DNA from: an uncultured bacterium
GTDB taxonomy: Bacteria; Myxococcota_A; Bradymonadia; UBA7976; VGTA01
Assembly: GCA_943788935.1 (NCBI GenBank)
Contig: CALSSE010000014.1
Location: forward strand, 22,682-86,681
Reading direction: 5' to 3'
Length of the DNA stretch: 64,000 bases
Part shown: positions 1 to 64,000 of the stretch, piece after piece
Position numbering within the stretch: position 1 is the first letter of the stretch
How the letters are laid out: every line of letters starts with the position of its first letter
Made by a program: the position numbers and the translations under genes
Notes under the pieces: model-generated
The model's input: the letters and a program-made list of their open reading frames with translations, nothing else
Database searches by the model: none
Told to the model about the DNA's origin: nothing

Positions 1-1149
1 GAACGGTTCAAAGGCGTTGACGATCATTCGAGAGCAATCTACCCCCTCTCCACTCCCTCCAAGCCCATAGGGTTGGTCAAGCATATTAAAAAGCTCGCGG
101 AGAAGTTCTCGACGAGAGAACGGTCGATCGCTGGTAAGCATAGACCCCTCGTCTTCATGAAGTTTTCGAAGCGGTATGGCGCGGATCTCATCCGTGGTAG
201 CGACCCAAGCTGACGCCTCAGGCTCAGGCTCATCCGCTTGGCGAAAGCGCTCACTCACCAATGGGAAGCGGGTACTCCCCAGCGGAGAGAGGGCAAAGTT
301 GAGACGTCGACTGAGCGCTTTAAACTTGATTTCTGCGGGGGTACCTCTTCTAGGCTGATAGAAAAACTGATGATTGAGATAGTCTAGCGCTTGATGCTGG
401 GTGAGCTCGGCGGAGATCTTGCTCTCTGCGCTAATCCAGCCTAGAGCGAGACGACTTCTCACTAAGTGCATTCCTTGGGGAGAGCGAGCGAGGAGCTGGA
501 GAGGCGCTTGAGGCTTGATGCGGGTGCAGGCGTTACGATCAATCGTCAGATCAGCGTTAAGGCGCTTAAGACGTAAGGGATAAGGACCACAGCGGACTTG
601 AATCTCTTCCAGAGCGACGTGAACGCTCGGAGTCACCAGCTGATGAGCGCTCTCTTTAAAGGCCTCGAGCTCTTCTGCTGAGAGGGGATCTCCGCTCCAC
701 CTCGTGAGATGACCGGAGTCAATGAGCCCCTGGAGATAGTTGAGGCGACCGCGGATCTTCTTTTGGAGGATACTCGGCTCTACAGGAGCGCCTAAGTCTA
801 TTTGAGCTCTGAGTTCCCCTTCCACCCCCTCCGGAGGTAGCTCAAGCGCGAGGGCTGCTCGATGACTCTCTACCTCTCTCAGAGAGAGGAGAGGTTCATC
901 AATATCAAACTGACCTGCCCAAGTCTCAATCCAGTAATCGAGGTCATGGTGAACCTCATCTGTCTGTGGAGGGAGGCCGCTGTGAGTCCTCTCCTTTGGA
1001 CACTCCTCACCCTGATCTTGAGGAGAGACCGCAGGAGAGAGCGATGACTTATTATCTTCTGCTGAAGCGTTAGGCTCTGCACAAGAGATCGTCAAAATTA
1101 AGAGGTTCGCGGCAACTTTGAGGAGCGGTAATCTTGTATAAAATGTCAT
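1..1149 (-). CDS. NlpC/P60-family peptidoglycan endopeptidase lipoprotein with SH3-like domain (runs off the left edge)
   Basis: Absent from the ORF track. Manual translation from ATG at 1149 stays open to base 1: MTFYTRLPLLKVAANLLILTISC (lipobox-like) ... DRNACTRIKPQAPLQLLARSPQGMHLVRSRLALGWI (SH3-like) ... LDQPYGLGGSGEGVDCSRMIVNAFEPF (NlpC/P60 PY-x-x-GG...DCS catalytic Cys motif). Confidence 0.85.
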   Translation of the reverse strand, partial: MTFYTRLPLLKVAANLLILTISCAEPNASAEDNKSSLSPAVSPQDQGEECPKERTHSGLPPQTDEVHHDLDYWIETWAGQFDIDEPLLSLREVESHRAALALELPPEGVEGELRAQIDLGAPVEPSILQKKIRGRLNYLQGLIDSGHLTRWSGDPLSAEELEAFKESAHQLVTPSVHVALEEIQVRCGPYPLRLKRLNADLTIDRNACTRIKPQAPLQLLARSPQGMHLVRSRLALGWISAESKISAELTQHQALDYLNHQFFYQPRRGTPAEIKFKALSRRLNFALSPLGSTRFPLVSERFRQADEPEPEASAWVATTDEIRAIPLRKLHEDEGSMLTSDRPFSRRELLRELFNMLDQPYGLGGSGEGVDCSRMIVNAFEPF

Positions 1150-1448
1150 AAATAAGAGTATTTGGAGCATTAAGAGGGAAAGAGGAGGTGATCATGGCTG
1201 ATGATCGATGAATCGACACTTGATCAAGTCATTACTTAACATAAAATACTAGGTGTTTGATACTGAAGAGGGATATATATGAGCTTCTTAATATAGATGA
1301 TTTTGAAGAGAGCTGATGTTGAAGATATACTCATCAAGTCAATTTAAACAAAGCACTAAACTTATAGAGTCACAGCGCTTGAGTCGCGATGAGATTTGAT
1401 ACGTCGTTTGATCAATAGGGGTATATTCATGAAACGAAGATTCTTAAG

Positions 1449-1510
1449 CTCTTACCCGCGACTCTCTTACCCGCGACTCTCTACCCGCGACTCTCTTACC
1501 CGCGACTCTC
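1449..1510 (+). repeat. 4 x 15-bp tandem repeat (CTCTTACCCGCGACT); third unit is 14 bp
   Basis: Units at 1449, 1464, 1479 (lacks one T) and 1493. Confidence 0.95.
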
Positions 1511-1583
1511 TCTTTTAAGAGATCCGCAATCGCTCAGTCACGCTAGGGGCAGTGTACTCTCATCTCTCTCTGTCTCATCTCTC

Positions 1584-4500
1584 TTGATGATATCTAGCCT
1601 ACTCCTCTTCTCGATGAACGCTGAGGCTCAATTGACTCAGCCTGATGGCTCGGTGATCCCTGCTCAAAACAACCTCGCTAATATCTTGAATAATGCCCCT
1701 CTCAATGAAGGGATTAACGTCATCAATGAAGCGAGCCTCGTGCCTGAGGTCTTCACCCCAAACAACTCGCTGACCTTTAGCTTTGTCGCGGAGGGAGGAG
1801 GCTATGAGAACGCCTTCGGATGGTATAACCTCGGCGATGATGTGACGCAGGCCCAAAATCGCTTCGTGATCTTCAATTGCGCCGTTGAGCCGACTAATCC
1901 TTATGAGACGAGGGTGATCAATTTTTGTGGAAACCCTGAGTGGAAGGGGGGGGCGATCGGCTTCTTCTTGATCACACCTCAGCGACGAGATGGAGGCGGA
2001 CGGCGATCTCCCAACTGCGCGCGCAATGATAATGTGGGATATATCTATTATTCCGAGCCGAGGCTCAACATTGATGAAGATCCTAATAATGCCTTTATCC
2101 ATCACCTCGTCTATCGCTCAAATACTTACCCGAACGCCTTTTACTTTGGTTTTGAAGACCTCTTCAGAGGAGGAGATAATGACTTTGAAGACACGCTGGT
2201 CCTCGTTGAGGGTCTCCTCGTCGGTGATGCTCCTGAGCTCTGTGATGGACTTGACGATGACTGTGATGGTCGAATAGACGAAGGCGCTGAGGTCAACTGT
2301 TCAAGCGTATGTGGTCAAGGTTTACGCCTCTGTGAAGAGGGAGCGCTCAGCGCATGTTCGGCCCCTGACCCTGTAGAAGAGCTCTGTGATGGCATCGATA
2401 ATGACTGTGATGGTCAGCTAGACGAAGGGGTCACCCAAGTCTGTAATAACGCTTGCGGGGAAGGCGTAGAGGTCTGTGTCGTAGGTCAATGGGCAGGCTG
2501 CACAGCGCCGACGCCCACTGAAGAGCGCTGTAATAACGTTGATGAAGATTGTGATGGCGTCGTCGATGAGGGGCTAGCGATCTCTTGCGTCAATGGGTGT
2601 GGTGTAGAAGGAGAGCGTCAGTGCGTTGCCGGTAGCTATGGGTTATGTGACGCACCTCCGCCCGTCATCGAGCTCTGCGATGGAGCAGATAATGACTGTG
2701 ATGGTCGTGTCGATGAGAACGTCATTCAAATCTGTAATAATGGATGTGGATCCGGCGTTGAACGTTGTGAGAGTGGCGTCTTTGTCGCCTGTGACGCGCC
2801 TACTCCTAGCCTTGAGGTCTGTGATGGGGCCGATAATGACTGCGACGGCTTAATCGATGAGGAGATCACTCGTGAATGCACCAGTCAATGTGGCGCAGTA
2901 GGCGTTGAGCAGTGCCTCGGCGGTTTATGGATCGGTTGTACGGCGATACAGCCTCGGCTAGAGGTGTGTAACCTAATTGATGATGACTGCGATGGTCGTG
3001 TGGATGAGTCACTCTCCCAAGAGTGTCAGAGCGCGTGTGGACAGGGAGAACAGCAGTGCTCAGAGGGAGCTTGGTCAGCTTGTGACGCTCCCTTACCACA
3101 ACGAGAGACCTGCGACGGGGAGGATCAGGACTGTGATGGGAGGATTGATGAGGGAGTGACCCAAAGCTGTCGCGCTGAGTGTGGGGTTGGGTTACAGCTC
3201 TGCATCAATGGTCTATTTTTGGACTGTAACATCCCTCCACCTCAAGAGGAGCTGTGTGATGACATCGATAATGATTGTGACGGCCTCATCGATGAGCGAC
3301 TAGAGAGATCTTGCGACGCTCTCTGCGGCTCTGGAAGCGAGCTCTGTATTGAGGGAGAATGGGTTGATTGTAGCGCGCCAACTCCACGCGCTGAGACCTG
3401 TAACGCGCTCGATGATGATTGTGATGGTCTCATTGATGAGGCGCTCATTCGGGTGTGTGATAACCCTTGCGGCGAAGGAATGTCTCGCTGTGAGCTCGGT
3501 CGTTGGTCTGATTGTCCTGCCTTATCGGCGACTGAAGAGCGCTGCGATGGTGAAGATAATGATTGTGATGGTTTGAGTGACGAGCGAGTAATCTGTGAAG
3601 AGGCGTCAGCGATCTGTATCAGAGGTCGATGTGCAGAGCCATGCGCTAGCGGTGAGTGCTCTGTGGGTCAAGAATGTATCGAAGACGTCTGCCTCGACTT
3701 ACCTTGCCAAAACTGCCGCACGTACGAAATCTGTGAGAATGACCGTTGTCTCGACCCCTGCTCAACAATAGACTGCGCAGAGGGTCAATATTGTGATCAA
3801 GGAGAGTGTCTAGAAGGAGAGTGTTATGAGGGGGGATGTACGGCGGGGAAAATATGTGTAGGGGGTCGCTGTCGGCCTAACGACTGCGACTTAGTGAGCT
3901 GTGGCTTGGAGGAAGGTTGCCTCGATGGTCGATGCTTCGTGAGCTGTGCTCAAGTCAACTGCGCTGATAGTCAGCGCTGCGTGAGAGGAGAGTGCATCGC
4001 CGATGCTTGTCAAGATATCTCCTGCGCAGAGGGTGAACTATGCACGGCCGGAGGCTGTGTCCCCGACGTCTGCAGTAATGTTCTCTGTCCACCACAGCGT
4101 CGATGTGAGATGGGCCGCTGCGTCGATGACCCTTGCACGAGAGTGAACTGTCCTGCCGAGTCTGAGTGTGTGCTGAGGCGTGAGGGGGTCACAGACTGTA
4201 TCCCTCTACTCTCCTCCACGATGGATGAGCCTTCAGTCGTCTATCCTGAGTCAGAAGCGGGTGAAGAGGGGTCTCCAATTAACGTCTTGGGAGGCGATCC
4301 GGTAACAGAAGAAGAAGAGGTCGCTGAGTCGATCGCTGGGGGCTGCCAGCAAACTGAGCGTAGGGGACGTCGGCTCCCTCTCTTCTTCATGTTACTCTTT
4401 TCGATGTTAATCTTCTCGAGGAAATTCCTCTCGAGGAGACACCTCTTCTTTAACGCCTCTATTAGACTTTTGATAAGCCTCTTGAGCCTCTCTCTAGTCT

Positions 4501-7232
4501 TTAGCGCCTGCGATGAGTCTTCTGAACCGGTAGAGACCACTAATGGGGGTATGAGCAGCGAGAATGGTCCGTTTTTAATCAATGGCTGCTCACCGAGAAT
4601 AGAGATCTGTAATGGCGAAGATGACGACTGCGATGGAGTGGTCGATAATGTCTCCAACCTAGATCGAGATGCTGATAATTGTGGCGTCTGTGGAGTCAAA
4701 TGTGACTATCCGGAAGGTGAAGGCTCTTGCGTCCAAGGAGTGTGTCGACTTGCGCGTTGCTTACCGGGCTTTGTGAACGCCGATGGCTCAAGCGCGAATG
4801 GTTGCGAAGAGGTCTGCGAGATTAATTCTGAGCTCGAAGATGGTACCGATGTTTGCAATATGCGCGATGATGACTGTGATGGAGTTGTCGATGAAGGATA
4901 CAATTTGGGTCAAGATGCAGATCATTGCGGAGCATGTGGAGTGAGCTGTTATGTCAGAGGAGTCACCGAGGCAAGCTGTCTCTCTGGGCGCTGTGTTATC
5001 TCAGCCTGTGAGACTGGCTTCTTGAACCTCGATGGGGATGCCTTAAATGGTTGTGAGTATCTCTGCGAAGGAGCCGGGGCCTCAGAGCAGTGTAATGGTA
5101 GCGATGATGACTGTGATGGTCGAGTTGATGAGGAGGTCCCGCTAGAGGTGAGCTGTCTCACCGAGGGACTCTGCGCCGGAGTTCGTCCAGAGTGTCGAGG
5201 AGATGATGGCGCTGTGTGTTTATATCCAGCAGAGGTGAAGCTCTCAGGGGAGATACGGTGTGATGGCCGAGATGAGGACTGTGATGGTCTAGTCGATGAG
5301 GATTTCTTAGGGCTAGGGGATCCCTGCGATAGCGATGATGATGACCTCTGCTTTAATGGTGTCAGCGCTTGCTCGAATGATCGCAGCGCGGTCATTTGCC
5401 AAGAGAGAGTGAATATCATTGAACGCTGTGATGGGGAGGATAATGACTGCGATGAACGGATCGATGAGGGCTTCTTTCTCCTCTTTGACGCGCTCAATTG
5501 CGGCGTTTGTGGCCAGCAATGCCCAACGGTAAACACCGTCAGCAGCTGTCGCGATGGTGCGTGTGTCGTCGATGACTGCATGGCGGGATATGTTGACCTT
5601 GACCAAGACCCGACTAACGGCTGCGAATATACCTGTGAGGTTGACTCAGCGGCAGGGTCTGAGGGGATGGGAGCTGAGGGAGTGGAGGTCACAGAGCGCT
5701 GTGATGGTGTCGATAATGACTGCGATGGGCGAGTAGATGAAGAGCTCAGCCCTCCTCAAGATGCCACTTGCCTCGAGTTGGGAATCTGCGCAGGGATCTC
5801 GCCGACATGTTTGGGCGCAGCGGGCTTTGTTTGTCTCTACCCTGGTAACTATGAGCTCGGAGAAGAGACTCGCTGCGACAGTCAAGACAATGACTGTGAT
5901 GGTCTCATTGATGAGTCTTTTCCTGAGCTAGGTGCGCTCTGTGATGGCGCGGATAATGACCTCTGTCTGGGCGGCGTATTGCGCTGCTCAGCTGACCCCA
6001 TCGCCGCGCTCATCTGTAGTGACTCCCCTGATGGGATAAGCGAGCGCTGTGATGAAGTAGACAATGACTGTGATGGGTTCATCGATGAGAATTATGATCT
6101 GAGCGGAGACCCACTTAACTGCGGACGCTGTGGGGTCACCTGTTCGCAAGAATCAGCAGAGACTCAATGTTTTGAAGGACTCTGCGAAATTACCGCCTGC
6201 GCAGAGGGCCTCTATGATGTCAACGGCGTGACGTTAGATGGTTGCGAATACAGCTGTGAACCAAGTTTAGAGGGCGTCGAGGTATGTAATGGGGTAGATG
6301 ATGATTGCGACGGTAATATTGACGAGGAGATCTCGCCTCCCGTCGACCTCTCCTGCGATGCCCCCGGAGTCTGTCGTGGCGTTAGTCCAAGTTGTAGAGG
6401 AGAGGTTGGGTTTGTCTGTGAGTTCCCCGAGGAGGTTTATCAGGGGGTAGAGACTCGCTGCGATCAGCTCGATAATGACTGTGATGGTCAAGTCGATGAG
6501 GCGAGTGCTCAGCCAGCGCTCGCTATCCTTGGTGAGCTCTGCGGAGGTGGGGTGGGCGCCTGTGCTCGTCAAGGGGTACAGGTCTGCTCTCAAGATGAAG
6601 AAGGTACACGCTGTAGCGCATCTGAAGGACAAGCGAGCGCTGAGCTTTGTAATGGGATTGATGATGACTGTGATGGGCGAGTCGATGAGGAGATCGAACG
6701 GGAGAGTGAAATGGTCTTGGTTAGCCAAGGAGGGCTCAACTACTGGATCGATCGTTGGGAGGCGAGCCGACCCGACGCGACCGAGAACTCGATCGGCTTA
6801 GATGTGAGTCGATCATGCAGCAAGCCACAAGTCAAACCTTGGGCTAATGTGACTTTGCTAGAGGCTGAAGAGGCTTGTAGCGCTCGCGGGAAACGCTTAT
6901 GTACTGACCGAGAGTGGACTACCGCCTGCGGAGAGATTTATCCTTATGGATCGTTTTATAATCCGACTGCCTGCGTGACCGAGGAGGCGGAGATGAGGGA
7001 AACAGGCTCCTCTGCTCTGTGTGAGAGTGCCATTGGAACCTTTGACATGTCGGGAAACCTTGCCGAGTGGGCGCTCTGTGAACAAGCGCAGGACTGCCAA
7101 ATCGTCCACCCGCAACTCGGCGGAAGCTACGCTGATCGAGTCGTTGATATATGGCGCTGTGACTTTCGTGGAAACGCCGTTCCTACGATCTCAACCGCGA
7201 CCGCTGGTTTCCGTTGTTGCGCTGATCCTTAA
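1584..7232 (+). CDS. Giant Cys-rich surface protein: DUF4114-like N-domain, many MopE-type (E-x-C-D-G-x-D-N-D-C-D-G) repeats, internal CTERM-like anchor plus lipobox, C-terminal FGE/SUMF1-fold domain
   Basis: 1882-aa ORF. GFEDLFRGGDNDFED (DUF4114-like); more than 20 ExCDGxDxDCDGxxDE motifs; DxxNCGxCG repeats; YWIDRWEAS...PWANVT...GKRLCT..EW...DMSGNLAEW...GFRCC (FGE-sulfatase fold). The true start may be ATG 1429 (see findings). Confidence 0.85.
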   Translation: MMISSLLLFSMNAEAQLTQPDGSVIPAQNNLANILNNAPLNEGINVINEASLVPEVFTPNNSLTFSFVAEGGGYENAFGWYNLGDDVTQAQNRFVIFNCAVEPTNPYETRVINFCGNPEWKGGAIGFFLITPQRRDGGGRRSPNCARNDNVGYIYYSEPRLNIDEDPNNAFIHHLVYRSNTYPNAFYFGFEDLFRGGDNDFEDTLVLVEGLLVGDAPELCDGLDDDCDGRIDEGAEVNCSSVCGQGLRLCEEGALSACSAPDPVEELCDGIDNDCDGQLDEGVTQVCNNACGEGVEVCVVGQWAGCTAPTPTEERCNNVDEDCDGVVDEGLAISCVNGCGVEGERQCVAGSYGLCDAPPPVIELCDGADNDCDGRVDENVIQICNNGCGSGVERCESGVFVACDAPTPSLEVCDGADNDCDGLIDEEITRECTSQCGAVGVEQCLGGLWIGCTAIQPRLEVCNLIDDDCDGRVDESLSQECQSACGQGEQQCSEGAWSACDAPLPQRETCDGEDQDCDGRIDEGVTQSCRAECGVGLQLCINGLFLDCNIPPPQEELCDDIDNDCDGLIDERLERSCDALCGSGSELCIEGEWVDCSAPTPRAETCNALDDDCDGLIDEALIRVCDNPCGEGMSRCELGRWSDCPALSATEERCDGEDNDCDGLSDERVICEEASAICIRGRCAEPCASGECSVGQECIEDVCLDLPCQNCRTYEICENDRCLDPCSTIDCAEGQYCDQGECLEGECYEGGCTAGKICVGGRCRPNDCDLVSCGLEEGCLDGRCFVSCAQVNCADSQRCVRGECIADACQDISCAEGELCTAGGCVPDVCSNVLCPPQRRCEMGRCVDDPCTRVNCPAESECVLRREGVTDCIPLLSSTMDEPSVVYPESEAGEEGSPINVLGGDPVTEEEEVAESIAGGCQQTERRGRRLPLFFMLLFSMLIFSRKFLSRRHLFFNASIRLLISLLSLSLVFSACDESSEPVETTNGGMSSENGPFLINGCSPRIEICNGEDDDCDGVVDNVSNLDRDADNCGVCGVKCDYPEGEGSCVQGVCRLARCLPGFVNADGSSANGCEEVCEINSELEDGTDVCNMRDDDCDGVVDEGYNLGQDADHCGACGVSCYVRGVTEASCLSGRCVISACETGFLNLDGDALNGCEYLCEGAGASEQCNGSDDDCDGRVDEEVPLEVSCLTEGLCAGVRPECRGDDGAVCLYPAEVKLSGEIRCDGRDEDCDGLVDEDFLGLGDPCDSDDDDLCFNGVSACSNDRSAVICQERVNIIERCDGEDNDCDERIDEGFFLLFDALNCGVCGQQCPTVNTVSSCRDGACVVDDCMAGYVDLDQDPTNGCEYTCEVDSAAGSEGMGAEGVEVTERCDGVDNDCDGRVDEELSPPQDATCLELGICAGISPTCLGAAGFVCLYPGNYELGEETRCDSQDNDCDGLIDESFPELGALCDGADNDLCLGGVLRCSADPIAALICSDSPDGISERCDEVDNDCDGFIDENYDLSGDPLNCGRCGVTCSQESAETQCFEGLCEITACAEGLYDVNGVTLDGCEYSCEPSLEGVEVCNGVDDDCDGNIDEEISPPVDLSCDAPGVCRGVSPSCRGEVGFVCEFPEEVYQGVETRCDQLDNDCDGQVDEASAQPALAILGELCGGGVGACARQGVQVCSQDEEGTRCSASEGQASAELCNGIDDDCDGRVDEEIERESEMVLVSQGGLNYWIDRWEASRPDATENSIGLDVSRSCSKPQVKPWANVTLLEAEEACSARGKRLCTDREWTTACGEIYPYGSFYNPTACVTEEAEMRETGSSALCESAIGTFDMSGNLAEWALCEQAQDCQIVHPQLGGSYADRVVDIWRCDFRGNAVPTISTATAGFRCCADP

Positions 7233-7300
7233 TCCACACTAATCTACAGGGCGTCTCTAGCCTGTGTGCGACTCTCCCTATGTAAAGAAATGGCTCAACG

Positions 7301-8365
7301 ATGACTCATAAATCGTTTTGGCGACCGACCTCGTCACTATTATACCTCTCACTCCTCGCGGTCTTATGTGGCTGTGAGTCTTCGGAAGAGGGAGAGATGA
7401 GCGCCGGAGAGATGAGCGCTGGAGAGATGAGCGCTGGAGAGATGAGCGCTGGAGAGATGAGCGCTGGAGAGATGAGCGCTGGAGAGATGAGCGCTGGAGA
7501 GATGAGCGCTGGAGAGATGAGCGCTGGAGAGATGAGCGCTGGAGAGATGAGCGCCGGAGAGATGAGCGCCGGAGAGATGAGCGCCGGAGAGATGAGCGCC
7601 GGAGAGATGAGCGCCGGAGAGATGAGCGCCGGAGAGATGAGCGCCGGAGAGATGAGCGCTGGAGAGATGAGCGCCGGCTCAGGACCGATGTGTACAGACG
7701 CTACCCAATGCCCTGTTCCCCCGCCGGTCGCGCTTGTTGAGTGTGAAGAAGAGTGGGTCGTCGATGTGGTCTTTACTCCCATCTGCGTCGAGGGGATGTG
7801 CGATATGGAGAGGAGTACCCGTCAGCAGCGAAACTGTGCTGAAGAGGGAAGGGTTTGTCGTGACGGAGAGTGCCTGACTCCCCCTATGTCTGCTGTATGT
7901 GATCAAGAAACCCCCTGCTCTGAGAATGAGCTGTGTGTCTATAATGAGGGTCTCTGTGGCGCGATAGGCTTCAGCGATGGTCAAGGCAGATGTCAAATGA
8001 TCCCTAATCTCTGCGACGCTGTGGTGTCACCAGTTTGTGGCTGTAATGGAGAGCGCTATTCCAACGACTGTGTCGCTCGCTCAGCGGCAGTTGATGTCAG
8101 CCGCTTTGGTGGCTGTGCGGATGAAGAGGAGAGCGGTCGTTATGTCTGTGGTCAACAGACCTGTGATACACAGACATATTGCGCTATTTTCATGAACGAC
8201 ATCGCTGGCTCAGACCAGCCTGAGTATAGCACTGATTGCGCCCCTCTACCTGAGCAATGTGCTGAGTCTAACGTTCAGAGCTGCACAGCCTGCTTTATGC
8301 CGGATCTGTTCCTCACTTGCAGCGAAGTCGGTGAGCAGCTCATCGTCGTCTATCCAGGAGGCTAA
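7301..8365 (+). CDS. Cys-rich lipoprotein with (AGEMS)n linker and Kazal-like domain
   Basis: Lipobox LAVLCGC, 19 GEMSA repeats, and PVCGCNGERYSNDCVA (Kazal-like motif). Confidence 0.8.
   Translation: MTHKSFWRPTSSLLYLSLLAVLCGCESSEEGEMSAGEMSAGEMSAGEMSAGEMSAGEMSAGEMSAGEMSAGEMSAGEMSAGEMSAGEMSAGEMSAGEMSAGEMSAGEMSAGEMSAGEMSAGEMSAGSGPMCTDATQCPVPPPVALVECEEEWVVDVVFTPICVEGMCDMERSTRQQRNCAEEGRVCRDGECLTPPMSAVCDQETPCSENELCVYNEGLCGAIGFSDGQGRCQMIPNLCDAVVSPVCGCNGERYSNDCVARSAAVDVSRFGGCADEEESGRYVCGQQTCDTQTYCAIFMNDIAGSDQPEYSTDCAPLPEQCAESNVQSCTACFMPDLFLTCSEVGEQLIVVYPGG
7391..7675 (+). repeat. Coding VNTR, 19 x 15 bp (GGAGAGATGAGCGCY)
   Basis: Perfect units that differ only at the last base (C/T). Confidence 0.97.
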
Positions 8366-8373
8366 AGCCCTAG

Positions 8374-10092
8374 ATGCTAGAGTCTATTCTGATTCAAAAT
8401 TTCGCCTTGATCGATATGCTTCGCATCAAGATAGAACCTGGGCTGACCGTGATCACCGGCGAGACCGGTGCGGGGAAGTCAACTTTTCTGAAGGCGCTTC
8501 ATCTCATTAGCGGTGGACGTGCGCACACTAGCCTCATTCGTACAGGTACTGAAGAGTCTAAAATCGAAGCAAAATTTAACCTCAAGGAGGATAAACAGCT
8601 CTCGGATCTACTACGCTCACTGAGGATTAAGGATGGTAAGAAGATCGTCATCACTCGGGTATTGAGGAGGGGAGTGAAAGGCAAGAAGAGCGGGGCGAAG
8701 AACAGCGCCTTAATCAATGGGGTATCGGTGAGTATCTCTACGCTACAGAGGGTCATGAGCGCAGTCTTGGAGATCTCAGGTCAAGATGACGCGCACCACT
8801 TGCGACAGGCCTCAACTCACCTCAATCTTATCGATCAAGCCGCTAATCTTGAGGATAGTCGCCGCCTTCTTGAATCTACTTATCAGCAATTGGCGCAGAT
8901 CGATGATGAGCTACAGCTCTCATTTGATCGTCAAAAGAGCCAAACAGATCGTGAGGACTTCCTCAGCTTCCAGCTCATCGAGCTCACCGAGGCTCACCTC
9001 GAAGACCCATTAGAGGACGAGCGTCTACAGCAAAGGATCGCTCAACTCCGTAACGCTGCTCGACTCAAAGAAGACGCTTATACTGTCGAGAGGGTCCTCT
9101 ATACTCAGCAGAACTCGGCGATCGAATTGCTCAATCACGCGTTAAGTTCTCTTGAGCGACTCCTCGAGGTCGATGACACTTTAAGACCTTCTTACGATGA
9201 TCTACAAACCTCGCTAGCGATCACCGAGGACATCGCACGAAGTGCCTCAAGTTATGCTCGTGGACTCAGCAGTGACACCTCTGGACTAGGGGACATTGAA
9301 GATCGCTTCGATCTACTCAAGCGTCTCAAGAAGAAGCATCGAGGGACTCTCGCCGAGGTGATCACTCGTCGCGATGAAATCGCCAGAGAGCTAGTCAGCT
9401 TTGAGAGCTTGGAAGAGAGGATCCGAGTCCTTCGTGAGCAGCGTCGAGTAATTGGTCAGAGCTTATTGAGTCAAGCAGAAGCCTTGAGTAAAGCGCGTCA
9501 TCGCTTCGCACCCACCCTCTGCGCCTCGATTGAGCGAGAGCTCAAAGACCTGGGAATGTCTAAAGCTAAACTCGAAGTAGAGTTTATCCCTCAGCAGGCG
9601 AGCCAGGGCTGTGAGATCGGAGATGTGGTGGTTGGTCCGAGAGGGCTAGAACGAGCCAATCTCCTCATCAGCGCAAACCCCGGCGAACCACTTTTACCTG
9701 TGCAAAGTGCCGCTTCAGGTGGAGAGATTTCTCGAATCACTCTCGCCATTAAGCGAGTGATCGCCGACCTCGACCCGGTCAGCGTCTATGTCTTTGATGA
9801 AGTCGATGCAGGCGTAGGAGGGCCAACCGCAGAGGCCTTAGGGATGAAGCTCAAGCATGTCTCCCGATCACGGCAAGTACTCTGTATCACCCACCTCCCC
9901 CAAGTGGCGGGTATCGGAGACCAGCATCTCTTTGTCTCTAAACAGGTCAGAGGGGAGCGAACTCGCTCATTGATCAAGTCTCTTACTCGAGAGCAACGTA
10001 TCGAGGAGGTCTCCCGTATGCTTGGCGGAAAGAGGATCACCGATCGGACGCGCGCTAACGCGGAAGAGCTTCTCGGTCTCGGTGAAGCGTAA
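8374..10092 (+). CDS. recN: DNA repair protein RecN
   Basis: IQNFALID, Walker A TGETGAGKST, Q-loop EISGQ, coiled coil, ASGGEISRITLAIK, VFDEVDAGVGG, QVLCITHLPQVA; 572 aa. Confidence 0.97.
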   Translation: MLESILIQNFALIDMLRIKIEPGLTVITGETGAGKSTFLKALHLISGGRAHTSLIRTGTEESKIEAKFNLKEDKQLSDLLRSLRIKDGKKIVITRVLRRGVKGKKSGAKNSALINGVSVSISTLQRVMSAVLEISGQDDAHHLRQASTHLNLIDQAANLEDSRRLLESTYQQLAQIDDELQLSFDRQKSQTDREDFLSFQLIELTEAHLEDPLEDERLQQRIAQLRNAARLKEDAYTVERVLYTQQNSAIELLNHALSSLERLLEVDDTLRPSYDDLQTSLAITEDIARSASSYARGLSSDTSGLGDIEDRFDLLKRLKKKHRGTLAEVITRRDEIARELVSFESLEERIRVLREQRRVIGQSLLSQAEALSKARHRFAPTLCASIERELKDLGMSKAKLEVEFIPQQASQGCEIGDVVVGPRGLERANLLISANPGEPLLPVQSAASGGEISRITLAIKRVIADLDPVSVYVFDEVDAGVGGPTAEALGMKLKHVSRSRQVLCITHLPQVAGIGDQHLFVSKQVRGERTRSLIKSLTREQRIEEVSRMLGGKRITDRTRANAEELLGLGEA

Positions 10093-10103
10093 GTGATCTA
10101 TCC

Positions 10104-10913
10104 CTATCGATGAGTGCTATCGAAGATCTGATTGGCGTTGCCGGCGACGAAGCCCTCAAAAAGTATCCCGCTAGGGAGCGGGTAGCGGAGCGCGAACTCA
10201 TAGAAACAGGTGGGAACCTCAGCCTCAGTCCCACAGGCAAAGAGATACGGTCGGCGATCAGCGAGGGTAGAGGATTGGGCAAGATACACCTCAGACCCCC
10301 CTTTGATGAGACCTCCGACTTGGTTGAGAGCGAAATCTCGATCGAGCAGAAAGCGATTGACCTCTTGGAGTGCACTCAGCCCCTTTAAGTGGTTCACCGA
10401 GACGGTGAAGTGATTAGCGGTGAGCCCCATGGTCGCTAGCCACCCCGCGTACTCACTCTCTGCGGCAAGGCTTAGATAATCGGCATGACTCGGTGTGGGC
10501 CACGCTAACCCTCGATAGAGATCTCTGAGACTCAAGTCAGTAATATGGCACTGGGCGAGGAGCTGCTCTATGATTTGCTGTTGCTTATGCGGAAGCTCAG
10601 CCCGTCTCAGCTCACTAGCGAATATTTTGGGGGCCAAGGGGTCATCAGCGCGGAGGGCGATCGCGTTGAGATGCTTGTCTGGAAAATCATAATGAGCAAA
10701 GGGATGATAGCCAATCTGAGAGAGGACTCGACACAATGAGTCGAGATCGATAGGGCTCTGGTCAAAGGTGCGAAAGGCGACGTGGTCATTCACCACCACC
10801 TCTCCTCGCTCTAGAAAGAGTCGCTCGATGGTGAGCGCTTGCGGGGTATGCTGGGTATAAGATGCCCATAGCTCATTAAAGAAGGTGTTTTGGTTCATTT
10901 GCTCATGGTTCAT
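10104..10913 (-). CDS. DUF1338 / 2-oxoadipate dioxygenase-decarboxylase (HglS-like) family protein
   Basis: VVNDHVAFRTF, ESEYAGW, ANHFTVSVN, LAQSSTLAD, FYEFALRY, FEGFVAGNANQIFDST. Confidence 0.85.
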   Translation of the reverse strand: MNHEQMNQNTFFNELWASYTQHTPQALTIERLFLERGEVVVNDHVAFRTFDQSPIDLDSLCRVLSQIGYHPFAHYDFPDKHLNAIALRADDPLAPKIFASELRRAELPHKQQQIIEQLLAQCHITDLSLRDLYRGLAWPTPSHADYLSLAAESEYAGWLATMGLTANHFTVSVNHLKGLSALQEVNRFLLDRDFALNQVGGLIKGGSEVYLAQSSTLADRRPYLFACGTEAEVPTCFYEFALRYPLPSGILFEGFVAGNANQIFDSTHR

Positions 10914-11124
10914 CTGCTCTGACCGATCATATCAAGTGTAGCTAGTGCGATAATACCACTACGACCGAAGGGAGGGTACCACAGGGAAGCCGCTCAGTCA
11001 TAGGTGCTTAATACTCGAGGCTCAAGACTAAGATTAGCTAGAGGAAAAGATGGGAGGTCTTCCATTACTACTTCAATTCTCGATATAAGAATGTAGGGAT
11101 ACTCATCTAAGAATTTGATTAACG

Positions 11125-11196
11125 AGAGATTACAGAGATTACAGGAATTACAGAGATTACAGAGATTACAGGAATTACAGAGATTACAGAGAGTAC
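11125..11196 (+). repeat. Intergenic 9-bp tandem repeat x8 (AGAGATTAC/AGGAATTAC) with a 27-bp higher-order period
   Basis: Unit order A-A-B-A-A-B-A-A', ending about 20 bp before ATG 11218. Confidence 0.9.
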
Positions 11197-11217
11197 AGAG
11201 AGCGAGGCGAGTAAATC

Positions 11218-11886
11218 ATGTTAAGAGAAGCAGGGGAGAATGAGCCCTCACAACAGATAAAGAGAGCTCTCTCGATCGCGAGTGTACTGAAGAGATGGGT
11301 GCTGGTCGGGGGAGCATTGAGCGCTCTCTGTATGGGCTGCGCACCGACGCTAAGCGAGTCGCTGAACGCGACGACGTTGTCAGCCCCTATATCAGCAGAG
11401 GCTCCTATCTTGATCGATGTTGAAGCCTCTGAGTTGAGATGGGAGCCCCCCATTATCTTAGCTTCTCAAAATCAAGCGTATCAGATGCGGCAGCGACTCG
11501 CAGTTGCCTTACAGGCAACTTTGAATGGACAAAGTATCACCGCGACCAATCTAAAGAATCGACGTCCAGTCCGCTTCCTATTAAGAGTAGAGGACATCAC
11601 TCATGGGTACCTGAGGATGCTTTTCCCTTGTTTGATCTATTTTACGATTCTTGGATGTCCCGGAAGCGCAGTGAGCGCGCGGGTTTCTCTCACTTTAGAT
11701 TACCGCGGGGAGCTTTATCGTGTCTCCGCCTTCGGAGAGGCGATCTTTAACATCTATCAGTTTGGGCAGAGCGAGGAGCCACCTGAGCTAAGAGCTGTGG
11801 GGGTCGCGCTCGCCAAGGCGGTGAGAGAGCTCGCTAGAGAACTCAGACTCGATCAAGACACACCGCTCAATGAAGGAGGTCCATGA
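11218..11886 (+). CDS. Hypothetical lipoprotein
   Basis: 222-aa ORF with a hydrophobic segment ending LCMGC. Overlaps the next gene by ATGA. Confidence 0.65.
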   Translation: MLREAGENEPSQQIKRALSIASVLKRWVLVGGALSALCMGCAPTLSESLNATTLSAPISAEAPILIDVEASELRWEPPIILASQNQAYQMRQRLAVALQATLNGQSITATNLKNRRPVRFLLRVEDITHGYLRMLFPCLIYFTILGCPGSAVSARVSLTLDYRGELYRVSAFGEAIFNIYQFGQSEEPPELRAVGVALAKAVRELARELRLDQDTPLNEGGP

Positions 11887-12680
11887 TGAATAAGGTGAAG
11901 TCATCGGCGATCAGTCAGAGGCGAGGTCGAGCGAACCCTGTACTTTTGGGTACCCACTCTCTGGTAGCGACATTCATCATCGCGCTCACCCTACTAGTGT
12001 TAACAGGCTGTGCTCGCTCTTTTGTTGTCTCTGCGACCGCCACTAGAGATTTCCCTGAGACATGGTCCGAGACCCTCTCTAAGGTGGAAACAGCGCGAGA
12101 GGTCTCTCGATTGAAACGGTCCCCTCAGCTCGCCTCGGCTGAGTCTCAAATAGCACAACGCCCCCTCCCTCCTCCAAACTTCACGGGTGAGCTCGAGCGG
12201 GTCGCTGTTTTGGAGCTCTCTAATCGAGTCCCCAAACAGGTCAGCGTCGATGAGATCTCCTATCTCAGCGACCAGTTACGAACCGTAGCGAGCTATTTGC
12301 CAAAGTCTAAATATCTGGTGCTCACCAAGGAGAGCCTAGAGGTGCTCATCGATCCTTCGGTCAATGTAGAGGACTGTGTAGGTAAATGTGAAGTGGAGAC
12401 GGGTCGCTTAGTGGGTGCTCATTGGATCCTCACCGGCGAGGTGGTGCGTTTTGGTCGTAGTCTCAGGGTGAGCTTAAAGGTGCATAACACTCAGAGCGGT
12501 CAGTTTTTGAAGGGCACCTTCCTCAAGGGTAACTCGGTTGAAGAGCTTGAAGCACAACTTCATCGACAAGCGCTATCTCTCGTTAAAGAGGTCTCCCCAA
12601 AGTGGGGTCGATGGCTCGATCGAGTGACCTCTAAGGGCCTAGATAAGCAGTTGGAGTACTTGAGGGAGCGAACTCGATAA
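11883..12680 (+). CDS. Lipoprotein with CsgG/TolB-N/DUF2380-like alpha/beta domain
   Basis: Lipobox VLTGC; RVAVLEL...LSDQLR...VLTKESL...C...CEVETGRLVGAHWILTGEVVRFG...VSLKV pattern. Confidence 0.65.
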   Translation: MMNKVKSSAISQRRGRANPVLLGTHSLVATFIIALTLLVLTGCARSFVVSATATRDFPETWSETLSKVETAREVSRLKRSPQLASAESQIAQRPLPPPNFTGELERVAVLELSNRVPKQVSVDEISYLSDQLRTVASYLPKSKYLVLTKESLEVLIDPSVNVEDCVGKCEVETGRLVGAHWILTGEVVRFGRSLRVSLKVHNTQSGQFLKGTFLKGNSVEELEAQLHRQALSLVKEVSPKWGRWLDRVTSKGLDKQLEYLRERTR

Positions 12681-13197
12681 CGCCTCACTCACGATGAGCT
12701 GAGGTTAAGACAAGAGCGGTCCCTCTCATCGCTTGATTCACGACTTGAGATCATCGTACAGTTTTACTCTGAGGCTGTTTCAACTCTGAGGTGCTCAGTC
12801 CTCGCAAGCGCTCTCAACTTCGCCATAAAAGTTGATATTCACCGCCTCACCGACTCCTGTGTAAGCACTCATCGGAATGACTGTGCCTACGGCGGGCGTT
12901 ACCAGCCCCGAGATAACCAGCAGCTGGCCCATGAGTAGAAGAGATCGATGGCGCGTTGTCTGTGATCTCCATGTTGAGGTTTAAGTGTTCCTTAATCGCT
13001 ACTTGCGCGAGACTCGCTAGAAAAGACAGGGGGTATACTCAACTCACTTAAGAGACGCTCTAGCTCAGCTCCGTAAAATGAAATAACTTAGTTAAGAGTT
13101 TTATTTATCTAGATTGAATCATTAAACAAAGAGATTGCATGCTCTCACTATTTAATGTGAACTTTAGCTCTAAACTAAACCACTATTGGGAACGTGT

Positions 13198-15441
13198 ATG
13201 AATAGAAAAGTGTACCTATATTCATTAGGGTGCCTCATATTAATGATGGCATGTATAGATAATGCGACTTACCCGCTAGGCGGTGGTGATGACACCGGAG
13301 GAGCGAGAGCGAACATAAGTATCGCTGATCCTCGTGATGGGGGAAATACTTTTGAGAGTGCCGGCGAGAGGGCCGGCGAGAGTGCCGGCGAGAGTGCCGG
13401 CGAAAGTGCCGGCGAAAGTGCCGGCGAGAGGGCCGGTGAGAGGGCTGGTGAAAATGCTAGTGAAACCGCCGGTGAAATACCTGAGCAAGAGATTCGTTCC
13501 CCAAACATCATACTCATATTTGCTGATGACTTGGGATATGGCCACTTAGGGAGCTATGGTCAACGTGATATCCTCACACCTCATCTCGATCGATTAGCGA
13601 ATGAGGGAGTAAGGTTTACTCATTTTTACAGTGGGTCATCCTTCTGCCCACCCGCGAGGACATCTCTGCTGACAGGTTTGCATGGCGGTCGTATTCCAGT
13701 AAGACAGGTTGGCATCTATGATGATAACCAAGTCATTTTCCCAAGAGAGTTACAGGCCGCAGGTTATCGAACCGCTTTATTCGGAAAATGGGGCTTTAAC
13801 ACACACCAAAGAGGAGAAGAGATACGTGGTCCTGCCCCCACATCTCTTGGCTTTGATGAGTTTGTCGGGTTTCTCACCCATCGTGATGCTCATATGTATT
13901 ACCTTGATGGGACCGGGACAAACGGTAATAACCCTGTGGCTCAAACCCTGTTTGAAGGTGTAGGGGATTCACTGCAGCCATTAAATGTCTCCCCTGACCG
14001 TTATCTCCCTGATGAATTTCTTGATCGAGCGCTGCAGTTCATTGAAGAGAACAAAGATCAACCATTCTTTCTTTACTTTCCCAGCCAGCTACCTCATGCA
14101 GAGCTTGTTTCTCCACCTGAAGGGCTCGAACCTTATGTAGTGAATGGTCAGAGCATATTCTCGGAGAGTACTTTTGCGGGTAATCCTGCTTACCCCGATA
14201 CCGTGACTCAACCCTATGCGACCCTCGCTGCGATGATCTCACGCTTTGATCGCGATGTAGGTCTATTGATGGATAAGGTCAATGCTCTCGGCCTCGATTC
14301 AAATACCATTATTATAGTAACTAGCGATAACGGACCACATGTCGCAGGGGGTATTGTTGATCATAATCAGCTCAATGGCGCCCCTGGACTCTCGGGAAGA
14401 AAATTTGACCTATTTGAGGGGGGGATACGTGTTCCTCTAATCGCGAAATGGCAAGGGCAGTGGCCTTCAGCCTCCGTGATAGAAGGTCGCCACGCCTTAT
14501 GGGATATAGCGCCAACATTGAGAGAGTTAGCCGGAGTATCTCCACAACCTTCTGATGGTTTATCACTAGTGAGCAAGTTACAAGGCCAAGGGGGAATCAG
14601 TCATCAAAGGCTCTATTGGGAAACATATGCGTATGGAGGACAAAGTGTACGCACTGAAAACGGTTATCTTCAGCAAGAGGCAGCGATGATTCAAGACAAT
14701 ATAAAAGTGATTCGCGTCACTGAGGAGTACACGGGGAGTTATATCATCGCTTATGATCTCTCTCGAGGGGACCCCATAGAGACAATAGAGATGAGTATCG
14801 CTAACGATCTAGATAGCTGCCAATGGCTCCCTGATATCACTGAACAGCTTAATCAAGCTCATCAAGATGTAGAGGATGGCATTTTACCTCCAATACGGGC
14901 AATCTGTCAGCAAATTGGAGGTCAGGGTAATGATATTATTACCGGGATGAGTGGAGATGAGCGCCTCATCGGTCGAGGAGGAGATGACGAACTAAAGGGC
15001 CTAGATGGCGATGACGAAGTCTATGGCGGTCCCGGCAATGACAACCTGAATGGAAATATCGGGGAGGACTTTGTTCAAGGAAATACAGGGAACGATATCG
15101 TACATGGAGGACAGGGTAATGACACAGTTCGGGGGGGAAAGGGCGATGATGAGATCTATGGGGATCGAGGGAATGATACCCTTTATGGAGATCGCGGGAG
15201 TGACATCGCTTACGGTGGCGAAGGTGATGATATCTTCATCTATGAACGTTTTCATGACACCTTCACTATCTACCCCGACGAGTCAGGTATAGATGAGCTA
15301 CGCTGTATCGATGTTAGAGCCACGAGTGAGACCTATGAAGGTGCCGACCTCGTCTTGAGAATGGAGGCGAATGGGCTCATTAGACTCGTCAATCATCTAA
15401 ACAGCCCTACTATTGAGACTATTATTGATTGCAGGCCATAA
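13198..15441 (+). CDS. Arylsulfatase-family lipoprotein with AGE-repeat linker and C-terminal RTX Ca-binding repeats
   Basis: Lipobox LMMAC; PNIILIFADDLGYG; Cys-type CPPAR (CxPxR) followed by SLLTG; GKW, TSDNG, EGGIRVP; GGxGND nonapeptides near the C-terminus. ATG 13198 is preferred over TTG 13186. Confidence 0.92.
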   Translation: MNRKVYLYSLGCLILMMACIDNATYPLGGGDDTGGARANISIADPRDGGNTFESAGERAGESAGESAGESAGESAGERAGERAGENASETAGEIPEQEIRSPNIILIFADDLGYGHLGSYGQRDILTPHLDRLANEGVRFTHFYSGSSFCPPARTSLLTGLHGGRIPVRQVGIYDDNQVIFPRELQAAGYRTALFGKWGFNTHQRGEEIRGPAPTSLGFDEFVGFLTHRDAHMYYLDGTGTNGNNPVAQTLFEGVGDSLQPLNVSPDRYLPDEFLDRALQFIEENKDQPFFLYFPSQLPHAELVSPPEGLEPYVVNGQSIFSESTFAGNPAYPDTVTQPYATLAAMISRFDRDVGLLMDKVNALGLDSNTIIIVTSDNGPHVAGGIVDHNQLNGAPGLSGRKFDLFEGGIRVPLIAKWQGQWPSASVIEGRHALWDIAPTLRELAGVSPQPSDGLSLVSKLQGQGGISHQRLYWETYAYGGQSVRTENGYLQQEAAMIQDNIKVIRVTEEYTGSYIIAYDLSRGDPIETIEMSIANDLDSCQWLPDITEQLNQAHQDVEDGILPPIRAICQQIGGQGNDIITGMSGDERLIGRGGDDELKGLDGDDEVYGGPGNDNLNGNIGEDFVQGNTGNDIVHGGQGNDTVRGGKGDDEIYGDRGNDTLYGDRGSDIAYGGEGDDIFIYERFHDTFTIYPDESGIDELRCIDVRATSETYEGADLVLRMEANGLIRLVNHLNSPTIETIIDCRP
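13354..13476 (+). repeat. Coding 12-bp repeat (E-S/R-A-G), about 10 units
   Basis: GAGAGTGCCGGC variants in tandem. Confidence 0.9.
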
Positions 15442-15679
15442 TCTGAAGCCCCATTAATCCTCAAACTAGAGCTTAATAAACACTTGTTGACACTGAGACA
15501 TTGATGTCACGAACGTCAGTTCACAGTGATTGATTGATGTGAGCTCATTAGAGTCATCAAAACAGTTGCTACTCACTGCTTCATAAGATGTAAACAGGAG
15601 CACCTGTTGATCATAAGCACTAAATTATGAATCTCTTTTTCAGCACAGGGGGAACTAAGACAGTACCTCAACTATGGGT

Positions 15680-15695
15680 TGGCACAGGTCCTGCT
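15680..15695 (+). promoter_or_regulatory. Sigma54 (-24/-12) promoter
   Basis: TGGCAC-AGGTC-CTGCT with exact GG-N10-GC spacing, about 70 bp upstream of ATG 15766, which has a CAGGAG RBS. Confidence 0.7.
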
Positions 15696-15765
15696 GTTGT
15701 TGGATCCCATCAATCGCCTAACATCTCGTGGTTGGTAAACATCTAACAAAACACAGGAGAACATC

Positions 15766-17016
15766 ATGTCACCGATCTTTACTCATGCTACTAAGAAGAT
15801 GAACCACCTCTCAAGACTTACCCGCCCAATGAGCTTATTAAGCGTAGCTCTCCTTAGCTCAAGCGCGTTGATTGGATGTGGTGACATAGAGGTCTCCGGT
15901 CCACCCAATCATCTCGTGAACGATAACCACGATAACGGTATGATAGAACTCTTTAACAATGCCCCCATCGTGGGCAAATATGTCACCGGCTCTTCAGTTG
16001 TCTTCTCCTTGCAGAGGACAAATGATGGGGAGAGCGAGAGCCTCGATGAGCTCACGATTGAATCGAGCGACCCTGCTCTGCTCCGAGTCTCGGAAGGAGT
16101 AGAAAGCTGTATTGACAATAGATCTTGTTACGATATTGAGGCTGATCTAGAGTTCAATATTCGCTCTAAGCGCTTCGACGTTCTCGGCTCAGGAGATGTC
16201 ACTTTGACCTTTAAAGATGGTGATGAGGTGGTCTTGAGTCGTGAAGTTCAACTCGTCGATGCGAGCTCGCTCACCCTCTCTCGATCGGTCCCTCCAGCCC
16301 TCCAAGATGAGGTCAGCACCATAGCGGGTGAGGGAGAGAAGGTCGTCGTAGGCTCTGAGTTCTCTCTCCGCCTCAGAGCGATGTCACAAGTTGAGGGCGA
16401 AGAGCAGGAGATTGACATCTCTTCACTCACCGAACTTCCTAGCGGTGAAAACTTTAATCTTGAGCAAAGTGACCCCGTGAGTATGGGGACTCGTTTCCAT
16501 ATCACTCCTGAGTCAGAGGGAGCTCTCTCGATCCCTGTGAACGTCGGCGATCAATCAATCGAGATGAACTTTAATGTCGTCTCTAGCTCTGAGATCGTGG
16601 GTATAAATGTCGCTCATGAGACTTGGATAAACGAAATGCCTGAGGAAGAGAATAATCTTCCTAAGGGCAGAGCACTCGCCGTAGCGAAAGATGAAGAGGG
16701 CGCTCCAATCTTCGGTGCTGATATCATTTGGGAGCGACTCGATGGAGAAGAAGATGACGCAATGGTTGTCGATAGTTTCACCGGAAGTGAGCTGAACTTC
16801 ATCTATGAAGAGGGCGCTCAAGTCGCTTTCAAGGTCACTGTCGGCGAGGTGAGCGAAATCGTCTATCTCCCAGTGAATATCGAGCAGTTGAACGACATCT
16901 TCGGAGACAACGCCTTCGCTGACGGATGCGACGCTAAAGGAGATGTTTCAGGCAGCGCTCTCCTCACCCTCCTCCTCATGGGAATGATCGTGATGAGGCG
17001 TAGAGCGATCGCTTAA
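15766..17016 (+). CDS. Lipoprotein with Ig-like beta domains and C-terminal MYXO-CTERM-like anchor
   Basis: Lipobox ALIGC; C-terminus DGCDAKGDVSGSALLTLLLMGMIVMRRRAIA (Cys, TM, Arg cluster). Confidence 0.8.
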   Translation: MSPIFTHATKKMNHLSRLTRPMSLLSVALLSSSALIGCGDIEVSGPPNHLVNDNHDNGMIELFNNAPIVGKYVTGSSVVFSLQRTNDGESESLDELTIESSDPALLRVSEGVESCIDNRSCYDIEADLEFNIRSKRFDVLGSGDVTLTFKDGDEVVLSREVQLVDASSLTLSRSVPPALQDEVSTIAGEGEKVVVGSEFSLRLRAMSQVEGEEQEIDISSLTELPSGENFNLEQSDPVSMGTRFHITPESEGALSIPVNVGDQSIEMNFNVVSSSEIVGINVAHETWINEMPEEENNLPKGRALAVAKDEEGAPIFGADIIWERLDGEEDDAMVVDSFTGSELNFIYEEGAQVAFKVTVGEVSEIVYLPVNIEQLNDIFGDNAFADGCDAKGDVSGSALLTLLLMGMIVMRRRAIA

Positions 17017-17146
17017 TAACGAAGGTGAGGCGTGAGGGATAGAGACGACCCCATCCAACCAAGGTAACAGCGATGGGCTCTGCCCTGCAGATGGAGACTG
17101 TGGACAAGCAACAATGGACTTATCTGAGGTAGTTTACCAAGAAGCA

Positions 17147-17179
17147 GAGTGGGCGCTTGATTCTCAGGCGCTGCACTCT
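17147..17179. terminator. Stem-loop between convergent genes
   Basis: GAGTGGGCGCTTGA-TTC-TCAGGCGCTGCACTC imperfect hairpin with no clear U-tract. Confidence 0.35.
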
Positions 17180-17248
17180 CAAGATCTACTGCTACCCTAG
17201 CATATCAAGGTCACGCAAAGTTGAGCTAAATATCTAAGGTCAAAGAGC

Positions 17249-20200
17249 CTACTCTATTCGTTTGCTTCCATTGACTGGAAGTGTCGGAGGTAGAGAAGGT
17301 ATTATAGGAGTCGAAGGAGCTGAAGCCGAAGGAGACCTAGTATCTTCATAGGCTTTTACCGACATCTTTAAGGCTTCTTCAAGAGTACGACCCATACGCG
17401 CTACTCCACGGAACACTACAACAACACGCTTCAATTGAGTGACCGGGTTTTGTTGTGAACGGATATATAGAGGCTCCACATAGACCACTTCATTACCGAG
17501 CAGGAGAGCGGTAGTATGACCTCTAATAACATCTGTACCCACACGGTTCCACCAAGAGATCTGCTCTGAGATCTCAGGGGTCTGATCAATCGCGGCGTCA
17601 GCTTGCTCAATCCCCGGATAGAAGTAGCCCTTAGGGACTTGAAGGGCGACCAAACGCCCATAATCTTCACCGTCTTGATAAGCTAGAGGGATGCCACGTA
17701 GATTGAGCGCTTTCTCTGGACTAAAGACCATGCCGAGAGCGAACTGAGTCTTCTCCTTAGCAGCGGGAATGACCCCCTTTCCTGTCTCTAACATGAAGGT
17801 ATAAGGCTCATTTGAGAAGGTGATCGCTTTCCCTTGGTCTAGGACAGGTCCAAGAACCTCATCGCCATCATCCCAAAGGTCCTCTTGGTTGAAGAAGTAC
17901 ATCGGGTCATTGGCATGATAATAAATGAAGAGATCATCAAACTGTAAGTGGAATAGGTGTATGGGGTAGGTGAGATGTTCCTTAATAGAAGTGGGCATCT
18001 GATCCTTGGGTGTAAATAGACCAGGATAAATGCTCGCCCAAGTGTTAGAGATCGGATCATCTGAAATCTGATAAAGAGTGATATCACCTGTCGTCGAGTC
18101 GACAACCCCCTTTACTGAGTCACGTACCCAGTTCACTTTTCGCCATTCACGAGCGAAAGGGGTGGTGTCATGAGATTTATCACCTAAGTCACCATAAGCT
18201 GAATATGGGTAGCGATCAGTGGTAGTGAGAGCATTGATCATCCATTTGAGCTTTCCTTCATTAGCTATAGCAGTAATGTTCGTGTCATAGTATAGGAAGG
18301 GTGCCACTTTCTGAACGCGCTCGAGAGGAGTACGATAAAAGTGCACTCGGGTGTCATCTTTGATCAAATCGGAGAATATGATATCCGAGAATTGACCACT
18401 TCTCCAACCAAACGCTAGTCGTTTGATGAAGCTGTCTATTTTGACGCCCACTTTAATATCTTGTGGAAGCTCAAGCTCAGCGCGATCTTGTTGGGTGGGG
18501 AAGTCAAATTCTTTAACCTGATCGACATTAGAATAAGCCATTGAAGAGGAGCCCTCTCCATAGTAGATACGAGGGTTATCCAACTTAAACATATCATGGT
18601 CACCGCTATGAGGGATCCCACCAGCCATGAAGTTCGGTACGCCCTCTTCTGTAATTTCTCCAGAAGGCGCAGCAACAAAACCATATCCATGAGTGAACAA
18701 CATGAATCTCTGACCAAACCAAGCGAGCCATGGATAAGGCTCAATCAATGGGAGTTCACGCACACCACTGACAAACATTCGCTTCTCGCCATCAATTTTA
18801 TAGCGAACGTTGTCTATTCCAAGGAAGTTATAGTAGGTACGCAACTTCTGATATTGTCGGAATATCTCTAAAGAAGGGCCATAGATCGTCGCATCACCTT
18901 GAGTACTTAGAATACGTTGAGAGTGCTGAGGATCCAAAAGACGCTCTAAATAAACGGTCTTTCCAGGCCAGAGTGGCGCATTGCGCAGTGTAGAGCTGCT
19001 CAGCATTTCCTCTATATTGGGAATCGGTTGGTCTTGGTAATTAGGTTCGTAGTTGACCTCTTCAACCTTATCTAGTCCGTATGCCTTGCGCGTGGCTTTT
19101 AGATGTAAATCGATATACTTTAACTGAATGACGGGCTCGTTGGGCTCGATCGACGTTGTATCTCTTATGCTGACAGCACCTCTCATGCCGAAGTCACATG
19201 CTAAGAGAATGAAGGTCGCAATTACGCTTTTACGGAAGAGCGCTCGCTCATCTGATTTAATCGCTCTAAAAAGCATAACAATCGCGATGGTCACTCCTAA
19301 GGTGACCAAGGTACTGAATCGCAGATAAGATAGAGTAGAGAAGAAACCGGTGACATCTAGTGCTTCAGCTCCTACATAAATCGCAGAGCTTTTATTGTCT
19401 AGAAGCACAAGATCAAAAGCCCCGAGGAAGCGATGATAAGTCACTGCCAACCCGAATAGGGCTAACGAAATGATCGTACTGTTGTTGGCGATCGACTTGA
19501 AGAAGTAATGAAATCTAGAGCCATCTACTTGTTCGGCACGAGTGACCCATGCACAACCGATAGCGGATATCGCTCCCAAAAAAGTACCCCAGAGGAGCGT
19601 TTCCGCAATCGTCCAGAATACTGGGACATCATAAATATAAAATCCTACATCCCGATTGAAGATCGGGTCGGTTTCACCAAAAGGGATTCCGCCATAGAAT
19701 AAAAATGTTTGGTATTTTAAGCTGAGGAAATAACCGCTGATCGAACCAATAAGGATCGCAAGGTAAATCACAAATTTACGTTGATGGACTGCTAGGGGAT
19801 TAGCAAAGGCTGGTACTAGTATTCCCAGACCTAGTAAAATCGATCCGACCAAGAAGAGTGTTGTACCCATCCAGAAATTGGTATTGAAAACACTCTCTAA
19901 ACCTAAGCTCTGTAATAGCCAATAGTCAAAGGCGAGAAATGAGAGCTGATCTAAGAAAAACAGTGCGCAAAAAGCAAGACCTACAACTAAAAGTCTGCTC
20001 CATAACTTACCGCTGTCGGGTCTTATAAAGTGCTGATATTTACTCTCGCTATCGAGGGAGGTAAAACGAGCTAAAACTTTACGAACATCTAGCGACCTTC
20101 TCTGTTGGAGAAGAGTAATAAAAGATACACTACTGTAAGATACATATCTAAAGAAATTGTCTAGGACTGCGATAGTGACACATTCGTGAAATGCGGTTCC

Positions 20201-21112
20201 ACTCATCCACAAAGTAGCCGCAAATGCCCACTCGAACTGACCGATACCACCAGGTGTAATGGGTAACTGACGTGCCAATGCACCCGCAATTAAGGCCATC
20301 AATAAAACACTAGGATCAATGTGTAAGATCACGTTGTCTGAAGTGAAAGCCATCGCCGTAAAATAAGCAGCGATATCTTCAAGCAGGAAACAGCCCATCG
20401 AGAGGAGTATCATACTTATGGTACGTCCCGGCTGATTTAGCATCCCTTTGATGATCTCTACAGAACGTGTATATATCACTTGACGTATGTCGGCTGAGGG
20501 TCTGGTTACGAAATAGCAGACCCCAAAGATCACGAGGCCCCACCAAAGGTAACTGATCCAAGCACTCCACCCCAAAATAAACAATGCGATCAGAGCAAAG
20601 ATAAAGATCTCTAACCACAATAATATTGATCGCCCAAGCGCTATGGAGTGAGCTTGCTCCTCAGATGCGCCTTCTGTTTCGAGTGAGTGACGTATAGAAT
20701 GACTATCCATTCTGAAGGGCATATAAAGATTATTGATTAATCCCGCTGCTACGTGGCGTGAAGAGTTTCCTTTGGAGGTATATCCAAAATGGCGAGAGAG
20801 AATACTGAGCTGTATGCTCCTCAGCCAGAAACAAAGAAAAAAGCAACCAACGAGTAGACCAACTGTATTCCAACGAATGGGGTCCATCGCCAGCATATAG
20901 AGTTTGAGATCAGCTATTCCCTCAATAAAACCTGCATCCATATCGTGATATTGGATCAGTCCGGAGTTAATCAATAATGATAACAATCTGGTGTTGGCAA
21001 CAAAGTCCCACGCAGGAGCATAATAAATGAGTGAGGAAAACATCGCAATCATTGTGATTATTGATGCGACCAACCCCCATCCTAAACTAGGAGTATACCT
21101 TAACTTATTCAT
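17249..21112 (-). CDS. Fusion of an LPG-synthase-TM (UPF0104, flippase-like) domain and a UPF0182 (COG1615) membrane protein
   Basis: N-terminal ~340 aa are multi-TM with LPITPGGIGQFEWAF. UPF0182 motifs follow: FGETDPIFNRDVGFYIY, PNE...YI..H..ATRKAYGL, FRQYQKLRTYYNF, FTHGYG, PRIYYGE, RVQKVAPFL, NWVRDSVK, YVEPLYI...QLKRVVV. Confidence 0.88.
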   Translation of the reverse strand: MNKLRYTPSLGWGLVASIITMIAMFSSLIYYAPAWDFVANTRLLSLLINSGLIQYHDMDAGFIEGIADLKLYMLAMDPIRWNTVGLLVGCFFLCFWLRSIQLSILSRHFGYTSKGNSSRHVAAGLINNLYMPFRMDSHSIRHSLETEGASEEQAHSIALGRSILLWLEIFIFALIALFILGWSAWISYLWWGLVIFGVCYFVTRPSADIRQVIYTRSVEIIKGMLNQPGRTISMILLSMGCFLLEDIAAYFTAMAFTSDNVILHIDPSVLLMALIAGALARQLPITPGGIGQFEWAFAATLWMSGTAFHECVTIAVLDNFFRYVSYSSVSFITLLQQRRSLDVRKVLARFTSLDSESKYQHFIRPDSGKLWSRLLVVGLAFCALFFLDQLSFLAFDYWLLQSLGLESVFNTNFWMGTTLFLVGSILLGLGILVPAFANPLAVHQRKFVIYLAILIGSISGYFLSLKYQTFLFYGGIPFGETDPIFNRDVGFYIYDVPVFWTIAETLLWGTFLGAISAIGCAWVTRAEQVDGSRFHYFFKSIANNSTIISLALFGLAVTYHRFLGAFDLVLLDNKSSAIYVGAEALDVTGFFSTLSYLRFSTLVTLGVTIAIVMLFRAIKSDERALFRKSVIATFILLACDFGMRGAVSIRDTTSIEPNEPVIQLKYIDLHLKATRKAYGLDKVEEVNYEPNYQDQPIPNIEEMLSSSTLRNAPLWPGKTVYLERLLDPQHSQRILSTQGDATIYGPSLEIFRQYQKLRTYYNFLGIDNVRYKIDGEKRMFVSGVRELPLIEPYPWLAWFGQRFMLFTHGYGFVAAPSGEITEEGVPNFMAGGIPHSGDHDMFKLDNPRIYYGEGSSSMAYSNVDQVKEFDFPTQQDRAELELPQDIKVGVKIDSFIKRLAFGWRSGQFSDIIFSDLIKDDTRVHFYRTPLERVQKVAPFLYYDTNITAIANEGKLKWMINALTTTDRYPYSAYGDLGDKSHDTTPFAREWRKVNWVRDSVKGVVDSTTGDITLYQISDDPISNTWASIYPGLFTPKDQMPTSIKEHLTYPIHLFHLQFDDLFIYYHANDPMYFFNQEDLWDDGDEVLGPVLDQGKAITFSNEPYTFMLETGKGVIPAAKEKTQFALGMVFSPEKALNLRGIPLAYQDGEDYGRLVALQVPKGYFYPGIEQADAAIDQTPEISEQISWWNRVGTDVIRGHTTALLLGNEVVYVEPLYIRSQQNPVTQLKRVVVVFRGVARMGRTLEEALKMSVKAYEDTRSPSASAPSTPIIPSLPPTLPVNGSKRIE

Positions 21113-21643
21113 ACAATAGAATTCCTTAACCTAAAAGTAGTACATATATAAACGTGCCATCACTAGTACACTTTACAAATCATGTCAAATAGAATCGCGA
21201 GGTTCTTGTGCTTAAAAAAACAACCTGCTGTAGTCCATTAAAGACTTTAAAGTGACCCCCTAGGCATCTAGCATATTTACCAAGAATCTTGATATACAGG
21301 ACAGTATATCTTTATAAACATGTGTCATATTGATACTTGTAGAATATACGATAACAATATGCCGCAATATGCCGCCTAAATGCCTTTTTATCATAAATGC
21401 ACATAAAAAACGACTCATTCTCAAAGAGTCTTCCAAATTTAATAGAAAATACCCAGCTGAGATGTATAATTCTCCTCAATTATATACATATATATCCTCA
21501 GTAAACAGTGCACAAATTATGAAATAATACACCTAAGCAATCTGCCTAAATAATCTAAGCATTAAACTTTACTTTCAAACCTCTTGATGTTAGAAGTTAA
21601 AAGGTCATTCTCAAGGTAGTGACTTTGAAAGTTGGGTAATACA

Positions 21644-24600
21644 ATGAAGAATATAATACATAAGAGTTTTCTAGCCTTAGCACTTATTACATTTGGTGCG
21701 TGTCAAGAGAAAATAAATCTCAACACAAGTGAACCATCAGTGAATGACGACCAAGATGGTGATGGGTACTCTAGCGTCGTGGACTGTGATGACAACGATC
21801 CCACAGAGAGACCCGGTGTTATTTGGTATACCGACACTGACGGAGACGGCTTCGGAGATGAAGGAGCCTCACAGGAATGTGAACGTAACGATAACAGTGA
21901 CGTCTTGGTCGCTGGTGACTGTGACGACACTGACGAGACTCTAAATCCTAATGTGACGTGGTATGCTGACGTCGATGGTGATGGGTTCGGTGACCCTCTT
22001 CAAGAAGCAAACTGTAAACCAACCGTTTCTCCATCAGTGTTAGACGGGACAGACTGTGATGATAATGATTCCACAGAATATCCAGGTGTCACATGGTACA
22101 TAGACGCTGATGAAGATGGGTTTGGTAATCCTAACTCCAGTAACGAGTGTGAACGTTCATATAGTACAGATGTACTCGTAGGCAATGATTGTGATGATCT
22201 CTCATCAGAGGTTGGTGACGATGCAGTTTGGTATGCTGACGTCGATGGTGACGGTTTCGGTGACCCTAGCTCGAGCACCGCTTGTACTCGCAATGCTCCT
22301 TCTGATGTTTTAGATAACACTGACTGTAACGATAATGAAGCAGGTCAATACCCTGGTATCACTTGGTATGCTGATTCAGATGGTGATGGATTTGGTGATC
22401 CTGACGTCAGCAATGATTGCGAGCCTAATGCGGCCTCCGATATCTTAGATAACACTGACTGTAACGATAATGAAGCAGGTCAATACCCTGGTATCACTTG
22501 GTATGCTGATTCAGATGGTGATGGATTCGGCAACCTAAGTTCCCCCAGTTTCTGTGAACCCAATGAGCCCTCTGATGTCCTGGATAATACTGACTGTAAT
22601 GATAACGCATCGGATCAATACCCAGGTGTCATTTGGTATGTTGACTTTGACAGAGATGGCTTTGGTGATCCGAGTACCGGCTCTGAGTGTCAACCTCTGT
22701 ACTTATCAGACGTAACGAATAACACCGACTGCAACGATACTGACGCTGAACTGAATCCGTTGATCACCTGGTATGCTGACTCCGATGGAGATGGGTTCGG
22801 TGACCCTAACGTCAGTAATATATGCGAGCCGAATAACCCTACAGATATTCTGGATAACACAGATTGTGATGATACTAACGCCGCTTACTACCCTGGCTTA
22901 GTTTGGTACGTCGACGCTGATGGAGATGGTTTTGGTGATGATGCTCGATCATCGCTCTGCAACCCCCAAAATCCAACGGATACTCTGATAAGCGGAGATT
23001 ATGCTGATGATAACATTAATCGTTTTCCCGGAGCTACCTTCGATATAACAGGCACCGCCTCAGGCATATACAAAGGTGCTCCTCCAGTCCTCGTCATTTT
23101 GGATTCAAGTGACTCATATGAGGTGAGTGGAAGTGGTCCCTTTACTATCCCTGATGCAGTTGTTGACCTTGAGAGCTATCAAATCTCTATCGATAGTTCA
23201 GCGAGTGGTCTGAATTGTAGTCTCGAAGGAGCTGACGGCGTTCAAGAAATTCAAGGGTTTGACTTAAATATAACGATCTCATGTGAGTGTGTTTATGACC
23301 ATACAATCATCAACCTCGGCTTTGCTCTTGTTGACGATTCTTGGGAAGACGAGAACCAATTCTTTGACATCAATGATCTCGGAATGATCCTCTACCGCAG
23401 TGAAGAAGAGAGTGATCAAGGGAGTCTTAAGTGGAGGTGTGGAAATCGAGCCTTCACCGTAGATAGCATTGGATCCTTAGTTGGCATTGAAATACCGGAT
23501 GATACCACTGGAGAGCTTGTTTCGGCTGATGCACAGATTGAAGGATTTGGAGCTCGACGAGCGATTAACAACGACGGAGATATCGCTTATGTTGCTGAGA
23601 TCATGCCTGCGGATGATGCCAGTTTCAGCCTTAGAAATGAGCCTGGAGTAATCTACACGGGATATCCGAGTAACTTCAGAAAAGAAGTGATCAGGCGAGG
23701 TGAACAGATGGGACCCATAGAGGAGATCTATGGTGGTTCTGGGACTGAGGTAAGTATTAACTCAAACGGTCAAATCGCTTTCCGAGCTCATACTCAAGAT
23801 GATGACGACATCGAATATATCGGCATTTATGAATCTGATACTGAAACAATCAACTATTTCATTGACTTCCCTACGACAGATGCTGATGAAATGTGGTTAT
23901 CCGATATCAATGAGCGAGGTGAAGTACTCGCATTAGCAGAAGATTACATTGAAGATGGGTCTAAGAAGCTCTATCGATTCGGGAACCCAGTCGGATCAGA
24001 GCTCCTCGTACAGGAGTTCGACCCGATCCTCGACTTCTTCACGACTAGGATCAGTAATCCTCGCTTCAACGATCAAGGGGAGATCGTGATGGTTCTTGGC
24101 CATTGCCCAACTCTCATCGAAGCAGAGGCTCTTGCTGATACCAGAGACGAGAGTTGCTTGATAGAGGAGACTACTTTAGAAGTATCTAACCAGTGGGGCG
24201 ATAGCACGAGGCTGGTGAAGGTCTACCATGAATCCTTGATGTTTTGGAAAGACGGGGCCTTTCAAGAGATTGCCCGCGCAGGTTCCACTATTGATGGTAT
24301 CAGGATTGAAGGTTTTACGCCTTTCATCGACATCAACAATGTAGGTGAGGTCGCCTTCATCGTAGGTGAGTATGGAGTGTCCCGAGTGGTAGAGGGAGCT
24401 AGTAACACTAGCGGTGATGAGATCAGTCATCTATTTAGATGGTCATCTGATCAAGGTCTAGAGTTGGTGAGCCGTAACCTGGATATTATTGGTGACTACT
24501 CACTGGTAGAGCACCAATTCGTTGACATCACGGATGACGGCTCGATTTTCTTCAAGGGTAGTAATGCTGCGGATGACGACCAACATGCTATTTTCTGTAA

Positions 24601-25894
24601 TCATCCAGATACTGGGACACATATGCTGATCGGAGAGGGTCTGTTTTTCGATAATCAGCATGTAGAGACCATCACCATGGGAGAGCTTAACTTTGATCAC
24701 AACACGAGTGAAATAGGACGAGTTGCGGTCCCCGTTAAGTTCTCCAACCGTCCGACTCAAAACCTAGCATTACTCGAATGTGAATCCCAACCGATCACTT
24801 CAGAGAGAGTGATTGAAGATATCTGTGATGATGAGATTGATAACGATGGCAACGGTGTAGCTGATTGTGATGACTCTGCTTGCTCTTCTGAGAGAACCTG
24901 TGGCAGAGACCTACCCGTCGATGACGAGCAAATCACGATTGAAGGTTCTCTCTTGTACCTTGCAGATCCGATCTGGTGGCGACCCAATGCTGATTGTACA
25001 CCTCACGCAGATAACGATGAATCTGATCCTAATTCAGGACTCTATCTATATGACGCTTATTGGTTCACGAACACCACCGACCAAGAAGTCACGGTGACCG
25101 CCAACGCAACCTTCTCAGATGACGGCTACCTACATGTATTTAACTACCTGTCAGCGACCGATGAGGTAGAATGTGTCCGAGGAAATGATGACTATCTTAG
25201 CCGATTCCAAAGCACAGTGACTGGGATCACTGTAGCGCCAGGCGCTGAGATCGTGATTTATGTCTCGGTGAGTGAGCCGGGAGAGGTCTCAGAATATACG
25301 CTTGAGGTGACCCCTTCAAACGAAGAGATCTGTGACGACGACATAGATAATGATTTGAATGGCGCCTTTGACTGTGCTGATCAAATCGCTTGTGAAGCAC
25401 CTGAAGGGTGTAACGAGCTCTGTGATGATGGTCTTGATAATAATGGAGATACACGTATTGACTGCGATGACCCCAGATGTGCTTTTGATAGTGCCTGTGA
25501 AATCGTGGCTCCTCTTGACGAAAATATCATTAATATTACAGGACAGATCAATCAAGATGATTTCGTGTGGAGTCGCCCTAACAACGCCTGTGTCATTGAA
25601 AATATCAATGCACAATACTTCTATGATGCGATCACTTTGACTAATACCGATGCCATCTCTCATGAATACACGGTAAGCGTTGAATGGTCACCACCGAGTC
25701 TTGGTGGATTTACTGATGGATATATTCATATTTACGATAGTTTATTTACGACCTGTCTTCTTGGTAATGATAATGAATCAGACGAGAGTAACAGCGCGAT
25801 CACATTTACAGTCGATGCCAATACCTCAGTCGTCGTAGTCTTGAGCTCTTATGACCAAAGCGCTGTTATCGACTACTCTGTTACGATTCAATAG
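21644..25894 (+). CDS. Large modular lipoprotein: ~9 WY-x-D-x-DGDGFG (MopE-type) repeats, NxxGxxAF beta-propeller-like repeats, EICDD/DNDG repeats, two PPC-like beta domains
   Basis: Lipobox TFGAC; 45-aa repeats; INNDGDIAY, INSNGQIAF, INNVGEVAF; two WxRPN...YxYD...DGYxH...GND domains. Confidence 0.85.
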   Translation: MKNIIHKSFLALALITFGACQEKINLNTSEPSVNDDQDGDGYSSVVDCDDNDPTERPGVIWYTDTDGDGFGDEGASQECERNDNSDVLVAGDCDDTDETLNPNVTWYADVDGDGFGDPLQEANCKPTVSPSVLDGTDCDDNDSTEYPGVTWYIDADEDGFGNPNSSNECERSYSTDVLVGNDCDDLSSEVGDDAVWYADVDGDGFGDPSSSTACTRNAPSDVLDNTDCNDNEAGQYPGITWYADSDGDGFGDPDVSNDCEPNAASDILDNTDCNDNEAGQYPGITWYADSDGDGFGNLSSPSFCEPNEPSDVLDNTDCNDNASDQYPGVIWYVDFDRDGFGDPSTGSECQPLYLSDVTNNTDCNDTDAELNPLITWYADSDGDGFGDPNVSNICEPNNPTDILDNTDCDDTNAAYYPGLVWYVDADGDGFGDDARSSLCNPQNPTDTLISGDYADDNINRFPGATFDITGTASGIYKGAPPVLVILDSSDSYEVSGSGPFTIPDAVVDLESYQISIDSSASGLNCSLEGADGVQEIQGFDLNITISCECVYDHTIINLGFALVDDSWEDENQFFDINDLGMILYRSEEESDQGSLKWRCGNRAFTVDSIGSLVGIEIPDDTTGELVSADAQIEGFGARRAINNDGDIAYVAEIMPADDASFSLRNEPGVIYTGYPSNFRKEVIRRGEQMGPIEEIYGGSGTEVSINSNGQIAFRAHTQDDDDIEYIGIYESDTETINYFIDFPTTDADEMWLSDINERGEVLALAEDYIEDGSKKLYRFGNPVGSELLVQEFDPILDFFTTRISNPRFNDQGEIVMVLGHCPTLIEAEALADTRDESCLIEETTLEVSNQWGDSTRLVKVYHESLMFWKDGAFQEIARAGSTIDGIRIEGFTPFIDINNVGEVAFIVGEYGVSRVVEGASNTSGDEISHLFRWSSDQGLELVSRNLDIIGDYSLVEHQFVDITDDGSIFFKGSNAADDDQHAIFCNHPDTGTHMLIGEGLFFDNQHVETITMGELNFDHNTSEIGRVAVPVKFSNRPTQNLALLECESQPITSERVIEDICDDEIDNDGNGVADCDDSACSSERTCGRDLPVDDEQITIEGSLLYLADPIWWRPNADCTPHADNDESDPNSGLYLYDAYWFTNTTDQEVTVTANATFSDDGYLHVFNYLSATDEVECVRGNDDYLSRFQSTVTGITVAPGAEIVIYVSVSEPGEVSEYTLEVTPSNEEICDDDIDNDLNGAFDCADQIACEAPEGCNELCDDGLDNNGDTRIDCDDPRCAFDSACEIVAPLDENIINITGQINQDDFVWSRPNNACVIENINAQYFYDAITLTNTDAISHEYTVSVEWSPPSLGGFTDGYIHIYDSLFTTCLLGNDNESDESNSAITFTVDANTSVVVVLSSYDQSAVIDYSVTIQ
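22310..22527 (+). repeat. Recent 135-bp-period duplication inside the MopE-type repeat array
   Basis: About 83 bp (TTAGATAACACTGACTG...GATGGATT) are identical at 22310 and 22445. Confidence 0.85.
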
Positions 25895-25970
25895 GCTGGT
25901 TTCAGACATCTAATCTTGTGCGCTAAAGTACCGACTATATGAGATATATTCATCGATTGGACTAATTCAA

Positions 25971-26798
25971 ATGCAAATCAAACGAACCTTTACTCTCTCT
26001 CTATCTGTCTTTTCGATGCTTTTGTTGGGCCTCTCCCAATCTCATGCAGATGATGGGGTCACTAGACCTTCGACTGGTCCCTATTCACAAGCAGAAAGCT
26101 CTTCTCAAAAGCCCAAGGTGAAGTTCGCTTCGCCATCGAGCCAAGACCCTCGTGGCTCCTTGAAGAATTTCAACTCAAAACGAGTGGGGTCTAAACTTCG
26201 CAAGGTGAAGAGTGATGAGTATGAACTTCGTCTCAAGATCACTCAAACACTTCAAGAATACCAAGGGGTCGAGTTGATCTGTCCAAGCGGCTTTCAGGAT
26301 CATCAAAGAGTGATTAAAGGGTTTGCTACTTGGTCTAAGGTACCCAAGGAAGTATGTAAGTTACAGTTTAAGGGAGGTGGACCTCCTGATATCTACCAAA
26401 GCGCTACCCACGGTGAGTCTCTATTGTGTCAGTCTGATGCTCAAATCATTAAATGCCAATCAGTATCACGTGAAGAGCTTATGGCGGAAGCGTCTCAGAC
26501 ATCAGATTCGCCTCTAGTACTCACCTTGGTCGCTCCCTACTCTCATACTAAACTAGTGGTGACCTGTAACGACCAAGTTCTATTTCAAGAATTTGTTAAT
26601 GAAACTAAGAGCAAAGAAGTCTTCTCTTACAAGATCCCCAAGGAGGGCCGATGTGAAGCGACTCTGAAGGGAGGGGGTAAACCGTATACCATCCAACCTT
26701 TAAATGCAGGGATGCGCGTAACCTGTACTCGTGGATCAGCAAAGAGCGGAAGGCCTAAGTCCAAAATTTCGCCTAATTGCGAGTTTGAAAACTACTGA
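25971..26798 (+). CDS. Secreted hypothetical protein with two copies of a small Cys/KGGG domain
   Basis: Signal peptide ending SHA; VELICPSG...VPKEVCKLQFKGGGPP...LLC and LVVTCND...IPKEGRCEATLKGGGKP...VTC. Confidence 0.7.
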   Translation: MQIKRTFTLSLSVFSMLLLGLSQSHADDGVTRPSTGPYSQAESSSQKPKVKFASPSSQDPRGSLKNFNSKRVGSKLRKVKSDEYELRLKITQTLQEYQGVELICPSGFQDHQRVIKGFATWSKVPKEVCKLQFKGGGPPDIYQSATHGESLLCQSDAQIIKCQSVSREELMAEASQTSDSPLVLTLVAPYSHTKLVVTCNDQVLFQEFVNETKSKEVFSYKIPKEGRCEATLKGGGKPYTIQPLNAGMRVTCTRGSAKSGRPKSKISPNCEFENY

Positions 26799-26965
26799 GA
26801 CCTCTTCGACTACACTTAAGGTAATAAAGCGATATCTTCGAGACTAGGTCTCTAAAGATTAGGTCCATCATGAACCATATCAGATTAACTTTTACAGCTC
26901 TACTCCTACAGATTCGAATCATCAATTCGACAGTTTCAACACTCTATTTATTCTAGGAGTCATTG

Positions 26966-29359
26966 ATGAAAATATATATTATTTTAATCTTTACGCTGTT
27001 GGTTGAGATATCTAATGCCTCTGCAGAATGTGGCCAGGATATAATTGACTCAACCTATGAAGCCGATACTTCAGATTCAGTGGTTCGCCTAACAGAGATA
27101 AGTCTTGATAATCAAGACGATAGTTTCTCTCAAGCTCAGGGGATTGATTATGTCGTTGAGCTCAAGCTGTTAGGAGGAGAAACTTACACCTTTGAAACTC
27201 TTGAGAGTGAAGATTTCGATCCAGTATTAACTCTCTTGGTACACGATCAATGTGAAAACCTTATAGAACACGAGAGTAATGATGACTCAACCGGTAATAT
27301 ACCGAATGATAACTATGAGTCATTTATTGAGTACACCACGCCTCTCAGAACAGATGGTCAATACCTGTTATTAATCTCTGGACTCAATGAGATGACGGGA
27401 ACCACTAACCTAGAGATCAAACGCTTTGAGGCTGAGTTACCTGAGATGAATGGCGTTATTCTCACTGGAGATAGTATCACCGGTTGTCACTCTATGGCCG
27501 GATCTTACTCTTCGCATAGCCTTTTTCATCTTATTAGTGTTTTACTCCTTCTGTTATTGATCGCTCGCCGATTTACGATAATGAAATATGTGCGCACTCG
27601 TATCGCTCATTTTTTACTCTATTTTGTGCTACTCGGTAGCGCTCTTTCTCTGCTTGCTCCTGCCTCTGCCTCAGCTGAATTAAATGGCTTTTCAGTCATG
27701 AACTTTCGGCTCGCTTTAGGAACAAATCGTATTATCTCTCTTGAGACAGCAGGTGTTCCCGATCATTTGAATGTATATGGGGGAACATCTTATCATTATG
27801 CTAGCCAGCTTCTACAAGAGAAGACGATATCCTCTAGCCAAACTCAGGAGAGAAGTTTACTAAGTTCACAAACTTTTCAACAGTTTGGAGTGGGAATTGG
27901 GCTCTTTGATCTGGTTGCTCTAGAGTTCAATATCCCTGTTATATACACAAACCAAGGTGATGAGACTCTTTTTCCAGCATTAGGGACAACCCCTCGCGGT
28001 GATTCTCTCGCGCGGCTTCGCTTCTTAATCGCTGGTTCAAATACAGGAGCTTGGGGCCTAAGTGGAAGTTTAGCGACCACTTTACCCACGGGAGATAGCG
28101 CAGGACTGACAGGAGATGAGGGGGTTCAAACCTTACCTACTCTGACCGGAACTCATCGACATAATGACTTTATCACGAGCGTTTCTCTTGGCGCCTTAAT
28201 CAGAACAGAGACCGATGATAATGTGCGTGGCTTATCACTTGGTCAAGAGATGACTTATGGAATAGGGACCAGCTACCAATGGACGGATAGTATACTCTCT
28301 GGCGTTGAATTTGTAGGACGTAGCGACTTATCTGACTTTACTTATCAAAACCCCTTAGAGGTCATTTTAGGATCCCGTATAGGGCTCTGGGAACAGCTCT
28401 TCTTTGAGGTTGGCGGAGGAGCCGGGCTTATCTCTGGATATGGGACTCCTCTCTGGAGAACCTTCGCTGCTCTACAATGGCATCCTGAGAGCACTGATGT
28501 TAAAGACCAAGATCAAGACGGTATTCTCGATCAAGTGGATCAATGTCCTCTGCAACCTGAAGATCGAGATGAGTTTGAAGATGAGGATGGATGTCCTGAC
28601 CCTGATAACGATCAAGATCAAATTCTCGATCAAGCAGATCAGTGTCCGCTTAAAGCAGAAGATAAGGATGGGTTTGAAGATGATAATGGATGTCCTGACC
28701 TCGATAACGATCAAGATCAAATTCTCGATCAAGCTGATCAATGTCCACTCAAAGCAGAGGATATAGATGAATTTGAAGATGGGGACGGATGTCCTGATCT
28801 TGATAACGACCAAGATCAAATCCTCGATCCAGCAGATCAATGTCCGCTCAAGGCAGAAGATAAAGATGGTTTTGAAGATACAGACGGGTGCCCTGATCTC
28901 GATAATGATCAAGATGGAGTGCCTGACAGTAACGATAAATGTCCACTTAAAGCTGAAGATGGCATAGGGGATACACCAAAAGATGGGTGTCCATCAGCGT
29001 GTCGTATCTCCATCCCTGGGCAAGTGCTCTTTGCTAACAACTCAGCTGAGCTCAAAAAATCAAGTTATATTGAGGCTCAAAAGATCGTTGATTACTTGAA
29101 GACCTTGAAGAACTTCAAAGAGATCATTGTTGAGGGGCATACAGACAACGTAGGCTTCGCATATGCTAATCTTCGGCTCTCTCGCAAACGAGCCAAAAGG
29201 TTTGCGGCTGTACTGCGTCAAAAGATAAAGAACTCAACAATAAGTATTAAAGCTGTTGGCTTTGGGTTCAACAAGCCCATCGCTAGCAATGATACCCCAG
29301 AGGGGAGAGCCAAGAATCGTCGCGTCTCGTTCCGTATCATCGGAGGCGTGTGTAAATAA
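26966..29359 (+). CDS. PPC-like domain, internal CTERM-like anchor, second signal peptide, then beta-barrel/TSP3/OmpA (TraB-like) outer-membrane protein
   Basis: Signal ending ASA; FDPVLTLL...SNDD (PPC-like); GC...LLLLLLIARR; MKYVRTR...ASASA; barrel with GYGTPLWR; DxDxDxIxDxxDxCP TSP3 repeats; VEGHTDN...LSRKRA...GFGFNKPIASNDTPEGRAKNRRV. AGGAG RBS. Confidence 0.88.
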   Translation: MKIYIILIFTLLVEISNASAECGQDIIDSTYEADTSDSVVRLTEISLDNQDDSFSQAQGIDYVVELKLLGGETYTFETLESEDFDPVLTLLVHDQCENLIEHESNDDSTGNIPNDNYESFIEYTTPLRTDGQYLLLISGLNEMTGTTNLEIKRFEAELPEMNGVILTGDSITGCHSMAGSYSSHSLFHLISVLLLLLLIARRFTIMKYVRTRIAHFLLYFVLLGSALSLLAPASASAELNGFSVMNFRLALGTNRIISLETAGVPDHLNVYGGTSYHYASQLLQEKTISSSQTQERSLLSSQTFQQFGVGIGLFDLVALEFNIPVIYTNQGDETLFPALGTTPRGDSLARLRFLIAGSNTGAWGLSGSLATTLPTGDSAGLTGDEGVQTLPTLTGTHRHNDFITSVSLGALIRTETDDNVRGLSLGQEMTYGIGTSYQWTDSILSGVEFVGRSDLSDFTYQNPLEVILGSRIGLWEQLFFEVGGGAGLISGYGTPLWRTFAALQWHPESTDVKDQDQDGILDQVDQCPLQPEDRDEFEDEDGCPDPDNDQDQILDQADQCPLKAEDKDGFEDDNGCPDLDNDQDQILDQADQCPLKAEDIDEFEDGDGCPDLDNDQDQILDPADQCPLKAEDKDGFEDTDGCPDLDNDQDGVPDSNDKCPLKAEDGIGDTPKDGCPSACRISIPGQVLFANNSAELKKSSYIEAQKIVDYLKTLKNFKEIIVEGHTDNVGFAYANLRLSRKRAKRFAAVLRQKIKNSTISIKAVGFGFNKPIASNDTPEGRAKNRRVSFRIIGGVCK

Positions 29360-29460
29360 TAAAGGGCTACTCGCTAGGTTCTCAGTGCGATGCTATTCAA
29401 GATTATAATCTGCAGGGCTGTATGCTGAAATCCACCACCTAGTCAATCGAGATAGATTGA

Positions 29461-29793
29461 TCAGAGAACGACCAAAACCATCCCTACTGACATGAGAATA
29501 AAACCCAAGGTTTTGGAGGGATCAAGCACTTCTCCGAGAAAGTACTTTGATACAATAGCGACGCAAATGACCCCTGTGCAGAGGTTTATGGAGGCCATCT
29601 CACTTGGCTTATAAAACTCAATCCCCCAACGCATGGCGAAAACATTGAGTAAGTATTCAGGAAGAACTAAAAACCAACTAAGTGTAAGAGCAGTAGAGAA
29701 TGGTTTATTTTTAAACTTTATATGGCCTAACCATGCAAAAGCCATTAAGAAACTTGACATAAAAAGGAGAATTGGAACTATATATATACCCAT
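29461..29793 (-). CDS. DMT-superfamily small 4-TM protein (DUF486/DMT_6-like), subunit B
   Basis: MAFAWLGHIKF, SWFLVLPEYLLNV.A.RWG, FLGE motifs; 110 aa. Confidence 0.85.
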   Translation of the reverse strand: MGIYIVPILLFMSSFLMAFAWLGHIKFKNKPFSTALTLSWFLVLPEYLLNVFAMRWGIEFYKPSEMASINLCTGVICVAIVSKYFLGEVLDPSKTLGFILMSVGMVLVVL

Positions 29794-30198
29794 TTAGTTA
29801 CTCTCCATAGCTTTCAGACTCTCTGGGTTCTCAATTTTCTTTGCTCCAGTGATAAGTATCATCGCTACAGTCATGAGAGCAAAACCGATATATTTTCTAG
29901 TCGTCAGCGCCTCACCCAAGAAAAAATGGGACACAAGAGCGATAAAGATAACGCCCGACGAAAGATTCATCGCTGCCATTTGACTAGGGGTGTATTTTTT
30001 TATTCCCCAACGAATAGCAGAAATATTCAGAAGGTACTCCGGTAGAACAATAAACCAAGCTGCTAAAGTTGCTGTCCAAAAACTAAGATTCTCCTTATAC
30101 TTTAAGTGCCCAAGCCATGCCGCCGCCATAATGGCGCTAGAAAGTGTGAGCATCAATGGAACCATATATTTTATATGTTTATCTTTATTGTCATTCAT
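29794..30198 (-). CDS. DMT-superfamily small 4-TM protein (DUF486/DMT_6-like), subunit A
   Basis: MAAAWLGHLKY, AWFIVLPEYLLNI.A.RWG, FLGE. Directly abuts its paralog. Confidence 0.85.
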   Translation of the reverse strand: MNDNKDKHIKYMVPLMLTLSSAIMAAAWLGHLKYKENLSFWTATLAAWFIVLPEYLLNISAIRWGIKKYTPSQMAAMNLSSGVIFIALVSHFFLGEALTTRKYIGFALMTVAMILITGAKKIENPESLKAMESN

Positions 30199-30836
30199 CT
30201 TTTATTCAGTATCTTACCTTCGTGAGGGTACATATTTTATGCTTTGGCAGTGATGTCTTATTTTCAGGGCTTTTCTTAATTTCCGTTACGAGAACAGGTA
30301 AAATAATTACAAGACCCATATTGTAAATTATTTGTGTAAAGTTTACTAGTTCTTTATTTGAGTTTGTATCAGATCAGGTGAAGCTATAATGGTTAAAAGT
30401 GTCGTTCTACATACAAAATTACATTTTATCGGAAGTTTAGAAAAAAAATTAACTTTTGATTAAGTTGTCATATAAGCAGTTTAACGTTTAATGCTGGTTA
30501 ACAATTAATTCTCATGAAAGTCATGGCATCTATAATAGGTATTAATATTCAAATGTTTAGAGCCTTCCTTGTGGAATATTAGTCAAGGCCCCCACTAAGG
30601 TCTCAACTTGGGTGAGCTACACTTAACGGTCGACAGCTTACCCCGCAAAAAATTTACATGAGGTCATGAGCTATATTGGGTTATTCGAGATATCAAGTAC
30701 CTCTATGCAAACGAAGTCTCGACTTTTACCAATGTTTTTAGAGTTCATATTCGATGATCTATTGACTCGCTGATTCCCGTCACTTAATGTGACTCATTTT
30801 CGCTCTCTAAACTTAAAACAAAAGGCCTAAATTATT

Positions 30837-31640
30837 TTGTTTACATTCAACCGACGTATGTCATGTGTTCTTTCACTTCTCTGTTTCACCTTGCTCGCTT
30901 GTGGCGGTGGTAAAGGTGGAAGCTCTGATAAAGGGCCAAGCGCCTATGAAGAGCTAAGTGGCCTCTCCACATCATTGCAGAATAAACTCGATGAGACCAC
31001 GGCTCCCATCAATGAGTCTGACGCCATCATTCAGGAGTTCACTGAGCTACCTAAGACACTCGAAATGAAGACAGAGGACTTCAAAACTTTCATCATCAGC
31101 GCTATTCAGGGCGAGATGAAAGTCCCCGAGGGCACATCCGCAAAAGCAGCTGGTCAACTCATGGCTTTTGGTCTTAAGTTTACAGCTTTCAAAGATAACC
31201 TAATGGCTACGCCTGACCGGTCTACCGAGTTGGTCAAACAGATCGCGGTTACGCTTACCAAAGTCCCTGTTTTGGTGACTAAGGTCGAAGCAAGCGCTAA
31301 GCTGACTAAGAACAATCCTTTTGCTTCTAAAAAAGAAAAGATGGAGGCTTCAAAGCAATCTGAAGGCGCCAAATCCATGGGAGATGACACTACTAAGAAA
31401 GTCACTGAGATACAGAAAACAGCTCAAGAGCTGCCCGGGAAAGCGACTGCTTCTATCAGTAAGTTCCTTGGCGCTCTCAAGGGTGTTGGCATTGATAACC
31501 TTGACAGCTTGACCGCCGCACCTGGCCAAATGGCAAAGGAGAGTACAGATGCTGTTAAAAGTGATGCCAAAGAAGTAGTCGATACCGCTAAAGATAGCGC
31601 AGAAGGCACAATCGACGCTGCTAAGGATGCTGCCAAATAA
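30837..31640 (+). CDS. Hypothetical helical Lys/Ala-rich lipoprotein
   Basis: Lipobox TLLAC followed by GGG; 267 aa. Confidence 0.75.
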   Translation: MFTFNRRMSCVLSLLCFTLLACGGGKGGSSDKGPSAYEELSGLSTSLQNKLDETTAPINESDAIIQEFTELPKTLEMKTEDFKTFIISAIQGEMKVPEGTSAKAAGQLMAFGLKFTAFKDNLMATPDRSTELVKQIAVTLTKVPVLVTKVEASAKLTKNNPFASKKEKMEASKQSEGAKSMGDDTTKKVTEIQKTAQELPGKATASISKFLGALKGVGIDNLDSLTAAPGQMAKESTDAVKSDAKEVVDTAKDSAEGTIDAAKDAAK

Positions 31641-31641
31641 G

Positions 31642-31688
31642 TCTAGAGACTCGCTTGGTTAGTTCGGGTCTCACAAGCGACTTCTAGA
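31642..31688. terminator. Inverted repeat between convergent genes
   Basis: TCTAGAGACTCGCTTG ... CAAGCGACTTCTAGA. Confidence 0.4.
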
Positions 31689-31735
31689 ATCATAAAACTA
31701 GACATGATGAAGGTCTACAGTCGTATCATCACTCT

Positions 31736-32857
31736 TCACTCCGCCTCTGCGACGAAATTAAAGTCAAATTGGCAAGGGAAGCTAATCGAGTACAATAACT
31801 CGATCGTCACACATAGATCGCCTTCACAGTTAATATTCGCTGTATACGTTCCTGATAGATTTAATGCATCATCAAAACGACCACTGATATCGATCACTGT
31901 TGGAAGAATAAGTCCATAGTCATTATCTACATTACCAGAGAGAGCATTACAGGTGATATCCCGTTCATTCAAAGCACAATTTGCCGCTTCAGGCAGTCCA
32001 TCAATAGACCAGTTCAGACTCATCATGATGACATCGGATAAAACAAATCCCTTATCTTCAGAAAGAGCGCTGGCGATATCGTCTTTCACACCTTCACAAC
32101 TAGCGACACCGGCCACAAAGCTACGATAAGACCAACTCCCTGCTTGGGCTATAAAATCTGACTCTTCTTGGCAGATCATTTCGCTACATATCGCTTCACT
32201 CTTGAGTCCACTATTTGGACATTCACAGGTGTTACACTCATCTCCTGCATCAAAAGTATCACCGGGTAAGCAATCATTATCACCCGGTATAATACATGTT
32301 CCATCTCTACAGATCTGTCCTGTCGCAGTACAATCTTGACCGATCGTTTCGTTGTTAGAGAGACACTCACCTGTCTCAGGGTCACACATAGCGACTTGTG
32401 CAGGTATAACTGCATTGCCATCACAGGATGAGGGAGAGCTTTCGCCACATTCAACATTAGCACAAAGATCAGAGTCACAACTAAGTGCTCCATCTACGAT
32501 GCATTGTCCGTCAAGACTACAAACCTTTAGCTCAGCTGATTCTTGACACTCAGTATCAGTAGCATTGCAGATCTGACAGGGGTCTCCACAGCTCTTATCT
32601 TGACAAGGATTATAAATGTCACATGTCATTTGAGTGCATATCAATCCATTAACTAACCCACTCTCTGGACAAGTACAGGTGTTGCAGTTATCGCCGGCGT
32701 CAGAGGTACTCCCTGGGTCACACATTATTGGTGTAACGGCAGTCCCAATCACCTCTTTCGAATCGCTATCTTGGCATCCAATCGTTACAAAAATGAGAAG
32801 TAAAGAGAGACATCGTCTTATCCAAAGGGTGGTCATGATATCGAAAGATATATACAT
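31736..32857 (-). CDS. Cys-rich lipoprotein with two pacifastin-like (DAGDxCNTCxC) modules
   Basis: Lipobox VTIGC; DAGDNCNTCTC and DAGDECNTCEC. GAGGA RBS precedes ATG 32857. Confidence 0.75.
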   Translation of the reverse strand: MYISFDIMTTLWIRRCLSLLLIFVTIGCQDSDSKEVIGTAVTPIMCDPGSTSDAGDNCNTCTCPESGLVNGLICTQMTCDIYNPCQDKSCGDPCQICNATDTECQESAELKVCSLDGQCIVDGALSCDSDLCANVECGESSPSSCDGNAVIPAQVAMCDPETGECLSNNETIGQDCTATGQICRDGTCIIPGDNDCLPGDTFDAGDECNTCECPNSGLKSEAICSEMICQEESDFIAQAGSWSYRSFVAGVASCEGVKDDIASALSEDKGFVLSDVIMMSLNWSIDGLPEAANCALNERDITCNALSGNVDNDYGLILPTVIDISGRFDDALNLSGTYTANINCEGDLCVTIELLYSISFPCQFDFNFVAEAE

Positions 32858-32961
32858 ATTTATCCTCAATGTTTGATGAAATACCAAGAGGGAAAGTATA
32901 GGCAACATCACCTCGAAGGTAAACAACTGAGTGAGCTCTGAGGCTCTATGTATAGAGGCTC

Positions 32962-34086
32962 CTATTTGAAGTTATATTGCATCTGCATGACAGAGCGAAC
33001 TGTATCTAAAGTTTCGATCGCCACTTTTCGAGCGCGACGTGTTCCATGATCAAGTACTTCTTGAATAAACTCTGGACGAGATTCAAGGGCCCTACGGCGT
33101 TCACGAATAGGCGCCAAAAATATATTTAAGTGATTCGCTAGACACTGCTTAAGCATACCACCGCCTCCGTCGCCAATTTCTTCAGCCCAGGACTGAGGAG
33201 AGCGATCTGTACATAGACTTAAGAGTGTCAATAAGTTAGAGACCTCAGGTCGATTAACAGGATCAAAAGTAATCATCCGCTCAGTATCCGTTTTGGCTCG
33301 TTTAATCGCTTTGATGGTCTCTTTCTCTGTCATATTTAAGTTAATGGTATTGTGACGACTTTTACTCATTTTTTGAGAGCCATCAAGTCCTGAGATCATG
33401 GGGACTTCAGCCAAGAGCGCGGTCGGTTCACGAAAAACATTTTTATTTCTAGCATAACGCTCATTGAAACGACGAGCAATCTTACGAGACAGCTCTAAAT
33501 GGGGTAGCTGGTCTTTACCCACAGGGACAAGTTGTCCATGACAAAATAGAATGTCAGCAGCTTGATGAATAGGGTAGGTGAGCATACAAGCGCTGATATT
33601 ATTAAGTTTCATCGCTTGTGCTTCTTCTTTGATGGTCGGATTCTTTTGAAGTTCTGAGACGCTAACCAAAGTAGAAAAGGGTAAAATAAGCTGATTAAGC
33701 TCTGGGATTTGGCTATGACAAAAGATCGTTGTATTGTCGTGTTCAAAGGGGTTAAGACCAACGGAGGCATAATCCAAGATGAGGTCTCTGACATGCCGCT
33801 GGATTTGGCCGACATCATCACGGTCGGTGAGGACTTGATAATCAGCGATAACGATAAAGCTCTCAATCCCCATCTTTTGTAGCTTAATACGGTTAGCAAG
33901 ACTACCAAAGTAATGTCCGATATGAAGAGGGCCAGTAGGACGATCTCCTGTCAACATCCGATATTTTGATGCATCTTCTTTGAGTTGATCCCAAATACGA
34001 TCACTCAAGGCTTTTGCCTGAATGAAAGTCTTTGATTCTGATGTATGAGAGATGGGGGGGGTGTCATGATGGGGCTGAGTAGTCAT
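32962..34086 (-). CDS. trpS: Tryptophan--tRNA ligase
   Basis: TGDRPTGPLHIGHY (HIGH), YPIHQAADIL, VPVGKDQLPHLE, KMSKS. Confidence 0.97.
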   Translation of the reverse strand: MTTQPHHDTPPISHTSESKTFIQAKALSDRIWDQLKEDASKYRMLTGDRPTGPLHIGHYFGSLANRIKLQKMGIESFIVIADYQVLTDRDDVGQIQRHVRDLILDYASVGLNPFEHDNTTIFCHSQIPELNQLILPFSTLVSVSELQKNPTIKEEAQAMKLNNISACMLTYPIHQAADILFCHGQLVPVGKDQLPHLELSRKIARRFNERYARNKNVFREPTALLAEVPMISGLDGSQKMSKSRHNTINLNMTEKETIKAIKRAKTDTERMITFDPVNRPEVSNLLTLLSLCTDRSPQSWAEEIGDGGGGMLKQCLANHLNIFLAPIRERRRALESRPEFIQEVLDHGTRRARKVAIETLDTVRSVMQMQYNFK

Positions 34087-34422
34087 GCCGTTTCCTTAAT
34101 CAAAACAAGTCATTCGACAGGGTGGAATATGCTCTAAATTGACATTTTTTAAGTCGTGACATTATCATTAACAAGCGGGTGTAACCAAGAAAAACCCAAT
34201 AACGAATACAGGGAGTGTAGACATCAGCACTGAATTCAGAATCATTTTTAGAGCCATCAGCACCATGCTTATTGGATCTTGATGAATAGAGGAATTAACT
34301 TAATGGGGATTTTACTGATAACTGTGTACTCACTTGTTCTCACCATACACTGAAAGCATAGAGAGCTCATTCACAAGACTGTAGGTCAACCAGAAAGAGG
34401 GTGACCTTGTTAATCGTTTGTC

Positions 34423-35583
34423 TCAGAGCTTTAATCGTTGATGTGCTTTAAGCTCTGAACTCGGATAAAACGTTCCTCGCCAAAATACCCCTCCTTGCTT
34501 TAATGTCTTCCAAGTAGATCGTAATAATGCCCAAAGTAAAACGGGCCATATCACTACAGCTAAAGACCGCTCCCACCATTTAATCCCCTCCATTGGAGTT
34601 GACGTTATAGTCACCACGGACAATGTCATTACGATGAAGCCGACATTCCACATACCTGTTATAAAAAAGACAGTGTACCCCAAGTTTAAAACTAAAATGA
34701 CTAAGGTTAACGCCAACACTCGCAGGAGAGAGAATTGACCAGCGACCGGAAAAAGATTCTTTTCGAGTCCATGAATCATGTCGCTCACATCATTATACCA
34801 GGCGATACTTAGTTCTTGAGCGGCTATATAAATACGAGCACGTGCGCGATGACGATGACATAAATAAGCGAGTCCCGTATCATCTGCGATCTCTAAACGG
34901 AGCCAATACCATCCTTCTGTTTGATCAAAGAATGAACGACGAAGTAGCTGGAACACACCAACCCCCGCATAGACTCCTTGTTTATTTTGGTTAATCGCTC
35001 TTGGTCGAAGCCGAGCACAAAAGAGACTTGCAAATACAAATATCAACCCTTTAAGTCTCGATGAGTTACCAACAAAAGTAGGGAGTAAAGTGATATAATC
35101 TAGTTGATCCTCTTCAAAATGAGCAACAACACGCTCCATAACCGCTGATTCAAAGTGTACATCAGCATCGGCAAATAATAATAACTCACCGGTAGCCACT
35201 TGCGTACCCATCTCCAAGGCGTGAAGTTTACCGAGCCAGCCCGTTGGTAAACTCTTAATATGAATGACCCGTAGCTGAGGATACTCTTCACTGAGTTGAT
35301 TAAGGATCACTCCCGTCTCATCTTTTGAGCGATCGTTCACTACGATGAGTTCATAATTGGGATAGCTAAGTTGAAGTAATTTTCGAACCGAGATTTCTAT
35401 TGTATCTGCTTCATCACATGCCGGCACAATGATCGATAATTTTGGATAAGTATGGAGCGGTTTAATCTCTAAGTCGCTAAGTCGCGGTAAATCACTCATT
35501 TGGTATCGACAAAATATATGAACACAGAGTCCACTTAGACCGACAACCCATATTAATACACTCATAAAGCTCACCCTATACAA
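34423..35583 (-). CDS. GT2 glycosyltransferase, membrane-bound (CrtQ/HpnB-like subgroup)
   Basis: LSIIVPACDE, VVNDRSKDET, LPTGWLGKLHAL, FADADV, EIADD, C-terminal TMs and WRG. Confidence 0.85.
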   Translation of the reverse strand: MYRVSFMSVLIWVVGLSGLCVHIFCRYQMSDLPRLSDLEIKPLHTYPKLSIIVPACDEADTIEISVRKLLQLSYPNYELIVVNDRSKDETGVILNQLSEEYPQLRVIHIKSLPTGWLGKLHALEMGTQVATGELLLFADADVHFESAVMERVVAHFEEDQLDYITLLPTFVGNSSRLKGLIFVFASLFCARLRPRAINQNKQGVYAGVGVFQLLRRSFFDQTEGWYWLRLEIADDTGLAYLCHRHRARARIYIAAQELSIAWYNDVSDMIHGLEKNLFPVAGQFSLLRVLALTLVILVLNLGYTVFFITGMWNVGFIVMTLSVVTITSTPMEGIKWWERSLAVVIWPVLLWALLRSTWKTLKQGGVFWRGTFYPSSELKAHQRLKL

Positions 35584-36053
35584 CTTAAATCAAATAGCTT
35601 TTAAACAAACAAGGATCGATAAGAACAACTTCATCAAACGATGAGTCGTCGTTTAACCGTAGAGGAGTCTACAGCTTGGATTGTTTTGAGCTTGAGTTTA
35701 GCTATTTAGGATGGAGGAGGCGTATGTAAACGTAGAGGTGTGTTGGGGTCGAGGCTGAAGGTTTAGATGTGTTTAATTATAGCAATAATAATGGAATAAT
35801 AGGATGCTAGCTATCTTATCTTTTAGAATAATGGGATAATAATTTGCTAACTACTTATCATAAGCTGTAAGTAGGTTCTTCAGTCGATGTGAGTGAACTG
35901 ACATGATCCGACTTGATTCTCTATGGGTTTCAATGTCTGCTCACCCTTCTATCCTAAAGATATTAACCCTCCCCAAAAAAGCCCTAGCTTTCTTTGTATT
36001 ACTTTTAACTTCAGCTCCTGTGGTCCATTCTTAACATGAGTAAGGCAGTGTAA

Positions 36054-37904
36054 ATGATAAAGTATATACAGTATTTATTGGTTTCTGTCGCTGCCATTGC
36101 ATGTACAGAGACCCTAAATACTTCAACTTCTGATCTGGATCAGAATGTAGTCCATGAAGATCGCCCTGATAATCAACTCGATCAAGGTCAAACGAGTGAG
36201 CAAGATCAAATATTAAATAACGATGCTGAGACAGAACAAGATCAATCTAGTGAAGAATTAGATGAAGGCATCTTAGAGATGGATCTTGCTCTAGAAGAAG
36301 TAATTAATTCAGATAATGAGCTTCCAACAAGAACCGTTGATGGACTACCGATCATTCACGATTTTACAGGCGCTCCCGAACAAGATGTCAATCAGCTCAT
36401 CCAACGAGCAATTGATGGATTAGGTATGAGTACAGAGCGAGGCCCAGAAAGCAGAGACCGTATCTTTGTAGGTCGATGGTACATGGCATGGCTCGATGAA
36501 ACTGGATTTTATGGAAAAATGAATGCTCTATGGTTACTGAATGGTGACATTAATCAGCTCGACTTTCGTTTGCTAGAAGGTGAACGACCTGTCAATGTTT
36601 TCGCCGTAGGAGAAAGAGGGCAAGGCGTTTGGCCTGGTGGATATATGGGAGCAGAGCATATCGAAGTACCCAACCGTGTACCCGAGGAAGATGATCAAGA
36701 GAGCTGTGGTGAGTTTCCTGGATTCTGCGCTCAATATAGCCATTCAGAAGCGTCAAGATATACGAACTCACGTATTCCCACATGGCAAGCATGTAACGAA
36801 GGATCTCCATCTTGGGATCAGCATTTTGCCCCCTATAGTATCGAGCTCATCAATGGAGGTCTTCGCATCATGTATGAAGGTCCTTTAACTAAGCGAGGTG
36901 ATTTTGGAGGGAGCTCAGATGGTCGAAATTGTCATGAAGACTGGCTGTTTGATGATGGTATTCGCCGCAGAGTCTATTTAAGAGTCGGCTATGAACTCAA
37001 AGCAGAGGATCATAGCTTTGATCGATTAATGCAAGTAAACAACCCTGTAGGTAATCCAACTTTCGAAACCGACTTCAGCTTTATCGGTGGATTTGTGATG
37101 ACCTCTTGGCCAGCTCCATTTTACTTGAAAGAGCTTAATCGATTCATCAGAGTTGATGACCGACAAGTACAAGTTAACTGGCAAGGTGAACAAGTGCTCA
37201 TTGATCCTTTGCAATGGACAGCACTTCCCGAGCAAACCCCCGATCATGATGTCGTTCTTGGACATGCCCAACAAGCAGTCAACTTAAGTCCTTTTCCGTA
37301 TTTTCAAAATGCCAGAACCTATACACTCAGTAACCATGGCATAGATAATGGCGATAGTGGCTTTTGCTTATGCACTGTGCATGGTGGCCTTGAAATGGGT
37401 GGAGGCTTGATATCAATACCAGTCGCAGGTGGAGAGCTTAGCCATGTCGCTCAAAGACGTCTTACAATCAGTGATGAGAGGCCTTTGACACGAACTTGGG
37501 TATATGAAGCAGAAAGCGACTTAAGTCATGGTATTGGACGTATAGACACAGATGGTTGGTCTGCATCCACCCATTTAGATTCACCAGGTTCTCTCGCTTT
37601 CGGTCCTTATACTTCAGACTGGGGAGTCGGACATCGTCGTGCCTATTTTCGAATGTTAATAGATGTGAGTGATGAAAGTGATGAAGCGCTCATTACCATT
37701 GATATCAATGATGCAACTCTCGATGAAATCATGGCGAGTCGTGTGATCACTCGTGCAGATTTTGACCATGCTTTAACGTATCAAGACTTTGATCTCGCAT
37801 TTAATACAGAAGGGCGTGCAGGGCATCTTATGGAAACAAGAGTCACTTGGCATGATAGAAGTTATGTTCGCCTTGATCGAGTCTTAGTTGAAGAGCTCTT
37901 TTGA
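36054..37904 (+). CDS. Hypothetical lipoprotein with acidic linker and C-terminal carbohydrate-binding-like beta-sandwich
   Basis: Lipobox AAIAC; C-terminal YEAE...FGPY...YQDFDLAF...ETRV pattern. Confidence 0.7.
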   Translation: MIKYIQYLLVSVAAIACTETLNTSTSDLDQNVVHEDRPDNQLDQGQTSEQDQILNNDAETEQDQSSEELDEGILEMDLALEEVINSDNELPTRTVDGLPIIHDFTGAPEQDVNQLIQRAIDGLGMSTERGPESRDRIFVGRWYMAWLDETGFYGKMNALWLLNGDINQLDFRLLEGERPVNVFAVGERGQGVWPGGYMGAEHIEVPNRVPEEDDQESCGEFPGFCAQYSHSEASRYTNSRIPTWQACNEGSPSWDQHFAPYSIELINGGLRIMYEGPLTKRGDFGGSSDGRNCHEDWLFDDGIRRRVYLRVGYELKAEDHSFDRLMQVNNPVGNPTFETDFSFIGGFVMTSWPAPFYLKELNRFIRVDDRQVQVNWQGEQVLIDPLQWTALPEQTPDHDVVLGHAQQAVNLSPFPYFQNARTYTLSNHGIDNGDSGFCLCTVHGGLEMGGGLISIPVAGGELSHVAQRRLTISDERPLTRTWVYEAESDLSHGIGRIDTDGWSASTHLDSPGSLAFGPYTSDWGVGHRRAYFRMLIDVSDESDEALITIDINDATLDEIMASRVITRADFDHALTYQDFDLAFNTEGRAGHLMETRVTWHDRSYVRLDRVLVEELF

Positions 37905-38022
37905 TCCATCAAAGAGCATGCCCTTATAAGCTCAAGTCAATCGTTAGTTAAAAATATTTGATGAGACCTTGATGGCATATTGAGGGGGCCTTGATGATCA
38001 CCTTGGTCGCTCGCAACCTTGG

Positions 38023-40899
38023 CTACATATCGTACGACCAGCTGCTCCCGTTATCTTTGATGATGATCGAGTCAACCTCTTGTAGCGAAGGAATGAAGAA
38101 ATTAAATAGCTTATCCTCGCTATGGTCAAGCTCATTCAAAACCAAGGGGATCAACATATCACTTCCGTCAACAAAGTGTATATGCACAAACGGCTCAGTC
38201 TCATTAATGGTGATCTTAGGGGTCCAAGTTAGCTGTTGGCGATGATGTAGCGCAACTTCAGAGTCTCCATTTTCAGTGGAGGCGATAGCGCCGTACATCA
38301 TCATGCCGAGCATCTTTTCTTGGCTTTTCTGTTCGTCACTGTTCCTTAAAGTGTCTTGATAGTGACGATCTAATCGAACCTTAAAATCATGGATACCTGT
38401 GTAGGTATAATCTGAGATCCACACTCGATCGCAATATGTCATCATATCATGATATTCTTCCTTGTGAAGAAGGCGATGTTCAATGTGATCATAGCCGGTT
38501 TTACCGATACGACCATAGATCATCTCTTCGCTGTTATAGGGATAGTCTGAGTCTATATTTATTGGTTGACCACATACATCGGATTCGTCCGCTGCATTAA
38601 TATGCCTCCGTCCATGGTTGTGACCAAGCTCATGCGCCATGACTTGAGCAAATCTTCGAGATGTGATCTGGTCTATTTTACCCATGCCTACAAGTTGATC
38701 AAAGTTGGGCAATACACTGAGCACTGCCAAGCCTTGTAGAGACCGACAACGACCTCCACAATTAACGACACCATAATAGAAAACATCGGCTTCTGAGGGA
38801 TCGATCGACACTTGAGCGTTTTTTTGGCTCGCCAACTCACTCAATACGACCTCCCAACTTCTTTTTTCATCGGATAAGACCGCAGATGAGCTGAAAGACT
38901 CTCCGACGCTAATCTCCACTTCACTCAGTGGGAAGATGGATGTTAAGTGTCTCTCTACTTCATTGATTAACTCTGAACTAATCACCCCTGTATTCTCTCC
39001 GTCCTGAGTGGTAATAGAGAAAAGTTTGATTCGCATTGGAGGCCTCTCTTCAAAGTAGAATGAGAGCTCATCAGTCCAACTTGGGTATCTGTTATTATCC
39101 TCGTCGATCTCGGTAAGTTTGTGATGTGGGTCAAGCTCAATGAAAAAGTTGGTATCTTCTCGTAACCACTTTGGATCATTAATATTAAAGTGAATCACAC
39201 CATTTGCCGAGTCCGCTTCTTCAAAAGGGCTATGTTTTAGAGCGACCTCTTTGATGATTGGCTTGAGCGCTGTTCCATTATGACTTCCACCCAATTTAAC
39301 CTCTACTTTAAGGCTTTTATGAGCGCTATCACTGTTCACGAAGACTCTGAGAACCCCGCTCTTATTAGCGATCACTGGCGTTTCAATGGTTGGGTCAAGT
39401 AAATCGATTTGAACAGATTGATTAAAGGTGACCTTGTCAATGGAGAGATCAAACGGAGTCTTGACCTCGTCTGCTATCGTACTAATGACTTCAGAAAATT
39501 GACCTTTCCCCTGCTGACTCGCCGCTGCAATAGAGAAGAAATACTCTTGTTGACCAGCTAATTCTTCAATCGTTGTCGAGACTACTCCCGGGCTAACTCC
39601 ACGGATTCTCTGATCTAAGTTTTCTTCATCAACACCGTACTTGATTATATATGAACTCGCCATTTCGACTGGACACCATTCTAAGATCGGACCGTCTATA
39701 CCAGATCTAGATGTTACGGGCTGTGGTACTTTAGAAAACGTCTCTCTACCTAATACAAAATGAACCGGGTCAAAGTGATTGAGGACCTCATCTCCTTGGT
39801 AAGCGATCATGGATAGTTCTACACCCACTCCTTCTCCAAATTGGGGTGAGGAGAGACTTGAGTACCCTTGAGTTGGATGGGTATATACTTCATAACCTGC
39901 CTGTAAAAGCACCTGTTCAAAGGCGATCATGGGTTCAACCTCAGCGGATTGATCTACGACAAAGTCTTCTCCCCCGTTCAGTGAAAAGGTCACTTCATAG
40001 CTTGTTGCTTCAATGATCGGACTCCACTGAAAGATGGTCGCCATTGAGTGTTCATCTTGATAGGTCAACCAAGACGGGAGCGGCTCACCTTTAGAATCAA
40101 AGCTGAGCTGAGCTCCTGAGCACAGCGGAATCGTCACTGAGGGATCCATAATAAAGATCGTGACCTCACTACTCATCCCCTCTCCTACATCGTTGGTGGC
40201 GGTCACAGTCAAAGTATAACGACTCTGTTTTTGATAATTAAAGCTAGACTTTGCGCTGATCTCACCGAGCTGATTAATGTCAAAGTGACGATTATCGCTC
40301 AGCGTAAAAAACTGTATCGGGCTCGTACTCGTGCTCATGTTCGTGCGAAGGACAGGTACCTTACCGATCACAACATTGGGTGCAATGCCTTCTGAAATAT
40401 AGGTCTCGAAGGAATCGAGTACGGGCGTCCCCTCAAACCTAGTATGATCAGTCTCCTTCATCTTTTTGATGCTGATCGATACATCAGTACTCTCGCTGTT
40501 ACCAAATTTATTGGTCGCAAAGACTGACAGGGAATAGCTGTGCTGAGTCTCATAATCAAAGGTAAGTTTGGTCTTAATCTCTCCTGAGTCATCAATCTCA
40601 AAATGAACTGTTTCACTGAGAGTAAAAGCAGAAATCGGAGTCTCTCCTTCATGTAAATATTCGATTGAGCCGATGCGGGTACCAATGGAGATGTCTTCAT
40701 CAAGCGTAGCCGTAAAAGGCAATAAACTTGGAACAAGGGCTTCTGAGCTGGTCACCTTCTCTTGACAAGCACTTGAAAGAAGAGAGATCACCATCATCAT
40801 GATCTTTATGACGAGTATAGAGCGTCTCCGTTGATTAACCAAAACTCTCCTGTGCCTTAATAAATTAGCAGTAATAAGAGGTGTAAAAATGGTGTTCAT
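38023..40899 (-). CDS. Lipoprotein zinc metalloprotease (metzincin, M66/M12-like) with two cadherin repeats and FN3 domains
   Basis: Lipobox LSSAC; FDYETQHSYSLSVFAT and FNYQKQSRYTLTVTAT (cadherin); HELGHNHGRRH (HExxHxxGxxH); DMMTYC Met-turn; WISDYTY. Confidence 0.88.
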   Translation of the reverse strand: MNTIFTPLITANLLRHRRVLVNQRRRSILVIKIMMMVISLLSSACQEKVTSSEALVPSLLPFTATLDEDISIGTRIGSIEYLHEGETPISAFTLSETVHFEIDDSGEIKTKLTFDYETQHSYSLSVFATNKFGNSESTDVSISIKKMKETDHTRFEGTPVLDSFETYISEGIAPNVVIGKVPVLRTNMSTSTSPIQFFTLSDNRHFDINQLGEISAKSSFNYQKQSRYTLTVTATNDVGEGMSSEVTIFIMDPSVTIPLCSGAQLSFDSKGEPLPSWLTYQDEHSMATIFQWSPIIEATSYEVTFSLNGGEDFVVDQSAEVEPMIAFEQVLLQAGYEVYTHPTQGYSSLSSPQFGEGVGVELSMIAYQGDEVLNHFDPVHFVLGRETFSKVPQPVTSRSGIDGPILEWCPVEMASSYIIKYGVDEENLDQRIRGVSPGVVSTTIEELAGQQEYFFSIAAASQQGKGQFSEVISTIADEVKTPFDLSIDKVTFNQSVQIDLLDPTIETPVIANKSGVLRVFVNSDSAHKSLKVEVKLGGSHNGTALKPIIKEVALKHSPFEEADSANGVIHFNINDPKWLREDTNFFIELDPHHKLTEIDEDNNRYPSWTDELSFYFEERPPMRIKLFSITTQDGENTGVISSELINEVERHLTSIFPLSEVEISVGESFSSSAVLSDEKRSWEVVLSELASQKNAQVSIDPSEADVFYYGVVNCGGRCRSLQGLAVLSVLPNFDQLVGMGKIDQITSRRFAQVMAHELGHNHGRRHINAADESDVCGQPINIDSDYPYNSEEMIYGRIGKTGYDHIEHRLLHKEEYHDMMTYCDRVWISDYTYTGIHDFKVRLDRHYQDTLRNSDEQKSQEKMLGMMMYGAIASTENGDSEVALHHRQQLTWTPKITINETEPFVHIHFVDGSDMLIPLVLNELDHSEDKLFNFFIPSLQEVDSIIIKDNGSSWSYDM

Positions 40900-40953
40900 T
40901 CTGTACTCCGATACTTGACATCATGGATAAACCATTTGATTGAACCATTAACT

Positions 40954-40970
40954 AGCACAAGGTATTCCAA
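40954..40970 (-). promoter_or_regulatory. Possible sigma54 promoter
   Basis: Minus strand TTGGAATACCTTGTGCT with GG-N10-GC spacing, about 55 bp upstream of ATG 40899. Confidence 0.45.
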
Positions 40971-41094
40971 CTTCTCAAACAGTGAGACAAAGCCATATGA
41001 AAACAATGCTTTATGATGGACGGACGATCTCCAACTTAACCTAAAATATCCTTTAGGCTCTTAATCTGTTGCTTTGATGTCACAATCTAGTTCA

Positions 41095-41170
41095 GTCGGC
41101 AGGGAGGAAGCGAGACTTTGATCCACACCTCTTACAGAAGCGTACGTGATACTCTCATTTCATATGACTC
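41095..41170 (-). mobile_element. Degenerate group II intron 3' end (domain V and VI relic)
   Basis: Minus strand GAGTCATATGAAATGAGAGTATCACGTACGCTTC is 34 nt, matching DV GAGCCGTATG..GNRA..CACGTACGGTTC, and is followed by a DVI-like TGTAAGAGG...CCTCCCTGCCGAC. Confidence 0.55.
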
Positions 41171-41879
41171 TTATGTTCTGCCTGGATCCTCTCATGAGCT
41201 AAAGTATCTTCTTATTACTACTCAACGTGGTTCTGCCAGAAATGAGCTTTATGCGTTAAAACTGACTAAGCATATAACGCTCCTTCATAGGTTATAGGTT
41301 TTTTTAGGAGCTTAGTCGTACAGAGCCTCTTAGATCTAGAGTCTTATTTAAGTAGCTTATCTCCTGTTGATTTAATGAGACCTTATCTCTTCATTTTTTC
41401 GTATTTATAATAACTTCTAAGCTCATCATGAGCTCAGCAAAACCTAGAGGTTGATTCAAGAGACTTAATCCCTTTTCTAGGGCCGTATCTCTACTTAATT
41501 CCGCTATATTATTGTTCGATGAGGTTAAATATCAAACTGAACCGGGTGAGTATTACAATCGTTCCTCTCTAGTAAATATTGATCTGGCCACTCTCTTTGA
41601 ACTTATCATTTGCGGCTTCATATACACGACTTTGATCATACGTTTTGTCAGTTGTAATAGACTAAGTTGTAGAGAAGCTGAGTCAAAGAGGGATTGTTTG
41701 ATCCCTCTTATCTTTTGCTACCGAGAATACTCGCGACCTCGATCACGAGGACTCATCATCTTTTTTTATCAATGATATTATATCATCTTATCTCTGTTCT
41801 TATTTTTATATACCTTCATCTTAAGTCGAGCATATTATCAATCATTTCAACCACACTGATTCGAAGAAACGAGGTGATT

Positions 41880-43805
41880 ATGCGACCATTCATTGATCTA
41901 TGGATGATCATTGCCTGCTTCACACTCGGCCCCATGCTTACCCATCCTTCATATGCTCAAGAGTTGATCGTCGGCCCTTATCTTCAGCGAGCGACTACCA
42001 CAGAGATCTGGATTCACTGGGAGCTTGATCGAGCTCAAGAGGGCATAGTCCGATGGGGTAACGGCGCTGTGCTTAATCAAGATTCAATCGCAGAGCTTCA
42101 ACCCAATGATGAAGACCACTGGCTTTACTCTGTTCATCTCACAGGTCTGAACCCAAGTACGACGTATCAGTATCAGCTTGTCCAAGGCCAGCTTACAAGT
42201 GAGGTTTTCCACTTTAAGACACCCGCATCACCAGAGGCCGATGCCCCCCTAAGACTTGTTGCGATGAGTGATATGCAGATCGATCGAGATCGGCCAGAAC
42301 AGTTCCGATCGGTCGTCGAAGACGGAGTTATTGACTATATCACACAGAAGTACAGCGCTGACCTTGCACAAGAGATTTCGCTTCTGCTCATTCCCGGTGA
42401 CCTCGTCAAAGATGGGTTAAGCTACACACAATGGATCGATGATTTCTTTTCTCCGACTCGCGCTCTTTTACCTTACGTTCCCATCTACCCTGTTCCCGGC
42501 AATCATGAGAACAACAGCCCCTATTTCTTTCAATACTTTAATCTTCCGCTCAACGGTACATCAAGATTTGAAGAGCATTGGTACTTCTTCGATCAAGGGA
42601 ATGTAAGAGTGATCGGACTTGACTCAAACGGTATTTATCGCAGTCAAGTCCAACTCGATTGGCTCACATCGGTACTCGACTCGACTTGCACGCGTCCCGA
42701 GATCGACTTTGTCTTTGCTCAGCTTCATCACCCACATCACTCGGAGCTCTGGCCCGAAGGGAATACAAGATTTACAGGAGCTGTGATCGAAATACTTGAG
42801 TCGTTCTCTACGCGCTGCGGTAAACCGAGTGTGCACTTCTATGGGCATACTCATGGCTACTCACGCGGTCATGCTCAAGATCACCGTCATGTCATGGTGA
42901 ACGTCGCATCAGCGGGTGGAAACTTAGATGAGTGGGGTGAGTATGATCAAACCGATTATCCTGAGTATGTCGTGAGTCAGGATGAATATGGATTCGTCGT
43001 TGTCGATGTTGAGGCGGGTGATAACCCAGCCTTTGAAATTCAGCGATTGAGTATGGGCACTGCGAGCGAGCCACTTAACCACGAGCTTCGGGATCGGCTC
43101 CGGATCCGTCGATTTAACCAATCTCCTAATCAGCCTCGAGCGCTTGGTGAGCTCGGTCAGTCTGTAAATGCTCGTTGTTTCACGCTCGCGTTGTCTCCTT
43201 TTGAAGACCCCGATGACGATCCTCATGGCGCAACTCAATGGCAAGTTTTTACGAGATGTGAAGACTTGAGTGATCCAGTCATTGATCAGTGGCGACAACG
43301 CGAAAATTGGTATCAAGGTGTCAATCTCCAGTTAAGTGATGACCTGACCGATGAAGTCATCGAAGACCTCATTCCCGACCAAGCATATTGTTGGCGCGCT
43401 CGTTATCGTGATGAGGGTTTGAGCTGGTCAGAATGGTCTACTCCACAGGCATTTAAAACAAGATCACAAGGAGAGGACTCTGACGAGATTATTTGCGACC
43501 CTCCCCCGGTACCACAAATGGAGATAGAGATGATGGAACCCACGAGTGAGGATGACGCTGCAGTGATCGCACCATCAAGCGAAGACGCTGAGGTGATAAA
43601 TGAACCAGACCAAGGTCTAAGCGATTTGGAAGAGCCGAATGCGGACCACGTTTCAGAACAAAACTTGAGGGAAGGAGGTTGCATGACACAAGCTCAAGCT
43701 CATCCTTCAGCTGCACTCTTCTTAGCCATTTTATGCCTTCTAAGAGTCTTTCTACGGTCCTGTAGCTTAAATAAGGATTTTGCAGTGCATAGATTTATTG
43801 AATGA
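41880..43805 (+). CDS. Secreted purple-acid-phosphatase-type metallophosphoesterase with FN3 domains and MYXO-CTERM-like tail
   Basis: GAGGTG RBS before ATG 41880; signal ending SYA; GPYLQ, MSDMQ, GDLV, GNHE, HHP, GHTHGY; tail GGC...AALFLAILCLLRVFLR. Confidence 0.9.
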   Translation: MRPFIDLWMIIACFTLGPMLTHPSYAQELIVGPYLQRATTTEIWIHWELDRAQEGIVRWGNGAVLNQDSIAELQPNDEDHWLYSVHLTGLNPSTTYQYQLVQGQLTSEVFHFKTPASPEADAPLRLVAMSDMQIDRDRPEQFRSVVEDGVIDYITQKYSADLAQEISLLLIPGDLVKDGLSYTQWIDDFFSPTRALLPYVPIYPVPGNHENNSPYFFQYFNLPLNGTSRFEEHWYFFDQGNVRVIGLDSNGIYRSQVQLDWLTSVLDSTCTRPEIDFVFAQLHHPHHSELWPEGNTRFTGAVIEILESFSTRCGKPSVHFYGHTHGYSRGHAQDHRHVMVNVASAGGNLDEWGEYDQTDYPEYVVSQDEYGFVVVDVEAGDNPAFEIQRLSMGTASEPLNHELRDRLRIRRFNQSPNQPRALGELGQSVNARCFTLALSPFEDPDDDPHGATQWQVFTRCEDLSDPVIDQWRQRENWYQGVNLQLSDDLTDEVIEDLIPDQAYCWRARYRDEGLSWSEWSTPQAFKTRSQGEDSDEIICDPPPVPQMEIEMMEPTSEDDAAVIAPSSEDAEVINEPDQGLSDLEEPNADHVSEQNLREGGCMTQAQAHPSAALFLAILCLLRVFLRSCSLNKDFAVHRFIE

Positions 43806-43910
43806 AATTAGATAAGAACTGAGACGTAAAGATATGCCTCAGCCTCATCAAAGCTCAGTTGAGTCAGACTTTTACATCAATTAAATAACTTAGGTTAGCT
43901 CATTATGCTT

Positions 43911-44786
43911 TCAGGTCTCTAGATTTTTAATCGCTTCTCTTGCTCTTGCTCGCACTTCCAAATGTGGATCACTGAGGTGTTTTTTTAGTAGGGGTAACGC
44001 GTTTAAATCACCACGTTGTCCGAGTGCTACGACCGCGTTAACTCTTACACAAGGGTTATGATCGCTGAGCGCATTAGCGAGACACCCATAGGCTTTTGGA
44101 GCTGGGTCGTGAGTTAATATGCGTAATGCGACAGATCGAGCCTCTGCATCTTCGTCATTGTAGGCACATTCTAGAAGCACCTGTAATATTGGTCTTATCG
44201 GGGGTGGGTGGGGTGATGTTTTAGAAGACTGATCGACTAAATACATCAAACTTCGAATCGCGTGCCTCCTCACCGAGGCCGAATCATCCTTCGTCGCGTC
44301 GAGTAAAGAGGAGACGTAGGTTTGAGCATCAATACGTCCCAGAGCCTTTGCTGCTTCACCTCTGACTTCAGGATCGATATCATTTGATAGCGCAAATAAG
44401 CATAGGTGTGCTGCAGTTTTAGAACGATGCCAACCTAGCGTCCTCAAAATCGCGGCGCGTACTTCACCCTCTGACTCCATGGCAAAACGCTCAATCAGAT
44501 CAAAGTCTCCATACGCAACCCAGCTGAGCGAGAGGCTCGCGGTCACCCAACGACGAACATCTGGCTCGGGGTCATTAAGGGAAAGTAGAAGAGCAGGCGC
44601 GCATTGTGCGTCACGTAACCACCCCAAAGCTCTCGCCGCGATCACGCGCTGTGAGAGATCTCCACACTTTAAAGCATGTTCAAAAGTTGTACGATGCTCA
44701 AGGTTCCTTGTCACACCCATGGTTAACAGTGTTTCCGAAGGTGGTATCGTGTTTGTAGATAAAGACATATTACCGTGGTGAATCAA
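43911..44786 (-). CDS. HEAT/PBS-lyase repeat protein
   Basis: Repeated D-x-x-x-x-VR-x-x-A-x-x-ALG motifs. Confidence 0.85.
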   Translation of the reverse strand: MIHHGNMSLSTNTIPPSETLLTMGVTRNLEHRTTFEHALKCGDLSQRVIAARALGWLRDAQCAPALLLSLNDPEPDVRRWVTASLSLSWVAYGDFDLIERFAMESEGEVRAAILRTLGWHRSKTAAHLCLFALSNDIDPEVRGEAAKALGRIDAQTYVSSLLDATKDDSASVRRHAIRSLMYLVDQSSKTSPHPPPIRPILQVLLECAYNDEDAEARSVALRILTHDPAPKAYGCLANALSDHNPCVRVNAVVALGQRGDLNALPLLKKHLSDPHLEVRARAREAIKNLET

Positions 44787-44794
44787 GGGATAAG

Positions 44795-45174
44795 CTAGGC
44801 TATCTCAAAGTGATCTTGAACATTTAGCCAAACATTAATTAGCCGGAATTTGGACTTTAAAAAGCTCTCAGTTTGTCTAGGTGATCGTTTAAACAGGAGC
44901 CTTAAAGTAAGCGCTGTTTTAATAGATAGATCGCAGTATAATTCAGGTCTACCCATTCTCTGATTTAGGTCACTATTCCAAGATTGAATGACATTTTCAG
45001 AAAGCCACAGAGTGAAATCACCACGATTAATTAAAGACTGCTCATATGAACACCAAGTATGAACTTTATATCTCTTTTGGTATTTTGGATACCTATACCG
45101 TTGATGTAGCTGAGTCATGTATTTACTCCTCAGACTTTATCTTACACCAATCGGTAGACTTATGCACCAACGCC
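44795..45174 (-). mobile_element. Truncated IS5-family (IS903 group) element: left end plus N-terminal transposase fragment
   Basis: YKVHTWCSYEQSLINRGDFTLWLS...GRPELYCDLSIKTALTLRLLF...RQTESFL. End GGCGTTGGTGCATAAGTC resembles the IS903 IR GGCTTTGTTGAATAAATC. No DDE core remains. Confidence 0.88.
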
Positions 45175-45213
45175 GAGGTTTTGTTGATCTCCTCTTGAAG
45201 CGTCTCTTAAACT

Positions 45214-46395
45214 TCAGGGTCTCAAGGCCTCAGGGGGCTCTGCTTGCCCATGATTGTTCTGTCCCCAGCAGATCACTTTATTCGCGAGGGTCACCCCACA
45301 ACTGTGATCGAGCCCGAGTGCGAGACTCGAGAAGCGCGCATCTGCGGGGACGGTGACCTGCTGACGATCATCTCGGCCCCAACATGTCGCGCGGCCATCC
45401 TCGCTGAGCGCACACGCGTGCTCAGCGCCTGTGAAGATCGACACAAACGGGCCTGCAGGGGGTCGGGTCTCTCCATATTGCTCAGCACCCCAGCAGGTGA
45501 CCTCTCCGACCGCGTCTAGAGCGCAACTAAACAAGCCTCCAGAGCTCACTTGAGTCGCCTCCTCTACGGTCGGTGTCGCTTGGCCCTCAGAATTCATACC
45601 CCAGCAGAGAACCGCGCCCGCTTCTGTGATGCCGCAGGTGTGATACCAGCCCACGCTGATCGAACGATAAGTCTCCTCGGGAGGCCTTAGTCGGCCGCTG
45701 TCATTAAGGCCCCAGCAGGTGACCATACCATCTGAGATAAGGCCACATGAGTGGTAATATCCAGCGCTGATCTCACTCAACATATCCACATTGGCAAAGA
45801 GTTGCTCAAACTCATCATCTCCCCAGCAAGTAGGCTGACCGCTAGAGCGAACGGCGCAGGTGTGCCATTGACCGGCGCTCACGCGCTTAAACACGCCATC
45901 AGGGCTCATGATTTGGCCATAGTTATCACGCCCCCAACAGCGTAGTATCTCCGCCTCATCAATAGCGCAAGTGTGATAACGCCCAGCGCTGATCTGCACT
46001 GAAGAAGCCTCTGCGCCTGCCCCTGCGCCTGCCCCTGCGCCTGCCTCTGCGCCTGCCTCTGCGCCTGCCTCTGCGCCTGCCTCTGCGCCTGCCTCTGCGC
46101 CTGCCTCTGCGCCTGCCTCTGCGCCTGCCTCTGCGCCTGCCTCTGCGCCTGCCTCCATGATACATTCGAATACATCACCCTCGACCTGCGCGCAGATAAA
46201 TCCCTCAGCGCACCTCGCCATCTCATTGCGACAATCGAGTGTAGGAGGCTGAGGAGCAGGGTCATCATCGCAAGCGACGAAGATGAGAGTCGAGATGAGC
46301 ATCACAGCCGAGAGGGCTTGAGATCGTGATAAGTGATACCTCGGAGTGTTATAAAGGTTAACAATAGAATGGGTCGTATTCATAAAGATGCTCAC
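45214..46395 (-). CDS. RCC1-repeat lipoprotein with (AGAE)n linker
   Basis: Lipobox IFVAC; about seven ISAGxxHTCA...CWGxNxxGQ repeats. Confidence 0.9.
   Translation of the reverse strand: MSIFMNTTHSIVNLYNTPRYHLSRSQALSAVMLISTLIFVACDDDPAPQPPTLDCRNEMARCAEGFICAQVEGDVFECIMEAGAEAGAEAGAEAGAEAGAEAGAEAGAEAGAEAGAEAGAGAGAGAGAEASSVQISAGRYHTCAIDEAEILRCWGRDNYGQIMSPDGVFKRVSAGQWHTCAVRSSGQPTCWGDDEFEQLFANVDMLSEISAGYYHSCGLISDGMVTCWGLNDSGRLRPPEETYRSISVGWYHTCGITEAGAVLCWGMNSEGQATPTVEEATQVSSGGLFSCALDAVGEVTCWGAEQYGETRPPAGPFVSIFTGAEHACALSEDGRATCWGRDDRQQVTVPADARFSSLALGLDHSCGVTLANKVICWGQNNHGQAEPPEALRP
46007..46155 (-). repeat. Coding 12-bp VNTR (AGAE), about 12 units
   Basis: GCCTCTGCGCCT tandem on the plus strand. 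Confidence 0.95.
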
Positions 46396-46511
46396 ATGTG
46401 TTGACTACAAGCGCTTACTCAAAGCTCAAAAGATTGAGAGAGCGTAGACATAAAAGGAGAAACTTGACAACCGCAGCGCGCTCAGGAACCACTTAAAGTG
46501 TCACAATGAGG

Positions 46512-46552
46512 GGCTTTCGTGCATAAGTCTACCGATTGGTGTAAGATAAAGT
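46512..46552 (+). mobile_element. Second, isolated IS903-like left end, inverted relative to the end at 45134-45174
   Basis: 46519-46552 is the exact reverse complement of 45134-45167 (34 bp). Confidence 0.85.
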
Positions 46553-46553
46553 T

Positions 46554-46808
46554 TGGAGTTAACCTGTTTTCGTGGGCACATTCGGAAATAAAGGTAATGA
46601 CAGCTATATGTCTAGAAAGCGATACCCAGAAGAATACAAGAGACACCTCCTCAATCTCGTTCGAAAAGGACGTACTCCTGAGTGGCTCGCTCAAGAGTAT
46701 GAACCTTCTACGCGAACCATTCACCATTGGTTGAGAGCTGATGAAGGCACAACTCAAACTCACAAAACTGATCTAACAACAAATGCTCAACTACTTAACT
46801 CCGATTGA
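46554..46808 (+). mobile_element. IS3-family remnant (left IR plus truncated OrfA HTH)
   Basis: TGGAGTTAACCTGTTTTCGTGGGCAC IR-like start; ATG 46608 MSRKRYPEEYKRHLLNLVRKGRTPEWLAQEYEPSTRTIHHW. Confidence 0.8.
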
Positions 46809-46973
46809 TTTTGAGCGCCAACTCACGGATCATACACCTCATCAATCCCAAATCTAGCACTGCTGTACGAAAACCTTAGGGAAGTTTATTTGAGAAAGGT
46901 CATTGTTCTTTTGTAGTTCGATCATATTTTTCACAATATATCTTCTTTAGTTTAAAGCCCAAATAGAGGAATA

Positions 46974-48899
46974 ATGAACGGAAAAAACATTGTACTCACC
47001 GGTGTATTCACTGAAATAAAACGCTCGGAAGCAACAGCTCAGTTGAAAGCGATGGGCGCGAGCATCGGTAGTGGAGTCACAAAGAAGACCGACATATTAT
47101 TTGCTGGAGAGCGTGCCGGTTCAAAGCTGGCAAAAGCCGAGGCTCTTGGAATCCAAGTGCTTGGAGAAGCAGGCTTGATGGCCGTTTTGCGAGGTGACAG
47201 TGAACTCAGCATAACGGCTACTCTACCAACTACGATCCATTCAAAAACGTCGTTGGAACAAGTCACCGAACAAGCCGCTAGGGTGCTCGATACACCTATA
47301 GCACCACCTGAACAGGATATGAGCCTGCCATTTTGGACTGAGGTACCATATACTGCACCAACGCTAGAGCCGGAAACACCACCACTCAGCACGCATGAGA
47401 CGATTCTAAAGCTACTGAAGAAGACAGAGTCTCCTGTCTCATGGGGTGCACTAGGTATACCGATAGGGAATAGTGCTCGACTCTGGGCACACCCTAATGG
47501 TGTCCATTTATTCCGCCAACGCGGCGAACGATACGTCTTGCTAGACAGCCTCGAACGAGGAGGTCGTTCGTGTGTATTTTCTTCTCACTCAAGCGTTGCA
47601 GGGCTACTCAGCTCTGACAGCAAAGATCAGCATTGGGTGTACCTTATCAGTATCAAAGGTGGCTCACTGAACTACAATAGAAAGATGAAGGTAACAGCAC
47701 ATCTCACCAATGATTGGCGTGATACCGAGCTCTCTGAAGACAACGGCCACATTATCATGCGGACAACCGCTTCAGCCGATGAACAACGACAATGGGTACT
47801 TCAAAATCTCGAAGTTGTCAGCCACAAACACGCGATAGAAAAACAGCAAAAGAAGGCCTTACGTGACCTCGCAAAGTCAGTGAAATTAAATGGTGGCATG
47901 GGATTAGTTCCTTCCAGTGATGCAGTGGCGCTCCCCACATATACAGTCCATAATCAGATAGCCAAAGTTTCTGATGGGCCGGCTCTTTGGACTGGACAAG
48001 ACGGACATACATGGGAGTTTGTTCCTTATCTAGGTGAGCGTTATCCCAAAGCTATGCATGGTACCTATCTGTTAGAATATCTCCGCCCAGATGGAACACG
48101 TGTACCCATAGACCTTGGAGTCACTGAGGGGATACGTGAAGGCTATCCGAGACTTTGCGGTGACTATTTACCCCGCATCGGTATTGCTTACAATCGCCAA
48201 CAGCGAAGAGAGATCGATAAATGGGATAATCGAGTTGAGCTCGTCGAGGCGGTATTGAGCAACATGCGTGCTGCGCTGTATGAAGGCTTTTATGCGCACG
48301 TATTCGATGATCACAGCAAAGCGCTCGTTTTTAGCATGCCCGCAGGTATGGCCTTTGAAGTTGATTTAAACACAGGCAGTAGCCGGGTAATCGATGTGGG
48401 TATATCGCAATATCAACAACAGCGCCGGGGTCGCGTACTCGAAATGAGTGTCCGGTCCGATCGGTCTTTTCTGATTCGCTTTGAATCCTGTGTGTGCTCG
48501 GGCCATCTCGATAAACCGCTAGACCTCAAACTTGGATGGGGACGAAGCCTTCGTGTCCATCCCAATGTTTTTGTTATGTATGGCGCCGATGAACCACTCT
48601 CTCTGAGACCAGAGACACAGCTGAGTTTCTTCATGGAGTATGACATGCCCACCTATGCAGGAATGACATGGGTCGATGGAAAACACGTCCCGTGCCGCCA
48701 CCTCCTCCCCTGGCATCAATTCTCACTGCCATTTAGCGGACTAGAGCTGACTATGCCAAACAATACATTGTACGCAGTAGACGAAACAAGATGCTTTAAA
48801 TTTGAGGGATTGTCAGCTGCGATCGAGTTTTTGACAACGACATGGGTTCATGCAGATCGCGACACAGCCCCGACCCCAAACCCCGGCTGGAACTTTTAA
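46974..48899 (+). CDS. BRCT-domain protein (LigA-type BRCT at the N-terminus plus ~550 aa of unknown sequence)
   Basis: GKNIVLTGVF...RSEA...MGA....VTKKTDILFAGERAGSKLAKAEALGIQVL; GAGGA RBS. Confidence 0.85.
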   Translation: MNGKNIVLTGVFTEIKRSEATAQLKAMGASIGSGVTKKTDILFAGERAGSKLAKAEALGIQVLGEAGLMAVLRGDSELSITATLPTTIHSKTSLEQVTEQAARVLDTPIAPPEQDMSLPFWTEVPYTAPTLEPETPPLSTHETILKLLKKTESPVSWGALGIPIGNSARLWAHPNGVHLFRQRGERYVLLDSLERGGRSCVFSSHSSVAGLLSSDSKDQHWVYLISIKGGSLNYNRKMKVTAHLTNDWRDTELSEDNGHIIMRTTASADEQRQWVLQNLEVVSHKHAIEKQQKKALRDLAKSVKLNGGMGLVPSSDAVALPTYTVHNQIAKVSDGPALWTGQDGHTWEFVPYLGERYPKAMHGTYLLEYLRPDGTRVPIDLGVTEGIREGYPRLCGDYLPRIGIAYNRQQRREIDKWDNRVELVEAVLSNMRAALYEGFYAHVFDDHSKALVFSMPAGMAFEVDLNTGSSRVIDVGISQYQQQRRGRVLEMSVRSDRSFLIRFESCVCSGHLDKPLDLKLGWGRSLRVHPNVFVMYGADEPLSLRPETQLSFFMEYDMPTYAGMTWVDGKHVPCRHLLPWHQFSLPFSGLELTMPNNTLYAVDETRCFKFEGLSAAIEFLTTTWVHADRDTAPTPNPGWNF

Positions 48900-49111
48900 A
48901 GTCGACTGTGTAGAACCATTCTACATCTCGCAATAAAGTAAATAAGTATCAGCCTGTAAACAAGTATAAACAAGTTTTCTGCCGTACTCTTTTGTTAGAT
49001 AATTTTAAAGTCGACTGTGTAGAACCATTCTACATCTCGCAATAAAGTAAATAAGTATCAGCCTGTAAACAAGTATAAACAAGTTTTCTGCCGTACTCTT
49101 TTGTTATATAA
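48894..49111 (+). repeat. 109-bp tandem duplication (2 copies, 1 mismatch) containing a TGTAGAA-CCA-TTCTACA hairpin
   Basis: Copies at 48894-49002 and 49003-49111. Confidence 0.95.
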
Positions 49112-49717
49112 AAATTACCAACAAGGCACTTAATAAATCATTGACAAGGTTAACAAATAATCAGCCAAAAGTTTTCATTAAACCCCTTTTCGATCGAAGT
49201 CTGTCTCAAAACGTACATCTGGTGTAATGAACTCTAAAATACCCAAAAGCATATCGACGAGCGTACCCACTAGGCTGCTAGAATGGCCATAGTTGTTAAA
49301 ATTCAAGCTCAAGTTTAACGACAATGCGGGTATTAAGACTTTGAGTATCCGTGTCATTTTACTCGTCTGATTAACCTTCGATTTCATGTAGTCAATGTGG
49401 CACCATATAGATAATTGATCATTAAGCTATATAAGAAAATTAGTTTAACAAGGTTGTTAACTAAAAATCAGAGTGTCTAGATCAGAATGTCTCATAGATC
49501 TTCTTTTCTCCTTCTCAGAGACTTTCTTCTAATTTATGCCAAAACCTATATCAAAATTCTACCACTGCTCTACCAAGAGATCACGCTGTATATGGTCATT
49601 AGTCCTCAACTGACTTATGGACTCTAGACCCCAAATAGATCTAATAAAGAGTATAAATGATCTCTCATACGCCCATTCATGCATACGATTTCAAGCGTTA
49701 TTCCGACTGCAAACATA

Positions 49718-49733
49718 TGGCATGTACATTGCA
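49718..49733 (+). promoter_or_regulatory. Sigma54 (-24/-12) promoter
   Basis: TGGCAT-GTACA-TTGCA, near consensus with GG-N10-GC, about 70 bp upstream of 49806. Confidence 0.8.
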
Positions 49734-49805
49734 TAAGCATTCGATCGTGTAGATTCTTATATTACATTTCGTAGTGCTACACAGGATTTAACACTAAACC
49801 AAAAA

Positions 49806-50993
49806 ATGAGGTCTTCGATGAAGATTGATATAAAGCCAAAAGTGATTGTAAGTATCAAACTCCTTCACACCATTACACTTTTATTGTGTCTGAGTTATAT
49901 TGCGGGATGCGCAGATCCACTAGCTAAAGCGGAAGAAGCAGGTATTCCTCGTAACACCAATGCTGACTATGATGAGATTATTAATGACTATGAGGAAGAG
50001 TCTCAAGAAGCAGATATGGAGGTCTCAGCAGATATGGAGGTCTCAGCAGATATGGAGGTCTCAGCAGATATGGAGGTCTCAGCAGATATGGAGGTCTCAG
50101 CAGATATGGAGATCTCAGCAGATATGGAGGTCTCAGAAGACATGGAGACCACTCCCATGTGTGAGATTCCACCTGGAGGACAATGTGCGGGTGATATCTT
50201 TGAAGAATGTCGTGGAAATGTCGTGGTACAAATTAACTGTGCTGAGCAAGAAGAGCGTTGTATAAGTGATGATCAAGGCACACGGTGTGAAGCGGAAGAA
50301 GTAGAAGAAGAGATTGATCTTTGTGTTGTCACTTCTTGTGGAGGAAGAGGGTGGTGTGAGCAAGGAAACTGTATCTGTGACCCGGGGTATCAAGGTATAG
50401 ACTGTAATAGCTGTGCACCAGGATGGCAGATTAATGAATTTAATTCTTGCGAACCCTTTACCCGACTGTATGGTACAGAAGCGAACGATGAGATTTTTGG
50501 TGGAGATGCAGGTGAAATCATCCGAGGTCGTGGTGGCAATGATACGCTCAAAGGCTTTGGAGGAGAAGATTATATTAATGGAAATGGTGGTAACGACTAC
50601 ATCAATGGTAATACAGGTAGAGATTCAGTCCATGGTGGTTCAGGTGATGATATAGTTAATGGTGGTCAAGATAATGATGCACTGTTTGGTAATATAGGTG
50701 ATGATGAACTTAATGGAGGTCAAGGAAATGATAGGCTTGTCGGTGGTGATGGAGATGATGATTTACTAGGGGGTCTTGGAGATGACCGGTATTCACTTGA
50801 TGGACTTGGACATGATTGGATAAATGATACAGATGGTATAAATGTCGCTCGATGTGCTCCAGGTGTGCGTGTAGATAGACATGACCTAGATGCTGCTACA
50901 GGCGAACACGTCCTCACATTCTCATCTGGTGGCACTCTAACCTATTATGAAGATGACTTAAGGTCAGTGTCAGGCTGTGGTATCACTTTATAG
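49806..50993 (+). CDS. Lipoprotein with (ADMEVS)n linker, EGF-like domain and RTX Ca-binding repeats
   Basis: Lipobox YIAGC; CICDPGYQGIDC; GGxGND repeats. Confidence 0.88.
   Translation: MRSSMKIDIKPKVIVSIKLLHTITLLLCLSYIAGCADPLAKAEEAGIPRNTNADYDEIINDYEEESQEADMEVSADMEVSADMEVSADMEVSADMEVSADMEISADMEVSEDMETTPMCEIPPGGQCAGDIFEECRGNVVVQINCAEQEERCISDDQGTRCEAEEVEEEIDLCVVTSCGGRGWCEQGNCICDPGYQGIDCNSCAPGWQINEFNSCEPFTRLYGTEANDEIFGGDAGEIIRGRGGNDTLKGFGGEDYINGNGGNDYINGNTGRDSVHGGSGDDIVNGGQDNDALFGNIGDDELNGGQGNDRLVGGDGDDDLLGGLGDDRYSLDGLGHDWINDTDGINVARCAPGVRVDRHDLDAATGEHVLTFSSGGTLTYYEDDLRSVSGCGITL
50010..50147 (+). repeat. Coding 18-bp VNTR (GCAGATATGGAGGTCTCA), 7 units plus a partial
   Basis: Read directly from the sequence. 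Confidence 0.95.
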
Positions 50994-51446
50994 TTCTATA
51001 TATTCGTAAAAGGTCAGTAAGCGGAGGTCAGAGGATCTACTTATACTCTCCAAAGATTGAGCGTTGTTGCGCGCATTTTAGTAAATAGTTCACTTATGAA
51101 AGTTAAGTGTCTATTTTTTGTATGACAAAAATATCTAGCTGCTACCCTCATGTAGCCCCCCCTAACATACTTTAAATAATTGACTAAATGAGCATAAACT
51201 CTTCACACCTGTCCGCTGCGTCAACTCTCGAACAGTTAAAGTGTTGAAAGATTGCACACCCATTACGGATTAAGATTTGGCAAACTGTACTACTAAACTA
51301 TCCGCTACTTCAAACGACTAGAATCAATGAATAGAGACTGGGGATACGTGAGGCTGCTACCTTGTTTAGACCTTGTTTAAAGATATTTGGCCTACCTTAT
51401 TTATGTACCTTGTTAGTTCTAAGATACTTTCAAAGTTCTCTTATCC

Positions 51447-52883
51447 TTATTCGCAAGTACTATTCAGAATCAAGTCATCAAACCTAAGATGAGCTGGAAC
51501 TGCTCCACTGCCACCGGAAAAGGCCAATATCCCACCCTTGAATCGACTTACGATTTGACTAGAACGTATCTTTTCTTCGCCATCATAAGTGACTACTAAG
51601 TCTCCATCAATAATTTGAATTCTAACATCATGCCATGCTCCATCTAATAGGTTAGGAATCGCTGCCCATGGATGATCTGGGTCATTGCTCGGAGGAGGAT
51701 AATTACATATATCATCGATGGGAATCTCGACATAATTCCCTTCTTCATCAGTAGTATGATGCGGATGCATTAAGTATCCATCATAAGTGATGGCAATATG
51801 TGGATCTGGGGTAGGGTCTTGATGGGGATTACGTGCACAAGTGTTATAATAAGTATCAAACTCGACAGTGAATGCCTCTGGTCTGGCAAAGGTACCCATG
51901 GTCTCAGCTTGGGTTAATTCATTACGATAAAGGCTATAGCCCATCCGACTACCAGATAAGGTCAAAAATGTTTCAAGGCTAGGTATAGCCGTTGCGGGTA
52001 ATTTCCAAAAGGTCATCGCTAAACCATCTGAGATCTGTTCATTGAGTGGAACATTTAGATTAAGCTCTGCTTCAACCGCCAATTTAAATGACACATCAAG
52101 TGCAACCGCTTGAATGGGCTGACCGACCAAAAATATACCACCGACAGAGCTTGGCGTTTGATCAGTCATTTCCAACCAACCGCCCTCAGCTTGGTAGGCA
52201 TCACCCATTGTATACCAATTAAGTGGATCTAAAGGTGCTGAGAAATCTGTTTCTATGACGCATGGCACATGAACGATCACCTGTGTTGACCACTCGAAAT
52301 CCGGGTGGGCAAAGGCTGAAAGAGTCAGTGTATGAGTACCACGGGTGAGTTGATTCAGTTCTGATGTAATACTAAGTGTTACCGGGTCATAGGTAGTGAG
52401 TAAAGGACCTTGTAAGGAAGATTCTAAATAAATCCCAATCGTTCTAGGGTCGATATTTTCTATGCCCACTACAGCCTGTAATAGACCAGGACTCTGTCTA
52501 GATAGCTGCATTTGATCCAATGGTGCACTAATGGTGATCTCTACTCTTGGATCATCTGGACATGGATCATCTGAACCACCACACTGTTCTACATAAGAGT
52601 CGAGACTTACATTCATATCAACAGTCACTTCATAATCTTCTTGAGCTACTTCTTGGTCAATATAGTTGACTCCCATATCAACAGTCATACTTAAATCTAT
52701 GGTATCCATATCTTGACTAATCATATCTTGATTGGCCATATCCCTAAGGTCTTTCTCTCTTGTCGAGTCTGTATCATCACAAGCGTTTTGGGATAGTAGA
52801 CAAAACAAGATAATAGCCCTTAACATGATTGGGCTTAAAAGGCGTGGCAATGTAATAAAGTGTCTAGTTAAGTTATAACGCAT
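51447..52883 (-). CDS. Lipoprotein with L-type (legume) lectin-like domain
   Basis: Signal ending SQNAC; DM-rich linker; SDGLAMTF, AFTVEFDTYYN, PHIAI, DGAWHDVRI, LAFSGGSG. Confidence 0.8.
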   Translation of the reverse strand: MRYNLTRHFITLPRLLSPIMLRAIILFCLLSQNACDDTDSTREKDLRDMANQDMISQDMDTIDLSMTVDMGVNYIDQEVAQEDYEVTVDMNVSLDSYVEQCGGSDDPCPDDPRVEITISAPLDQMQLSRQSPGLLQAVVGIENIDPRTIGIYLESSLQGPLLTTYDPVTLSITSELNQLTRGTHTLTLSAFAHPDFEWSTQVIVHVPCVIETDFSAPLDPLNWYTMGDAYQAEGGWLEMTDQTPSSVGGIFLVGQPIQAVALDVSFKLAVEAELNLNVPLNEQISDGLAMTFWKLPATAIPSLETFLTLSGSRMGYSLYRNELTQAETMGTFARPEAFTVEFDTYYNTCARNPHQDPTPDPHIAITYDGYLMHPHHTTDEEGNYVEIPIDDICNYPPPSNDPDHPWAAIPNLLDGAWHDVRIQIIDGDLVVTYDGEEKIRSSQIVSRFKGGILAFSGGSGAVPAHLRFDDLILNSTCE

Positions 52884-53199
52884 ACTAATTTCCAATCGAG
52901 AATATTAAGACTACATATTCTGCTAAGAGCCTACGCCAAGAATGAAGAAGGAACAAGTTTGAACCACTCCTTGGGCATGAGCTTACATGACCTTAGTTTA
53001 GTATAAACTTAGTCGCCCCCTCAGGATATATCGCCTCCCCTAGATCAAATAAAACAAACAAGATTAAATAAAACTAATAAAGTTGGTTCAAAATTAAACA
53101 TAATGACAGCTTAGGACTCGAATACTTATCCATTTAGGCACGCCTCTCCTCTCCTAATCCCAAGCGAGCGAAGGTGTATATCACGTCAACATGTGAACA

Positions 53200-53648
53200 C
53201 CTATGCGGTTAAACAGCAGACTCTAGTGACGATGGCGCTCTGATAGACGCGAGTTGACCTCATATAGCAGAGTCGAATGAACAACCACCGAAGAGCGGAA
53301 CGCCACCCTCTGGGAAGTGAACGCAGATGTTTTCAACCCCATTCGCGATCGCCTCTCTCAAAGTCGCCGAGGCCTTCTGGAGCTGCGCCTTAAATGCGTA
53401 ATATGCTGACTTGAACGTCTTCAGCCGCCTCACCCGCTGTCACCTCGCCCGCTATCGCCTCCCCAGCTGCGACCTCACCCGCGCTTACTTCGCCTGCAGT
53501 AGAATCGCCGGCAGTGACCTCGCCAGCTGTCATCCACCAGCAGTAGGTTTATTGTTGTCATCATCCTTGCAAGCGATGAGAAAAGATAAAAATCTCCAAC
53601 ACAAAGAGCTTTTGAATACCTTGCAAAGGTAAGAATATTGATATGCAT
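53200..53648 (-). pseudogene. Frameshifted AGE-repeat lipoprotein
   Basis: Pieces lie in different frames: MHINILTFARYSKALCVG / FLSFLIACKDDDNNKPTAGG / MTAGEVTAGDSTAGEVSAGEVAAGEAIAGEVTAGEAAED. The 3' boundary is approximate. Confidence 0.7.
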
Positions 53649-54224
53649 TGTGTATATCTTTATTAAAGAATTTGACTAGTGTTTATTATTTAAATTTTGT
53701 CGAAAAATATACCAAAAAACATCAAAACTAAACAGATAATCATATGACATCAAACAAGCCGATAAAAGGAATGTAGCGAAGAGTTTCTAATACGCGGTGG
53801 TGAGGGTGATGTCGATCGCAGGTGCTCCGTTGACCTTGAGCGAGCTCGGCTGGATCGAAGAGGATCTTGTTAGGGAAAGAGTTTTGGTTCTTTTACTGTC
53901 TGTGCTAACCAAGATGCGACTCCCAATCGCTGTGATGCGATGGGTGATCTGCCCATCATTCCTTATAATGATGACGCGGTTTAAAGCGTACTTTAACGCC
54001 TCACGGTGCGAGAGATGGTATACCTGCGCCTCTTGAGCAACGCTTTCAATACGCCCGACGTTGCTGATCAACTTCACCGGCAAGACCTGCCCCCATGTGT
54101 GACAGACGTATCACATTGTAGGAATGATTCGCCTAAAATGTAAGTTTCGGGTAAGCTGATTGGGTTCAACTGTTAAACATATTCAATCGTGATCCCGCCC
54201 TGTGGCCCATCGCCCAATAGATAC

Positions 54225-54410
54225 TCAAACTGTGCTTGATCTTGTGGCCTGACGACGAGCAATACCTCTACGGATACCCGCGAGCATCAATGCCGACATA
54301 GGTAAACAAATCATGCTCTTATCATAAATAGGCAGGAGCTGCTTACATGTCGCAACCGAAGCAAGAAAGAGCCTTGATCCAGTACCTCCAGCTAGAACTA
54401 TTCCCGTCAA
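54225..54410 (-). pseudogene. rfbA: Glucose-1-phosphate thymidylyltransferase N-terminal fragment
   Basis: GIVLAGGTGSRL...KQLLPIYDKSMI.LP.S.LMLAGIR, after which similarity is lost (about 48 aa). Confidence 0.9.
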
Positions 54411-55052
54411 TTGTCATCTTCCTTCTGTCTCTGAACACCTAATCGCTCTTGCTGGTAAGAACTTGTTTCTGAGATTTATTCAAGCCACTCTTGAGCATCT
54501 AAGTACCAACTGATGGTTTTGGTTATGCCTTCGGTGAAGGTCACAGATGGACTCCAGTTGAGCTCCGTCTTAATCTTGGTCATGTCGACGGTCTTGAACG
54601 TAAGTAATTTGCTCTGCGTATTGTCGACCGTCTCTCCTCGGCTTGAGTTCATCAAGCAACGTACAAATAAGCTGGACAAGCTCAAGGTTCGAGAGTTCAG
54701 CTTCACCACTAATACTCCACACCGTCCCTAGTTGAGCTTCCTCAAGGACTCGAAGTATACCTGCGATATGGTCATCTGCATGTATCCAGTCTCTTAACTG
54801 TTACTACCATCTCCATAAATAGGTAACGGCTCACCCTTGAGACATTTCATGATCATGAGCGGTATGAGCTTTTTAGGGAATTGCCAAGGTCCATAGTTAT
54901 TGCTGCAATGAGTCATGAGTGTTGGTAGCTTGAAGGTCTTATTCCAAGCCCTCACGAAATGGTCTGAAGCGGCCTTGCTCGCAGCATATGGTGAGTTCGG
55001 GAGATAAGGAGATCGCTCTGTAAATGGATGGTCATCAAAACCTAAAAAACCA
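54407..55052 (-). pseudogene. rfbB: dTDP-glucose 4,6-dehydratase C-terminal remnant with frameshifts
   Basis: [27 protein letters not shown]...[19 protein letters not shown]...LPIYGDG / RDWIHADDH...ITYVQDR / IKTELNWSP...TISWYL*. The N-terminal half is absent. Confidence 0.92.
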
Positions 55053-55241
55053 CCCTTCGTTCAAGATCCCGCTACCATGCGCCATTTAAAGTTGGTCAAC
55101 GAGTTCTGACAGAGCTAAATCAATAGACCCTAATCATCAATGCAGATACATTTAGATAAGAACTCATAAGAGATTATGATAATAGATACTAACAAGAATT
55201 CAGTAAGTATTTGATAAAACCTTAATAGACCATTCTGGACC

Positions 55242-58200
55242 ATGCCAATGAAGAATATTACTCATCCCATCAACCTGCTGGTTTTACTGCTGACTCTAGT
55301 CAGCTGTGAAAACCCGATTGATGTGAAATTAGATATGACTGTAGAACAAGACAGTCGTGTTAATCCCCCCCCAAATGATATGACCATCACAGCTGATCAA
55401 CAGGCCCCTGATCAAGATGTAGAAGACGGATGTCAATCTCTTGGATCATGTAGTGACTCTGGGGGATGGTGTGAGCCGCTCAACCATCCAGAGTGTTGGG
55501 CAGATGGCGCACCAGTATGTTATGAGGTCGATCATCCTCTGTCTCAGCGCTATTGTGCCGACTCGCCCGTTATTGGATCTCATGGATGTGACTGCCCAGA
55601 GGGTTATCAAGTATCTGTAGAAGGAGATGCCTGCGTACGAACTGAGACCGTCGAAGCGACCAATAACGGAACGCTAATTCAGGTGTGTGCCGCCGAAGAT
55701 AATTCCAATTATGGCAAGTTTGGTGCGCTCTATCCTAATACTGACGGCAATGCCTCAAACGATAATGTACAGAGCTCTCTCTGGGACGAACGACTTAATC
55801 AAGTAGGAGTTTGGGCTTGTGAGAGCGGGAATGCGGGAGCGACTAGACATGAACCGCTCGGCGAGTGGATCGGATTCTCTCATTGTCTCTTAGTCGAAGA
55901 AGCGGGAGATTATCTTTTAGGCATCGCGGGCGACAATCGGGTGAGACTTAAGGTGGATGGTGAGCTGATCTTTGAGAGAGATGACACCTCTACAAGTAAT
56001 TTCAATTATTGGCACCTCAACCGTATCTCATTGACGAGCGGTGTGCACTTTATTGAATTATCGGGCTTAAATGACAATCAAGTAGCGGCTTTTGGTGCTG
56101 AGATCAGCGGACCTTTCCCTGCTGAATCATTACTCACCGAAGAGGCGATGAAAGTTGCAGACTATGAAGGTAAAATCATCTTCTCGACCGAACAGCTGAT
56201 CGATCAAGGTGTTTTTGACCTTGGCGCTGAGAGCGGCTGGACATGTCCCGAAGAAGGCTTTGCGCTCAATACTTGTGGGGATATGCCCACCTGTACACGC
56301 CTTGATACAATCGCTTGTGAAGCATCCGACGAGCCTCCTCCGCCAGATGTAGACTGTGATGAGTTGGGCCGTTGCGCCCCTAATGGTAGCTGGTGTGAGA
56401 GCGCTCGACACCCACAGTGTTGGTCGGGAGATGCGCCCATCTGTTGGGATCCGAGTCATCCCATCTCAATTCGACATTGTGGTGAAGACGTAACAGGAGG
56501 AGATGACTTCTGCGTCTGCCCAGAGGGCTTCTCAGTTAAGCCCGATGGAGACGGTTGCATTAAAGTGACTCAAGATGAGGCGACTTTTAATGGTCAGAGA
56601 TATCTCGTGTGCGATGCCGATGGAAGCTCTGCCTATGGCTGGGGTGGTGCGCTGTATCAAAACACCGATGGCGATCCCACAAATAACAATGTTGTGGATG
56701 CATATTGGGGGTCTACAAGCGCAGCAGATGATGAGAATGGTAGACTTAATCAGGTTGGTATTTGGGCGTGTGATAGCGAGACATCTCAAGTCGGCGTCAG
56801 CCCTGTCGATGAGTGGATCGGCTTCTCACACTGCCTCTCAATAGACAACGCAGGCGATTACCTCATCGGTATCGCAGGTGATAACCGAGTCCGCCTCAAG
56901 GTTAACGGACAGCTCATCTTTGAGCTTGATAATGAGCAGACTCGAAACTTCAACTATTGGCATATGCATAAAGTCTCTCTCACGAGTGGTGTCAATTTCA
57001 TTGAGCTCTCTGGCCTCAATGATGGGCTTATCGCAGCCTTCGGTGCTGAGATCAGCGGTCCTTTCGCTCCTGGGACAATTAACACTGAAGAGGCACAAAA
57101 GACCTCAGATTATGCAGATAAAATCATCTTTAGTACGGGCGATCTCCACGGAGAACTCTTTGACCTCGGCGAGGATAGCGGCTGGTCTTGTCCAGATGGC
57201 GCATCGCTCAACACCTGTACTGATATGCCAGTCTGCTCTACAACCGAGACCGCTGAGTGTATCAATGTGGTGACCCCAATGGACGACTGTGATCATAACG
57301 CAGACACCTGTGGTGATCATACGATTTGCGTTGATACTGACAGTGGTTTCGAGTGTAACTGTGCGCCTGGTTTTGAGGGAGACGGAGTGACGTGTACACC
57401 TGTTGCCTGCCCTGACAACGCGAGTGGCGCACCCGATTGCGCTTGTGATTCGGGCTTTGTCGGGATTCTCACCTTTAACTATGAGTCCAATGAGTGGTTA
57501 GGTACATGTATTATCGCTGATCCTTGTGATGAGATCACGTGTCCTCAAGGAGCGCTCTGTGACCCATGGACCTACGAGTGCGTCGACTGCGCGACTCGCT
57601 TCAGGTGTGTTAATGGTTCATACTGCGAGCCTGCAGATGCTCCATCTTGCTGGGCAGGAGACGCGCCAGTCTGCTACGAACCTTCTCATCCTCTCTCTCG
57701 TCAATATTGTCGTGAAGACGATGTTCCCGCTTCATGTGAATGTCCGGATGGTTATGAAGCCTCACCCAATCAGGACAGCTGTATCAGAATTAACAGCGTA
57801 CCCGCGACTTTCCATGGCACTCAATATGAAGCCTGTGATGCGTATGGTAATCGAGCGTATGGCTGGGCCGGCGCGTTGTACGAAGACACAGATGGTGATG
57901 ACACCAATAACGCGGTCCGAGATCCTTATTGGGGCCAATCGGGTAGCTCTGCTTTAGGTCGACTCAACCAGATTGGCATTTGGTCATGCGCTCCGGACAA
58001 TCCAAATACAGTAGGCTCTGATCCTCTCGGTGAGTGGATCGGTTTCTCACATTGCCTCTCTATTGATCGAGCAGGAGACTACCTTATAGGTATCGCAGGT
58101 GATAATCGTGTACGCTTCAAAGTGAACGGACAAATGGTCTTTGAGCGTAACGATACAAGTACACAGAACTTTAACTACTGGCATCTGCGTAAGGTCTCAT

Positions 58201-61200
58201 TGCAGAGCGGTGTTAATGTCATTGAGTTATCTGGATATAATGATCACGCAGTAGCGGCTTTTGGTGCCGAAATTAGCGGACCTTTCGCGCCAGGATCTAT
58301 CGATACAGAGGCGGCTCAGAAAAGCGCGAACTATCAAGATCATATCATCTTCTCTACAGGACAGATGGAGGGGCAACTCTTCGATATTGGTGAGCAGAGC
58401 GGCTGGTCTTGTCCAGACGTAGATCAAGCTTTAAACACCTGTGCTCCAGAGCCAGAATGTTCTGAGATTGAGCGTGTAGACTGTCTCAATGAGCCCGCAG
58501 ATTGCTCAGAGGCTTATGAGTGTGTGAATGGATCATATTGTGAGACTGGCAGTAATCCTCTCTGTTGGGAAGGTGACGCGCCTGTATGCTTCACGTTTGA
58601 TCACCCGCTATCTCAAGAGCACTGTCCACCTCCGGTAGATTGCTCTAATGCGTACGAATGTGTGAACGGTGCCTACTGTGAGACCGGTGACGAGCCTGCG
58701 TGTTGGGCGGGTGATGCACCGATCTGCTATCCGGTTGACGCCTCGATCTCACTTCGGAACTGCGCGCTTGACCCTTGTGATGGCGTGATCTGTGGCTCTG
58801 AGAACTTCTGTGATTCTGAGACTAGTAATTGCGTCGACTGCTCTGACGCCTATGAGTGTGTAAATGGCGCGTACTGTGAAATCGGTAACGATCCGCTCTG
58901 TTGGGCCGGTGATGGACCCGCGTGTTACACCTCAGAGCACCCGCTCTCAATCCAGTACTGTGAGCAGCCGATCGCGTGTATCTGTCCCGAGGGCTTCAGT
59001 CCGACCCCGAACCAAGATATCTGTGTCCAGAGCACCACTGTCGCCGCGACGAATAACGCGACAACCTATCAGGTATGCCCTGCGGTGAACAGCAGCGCAT
59101 ACGGCTGGGGCGGCGCGCTCTTCGCTGACACCGATGGTGATCCAAATAACAACCGACTCACCACGAACTACTTTAAGCAGCGCCTCAACGATGTGGGGAT
59201 ATGGGCATGTGACGCGAGCCAAGGCACTAGCGGTACGCTACCTGTGGGTGAGTGGATCGGCTTCTCGCATTGCGTCGATATCGAGGTGGGCGGTGACTAC
59301 CTCATCGGCATCGCCGGTGATAACCGCGTACGCTTCAAGGTTAACGGACAAATGGTGTTTGAGCGTAATAACTCCAACACCTCGAACTTCAACTACTGGC
59401 ACATCATCAAGGTTACGCTCAATAGCGGCGTCAACGTCATTGAGCTCAGCGGCCGTAATGATGGTCTGATCGCGGCCTTCGGCGCAGAGATCAGCGGACC
59501 GTTCCCCTCGGGGAGCCTCACGACAGAGGGTCAGCAGATGGCCGCGGATTACGCGGGCAACATCATCTTCTCGACCAGTCAGATGGAGGGTGATCTCTTC
59601 GATATCGGTGAGAACAGCGGCTGGAGCTGTCCTGAAGAGGACTTTGTTCTTAACAGCTGTTTACCTGAGCCTCAGTGTACCCGTCTAGTCTATGAGACTT
59701 GTGATGAGCTGCCTCCTGTAGATGAGTGTGCCGATAACCTTAATGACTGTGATGCTAACGCCACCTGTAATGACCTCCCGCAGGGTTACAGCTGTGTCTG
59801 TAACTTCGGTTATCTCGGTAACGGTACTCAGTGTGACCTCGCGCCATGTCCTGATAACGCGAGCGGCGGCCCACGCTGTACATGCGATGAGGGCTATGAG
59901 GGTCAGCTTAGCTTTGATCCAGACTTGGGCTGGAGCGGTGTATGTGAAGAGATTGATCTCTGCGAGGGTGTGGTCTGCAATGTCGGTGACATCTGTGATC
60001 CAGAGACCGGTAACTGCGTAAATTGTGACCGTTCCTTCGAGTGTGTTAACGGCGCGTACTGCGAGATCGGTGAAGAGTCTTTATGCTGGCAGGGAGATAA
60101 TCCACAGTGCTTTACACCTGATCATCCGCTCTCGCGAGAGAATTGTCCACCTCCGGTAGACTGCTCTAATGCGTACGAATGTGTGAACGGTGCCTACTGT
60201 GAGACCGGTGACGAGCCTGCGTGTTGGGCGGGTGATGCACCGATCTGCTATCCAGTAGACGCGCCGATCTCATTACGCAACTGCGCGCTTGATCCTTGTG
60301 ATGGTGTGATCTGTGGCTCTGGAAATCTCTGTGACTCTGAGACCAGTAATTGCGTCGACTGCTCTGACGCCTATGAGTGCGTAAATGGCGCCTACTGTGA
60401 AATCGGTAACGATCCGCTCTGTTGGGCCGGTGATGGACCCGCGTGTTACACCTCAGAGCACCCGCTCTCAATCCAGTACTGTGAGCAGCCGATCGCGTGT
60501 ATCTGTCCCGAGGGCTTCAGCCCGACCCCGAACCAAGATATCTGTGTCCAGAGCACCACTGTCGCCGCGACGAACAACGCGACAACCTATCAGGTATGCC
60601 CTGCGGTGAACAGCAGCGCATACGGCTGGGGCGGCGCGCTCTTCGCTGACACCGATGGTGATCCAAATAACAACCGACTCACCACGAACTACTTCAAGCA
60701 GCGCCTCAACGATGTGGGGATCTGGGCATGTGACGTGAGCCAAGGCACTAGCGGTACGCTACCTGTGGGTGAGTGGATCGGCTTCTCGCATTGCGTCGAT
60801 ATCGAGGTGGGCGGTGACTACCTCATCGGCATCGCCGGTGATAACCGCGTACGCTTCAAGGTTAACGGACAAATGGTGTTTGAGCGTAATAACTCCAACA
60901 CCTCGAACTTCAACTACTGGCACATCATCAAGGTTACGCTCAATAGCGGCGTCAACGTCATTGAGCTCAGCGGCCGTAATGATGGTCTGATCGCGGCTTT
61001 CGGCGCAGAGATCAGCGGACCGTTCCCCTCGGGGAGCCTCACGACAGAGGGTCAGCAGATGGCCGCGGATTACGCGGGCAACATCATCTTCTCGACCAGT
61101 CAGATGGAGGGTGATCTCTTCGATATCGGTGAGAACAGCGGCTGGAGCTGTCCTGAAGAGGACTTTGTTCTTAACAGCTGTTTACCTGAGCCTCAGTGTA

Positions 61201-63962
61201 CCCGTCTAGTCTATGAGACTTGTGATGAGCTGCCTCCTGTAGATGAGTGTGCCGATAACCTTAATGACTGTGATGCTAACGCCACCTGTAATGACCTCCC
61301 GCAGGGTTACAGCTGTGTCTGTAACTTCGGTTATCTCGGTAACGGTACTCAGTGTGACCTCGCGCCATGTCCTGATAACGCGAGCGGCGGCCCACGCTGT
61401 ACATGCGATGAGGGCTATGAGGGTCAGCTTAGCTTTGATCCAGACTTGGGCTGGAGCGGTGTATGTGAAGAGATTGATCTCTGCGAGGGTGTGGTCTGCA
61501 ATGTCGGTGACATCTGTGATCCAGAGACCGGTAACTGCGTAAATTGTGACCGTTCCTTCGAGTGTGTTAACGGCGCGTACTGCGAGATCGGTGAAGAGTC
61601 TTTATGCTGGCAGGGAGATAATCCACAGTGCTTTACACCTGATCATCCGCTCTCGCGAGAGAATTGTCCACCTCCGGTAGACTGCTCTAATGCGTACGAA
61701 TGTGTGAACGGTGCCTACTGTGAGACCGGTGACGAGCCTGCGTGTTGGGCGGGTGATGCACCGATCTGCTATCCAGTAGACGCGCCGATCTCATTACGCA
61801 ACTGCGCGCTTGATCCTTGTGATGGTGTGATCTGTGGCTCTGGAAATCTCTGTGACTCTGAGACTAGTAATTGCGTCGACTGCTCTGACGCCTATGAGTG
61901 TGTAAATGGCGCGTACTGTGAAATCGGTAACGATCCGCTCTGTTGGGCCGGTGATGGACCCGCGTGTTACACCTCAGAGCACCCTCTCTCAATCCAGTAC
62001 TGTGAGCAGCCGATCGCGTGTATCTGTCCCGAGGGCTTCAGTCCGACCCCGAACCAAGATATCTGTGTCCAGAGCACCACTGTCGCCGCGACGAATAACG
62101 CGACAACCTATCAGGTATGCCCTGCGGTGAACAGCAGCGCATACGGCTGGGGCGGCGCGCTCTTCGCTGACACCGATGGTGATCCAAATAACAACCGACT
62201 CACCACGAACTACTTTAAGCAGCGCCTCAACGATGTGGGGATATGGGCATGTGACGCGAGCCAAGGCACTAGCGGTACGCTACCTGTGGGTGAGTGGATC
62301 GGCTTCTCGCATTGCGTCGATATCGAGGTGGGCGGTGACTACCTCATCGGCATCGCCGGTGATAACCGCGTACGCTTCAAGGTTAACGGACAAATGGTGT
62401 TTGAGCGTAATAACTCCAACACCTCGAACTTCAACTACTGGCACATCATCAAGGTTACGCTCAATAGCGGCGTCAACGTCATTGAGCTCAGCGGCCGTAA
62501 TGATGGTCTGATCGCGGCCTTCGGCGCAGAGATCAGCGGACCGTTCCCCTCGGGGAGCCTCACGACAGAGGGTCAGCAGATGGCCGCGGATTACGCGGGC
62601 AACATCATCTTCTCGACCAGTCAGATGGAGGGTGATCTCTTCGATATCGGTGAGAACAGCGGCTGGAGCTGTCCTGAAGAGGACTTTGTTCTTAACAGCT
62701 GTTTACCTGAGCCTCAGTGTACCCGTCTAGTCTATGAGACTTGTGATGAGCTGCCTCCTGTAGATGAGTGTGCCGATAACCTTAATGACTGTGATGCTAA
62801 CGCCACCTGTAATGACCTCCCGCAGGGTTACAGCTGTGTCTGTAACTTCGGTTATCTCGGTAACGGTACTCAGTGTGACCTCGCGCCATGTCCTGATAAC
62901 GCGAGCGGCGGCCCACGCTGTACATGCGATGAAGGCTACCAAGGTCAACTCAGCTTTGATCCAGATCTAGGCTGGAGTGGTGTATGTGAAGAGATCGATC
63001 TCTGCGCTGGTGTGATCTGTGAGGTCGGCAACGCCTGTGATCCAGAGACCGGTAACTGCGTGAGTTGTGATCGCTCATTTGAGTGCGTCAACGGCGCGTA
63101 CTGCGAGATTGGTGATCAGTCGGCGTGTTGGCAGGGTGATTCACCGCAATGCTATGAAGTTAACCATCCTCTCTCTCAATCTAATTGTCCGCAAATTCCG
63201 ACATGTGATTGCCCACGAGGTTTCTCACCTACGCCAAGTAATGACGCCTGTGTCAAAACTACAAACGTACCCGCCGAGAATAACGCGGTGACTTATCCGG
63301 TGTGTGACGCCGACGGAAACACCGCTTATGGTTGGGCGGGAGCCTTGTATGAGGACACCGATGGCAATCCAGATAATAACCGAGTGAGGGACCCTTATTG
63401 GGGTGTTGGAAACAGCACTACCGAAGGTCGTCTCAACACTGTTGGTATTTGGGCGTGTGACGAACGTACAGGCAGCGTAGGTTCACTTCCAGTAGGGGAG
63501 TGGATCGGCTTCTCGTATTGTCTTGATATCCAGGTGGGTGGAGACTACCTCATCGGTATCGCGGGTGATAATCGCGTACGATTCAAGGTCGATGGTGAAA
63601 TCGACTTTGAGCTTAATAATGGGCAAGGGAGCAGCTTCAACTACTGGCATATTCGTAAGACCTCCCTCACGAGCGGGATCCACGTCATCGAATTATTGGG
63701 TAAGAATGATGGAAGCGTCGCCGCTTTTGGAGCCGAGATCAGTGGGCCATTCCCTCAAGGATCTCTGGATACTGAGCTTGATCAGCAACAAGCGGACTAC
63801 CGCAACAACATTATTTTTACGACTCAAGATATGGTGGGGCAGACCTTTGACATCGGTGAGAACAGCGGTTGGACTTGCCCCGAAGAGACTCAGACGCTCA
63901 ACACATGTGGAAGCGCTCCAACATGTACAGATATCGAGTACATTGAGTGCTTAAGGCCTTAA
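55242..63962 (+). CDS. Giant (2906 aa) Cys-rich lipoprotein adhesin-like protein: 7 copies of a ~250-aa PA14/galactose-binding-like domain with EGF and CVNGxYCE modules
   Basis: Lipobox TLVSC; 7 x EWIGFSxC...GDYLxGIAGDNRVRxKVxG...FNYWH...IELxGxND...AAFGAEISGPF; Ca-EGF motifs such as DECADNLNDCDANATC. Confidence 0.88.
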   Translation: MPMKNITHPINLLVLLLTLVSCENPIDVKLDMTVEQDSRVNPPPNDMTITADQQAPDQDVEDGCQSLGSCSDSGGWCEPLNHPECWADGAPVCYEVDHPLSQRYCADSPVIGSHGCDCPEGYQVSVEGDACVRTETVEATNNGTLIQVCAAEDNSNYGKFGALYPNTDGNASNDNVQSSLWDERLNQVGVWACESGNAGATRHEPLGEWIGFSHCLLVEEAGDYLLGIAGDNRVRLKVDGELIFERDDTSTSNFNYWHLNRISLTSGVHFIELSGLNDNQVAAFGAEISGPFPAESLLTEEAMKVADYEGKIIFSTEQLIDQGVFDLGAESGWTCPEEGFALNTCGDMPTCTRLDTIACEASDEPPPPDVDCDELGRCAPNGSWCESARHPQCWSGDAPICWDPSHPISIRHCGEDVTGGDDFCVCPEGFSVKPDGDGCIKVTQDEATFNGQRYLVCDADGSSAYGWGGALYQNTDGDPTNNNVVDAYWGSTSAADDENGRLNQVGIWACDSETSQVGVSPVDEWIGFSHCLSIDNAGDYLIGIAGDNRVRLKVNGQLIFELDNEQTRNFNYWHMHKVSLTSGVNFIELSGLNDGLIAAFGAEISGPFAPGTINTEEAQKTSDYADKIIFSTGDLHGELFDLGEDSGWSCPDGASLNTCTDMPVCSTTETAECINVVTPMDDCDHNADTCGDHTICVDTDSGFECNCAPGFEGDGVTCTPVACPDNASGAPDCACDSGFVGILTFNYESNEWLGTCIIADPCDEITCPQGALCDPWTYECVDCATRFRCVNGSYCEPADAPSCWAGDAPVCYEPSHPLSRQYCREDDVPASCECPDGYEASPNQDSCIRINSVPATFHGTQYEACDAYGNRAYGWAGALYEDTDGDDTNNAVRDPYWGQSGSSALGRLNQIGIWSCAPDNPNTVGSDPLGEWIGFSHCLSIDRAGDYLIGIAGDNRVRFKVNGQMVFERNDTSTQNFNYWHLRKVSLQSGVNVIELSGYNDHAVAAFGAEISGPFAPGSIDTEAAQKSANYQDHIIFSTGQMEGQLFDIGEQSGWSCPDVDQALNTCAPEPECSEIERVDCLNEPADCSEAYECVNGSYCETGSNPLCWEGDAPVCFTFDHPLSQEHCPPPVDCSNAYECVNGAYCETGDEPACWAGDAPICYPVDASISLRNCALDPCDGVICGSENFCDSETSNCVDCSDAYECVNGAYCEIGNDPLCWAGDGPACYTSEHPLSIQYCEQPIACICPEGFSPTPNQDICVQSTTVAATNNATTYQVCPAVNSSAYGWGGALFADTDGDPNNNRLTTNYFKQRLNDVGIWACDASQGTSGTLPVGEWIGFSHCVDIEVGGDYLIGIAGDNRVRFKVNGQMVFERNNSNTSNFNYWHIIKVTLNSGVNVIELSGRNDGLIAAFGAEISGPFPSGSLTTEGQQMAADYAGNIIFSTSQMEGDLFDIGENSGWSCPEEDFVLNSCLPEPQCTRLVYETCDELPPVDECADNLNDCDANATCNDLPQGYSCVCNFGYLGNGTQCDLAPCPDNASGGPRCTCDEGYEGQLSFDPDLGWSGVCEEIDLCEGVVCNVGDICDPETGNCVNCDRSFECVNGAYCEIGEESLCWQGDNPQCFTPDHPLSRENCPPPVDCSNAYECVNGAYCETGDEPACWAGDAPICYPVDAPISLRNCALDPCDGVICGSGNLCDSETSNCVDCSDAYECVNGAYCEIGNDPLCWAGDGPACYTSEHPLSIQYCEQPIACICPEGFSPTPNQDICVQSTTVAATNNATTYQVCPAVNSSAYGWGGALFADTDGDPNNNRLTTNYFKQRLNDVGIWACDVSQGTSGTLPVGEWIGFSHCVDIEVGGDYLIGIAGDNRVRFKVNGQMVFERNNSNTSNFNYWHIIKVTLNSGVNVIELSGRNDGLIAAFGAEISGPFPSGSLTTEGQQMAADYAGNIIFSTSQMEGDLFDIGENSGWSCPEEDFVLNSCLPEPQCTRLVYETCDELPPVDECADNLNDCDANATCNDLPQGYSCVCNFGYLGNGTQCDLAPCPDNASGGPRCTCDEGYEGQLSFDPDLGWSGVCEEIDLCEGVVCNVGDICDPETGNCVNCDRSFECVNGAYCEIGEESLCWQGDNPQCFTPDHPLSRENCPPPVDCSNAYECVNGAYCETGDEPACWAGDAPICYPVDAPISLRNCALDPCDGVICGSGNLCDSETSNCVDCSDAYECVNGAYCEIGNDPLCWAGDGPACYTSEHPLSIQYCEQPIACICPEGFSPTPNQDICVQSTTVAATNNATTYQVCPAVNSSAYGWGGALFADTDGDPNNNRLTTNYFKQRLNDVGIWACDASQGTSGTLPVGEWIGFSHCVDIEVGGDYLIGIAGDNRVRFKVNGQMVFERNNSNTSNFNYWHIIKVTLNSGVNVIELSGRNDGLIAAFGAEISGPFPSGSLTTEGQQMAADYAGNIIFSTSQMEGDLFDIGENSGWSCPEEDFVLNSCLPEPQCTRLVYETCDELPPVDECADNLNDCDANATCNDLPQGYSCVCNFGYLGNGTQCDLAPCPDNASGGPRCTCDEGYQGQLSFDPDLGWSGVCEEIDLCAGVICEVGNACDPETGNCVSCDRSFECVNGAYCEIGDQSACWQGDSPQCYEVNHPLSQSNCPQIPTCDCPRGFSPTPSNDACVKTTNVPAENNAVTYPVCDADGNTAYGWAGALYEDTDGNPDNNRVRDPYWGVGNSTTEGRLNTVGIWACDERTGSVGSLPVGEWIGFSYCLDIQVGGDYLIGIAGDNRVRFKVDGEIDFELNNGQGSSFNYWHIRKTSLTSGIHVIELLGKNDGSVAAFGAEISGPFPQGSLDTELDQQQADYRNNIIFTTQDMVGQTFDIGENSGWTCPEETQTLNTCGSAPTCTDIEYIECLRP
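58623..63185 (+). repeat. Three near-identical 1521-bp (507-aa) tandem units
   Basis: Unit starts at 58623, 60144 and 61665. The third unit diverges after about 62930. Confidence 0.95.
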
Positions 63963-64000
63963 AGCTAAAGTTGTTGATGACTGACTGTCGATGATTTGTA

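Follow-up and report, generated by a model that had tools for sequence, protein, structure and literature searches.

The stretch of DNA analysed here, a window of 64,000 nt from a marine myxobacterium, holds a single open reading frame in which a sorting tag resembling MYXO-CTERM, expected at the C-terminus of one protein, is followed directly by a lipoprotein signal, expected at the N-terminus of another. This arrangement raises the question of whether the fusion is authentic and, if it is, whether the cell derives one protein from it or two. The answer that we favour, and hold to be reasonably likely, is that the gene is a real envelope precursor, derived from two formerly separate neighbouring genes, which is cut into two lipid-anchored proteins.

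Structure and authenticity of the junction

The fused gene and its surroundings contain the following features.

1449..1511, forward strand: 15-nt tandem repeat of 4.3 copies, one of them 14 nt long, between an out-of-frame ATG (1429) and the open frame
1584..7232, forward strand: fused precursor gene, a single open frame of 1882 aa comprising a DUF4114/MopE half, the junction and a MopE/FGE-sulfatase-like half
1584..1631, forward strand: putative N-terminal signal peptide, the first 16 codons, ending in NAEA ahead of QLTQPDG
1944..2210, forward strand: DUF4114 domain, aa 121-209 (Pfam PF13448, E 6.6e-10)
4194..4343, forward strand: acidic, poorly conserved linker before the tag, aa 871-920
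4344..4346, forward strand: tag cysteine Cys921, predicted site of lipidation and of myxosortase cleavage, equivalent to the Cys of the genome's tag family
4374..4418, forward strand: TM1, the tag's hydrophobic helix, aa 931-945, LPLFFMLLFSMLIFS
4419..4442, forward strand: basic loop RKFLSRRH, aa 946-953, 8 residues
4443..4508, forward strand: predicted internal lipoprotein signal, aa 954-975, with Arg961, h-region LLISLLSLSLVFSA and lipobox, and with no ATG or GTG
4509..4511, forward strand: lipobox cysteine Cys976, predicted residue 1 of the mature second protein
6819..7220, forward strand: FGE-sulfatase-like domain, aa 1746-1879 (Pfam PF03781, E 4.4e-10)

Pfam matches bear out the DUF4114, MopE and FGE-fold labels that the original prediction had given to the two halves: MopE repeats occur in both, and the downstream half combines them with the FGE-sulfatase-like domain, without OmpA. 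Nucleotides 4338-4511 translate as GGCQQTERRGRRLPLFFMLLFSMLIFSRKFLSRRHLFFNASIRLLISLLSLSLVFSAC, preceded by an acidic linker that ends in VTEEEEVAESIA, and the translated frame contains no stop codon in this interval. The tag, with its GGC motif, membrane helix and basic residues, and the lipoprotein signal after it thus lie in one open frame, as had been claimed. The GGC motif (aa 919-921) places a cysteine at the start of the domain, in keeping with the MYXO-CTERM signature, and LPLFFMLLFSMLIFS followed by RK and SRR supplies the transmembrane helix and short basic cluster of such tags; 934 residues nevertheless extend beyond the end of the tag match, so the tag is not C-terminal. The loop RKFLSRRH serves twice, as the basic tail of the tag and as the beginning of the n-region of the next signal. 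From SRRH to Arg961, through the uncharged h-region LLISLLSLSLVFSA and up to the lipobox at Cys976, the layout is that of a substrate of signal peptidase II (SPII), located at aa 954-975 of an 1882-aa frame instead of at an N-terminus. No in-frame ATG or GTG lies between the two hydrophobic segments, where the only candidate starts are ATT (Ile960) and TTG (Leu963). The residues preceding Cys976 are VFSA; Phe at lipobox position -3 is unusual and counts against cleavage into two products. Two signals without a stop between them do therefore share one translation product, and the succession of membrane segment, basic loop and membrane segment fits the proposed membrane hairpin, in which the loop would be cytoplasmic.

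The 5' end of the gene is less regular. Its putative N-terminal signal peptide is short and lacks a basic n-region, whereas the orthologues carry ordinary signal peptides that end directly before a conserved QL.QPDG, and the true start of the gene is uncertain. Because the N-terminal signal is weak and the upstream ATG lies out of frame across the 15-nt repeat, this copy might be poorly exported or phase-variable, which might count against a precursor giving rise to two anchored proteins.

The two contigs that span the junction show neither a stop nor a frameshift there. The X5 contig, from an independent DNA run, covers 4255-4742 with 0 differences, and the X3 contig, from an RNA library, covers 3800-4632 with two substitutions, both outside the junction; no indels occur at the junction in either. 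In X4 and X6 the junction is covered only as two pieces each, and the X3 contig, in spite of its RNA-library origin, is no proof of transcription. In a metagenome-assembled draft of 31 contigs, with a possible frameshift in the tandem repeat at the 5' end of the gene, one could suspect an error of sequencing or assembly, or a pseudogene that has recently lost its stop. The junction is identical, however, in the independent DNA run, and the same fused layout is found in six other genomes, down to 35% identity, which makes such an origin exceedingly improbable.

Tag family, processing enzymes and further internal tags

The curated MYXO-CTERM model TIGR03901 returned nothing at E<=1 on the junction fragment of this gene or on that of a second fused gene in the window. 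A six-frame search of the genome with the same model gave eight matches at E<=10, two of them above the 20-bit cut-off, and the tag of the 1584-7232 gene is not among them. Since the model missed the junctions and only two tags of the genome exceeded its cut-off, we built a genome-specific tag HMM exclusively from C-terminal tags of the same genome, for which 49 candidates from a regular expression were reduced to 46 by dropping three doubtful ones. GC content is 45-49% in the genus and 69-75% in the examined loci of relatives, a difference that points to a shift in tag composition. With the genome-specific HMM the internal tag scores 16.6 bits, against 14.0 for the best of 22,147 reversed ORFs, and matches of at least 11 bits number 61 in forward and 2 in reversed ORFs. 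The internal tag thus belongs to the genome's own divergent MYXO-CTERM-like family, which has about 46 C-terminal copies.

The genome also encodes the enzymes that the two signals would engage. There is one gene with a myxosortase core domain (NF040914, 136.6 bits, cut-off 100), so that about 46 terminal tags on many unrelated proteins are accompanied by a cognate enzyme. For the lipoprotein pathway both components are present, with one match for lspA (105.8 bits, cut-off 73.95) and two for lgt (147.6 and 121.2 bits, cut-off 118.9). The identification of the tag as MYXO-CTERM accordingly stands as regards membership of the genome's family and the presence of a myxosortase gene, but not as regards the TIGR03901 cut-off, which the tag does not reach, a failure that counts against the two-product interpretation.

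Tags in mid-protein recur within this genome. Twelve forward matches of at least 11 bits have more than 25 residues remaining after them. Five were set aside: two tags close to the C-terminus that run into repeat tails, with 27 and 29 residues remaining, one match without the cysteine, one N-terminal match in a 593-aa ORF and one match in a 74-aa ORF. The other seven, including that of the 1584-7232 gene, were taken as strong internal tags, beside a weaker site at 27485. An in-frame signal peptide comes after each of the six further strong tags (two of type SPII, four of type SPI), and one also directly follows the weaker site. A crude signal rule detects six of the seven strong junctions, compared with a background of 8.45% for any signal; by the same crude rule, lipobox-type signals follow three of the seven, compared with 0.22% of 20,000 positions drawn at random from long ORFs. 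An alternative genetic code, with a sense codon such as the AGA or AGG found in the loops of the seven strong junctions read as a stop, was considered and dropped because relatives' split forms end in ordinary stops and the same fusions occur at 70-75% GC.

The weaker site belongs to the second fused gene.

26963..29359, forward strand: second fused gene of 798 aa, in which a small protein ending in a tag-like segment is followed by a signal peptide and a TraB-like TSP3/OmpA protein
27485..27676, forward strand: its junction, with Cys175 (27485-27487), a TM segment, RR, an in-frame ATG (27581-27583) and an SPI-type signal ending in ASASA

The original prediction had placed the same design at 27482. 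What holds is the tag-like end, the absence of a stop between the tag Cys and the signal peptide, and the signal peptide itself; in contrast to the 1584-7232 gene, however, the signal is of SPI rather than lipoprotein type, the tag reaches only 3.0 bits on the genome-specific HMM, and an ATG is available in frame. The C-terminal part carries OmpA (PF00691) and TSP3 and is TraB-like. Model NF033763 for TraB gives 147.1 bits, below its cut-off of 700, and judged by this score the likeness is that of a relative within the family, not of an equivalog.

Fused and split forms among relatives

All seven orthologues that reach the junction are fused there (our own, G001, G006, G022, L053, L054 and L055), at 35-70% identity and 45-75% GC, and the open frames in G001, G006 and G022 are 1856-1896 aa long. 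Both cysteines are kept in all seven, and a lipobox is present in every orthologue seen. In alignment A1 of four full-length orthologues, 5 of 63 columns are invariant across aa 916-976, namely Cys921, Leu937, Leu938, Leu966 and Cys976, and 3 of 55 across the linker (aa 871-915), as against 43-63% in the flanking domains. Two cysteines that stay fixed while the rest of the junction diverges form, on this alignment, the pattern of removable targeting peptides, and the distribution of the fusion indicates that it is old. The loop of G006 is only RRRR.

More distant relatives of the second half, in frames of about 900-1000 aa in G021, G015 and G005, were set aside; over MopE/FGE segments their identity is only 30-42%. 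These frames lie in GC-rich DNA and extend upstream, and no clear split orthologue of the 1584-7232 gene emerged among them. On a truncated contig of G002, a MopE repeat leads into the second half, and the 40 or so residues between that half and the contig end contain no tag; the halves may remain joined in this lineage, and this counts against a precursor that is cut twice.

Split forms do exist elsewhere. In three other families 10 orthologous junctions were examined, six of them fused and four split. Each split pair is made up of one gene that ends in a tag and another that begins with a signal peptide; the two overlap by 1, 4 or 23 nt, or are separated by 20 nt. To judge from these sequences, the fused and split forms interconvert between relatives in all three families, and the split versions show that the halves are separate functional units. 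The same junction of tag and signal also appears in 13 of 13 long open frames with TraB-like proteins examined in relatives. No tag-terminated gene was found upstream of 10 stand-alone TraB-like genes (L002-L012, leaving out the fused form L009, two second matches and L010, which lies at a locus edge), which suggests that most TraB-like genes stand outside such pairs. Whether homologues are fused or split, a check proposed at the outset, therefore has a twofold answer: fused in seven of seven orthologues of the 1584-7232 gene, and in both states in the three other families. The claim that the design is general fared well, with seven strong sites and one weak one in this genome in addition to the 13 TraB-like loci and the seven orthologues.

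These comparisons bear on three other accounts of the gene. The fused protein could be real and yet cut at one site only, by LspA or by myxosortase, one half being then anchored by the hairpin or by a single TM helix. The sub-threshold TIGR03901 score and the atypical Phe would agree with this, but both cysteines are invariant in the four aligned orthologues while nearly all their surroundings have changed, both enzyme systems are encoded, and in the other families the split forms bear complete separate signals; a single cut seems to us unlikely.

It is also conceivable that no cut takes place and that the product stays in the inner membrane by its two TM segments, its large Cys-rich domains both lying in the periplasm and the old signals serving as a mere membrane hairpin. 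Such a topology would be stable, with its basic loop inside, and the truncated G002 contig hints at halves joined without a tag. A plain hairpin, however, needs neither a cysteine at the start of TM1 nor a lipobox cysteine at the end of TM2, and seven of seven orthologues keep both; fused and split states alternate in three families, and tags of the same family mark some 46 other proteins of this genome as sortase substrates. We rate an uncut protein as quite unlikely.

Finally, most of the second half might be made by ribosomes that start inside the frame, at ATT (Ile960) or TTG (Leu963) in the 1584-7232 gene and at the ATG at 27581 in the second gene, read-through being a tolerated by-product. 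That ATG does stand in frame just before a signal peptide, and in split relatives the two genes overlap by 1-23 nt and are coupled in translation. Yet with no stop in the way, ribosomes that translate the first half read on and the fused chain is made anyway. Moreover, G006 and G022 have no Met among the 13-18 residues from the Arg cluster to the lipobox Cys, several other internal-tag junctions contain neither ATG nor GTG, and starts at ATT or TTG would leave an n-region with one basic residue or none. Internal initiation as the main source is very unlikely on these grounds.

Proposed processing and comparison with known systems

Since relatives keep the layout, the chain is probably cut in the cell to give two proteins, each anchored in the membrane. 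The ancestral first gene would have encoded a MYXO-CTERM-type surface protein with DUF4114 and MopE repeats, and the second a lipoprotein with MopE repeats and an FGE-sulfatase-like domain. The course that we propose is as follows. Sec export of the first half would be begun by the N-terminal signal and halted by the tag helix (aa 931-945); the RKFLSRRH loop would be kept in the cytoplasm, and the next h-region would re-initiate export as the second leg of the hairpin. Myxosortase would then cut at Cys921, which is probably lipidated, while Lgt would modify Cys976 and LspA cut before it. The outcome would be two proteins in equal numbers, the first held by a lipid at its C-terminus and the second by a lipid at its N-terminus, and a leftover hairpin peptide of about 54 residues. 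LspA is not known to process a signal peptide located after another TM segment, and this counts against the scheme.

A broader proposition is that Myxococcota use such a polyprotein route for envelope proteins generally, and with all its parts taken jointly we lean towards it by a little. A MYXO-CTERM tag and the next signal peptide would be inserted by Sec as a single hairpin, in which they share an arginine loop, and two lipid-dependent endopeptidases would resolve it, myxosortase cutting one leg and LspA (or signal peptidase I) the other. Partners would be made in a fixed 1:1 ratio at one membrane site, small indels would let lineages switch freely between covalent coupling and the translational coupling of overlapping genes, and about one in eight tag-bearing genes of this genome would be on the route.

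If both cuts occur, the gene encodes a natural bacterial polyprotein whose products are lipid-anchored at the C-terminus and the N-terminus respectively, and two unrelated machineries act on one small hairpin. It would offer a genetic handle on the substrate rules of myxosortase, as the tag need not be terminal, would test the action of LspA on a signal that follows another TM helix, and would be informative on how envelope proteins that work as partners, TraA/TraB-like pairs among them, are kept at equal numbers. For annotation, such genes are easily mistaken for giant multi-domain adhesins, and split or fused calls vary between relatives. The natural junctions, some only about 40 residues long, are possible design elements for the co-display of two proteins.

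The scheme has parallels at some distance. Enveloped RNA viruses make envelope polyproteins in which an internal signal sequence comes after a stop-transfer helix and host signal peptidase does the cutting; the logic is alike, from the TM segment through a short loop in the cytoplasm and a signal that restarts export to a cut across the membrane, whereas the viral case uses eukaryotic ER machinery and leaves no lipid anchors at the cut ends. The cytochrome b/c1 precursor of Bradyrhizobium (FbcH) is reportedly cut at an internal signal peptide, so that here too one bacterial membrane precursor would yield two proteins at an internal signal peptide after TM segments; it reportedly differs in being a single case that involves signal peptidase I only, with neither sorting tag nor lipidation.

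TraA and TraB of Myxococcus xanthus, the subject of Pathak et al. 2012 (PMC3325183), resemble the present genes in their tight coupling, the first gene encoding a MYXO-CTERM surface protein and the second a partner that has a signal peptide of its own. They are two overlapping ORFs, as the passages on them in Guo, Haft and Wall (mBio 2025, PMC11980579) describe, whereas in the 1584-7232 gene and the second gene stop and start are gone. As sections of the same article report, MrtX cleaves MYXO-CTERM in a Cys-dependent manner. As evidence that sorting tags of the C-terminal type function in mid-protein, they cite a Haloferax volcanii ArtA substrate with a non-C-terminal tripartite PGF-type signal (J Bacteriol 199:e00802-16), which differs in belonging to an archaeal archaeosortase with a different signal.

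The closest precedent is MXAN_5598 of M. xanthus, in which an internal MYXO-CTERM motif is followed by an outer-membrane beta-barrel and an OmpA domain (PMC11980579). The passages there on internal motifs regard the ORF as two genes fused and put forward processing and surface anchoring of its N-terminal part; the idea of internal-tag processing, as set out in them, is thus not wholly new. They are silent on internal signal peptides, on hairpins and on any alternation of fused and split forms; in the Haft preprint the words internal, fusion, fused and polyprotein do not occur. Our search of published work found no lipoprotein-signal (lipobox) variant, recurrence or toggling between fused and split states, and Table S1 of PMC11980579 may list more internal-tag ORFs. 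MXAN_5598 shares the MYXO-CTERM-type tag in mid-ORF with our genes, and its TraA/TraB-like architecture is that of the second gene and of the 13 loci in relatives, which have the OmpA/TraB-like downstream half. The 1584-7232 gene departs from this type, its downstream half being an SPII-type lipoprotein with MopE and FGE-like domains and neither barrel nor OmpA. Where those passages of PMC11980579 call ORFs with internal tags rare, this one genome holds seven strong internal tags beside about 46 terminal ones.

Architecture and authenticity of the fused gene

The source genome is a draft assembly of 5.95 Mb in 31 contigs (49% GC), and the analyzed stretch is also present in marine metagenome runs. 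Its fused gene comprises the following elements:

1584-7232, + strand: fused gene, an open frame of 1882 codons
aa 121-209 of the fused gene: DUF4114 domain (Pfam)
aa 1746-1879 of the fused gene: FGE-sulfatase-like domain (Pfam)

Many Cys-rich MopE repeats (Pfam) flank the junction on both sides. The original description of the junction at 4338-4511 as a sorting tag, a basic loop and a lipobox in one uninterrupted frame is exact. An acidic, weakly conserved linker precedes the GGC motif (Cys921), which is followed by a polar segment rich in Arg, a hydrophobic helix of 15 residues, the loop RKFLSRRH and a second hydrophobic stretch ending in VFSA, immediately before Cys976. No stop codon interrupts the reading frame between the two junction elements.

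Contigs from independent sequencing runs reproduce this arrangement. Another study's DNA run (X5) yields a contig that spans 4255-4742 with 0 differences, and a contig from an RNA library (X3), which is not proof of transcription of the fused gene, spans 3800-4632 with two substitutions, neither within the junction. In run X6, from a metatranscriptome library, a strain variant at 4362-4367 replaces an Arg by Gly and a Gly by Glu within the polar segment of the tag, with no stop and, in the part covered (to 4422), no reported change in the first helix. No indels were reported in the run contigs aligned over the junction; the stop or frameshift named beforehand as evidence against the proposal was not found.

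The N-terminal signal of the fused gene itself is poor, with about 14 residues up to a predicted cut after NAEA and no basic residue among them. An ATG at 1429 (MKRRFLS...) lies one base out of frame relative to the fused-gene ORF, and the two are separated by 4.3 copies of a 15-nt tandem repeat (1449-1511). One of these copies is 14 nt long; at 15 nt it would bring the ATG into frame. The frame offset may stem from an error of assembly, may act as a phase switch or may be a defect of the gene.

Elsewhere in the window, the next ORF after the fused gene (7301-8365) shows weak matches to Pfam Decapeptide repeats (33.9 bits, cut-off 45) and to a Kazal-type protease-inhibitor domain (22 bits, cut-off 21). 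The FGE-sulfatase-like domain (6819-7220) is separated by 6 kb from a downstream ORF for a sulfatase with RTX repeats (13186-15441; Pfam Sulfatase, E 8e-51), and a 2906-codon ORF occupies 55242-63962, close to the window end.

Recurrence and conservation of internal tags

Listing all six-frame ORFs of the genome with a C-terminal Cys/polar/TM/basic arrangement yielded a family of about 46 terminal tags of the form G/S-C-Q/D/A..., continuing through 6-14 polar residues and a TM helix to RRR. A genome-specific HMM trained on these terminal tags only scores the internal tag of the fused gene at 16.6 bits, compared with a maximum of 14.0 bits in reversed ORFs; at least 11 bits are reached by 61 matches in forward ORFs versus 2 in reversed ORFs. 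The curated MYXO-CTERM model TIGR03901 exceeds its cut-off for only 2 tags of this genome, the fused-gene tag not being among them, and composition is the likely reason for most tags of this genome being missed. The lineage shows a strong compositional shift, with 45-49% GC in two genomes of this genus versus 69-75% in the same-family and same-order relatives' loci examined, and the tags are consequently rich in Phe, Met, Ile and Lys instead of Ala, Leu, Gly and Arg. Two terminal tags, one in a 1350-aa stop-to-stop ORF on contig C29 and one in a 605-aa ORF on C22, carry short tails of SSLDH repeats and of SRIRC/SRIRY repeats, respectively, past the basic cluster; these are unusual cytoplasmic extensions of the sorting tag.

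The same HMM locates six further internal tags, in long ORFs on contigs C2, C9, C12, C26, C28 and C29. In all six the basic cluster continues without a stop directly into a signal peptide, of lipobox type in C2 and C12 and of SPI type in C9, C26, C28 and C29. Of the 7 internal tags, these six and that of the fused gene, a crude rule scores 6 as leading into a signal. Applied to 20,000 positions drawn at random from 1,259 long ORFs, the rule reports a signal of any kind at 8.45% of them and a lipobox-type signal at 0.22%. The site noted earlier at 27482, in the ORF at 26963-29359, has the same layout; its tag scores only weakly on the HMM (3.0 bits). Its downstream part is TraB-like (147 bits against NF033763, cut-off 700), with TSP3 repeats and an OmpA domain, and OmpA domains occur also in the downstream parts of the ORFs on C9, C26 and C29. 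The distribution of start codons bears on the alternative that the second half is additionally initiated internally. The ORF at 26963-29359 does hold an ATG in frame at 27581; neither ATG nor GTG occurs in frame between the two junction elements of the fused gene, and the six further tags mostly run into their signals without a start codon.

TraB-like proteins are abundant across 30 related genomes, mostly in frames of about 600 aa. Among the matches listed, 14 occupy open frames of 1500-7300 aa. Of these, 13 belong to relatives, and all 13 carry a GC...TM...RRRR tag leading directly into a signal peptide and TraB-like domain. Searching with the C-terminal 210 aa of the fused gene returned clear orthologues in G001 (same genus, 70%), G022 (60%), G006 (59%) and G002 (58%). 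The frames in G001, G006 and G022 measure 1856-1896 aa and retain tag, loop and lipobox, the loop of G006 consisting of four arginines only. Three more distant MAG orthologues (L053-L055, 35-41% identity) likewise retain the tag, loop and lipobox. Two short relatives (L056, L057) are DUF4114 proteins in which the tag is a plain C-terminal end. The G002 orthologue ends with its contig (L035 on C407, 4332 nt), and the roughly 40 residues present ahead of its second half hold a MopE repeat and no lipobox; this lineage may have lost the junction, or its junction may be positioned further upstream. In an alignment of the four full-length orthologues, 5 of 63 columns across aa 916-976 are invariant (two Cys and three Leu), as are 43-63% of columns in the flanking domains, a pattern that fits targeting peptides retained for their physical properties and later discarded.

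Whether homologues are fused or split, a question raised with the original prediction, was addressed in families C2, C12 and C28, and both states occur in all three.

State of the junction in orthologues from four related genomes
C2 family: split in G001 (same genus); fused in G002
C12 family: split in G022; fused in G001, G002 and G006
C28 family: split in G006 and G022; fused in G001 and G002

Together, 6 of 10 junctions are fused and 4 are split, and G006 and G022, which belong to one genus, show opposite states in the C12 family. In the split form the stop codon of the upstream gene lies a few residues past its Arg cluster, and the downstream gene opens with a separate ATG or GTG and an ordinary signal peptide; the pairs overlap by 1, 4 or 23 nt or leave a 20-nt gap. 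Some species therefore encode the halves as independent proteins and others as a single chain, and small indels appear to toggle the two states. These analyses confirm the fused junction as a real, old and recurrent feature.

Proposed processing and relation to known systems

The order of junction elements fits the positive-inside rule. The tag helix would halt export of the first half, the basic loop would remain cytoplasmic, and the following hydrophobic segment would restart translocation for the second half, with the lipobox handled by Lgt and LspA in the usual manner. The two predicted products, equal in number, are a DUF4114/MopE protein anchored at its C-terminus and a MopE/FGE-like lipoprotein acylated at its N-terminus. 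The genome encodes LspA, two Lgt matches and exactly one protein that scores above cut-off on NF040914, the core model for myxosortase (136.6 bits). According to Guo, Haft and Wall (PMC11980579), the myxosortase MrtX performs Cys-dependent cleavage of the TraA MYXO-CTERM, also in E. coli, and the Cys is hypothesized to be lipidated ahead of cleavage. The chain could also be cut once only, or persist without any cut. Given the element order, the Cys dependence of MrtX and the Lgt/LspA route, we consider cleavage on both legs of the hairpin reasonably probable, and the mechanism originally proposed appears, judging from sequence, to be the best-supported reading.

The principle of internal sorting tags is already in print. 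Guo, Haft and Wall describe MXAN_5598, in which an adhesin, an internal tag and a barrel/OmpA part follow one another, with the N-terminal part proposed to be processed, and liken it to TraA plus TraB, encoded by overlapping ORFs (PMC11980579). Our literature search, which took in a preprint by Haft, found no published account of a lipoprotein variant, of an internal signal as part of a hairpin, of per-genome frequency or of fused/split alternation. The ORF at 26963-29359 belongs to the same kind as MXAN_5598, and the fused gene is a variant of that kind, since the partner downstream of its tag is a lipoprotein and carries an SPII signal.

What the first reader, a model, noticed from the sequence alone, without database searches (positions are those of the whole stretch)
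17249..21112. Rosetta-stone fusion: flippase-like LPG-synthase-TM domain joined to UPF0182
Seen: one 1287-aa ORF with a ~340-aa multi-TM N-part carrying the LPITPGGIG-x-x-E signature, then a complete UPF0182 protein. Known: UPF0104/LPG_synthase_TM domains occur in MprF and AglD-type proteins linked to lipid or lipid-sugar translocation, while UPF0182 is widespread, usually stand-alone and of unknown function. Inference: UPF0182 may act on a flipped lipid-linked substrate in an undescribed envelope-modification pathway, possibly with the DMT pair 8 kb upstream on the same strand.
Basis: partly seen in the sequence, partly recalled or inferred. Interest (0 to 1): 0.7.

Follow-up and report, generated by a model that had tools for sequence, protein, structure and literature searches.

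The report
Flippase paired with UPF0182 protein
One gene joins an MprF-type lipid-flippase domain to UPF0182, a widespread membrane protein of unknown function; the same two parts sit fused or side by side in bacteria of nine groups, so they likely work as one membrane machine that would give a first test of whether UPF0182 handles lipids.

Summary
The fusion is real: a 1287-aa ORF on the minus strand hits PF03706 (47 bits, cut-off 33) and PF03699 (455 bits). It is not an assembly quirk. It is one form of a conserved pair. In 65 genome loci the partners are fused in 13 and adjacent in 39 (both gene orders); the other 13 are cut by contig ends. In an independent flippase-centred scan, 43 of 44 informative loci have UPF0182 adjacent. 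Ordinary UPF0182 genes lack this partner. The N-part is predicted to fold as MprF subdomain 1 (Z 20) and keeps gate-like Pro/Glu/Arg residues. Its model with the UPF0182 helices has pTM 0.88. The UPF0182 outer domain matches no solved fold, so a GT-C or transglycosylase fold was not found. The DMT pair recurs in 1 of 145 loci, and no lipid glycosyltransferase recurs. The recurring partners are an ArsB-like transporter (37 of 65; absent from this genome) and lineage-specific exported proteins, including this window's divergent DUF7453 lipoprotein. Best reading: one membrane complex that likely flips a common phospholipid, at about 40%. Substrate and purpose are untested. I found no description in the papers searched.

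The parts
17249..21112 (-). Fused gene, 1287 aa: PplT/LPG_synthase_TM flippase-like domain + divergent UPF0182
   Evidence: 33 homologs with both domains
20105..21091 (-). Flippase-like domain, aa 8-336; predicted helix pattern matches MprF subdomain 1 (TM1, H1, TM2, 3a/3b, 4-6, 7a/7b, 8)
   Evidence: PF03706; model; VIA-align to MprF 6lvf_B Z 20.3, rmsd 4.4, 271 aligned; Foldseek top six all MprF
20873..21016 (-). Conserved loop after TM1, aa 33-80, inferred to face outward (W35, R42, L44, G51, D57, G61 each in 70-76 of 77 sequences)
20231..20254 (-). PGGIGQFE motif, aa 287-294 (P287 and E294 in 77 of 77); inferred equivalent of RtMprF Pro273 and gate Glu280
   Evidence: PMC8131360 passages; equivalence by motif spacing only
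20147..20149 (-). R322 on the last flippase helix (Arg in 69 of 77); inferred partner of E294, like RtMprF Arg304
19151..20014 (-). UPF0182 membrane part, aa 367-654, seven predicted membrane-spanning helices
   Evidence: model; PF03699
17339..19150 (-). UPF0182 soluble domain, aa 655-1258, inferred outside the membrane; subfamily-specific inserts at aa 716-742 and 978-987; no solved fold match
21632..25894 (+). Divergent acidic protein of 1420 aa with a lipoprotein-type signal (read from the sequence) and a DUF7453/NxxGxxAF-repeat region; the only DUF7453 gene found in this genome; likely accessory member of the module
   Evidence: the same family lies beside the module in 13 of 65 and 15 of 80 loci
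25971..26798 (+). Small exported Cys-containing protein of 275 aa; its homolog follows the NxxGxxAF gene in the closest related locus L006, and the same domain ends the L006 ArsB-like protein; possible accessory member

Best explanation
The flippase-like domain and the UPF0182 protein are encoded together, fused or as neighbouring genes, and likely form one membrane complex in which the flippase half is predicted to move a common phospholipid to the outer leaflet, beneath the large outer UPF0182 domain. Shown: the gene pairing across phyla, the predicted MprF subdomain-1 fold, and conservation of Pro/Glu/Arg at gate-like positions. Predicted: the seven UPF0182 helices pack against the flippase in a fixed way. 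Inferred: they take the position that subdomain 2 holds in MprF, where it walls the exit cavity, though they do not share its fold. Because no lipid-making enzyme travels with the module, the substrate is likely a housekeeping lipid rather than a dedicated lipid-sugar. The ArsB-like transporter and the exported acidic proteins are likely the module's other working parts or clients, in an envelope or ion-homeostasis role. Rough odds per step: physical complex 0.8; flippase half still moves lipid 0.55; UPF0182 outer domain itself handles the lipid 0.25.
For: Pairing: 13 fused, 39 adjacent (20 flippase-first, 19 UPF0182-first, at most 142 nt from the first stop to the second profile match) and 13 cut by a contig end, of 65 loci. 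43 of 44 flippase-centred metagenome loci with 400 nt on both sides have UPF0182 adjacent. In 201 genomes of one class the same 7 hold the flippase subfamily and the divergent UPF0182, and the 5 with an intact ordinary UPF0182 hold no such flippase. Control: no partner within 1.5 kb of ordinary UPF0182 in 27 Chloroflexota genomes. Fold: MprF Z 20.3 and 19.6 against a next best of 8.2. Gate: P287 77/77, E294 77/77, R322 69/77, Asp or Glu at 246 57/77, against the RtMprF P273, E280-R304 gate and D234. Model of aa 1-690: pLDDT 91.9, pTM 0.88 over two halves of about 330 aa. In RtMprF the outer cavity is walled by subdomain 1 plus subdomain-2 helices.
Against: No activity, substrate or binding was measured. 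The pTM comes from one linked chain with no control, and I could not inspect coordinates, so the subdomain-2 position is positional inference. The equivalence to MprF residues rests on motif spacing; no sequence alignment to MprF was obtained. The N-part scores below the TIGR00374 cut-off (21.8 vs 43.2), so it is divergent and may have changed function. Ordinary UPF0182 proteins work without this partner, and the preprint ties them to FtsH/YccA rather than to lipid handling. The model does not explain the ArsB-like transporter. Some loci (L059-L061) hold the three membrane genes with no homolog of the recurring exported families, and the window's genome lacks the transporter ortholog (genome 91% complete). 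One locus, L167, has the flippase with no UPF0182 in 778 nt downstream. Loci include close kin and near-duplicates.
Confidence: 0.4

Rival explanations
1. UPF0182 is a scaffold or quality-control adaptor for membrane proteins, as proposed for actinobacterial UPF0182 with YccA and FtsH. This subfamily is specialised for two clients, the flippase-like protein and the ArsB-like transporter, and never touches the lipid.
For: bioRxiv 10.1101/2025.11.14.688347 section 9 reports phenotype correlations with ftsH (r 0.80) and yccA and a predicted tetramer dome with YccA inside. Ordinary Chloroflexota UPF0182 genes are often followed by other small membrane proteins (Yip1, SpoIIM, unnamed 4-5 TM). The top weak fold hits of the soluble domain include YpeB C-terminal domain, YpmB and a protease propeptide (Z 4.1-4.9, not significant).
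Against: No ftsH-like or yccA-like family appeared among the recurring neighbours. One AAA gene was seen in L043 and not identified further. A general adaptor would not need one fixed partner kept through gene-order reversal. It does not explain the exported proteins that co-occur with the module.
Confidence: 0.27
2. The module handles an inorganic solute (a metalloid oxyacid such as arsenite, antimonite or silicic acid, or another anion). The ArsB-like protein moves it, the flippase fold is repurposed or accessory, and the UPF0182 head and acidic exported proteins bind or deposit it outside.
For: An ArsB-family transporter (PF02040, E 1e-38 to 1e-67) lies beside the pair in 37 of 65 loci and in the same 7 of 201 genomes. 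This UPF0182 subfamily has gained conserved acidic residues (D998, D1059, D1081, D1082, D1084, E1133, E1169, D1172). Most of the partner proteins checked are acidic. Search listings show ArsB/Lsi2 relatives used for silicon transport in sponges and plants.
Against: The transporter is below ArsB cut-offs, and no arsR, arsC or arsM family was seen among scanned neighbours. It is missing from 8 of 9 well-flanked fused loci and from this genome. The flippase gate residues are kept.
Confidence: 0.15
3. One reading: the flippase moves a dedicated lipid-linked sugar, UPF0182 is a GT-C-like or transglycosylase-like enzyme that transfers it, and the DMT pair supplies precursors.
For: Both domains are confirmed. 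PF03706 is fused to glycosyltransferases elsewhere (PplT preprint). UPF0182 has invariant polar residues on the outer side (D482, D488, D586, H808, H1066, D1069). The DMT pair lies next to the fused gene in L028 at 84-85% identity.
Against: DMT pair in 1 of 145 loci, and no homolog of the window's GT2 gene in any. No GT2/GT4 family among neighbours scanned. The DMT-L028 link looks like shared recent transfer.
Confidence: 0.06

Closest known systems
MprF (aminoacyl-PG synthase/flippase; PDB 6LVF, 7DUW, 9J8Q)
   Same: Predicted subdomain-1 flippase fold (Z 20.3, 271 residues); Pro, Glu and Arg at gate-like positions; further membrane helices follow directly in the same chain.
   Different: No aminoacyl-PG synthase domain. 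The following seven helices belong to UPF0182 and did not align to subdomain 2. The large soluble domain is inferred to be outside, whereas MprF's is cytoplasmic. There is a long conserved outer loop after TM1.
PplT/YbhN stand-alone and fused PF03706 proteins (bioRxiv 10.1101/2022.03.11.483950; AglD-type fusions)
   Same: Same Pfam domain, occurring alone or fused to a partner.
   Different: A discrete divergent subfamily (120 clusters at 50% identity; below the TIGR00374 cut-off) tied to UPF0182, not to lipid-making enzymes. The part of the preprint read does not name this architecture, though its CDART count of 148 architectures may include it.
Ordinary UPF0182 (MSMEG1959, cgp_0896; bioRxiv 10.1101/2025.11.14.688347)
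   Same: PF03699 over the full model; seven membrane helices plus a large outer domain.
   Different: Separate clade (98-100 support against Chloroflexota ordinary copies), at about 430 bits against the 995 cut-off of PRK00068. It has its own inserts and acidic residues, a fixed flippase partner and a patchy spread. The FtsH/YccA link was not tested here.
ArsB arsenite/antimonite efflux pump (TIGR00935) - for the module's third gene, which this genome lacks
   Same: PF02040 family; best NCBIfam matches are ArsB models.
   Different: Scores of 162-272 bits against a cut-off of 415; no ars-operon genes seen beside it.

Membership tests
PF03706 / PplT flippase-like domain | Pfam PF03706 above gathering score | tested here: met
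   47.1 bits vs 33.4
PF03706 / PplT flippase-like domain | MprF subdomain-1 fold with two inverted re-entrant motifs | tested here: met
   predicted model, VIA Z 20.3, rmsd 4.4, 271 aligned, model 9-362; Foldseek
PF03706 / PplT flippase-like domain | Gate Glu-Arg pair and preceding Pro | tested here: met
   P287 77/77, E294 77/77, R322 69/77; matched to RtMprF P273/E280/R304 by spacing, not by alignment
PF03706 / PplT flippase-like domain | NCBIfam TIGR00374 cut-off | tested here: not met
   21.8 bits vs 43.2; 63 of 77 members match weakly
PF03706 / PplT flippase-like domain | Lipid translocation activity | not testable with these tools
   needs an assay
MprF | Aminoacyl-PG synthase domain in the chain or beside it | tested here: not met
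   only PF03706 and PF03699 in the protein; none among neighbours scanned
MprF | Subdomain 2 fold (TM9-14) | tested here: inconclusive
   the MprF alignment spans model 9-362 only; the UPF0182 helices were not folded and searched alone
AglD-type GT2-flippase fusion | Glycosyltransferase domain fused to PF03706 | tested here: not met
UPF0182 | PF03699 above gathering score, full model | tested here: met
   455 bits; model positions 3-770
UPF0182 | Seven membrane helices plus large soluble domain | tested here: met
   models; feature as stated in the preprint
UPF0182 | Ordinary-subfamily cut-offs (PRK00068, PRK02509, PRK12438) | tested here: not met
   427/995, 373/949, 249/1254 bits
UPF0182 | Tetramer dome binding YccA, FtsH link | not tested
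   too large for the complex tool, which was also unavailable
GT-C glycosyltransferase / lytic transglycosylase | Fold match of the UPF0182 part | tested here: inconclusive
   soluble domain best Z 4.9, no Foldseek E below 0.001; the 604-aa model was searched whole
ArsB arsenite pump (module's third gene) | TIGR00935 / PRK15445 cut-offs | tested here: not met
   6 of 6 tested below cut-off

The most novel reading that the evidence does not exclude
This is an undescribed, horizontally spread envelope machine. An MprF-type flippase hands a phospholipid directly to the UPF0182 outer domain, which has no solved fold and uses it to modify or anchor a dedicated exported protein (NxxGxxAF-repeat or DUF11-like type), with an ArsB-like transporter moving a substrate or by-product. 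It would define a biochemical activity for the whole UPF0182 family, including the copy conserved in Actinobacteria.
Probability: 0.2. Interest if true: 0.85.

Novelty: new variant of a known kind. Interest (0 to 1): 0.6.

Why it matters
UPF0182 is described as universal in Actinobacteria and tied to polymyxin sensitivity, adhesion and iron phenotypes, yet it has no known activity; the only current model is a predicted FtsH-related scaffold. A clade welded to a lipid-flippase fold gives a direct, competing test: does UPF0182 handle lipids, or hold membrane clients? The module also offers a new context for stand-alone PplT flippases, whose missing 'subdomain 2' may come from a partner. Cultured strains carry compact versions (Limimaricola soesokkakensis CECT 8367, Thiohalocapsa halophila DSM 6210, Sorangium So ce315), so it can be tested now.

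Tried and rejected
Assembly artefact: rejected (33 homologs with both domains; reads).

DMT pair as partner: 1 of 145 loci. Window GT2 gene (34423-35583) as partner: no homolog in 145 loci.

Solved relatives by sequence: none for the whole alignment or the flippase alignment, and none useful through a stand-alone PF03706 gene of this genome. Fold of the UPF0182 soluble domain: no match (Foldseek none at E 0.001; VIA best Z 4.9; Atlas nothing once PF03699 clusters were left out). This shows neither a new fold nor exclusion of any. The UPF0182 helices hit only generic bundles, Z up to 8.2.

A shared target motif between the two exported families: the profiles are unrelated (hhalign probability 0.3%), and only a mild excess of [DE][DE]ES was seen (0.6-0.8 vs 0.16 per 1000 aa), against a poorly matched background. 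Fission from the fused form: neither shown nor excluded (fused-only clade p-AU 0.097). GC and GC3 as a transfer signal: the fusion is lower than the genome median, but so is trpS. Promoter and terminator scans were at chance level. Expression: RNA-library runs hold the stretch but only as contigs, so nothing is shown.

The controlled complex prediction for a natural split pair was not available, so direct binding has no controlled test. A first mixture-model tree did not finish; LG trees were used. Earlier findings by sequence and by words: none.
Full report
Observation. Window 17249-21112 is a single 1287-aa ORF on the minus strand. Pfam finds PF03706 at aa 75-326 (47.1 bits, cut-off 33.4) and PF03699 (455 bits). 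The genome has no other UPF0182 gene and two other, stand-alone PF03706 genes. A search with aa 20-345 among proteins of 707-2253 aa returned 33 hits, all with both domains. Assembled reads agree: one X1 contig spans the gene with no difference inside it (X1 may be the source), and an X6 contig from another study covers most of the linker unchanged. One X4 contig at depth 2.6 lacks a base at 17261, near the C-terminus. The organism is probably a marine myxobacterium.

The fusion is one form of a conserved pair. A scan of GTDB genomes kept the best 80 of 101 stretches, giving 65 loci in nine named groups; a few loci share a genome. Thirteen are fused (one with an in-frame stop, two cut or broken), 39 are adjacent genes and 13 lack a full partner. 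All of those 13 have 132 nt or less on one side. The adjacent pairs are 20 flippase-first and 19 UPF0182-first. Because that scan could have dropped flippase-only loci, I ran a flippase-centred scan of metagenomes (best 80 of 90). UPF0182 was adjacent in 61 of 80, and in 43 of the 44 with at least 400 nt on both sides; many of these loci are near-duplicates. The exception is L167, and L175 has two flippase genes around one UPF0182. The flippase subfamily is discrete and mostly stand-alone in length (120 clusters).

Controls. Of 60 other Chloroflexota genomes, 27 have ordinary UPF0182. None of their 29 loci (1.5 kb flanks) hit the subfamily or transporter profiles, and none of 15 flanking ORFs scanned hit PF03706. 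In 201 genomes of the class of G106, the same 7 hold the flippase subfamily, the divergent UPF0182, the ArsB-like ortholog (54% identity or more; next best 30%) and the NxxGxxAF protein. The 5 genomes with an intact ordinary UPF0182 hold none of them. Two of the 7 were already among my loci, one (G114) is unpublished, and the 7 may be close kin. None of 40 relatives of the window's genome has a match, so the gene is sporadic there.

History. The subfamily is one clade against ordinary Chloroflexota copies. Fused plus UPF0182-first forms are separated from flippase-first forms with 100/99 support. Whether the reversed order arose by fission of the fusion is open (p-AU 0.097). The 26- and 30-row trees used subsets of the 55 sequences. 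The spread over phyla is patchy, consistent with transfer but not proof of it.

Other partners. An ArsB-family transporter lies beside the pair in 37 of 65 loci, some as fragments. Among 25 well-flanked loci it is in 12 of 16 split and 1 of 9 fused. It scores below ArsB cut-offs, and this genome has only a distant relative. Exported proteins recur by lineage. NxxGxxAF/DUF7453 proteins occur in 13 of 65 and 15 of 80 loci (the profile was seeded from eight of them, and TIGR05002 hits seven loci independently). An unnamed, DUF11-like family occurs in 9 of 65 and 4 of 80, never with the transporter. In 151 genomes of the family of G108 that family and the flippase occur in the same 3. The window fits this pattern: its divergent neighbour 21632-25894 is the genome's only DUF7453 gene, and 25971-26798 has a homolog in the same position in L006. 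Some loci, such as L059-L061, show the three membrane genes with no homolog of these families. The DMT pair recurs in 1 of 145 loci. No GT2/GT4 glycosyltransferase, aminoacyl-PG synthase or ars gene family appeared among 30 + 32 cluster representatives and 92 further flanking ORFs, which were cut to 450 aa and drawn from 57 of the 65 loci.

Structure. The model of aa 1-690 has pLDDT 91.9 and pTM 0.88. Its first half matches MprF (Foldseek top six; VIA Z 20.3 and 19.6, next 8.2). Passages of PMC8131360 describe the Glu280-Arg304 gate, Pro273, Asp234 and an outer cavity walled partly by subdomain 2. Here P287 and E294 are invariant in 77 sequences, R322 is kept in 69 and position 246 is acidic in 57; the match to MprF residues is by spacing only. 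The UPF0182 part has seven helices and then a 604-aa domain (pLDDT 87.3, pTM 0.89) with no fold match. The subfamily adds inserts at 716-742 and 978-987 and several acidic residues.

Mechanism. I judge it most likely (0.4) that the two halves form one complex, the flippase moves a housekeeping phospholipid outward, and the UPF0182 helices sit where MprF subdomain 2 does, under the outer domain. The pairing, fold and residue conservation are results. The packing is a prediction. Lipid movement, substrate and purpose are inference.

Literature. Searches: 'UPF0182' gave 12 papers; 'UPF0182' with 'flippase' gave 2, and in the one I checked the word refers to a DedA protein. PF03699/IPR005372/COG1615 and NxxGxxAF/DUF7453 gave none. 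PF03706 terms gave 17, none on this pairing by title or abstract start. What I read: bioRxiv 10.1101/2025.11.14.688347, outline, passages and section 9; bioRxiv 10.1101/2022.03.11.483950, part 1 of 3; passages only of PMC8131360, PMC3582634, PMC7231039 and 10.64898/2026.01.04.697598; search listings only for the silicon papers. I saw no supplements; those of the two preprints could list this architecture. Most subscription papers and InterPro/CDART were not searchable.

Verdict. Real, conserved and apparently undescribed: a new variant of the PplT/MprF flippase theme that ties a distinct UPF0182 clade to a flippase. Interest 0.6.

Noticed in passing
window 29461-30198 and L028:12546-13283: The DUF486/DMT pair is 84-85% identical to a pair next to the fused gene in a Planctomycetota MAG, although the fused proteins are only about 47% identical; this suggests recent transfer of the pair.
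   Followed up: partly
L027:12927-15434, L070:403-3888, L055:4224-7256 and 10 more loci: Unnamed exported protein family with a duplicated DUF11-like domain and strongly conserved Lys/Ser motifs; found only with this module where tested and never with the ArsB-like gene.
   Followed up: partly
L073, L076, L078, L079, L089, L091 (Chloroflexota): Ordinary UPF0182 genes are often followed by a 4-5 TM protein of about 200-280 codons; one is Yip1-like, the others have no Pfam hit.
   Followed up: no
L095:1-4191: An ordinary UPF0182 in an open frame of about 1430 aa with a long N-terminal extension that has no Pfam hit in its last 500 residues.
   Followed up: no
L175:462-6240; L028 and L041: One locus has two flippase genes flanking one UPF0182; one Planctomycetota MAG has two fused copies.
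   Followed up: no
L012, L018, L020, L032, L035, L050, L056 and others (13 of 65 loci): Right-handed beta-helix exported proteins recur beside the module in Acidobacteriota and Gammaproteobacteria; a small membrane protein of about 120-140 aa recurs in 4 of 65 and 8 of 80 loci.
   Followed up: no
L026:13147-15884, L037, L046, L059, L060: A two-component kinase/regulator pair follows the three-gene operon in several unrelated loci.
   Followed up: no
window 10104-10913 (-), 13186-15441 (+), 26963-29359 (+), 44795-45118 (-), 55242-63962 (+): HGLS-family dioxygenase/decarboxylase; sulfatase with RTX repeats; TraB-like OmpA/TSP3 protein (below cut-off); DDE transposase fragment; 2906-aa PA14/EGF protein.
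   Followed up: no

Follow-up and report, generated by a model that had tools for sequence, protein, structure and literature searches.

Described systems with a comparable architecture

The closest described counterpart of the protein analyzed here is MXAN_5598 of Myxococcus xanthus, which combines an N-terminal surface module, an internal MYXO-CTERM tag, an outer-membrane β-barrel and an OmpA domain. The passages devoted to it propose that it is a fusion of two genes, liken it to TraA plus TraB and propose processing of its N-terminal part (Guo, Haft and Wall, mBio 2025, PMC11980579); it has no match in the text of Table S1 of that paper. With MXAN_5598, as presented there in 2025, the architecture of cargo, internal tag, barrel and OmpA domain is already in print. 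TraA and TraB themselves are encoded by genes reported to overlap by 4 bases (PMC3325183), and the proteins are described as forming 1:1 complexes and as reaching the outer membrane independently (PMC12045341).

The protein studied here is encoded by an open reading frame (ORF) in a 64,000-nucleotide stretch of DNA from an uncultured, marine, myxobacterium-like bacterium (the window). Like MXAN_5598, it occupies a single frame and has an internal tripartite tag after a secreted module and a C-terminal barrel followed by an OmpA domain. It differs in that its cargo is one PPC-like domain of 150 aa rather than a large adhesin, in that family scans give no ftsA/ftsZ-like match for the ORFs on either side and in that its second signal peptide is complete, Met included, whereas the account of MXAN_5598 in the relevant passages of PMC11980579 makes no mention of a second signal peptide or of barrel release. 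As in TraA/TraB, a tagged surface protein lies upstream of a signal peptide, a homologous barrel, thrombospondin type 3 (TSP3) repeats and an OmpA domain. Unlike that pair, it is one ORF and not two, its N-terminal part has neither a PA14 variable domain nor a Cys-rich stalk and its C-terminal part scores 149 bits with the TraB model NF033763, below the curated cutoff of 700.

The predicted 12-stranded barrel resembles those of FapF and a COG4313 channel (5o68, 5o65 and 4rl8; TM 0.58 to 0.67, E values down to 7e-9), although the identity is only 10 to 13% and the barrel of the window protein continues into TSP3 repeats and an OmpA domain. A bacterial precursor of two proteins that is separated at an internal signal sequence is exemplified by the cytochrome b-c1 precursor FbcH of Bradyrhizobium; unlike the window protein, FbcH comprises respiratory inner-membrane subunits and has no sorting tag. 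There is little documentation of bacterial precursors that are cleaved into envelope proteins with separate sorting; our searches, which lay outside most subscription journals, returned one unrelated review.

Integrity of the reading frame and of the junction

The plus-strand frame is free of stops from 26963/26966 to 29359 and encodes 797 aa counted from the ATG at 26966, laid out as a signal peptide, a PPC-like domain, a MYXO-CTERM-like tag, a second signal peptide, a TraB-family barrel, TSP3 repeats and an OmpA domain (Table 1). The span of interest extends from Gly173 to Ala237 (27482-27676). At 27569-27583 the junction reads CGA TTT ACG ATA ATG in frame, and its +1 frame reads ...ADLR followed by two stops, TAA (27579-81) and TGA (27582-84); the out-of-frame TAATG overlap at 27579-27583 noted in the original prediction is present as described there.

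Table 1. Features of the ORF, its predicted domains and the internal junction
Feature	Coordinates	Strand	Evidence
Shine-Dalgarno AGGAG, 6 nt 5' of ATG 26966	26955..26959	+	Sequence; anti-SD pairing -6.8 kcal/mol
Single ORF, predicted precursor of 797 aa, 87.4 kDa	26966..29359	+	Sequence; no indel across runs; three assemblies give 797 aa
Signal peptide 1, predicted Sec/SPase I type, ASA then E	26966..27025	+	Hydropathy; A-x-A motif
Cargo, one acidic PPC-like domain (FDP...C...NDD...GxY type) plus short linker	27026..27481	+	Atlas features; iterative in-genome search; NF038127 E 0.0045
Internal MYXO-CTERM-like tag: Gly173-Cys174, Ser-rich spacer, TM helix, Arg201-Arg202	27482..27571	+	Sequence; pattern shared with 19 terminal tags of the genome; linker profile
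Junction CGA TTT ACG ATA ATG A; out-of-frame TAA TGA overlaps Met206; likely former overlapping operon	27569..27584	+	Sequence; internal-Met count; X8 variant
Second complete signal peptide, predicted: Met206, basic n-region, h-region, cut before E238 (ASA); no Shine-Dalgarno	27581..27676	+	Hydropathy; anti-SD +0.3 kcal/mol
TraB-family outer-membrane barrel, predicted 12 strands, FapF/COG4313-like fold	27677..28495	+	NF033763 E 6.8e-9; pLDDT 88.6; Foldseek
TSP3 acidic repeats	28496..29005	+	PF02412 over cutoff
OmpA-like peptidoglycan-binding domain	29006..29356	+	PF00691 E 1e-16

That prediction left a choice between a truly fused gene and two genes joined by a 1-nt indel. Contigs of 8 runs (X1 to X8) of 20 containing the stretch were aligned to positions 26800 to 28600, and no insertion or deletion was found in any of them. 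The TTT at 27572-27574 is bridged, with at least 31 nt on each side, by six of the eight runs, namely X1, X3 and X7 (study P1), X4 (P2), X5 (P3) and X8 (P4), of which X1 is a possible source and X3 and X7 are RNA libraries; X2 stops 23 nt beyond the site, which lies outside the coverage of X6. In all six bridging runs of these four studies the frame is open, as read from contigs at a depth of 3.5 to 5.4, at which a rare TT allele could escape. Strain X8 is still in frame with 17 substitutions over 542 nt relative to the window (~97% identity), one of which, ATA>ATG at 27580, changes the out-of-frame TAA to TGA and gives a tandem ATG ATG. Three assembled proteins also have 797 aa, residue 221 being V, M or I. 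The 797-aa gene is genuinely fused, and these data effectively exclude an error of assembly.

Between X8 and the window, the ratio of synonymous to nonsynonymous substitutions is 3:1 in the cargo, 9:1 in the barrel and 3:4 in the hairpin formed by the tag and second signal peptide (small counts from one low-depth strain). Small as these counts are, both halves are under purifying selection between the two fused alleles, and the barrel is therefore still in use.

The cargo and the C-terminal region

The cargo, of about 150 aa, resembles a PPC domain. Its atlas features match those of PF04151 (PPC) clusters at 0.91 to 0.92, with 140 to 149 shared features, and an iterative search (first-pass E values of 0.016 and 0.046) found that the same domain type recurs in many secreted proteins of the genome; a Pfam search of the cargo for PPC (PF04151) gave no match at E ≤ 0.1. 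Every other fused protein in this analysis that appears complete has a larger cargo.

By profile matches, the C-terminal region belongs to the TraB family over its length, with the barrel, TSP3 repeats and OmpA domain in the same order. The profile part of the comparison with TraB that the original prediction called for points to a homologous barrel: the barrel alone matches positions 20 to 297 of NF033763 (E 6.8e-9). Its 12-stranded model (pLDDT 88.6) is closest by Foldseek to FapF (5o68; E 7e-9, TM 0.64), with a TM of 0.67 to 4rl8. A profile of the barrel, made from 28 sequences, found no sequence relative in the PDB.

The internal tag and the second signal peptide

Both signal peptides were called from hydropathy and the A-x-A motif. 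Windows of 15 residues starting at about positions 183 to 192 reach hydropathy values of 1.9 to 2.95 and mark the helix of the tag. Beyond it lie R201-R202, FTI, M206 KYVRTR, another hydrophobic stretch (window starts 213 to 221) and ASASA, with E next, at 27676/27677. The elements named in the original prediction are all present, from the GC tag, RR, FTI, second MKYVRTR signal and ASASA-E to the barrel, TSP3 and OmpA regions. A linker profile made from 40 other proteins, with the window protein left out, ranks the junction 6th among the 22,147 six-frame ORFs of the genome, with a match that spans almost the whole of it (14.3 bits, E 0.045). By this ranking, the tag-plus-signal junction is beyond chance resemblance.

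A class of fused barrel proteins

The barrel profile matches 11,021 clusters at E ≤ 0.001. Among the best 150 of these, we counted as fused those with at least 100 aa ahead of the barrel, of which there are 41 (the window protein and 40 others). A cysteine, a helix, a basic loop and a second hydrophobic stretch are present in all 41 fused linkers, the cysteine lacking a preceding glycine in 9, and an A-x-A motif is found in 38, as it is in 90 of 105 stand-alone signal peptides. The loop contains a Met in only 5 of the 41 and none in the other 36; most members therefore have no separate barrel start.

The survey of homologs found that fused and split forms coexist. Among 56 barrel loci from the genome and its relatives, a score-biased sample consisting mostly of 1.5-kb flanks, 14 are fused, 6 are split (a tagged gene lies directly upstream), 34 stand alone (no such neighbor by the pattern used) and 2 lie too near an edge to be scored. 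Within the genome itself, the barrels C9 and C26 are also fused. The C16 pair is split, yet its paralog C26 is fused (N-terminal parts 45% identical; sister barrels, SH-aLRT 100), and the congeneric genome G001 has the same two states. Changes between fused and unfused states, labeled from gene calls, number at least 25 on a 180-row tree and 14 on a 71-row tree from which 10 doubtful rows were dropped, 2 of 10 flagged as unfused having been truncated fusions. By these loci and trees, fused and split forms interchange.

The hairpin is also found outside this pairing: in C28 the same element links an MXAN_2561-like protein with an MXAN_2562 barrel, and in two ORFs it stands ahead of lipoprotein signals. 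The cargo-tag-barrel layout is a common class in this group, and the window gene is a minimal member of a known architecture. As a side observation, the fused protein P0119 scores 182 bits on AgmC_N, under the cutoff of 275.

Origin and age of the fusion

The TAATG overlap had been read as the trace of a two-gene operon. As stand-alone proof of a former operon it was dropped as too frequent by chance, TAATG being found at 3.6% of 17,107 internal Met codons, TAATG or TGATG at 15% and any overlap, including ATGA, at 46%; Met-Lys with TAATG or TGATG accounts for 0.65% of internal Mets. What stands of that reading is that an overlapping operon may plausibly have been fused by an indel in an ancestor. 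A stop/start overlap directly follows the Arg cluster in four of the six split pairs, that of L079 being TGATG, and because these pairs and traA/traB overlap stop and start, one frameshift suffices for the window layout.

Of 38 linkers measured, only one is longer than that of the window protein (64 versus a median of 53), and among the five Met-bearing loops only its Met is, by inspection, followed by a full basic n-region. The window barrel sits on a long branch in a clade of seven rows (support 95) with P0152 and five unfused barrels, apart from the other fusions of the genome; this placement was seen in quick trees of 180 and 71 rows, with P0152 in the latter only and with SH-aLRT as the sole support measure. 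P0152 (45% identity), the one true ortholog found, is N-terminally truncated and ends before the junction. A search with residues 1 to 500 for an ortholog with an intact junction returned only the protein itself, the cargo alone had no match among proteins of 112 to 359 aa, two metagenome scans gave no ortholog and none was present in G001 or G002 (91 and 88% complete) or among the order's 30 remaining genomes. Eleven short Flavobacterium matches from a genome scan, confined to query residues 86 to 129, were treated as chance. On balance, we lean toward a young and independent fusion, in which a frameshift would have joined an overlapping two-gene operon; the searches having yielded no ortholog that keeps the junction intact, its age stays an inference.

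Proposed processing and alternative readings

Under the topology rules of Sec export, a signal, a stop-transfer helix, a basic cytoplasmic loop and a second signal make up a hairpin that places both folded regions in the periplasm. Applied to the window protein, signal peptide 1 would initiate Sec export of the PPC-like cargo, the tag helix would halt transfer, so that the loop RRFTIMKYVRTR, which contains five basic residues, would remain cytoplasmic, and export of the remainder would resume at the second signal peptide; a hairpin of two helices would then span the inner membrane. Signal peptidase I is predicted to cut after Ala237, releasing a barrel/TSP3/OmpA protein of 61 kDa (61.1) with the N terminus ELNGFS, which might then insert in the outer membrane and bind peptidoglycan. 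If the model outlined for MXAN_5598 in PMC11980579 applies, Cys174 would be lipidated and a myxosortase would cut beside it, yielding a cargo of ~17 kDa (17.1) for type II export; a 7-kDa (7.0) remnant would be left after both cuts. The same genome encodes the myxosortase MrtP (NF040674; 342 bits, cutoff 250) and a type II secretin GspD over its cutoff; together with the MYXO-CTERM matches, these would place the genome among the Myxococcota. We consider it likely that signal peptidase I and myxosortase split the 797-aa Sec precursor in this manner, giving a cargo with a lipid anchor and a barrel bound to the wall, which would be made 1:1. The cargo-plus-barrel module anticipated in the original prediction is best read as such a cargo-plus-barrel precursor. 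By analogy with TraA/TraB, cargo and barrel probably cooperate as a surface module and a wall anchor, although not in kin recognition.

It is unlikely that the gene instead gives two overlapping products, with ribosomes also starting at Met206, the barrel being an ordinary protein and the long product mattering for the cargo only. A complete signal peptide does follow Met206, X8 has its tandem ATG ATG there and about 11% of the first-Met starts of the genome have anti-SD pairing equally weak. However, Met206 has no Shine-Dalgarno sequence (+0.3 versus -6.8 kcal/mol at the true start), the 30 nt 5' of its ATG are predicted to be paired and no in-frame stop precedes it, so that there is no translational coupling. 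The lack of a Shine-Dalgarno sequence at Met206, together with the lack of a loop Met in 36 of 41 fused linkers, makes posttranslational splitting the simplest route to the barrel.

It is also improbable that signal peptidase acts alone, the tag being too degenerate a substrate for myxosortase and the cargo remaining tethered in the inner membrane by the hairpin, facing the periplasm. Consistent with this, neither of the NCBI MYXO-CTERM models (TIGR03901 and TIGR03382) matches the window tag at E ≤ 1, whereas all seven of the other internal tags tested are matched by such models, weakly or better; Gly173 is Ser in X8; and a cargo of one 17-kDa domain lacks a stalk to display it at the surface. 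Against it, Cys174 is unchanged in every allele seen, and the cysteine is constant across the fused linkers even in those without the glycine. Moreover, TIGR03901 gives eight matches at E ≤ 10 genome-wide, with 2 above cutoff, versus 19 terminal tags found by pattern, and the model is therefore insensitive in this lineage.

A module for kin recognition or outer-membrane exchange of the TraA/TraB type is very unlikely. The original prediction of a TraA/TraB-like pair holds for the C-terminal part, with its TraB-family barrel, and both this part's architecture and the gene order are those of traA-traB. It does not hold for a strict kin-recognition pair: apart from the subthreshold TraB score, residues 1 to 205, the PPC-like N-terminal part included, contain only three Cys and have no match to TraA (NF033759), PA14 or the Cys-repeat model TIGR04201, both TraA and TraB stay below cutoff throughout the 91%-complete genome and the barrel belongs to a large set of paralogs.

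Recoding, in which a +1 slip near CGA TTT ACG in a fraction of ribosomes or transcripts would end the cargo at the overlapping stop before a restart at Met206 and so restore the two-gene operon, is highly improbable: the out-of-frame stop survives the X8 substitution and the +1 frame has two tandem stops, but a single transition easily keeps a stop by chance, homopolymers between tag and junction do not exceed 5 nt and the two RNA-library contigs have no indel. The last reading, an assembly artefact in which one spurious T joins two ordinary genes, would leave a textbook TAATG overlap like that of the split pair L079, and the evidence examined consists of contigs, but it is contradicted by TTT in all six bridging runs, the divergent strain X8 among them, and in the three assembled proteins.

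Implications

We tentatively suggest that the tag and signal peptide may form a self-resolving joint, by which overlapping operons for tagged and secreted proteins could be fused by one frameshift and yet give two sorted proteins. On this tentative proposal, Myxococcota might use cleaved secretory polyproteins routinely, and the window gene would be a fresh case. It would represent a fusion in which the old start, the n-region and the overlapping stop have yet to erode, and as the shortest complete example found in this analysis, it would make a practical test substrate. The population data at the locus remove the objection of assembly error, and the small cargo, the fused and split paralogs and the myxosortase make the predicted release of two proteins cheap to test. 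If the proposal of a self-resolving joint is true, TraB-type barrels, MXAN_2562-type barrels and lipoproteins would all be downstream partners of such joints. For annotators, the locus is a warning that many "giant OmpA proteins" of the phylum are probably two mature proteins.

The same joint with other partners

The hairpin of the window gene (tag helix, basic loop and second signal peptide) has further occurrences in the same genome, as do internal Cys tags.

Fused, split and internally tagged loci in the genome of the window
Feature	Location	Strand	Remarks
Cargo-plus-barrel pair, split	C16:31175-37373	-	10 nt between genes
Cargo-plus-barrel, fused	C26:5309-13363	-	Paralogue of the C16 pair
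L038, 2957-aa fusion	C9:111500-120370	-	N-terminal part with TraA-like Cys repeats, hairpin, TraB-family barrel
1270-aa internal-tag ORF	C29:549-4358	-	Divergent TraB-family barrel
1882-aa ORF	Window 1584-7232	+	Internal Cys tag, then lipoprotein-type second signal (…FSA|C)
2393-aa internal-tag ORF	C2:60426-67604	-	Lipobox downstream of tag
L097, 597-aa fusion	C28:28980-30770	+	MXAN_2561-like tagged protein plus MXAN_2562 barrel

The 1882-aa ORF has the joint of the window barrel gene, with a predicted lipoprotein as the partner. Its counterparts are open frames of 1856-1896 aa in the congeneric genome G001 and in G006 and G022, and among these three the tag/second-signal junction is visible in G001 only. 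Other proteins encoded in the window include a 416-aa predicted lipoprotein (15766-17016, +) with a terminal Cys tag (…GCD…RRRAIA), which, given both a lipoprotein signal and a tag, would be anchored at both ends; a 1420-aa acidic repeat lipoprotein matching NxxGxxAF and DUF7453 (21632-25894, +); a predicted lipoprotein with about 20 tandem repeats of the pentapeptide SAGEM (7301-8365, +); and a protein rich in Cys that contains Pacifastin-inhibitor repeats (31736-32926, -).

Barrel fusions and their relationship to TraA-TraB

The TraB-family barrel of the window gene (27677-28495) is predicted to adopt a FapF/COG4313-like fold; our literature search found no paper treating TraB and FapF together. 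Residue 221 of this gene is Val in the window (G at 27626), Met in all seven runs covering the base (A) and Ile in another assembly.

G001 retains both the C16-type split and the C26-type fused arrangement. In L097, a hairpin of the type found in the window gene links an MXAN_2561-like part scoring below the cut-off (82 bits) to an MXAN_2562 barrel scoring above it (169 bits). The N-terminal part of L038 has 25 matches to the Cys-repeat model TIGR04201 and scores 345 bits against the TraA model NF033759, below the cut-off of 750. By its predicted domains, L038 is nearer than the window gene to a literal TraA-TraB fusion.
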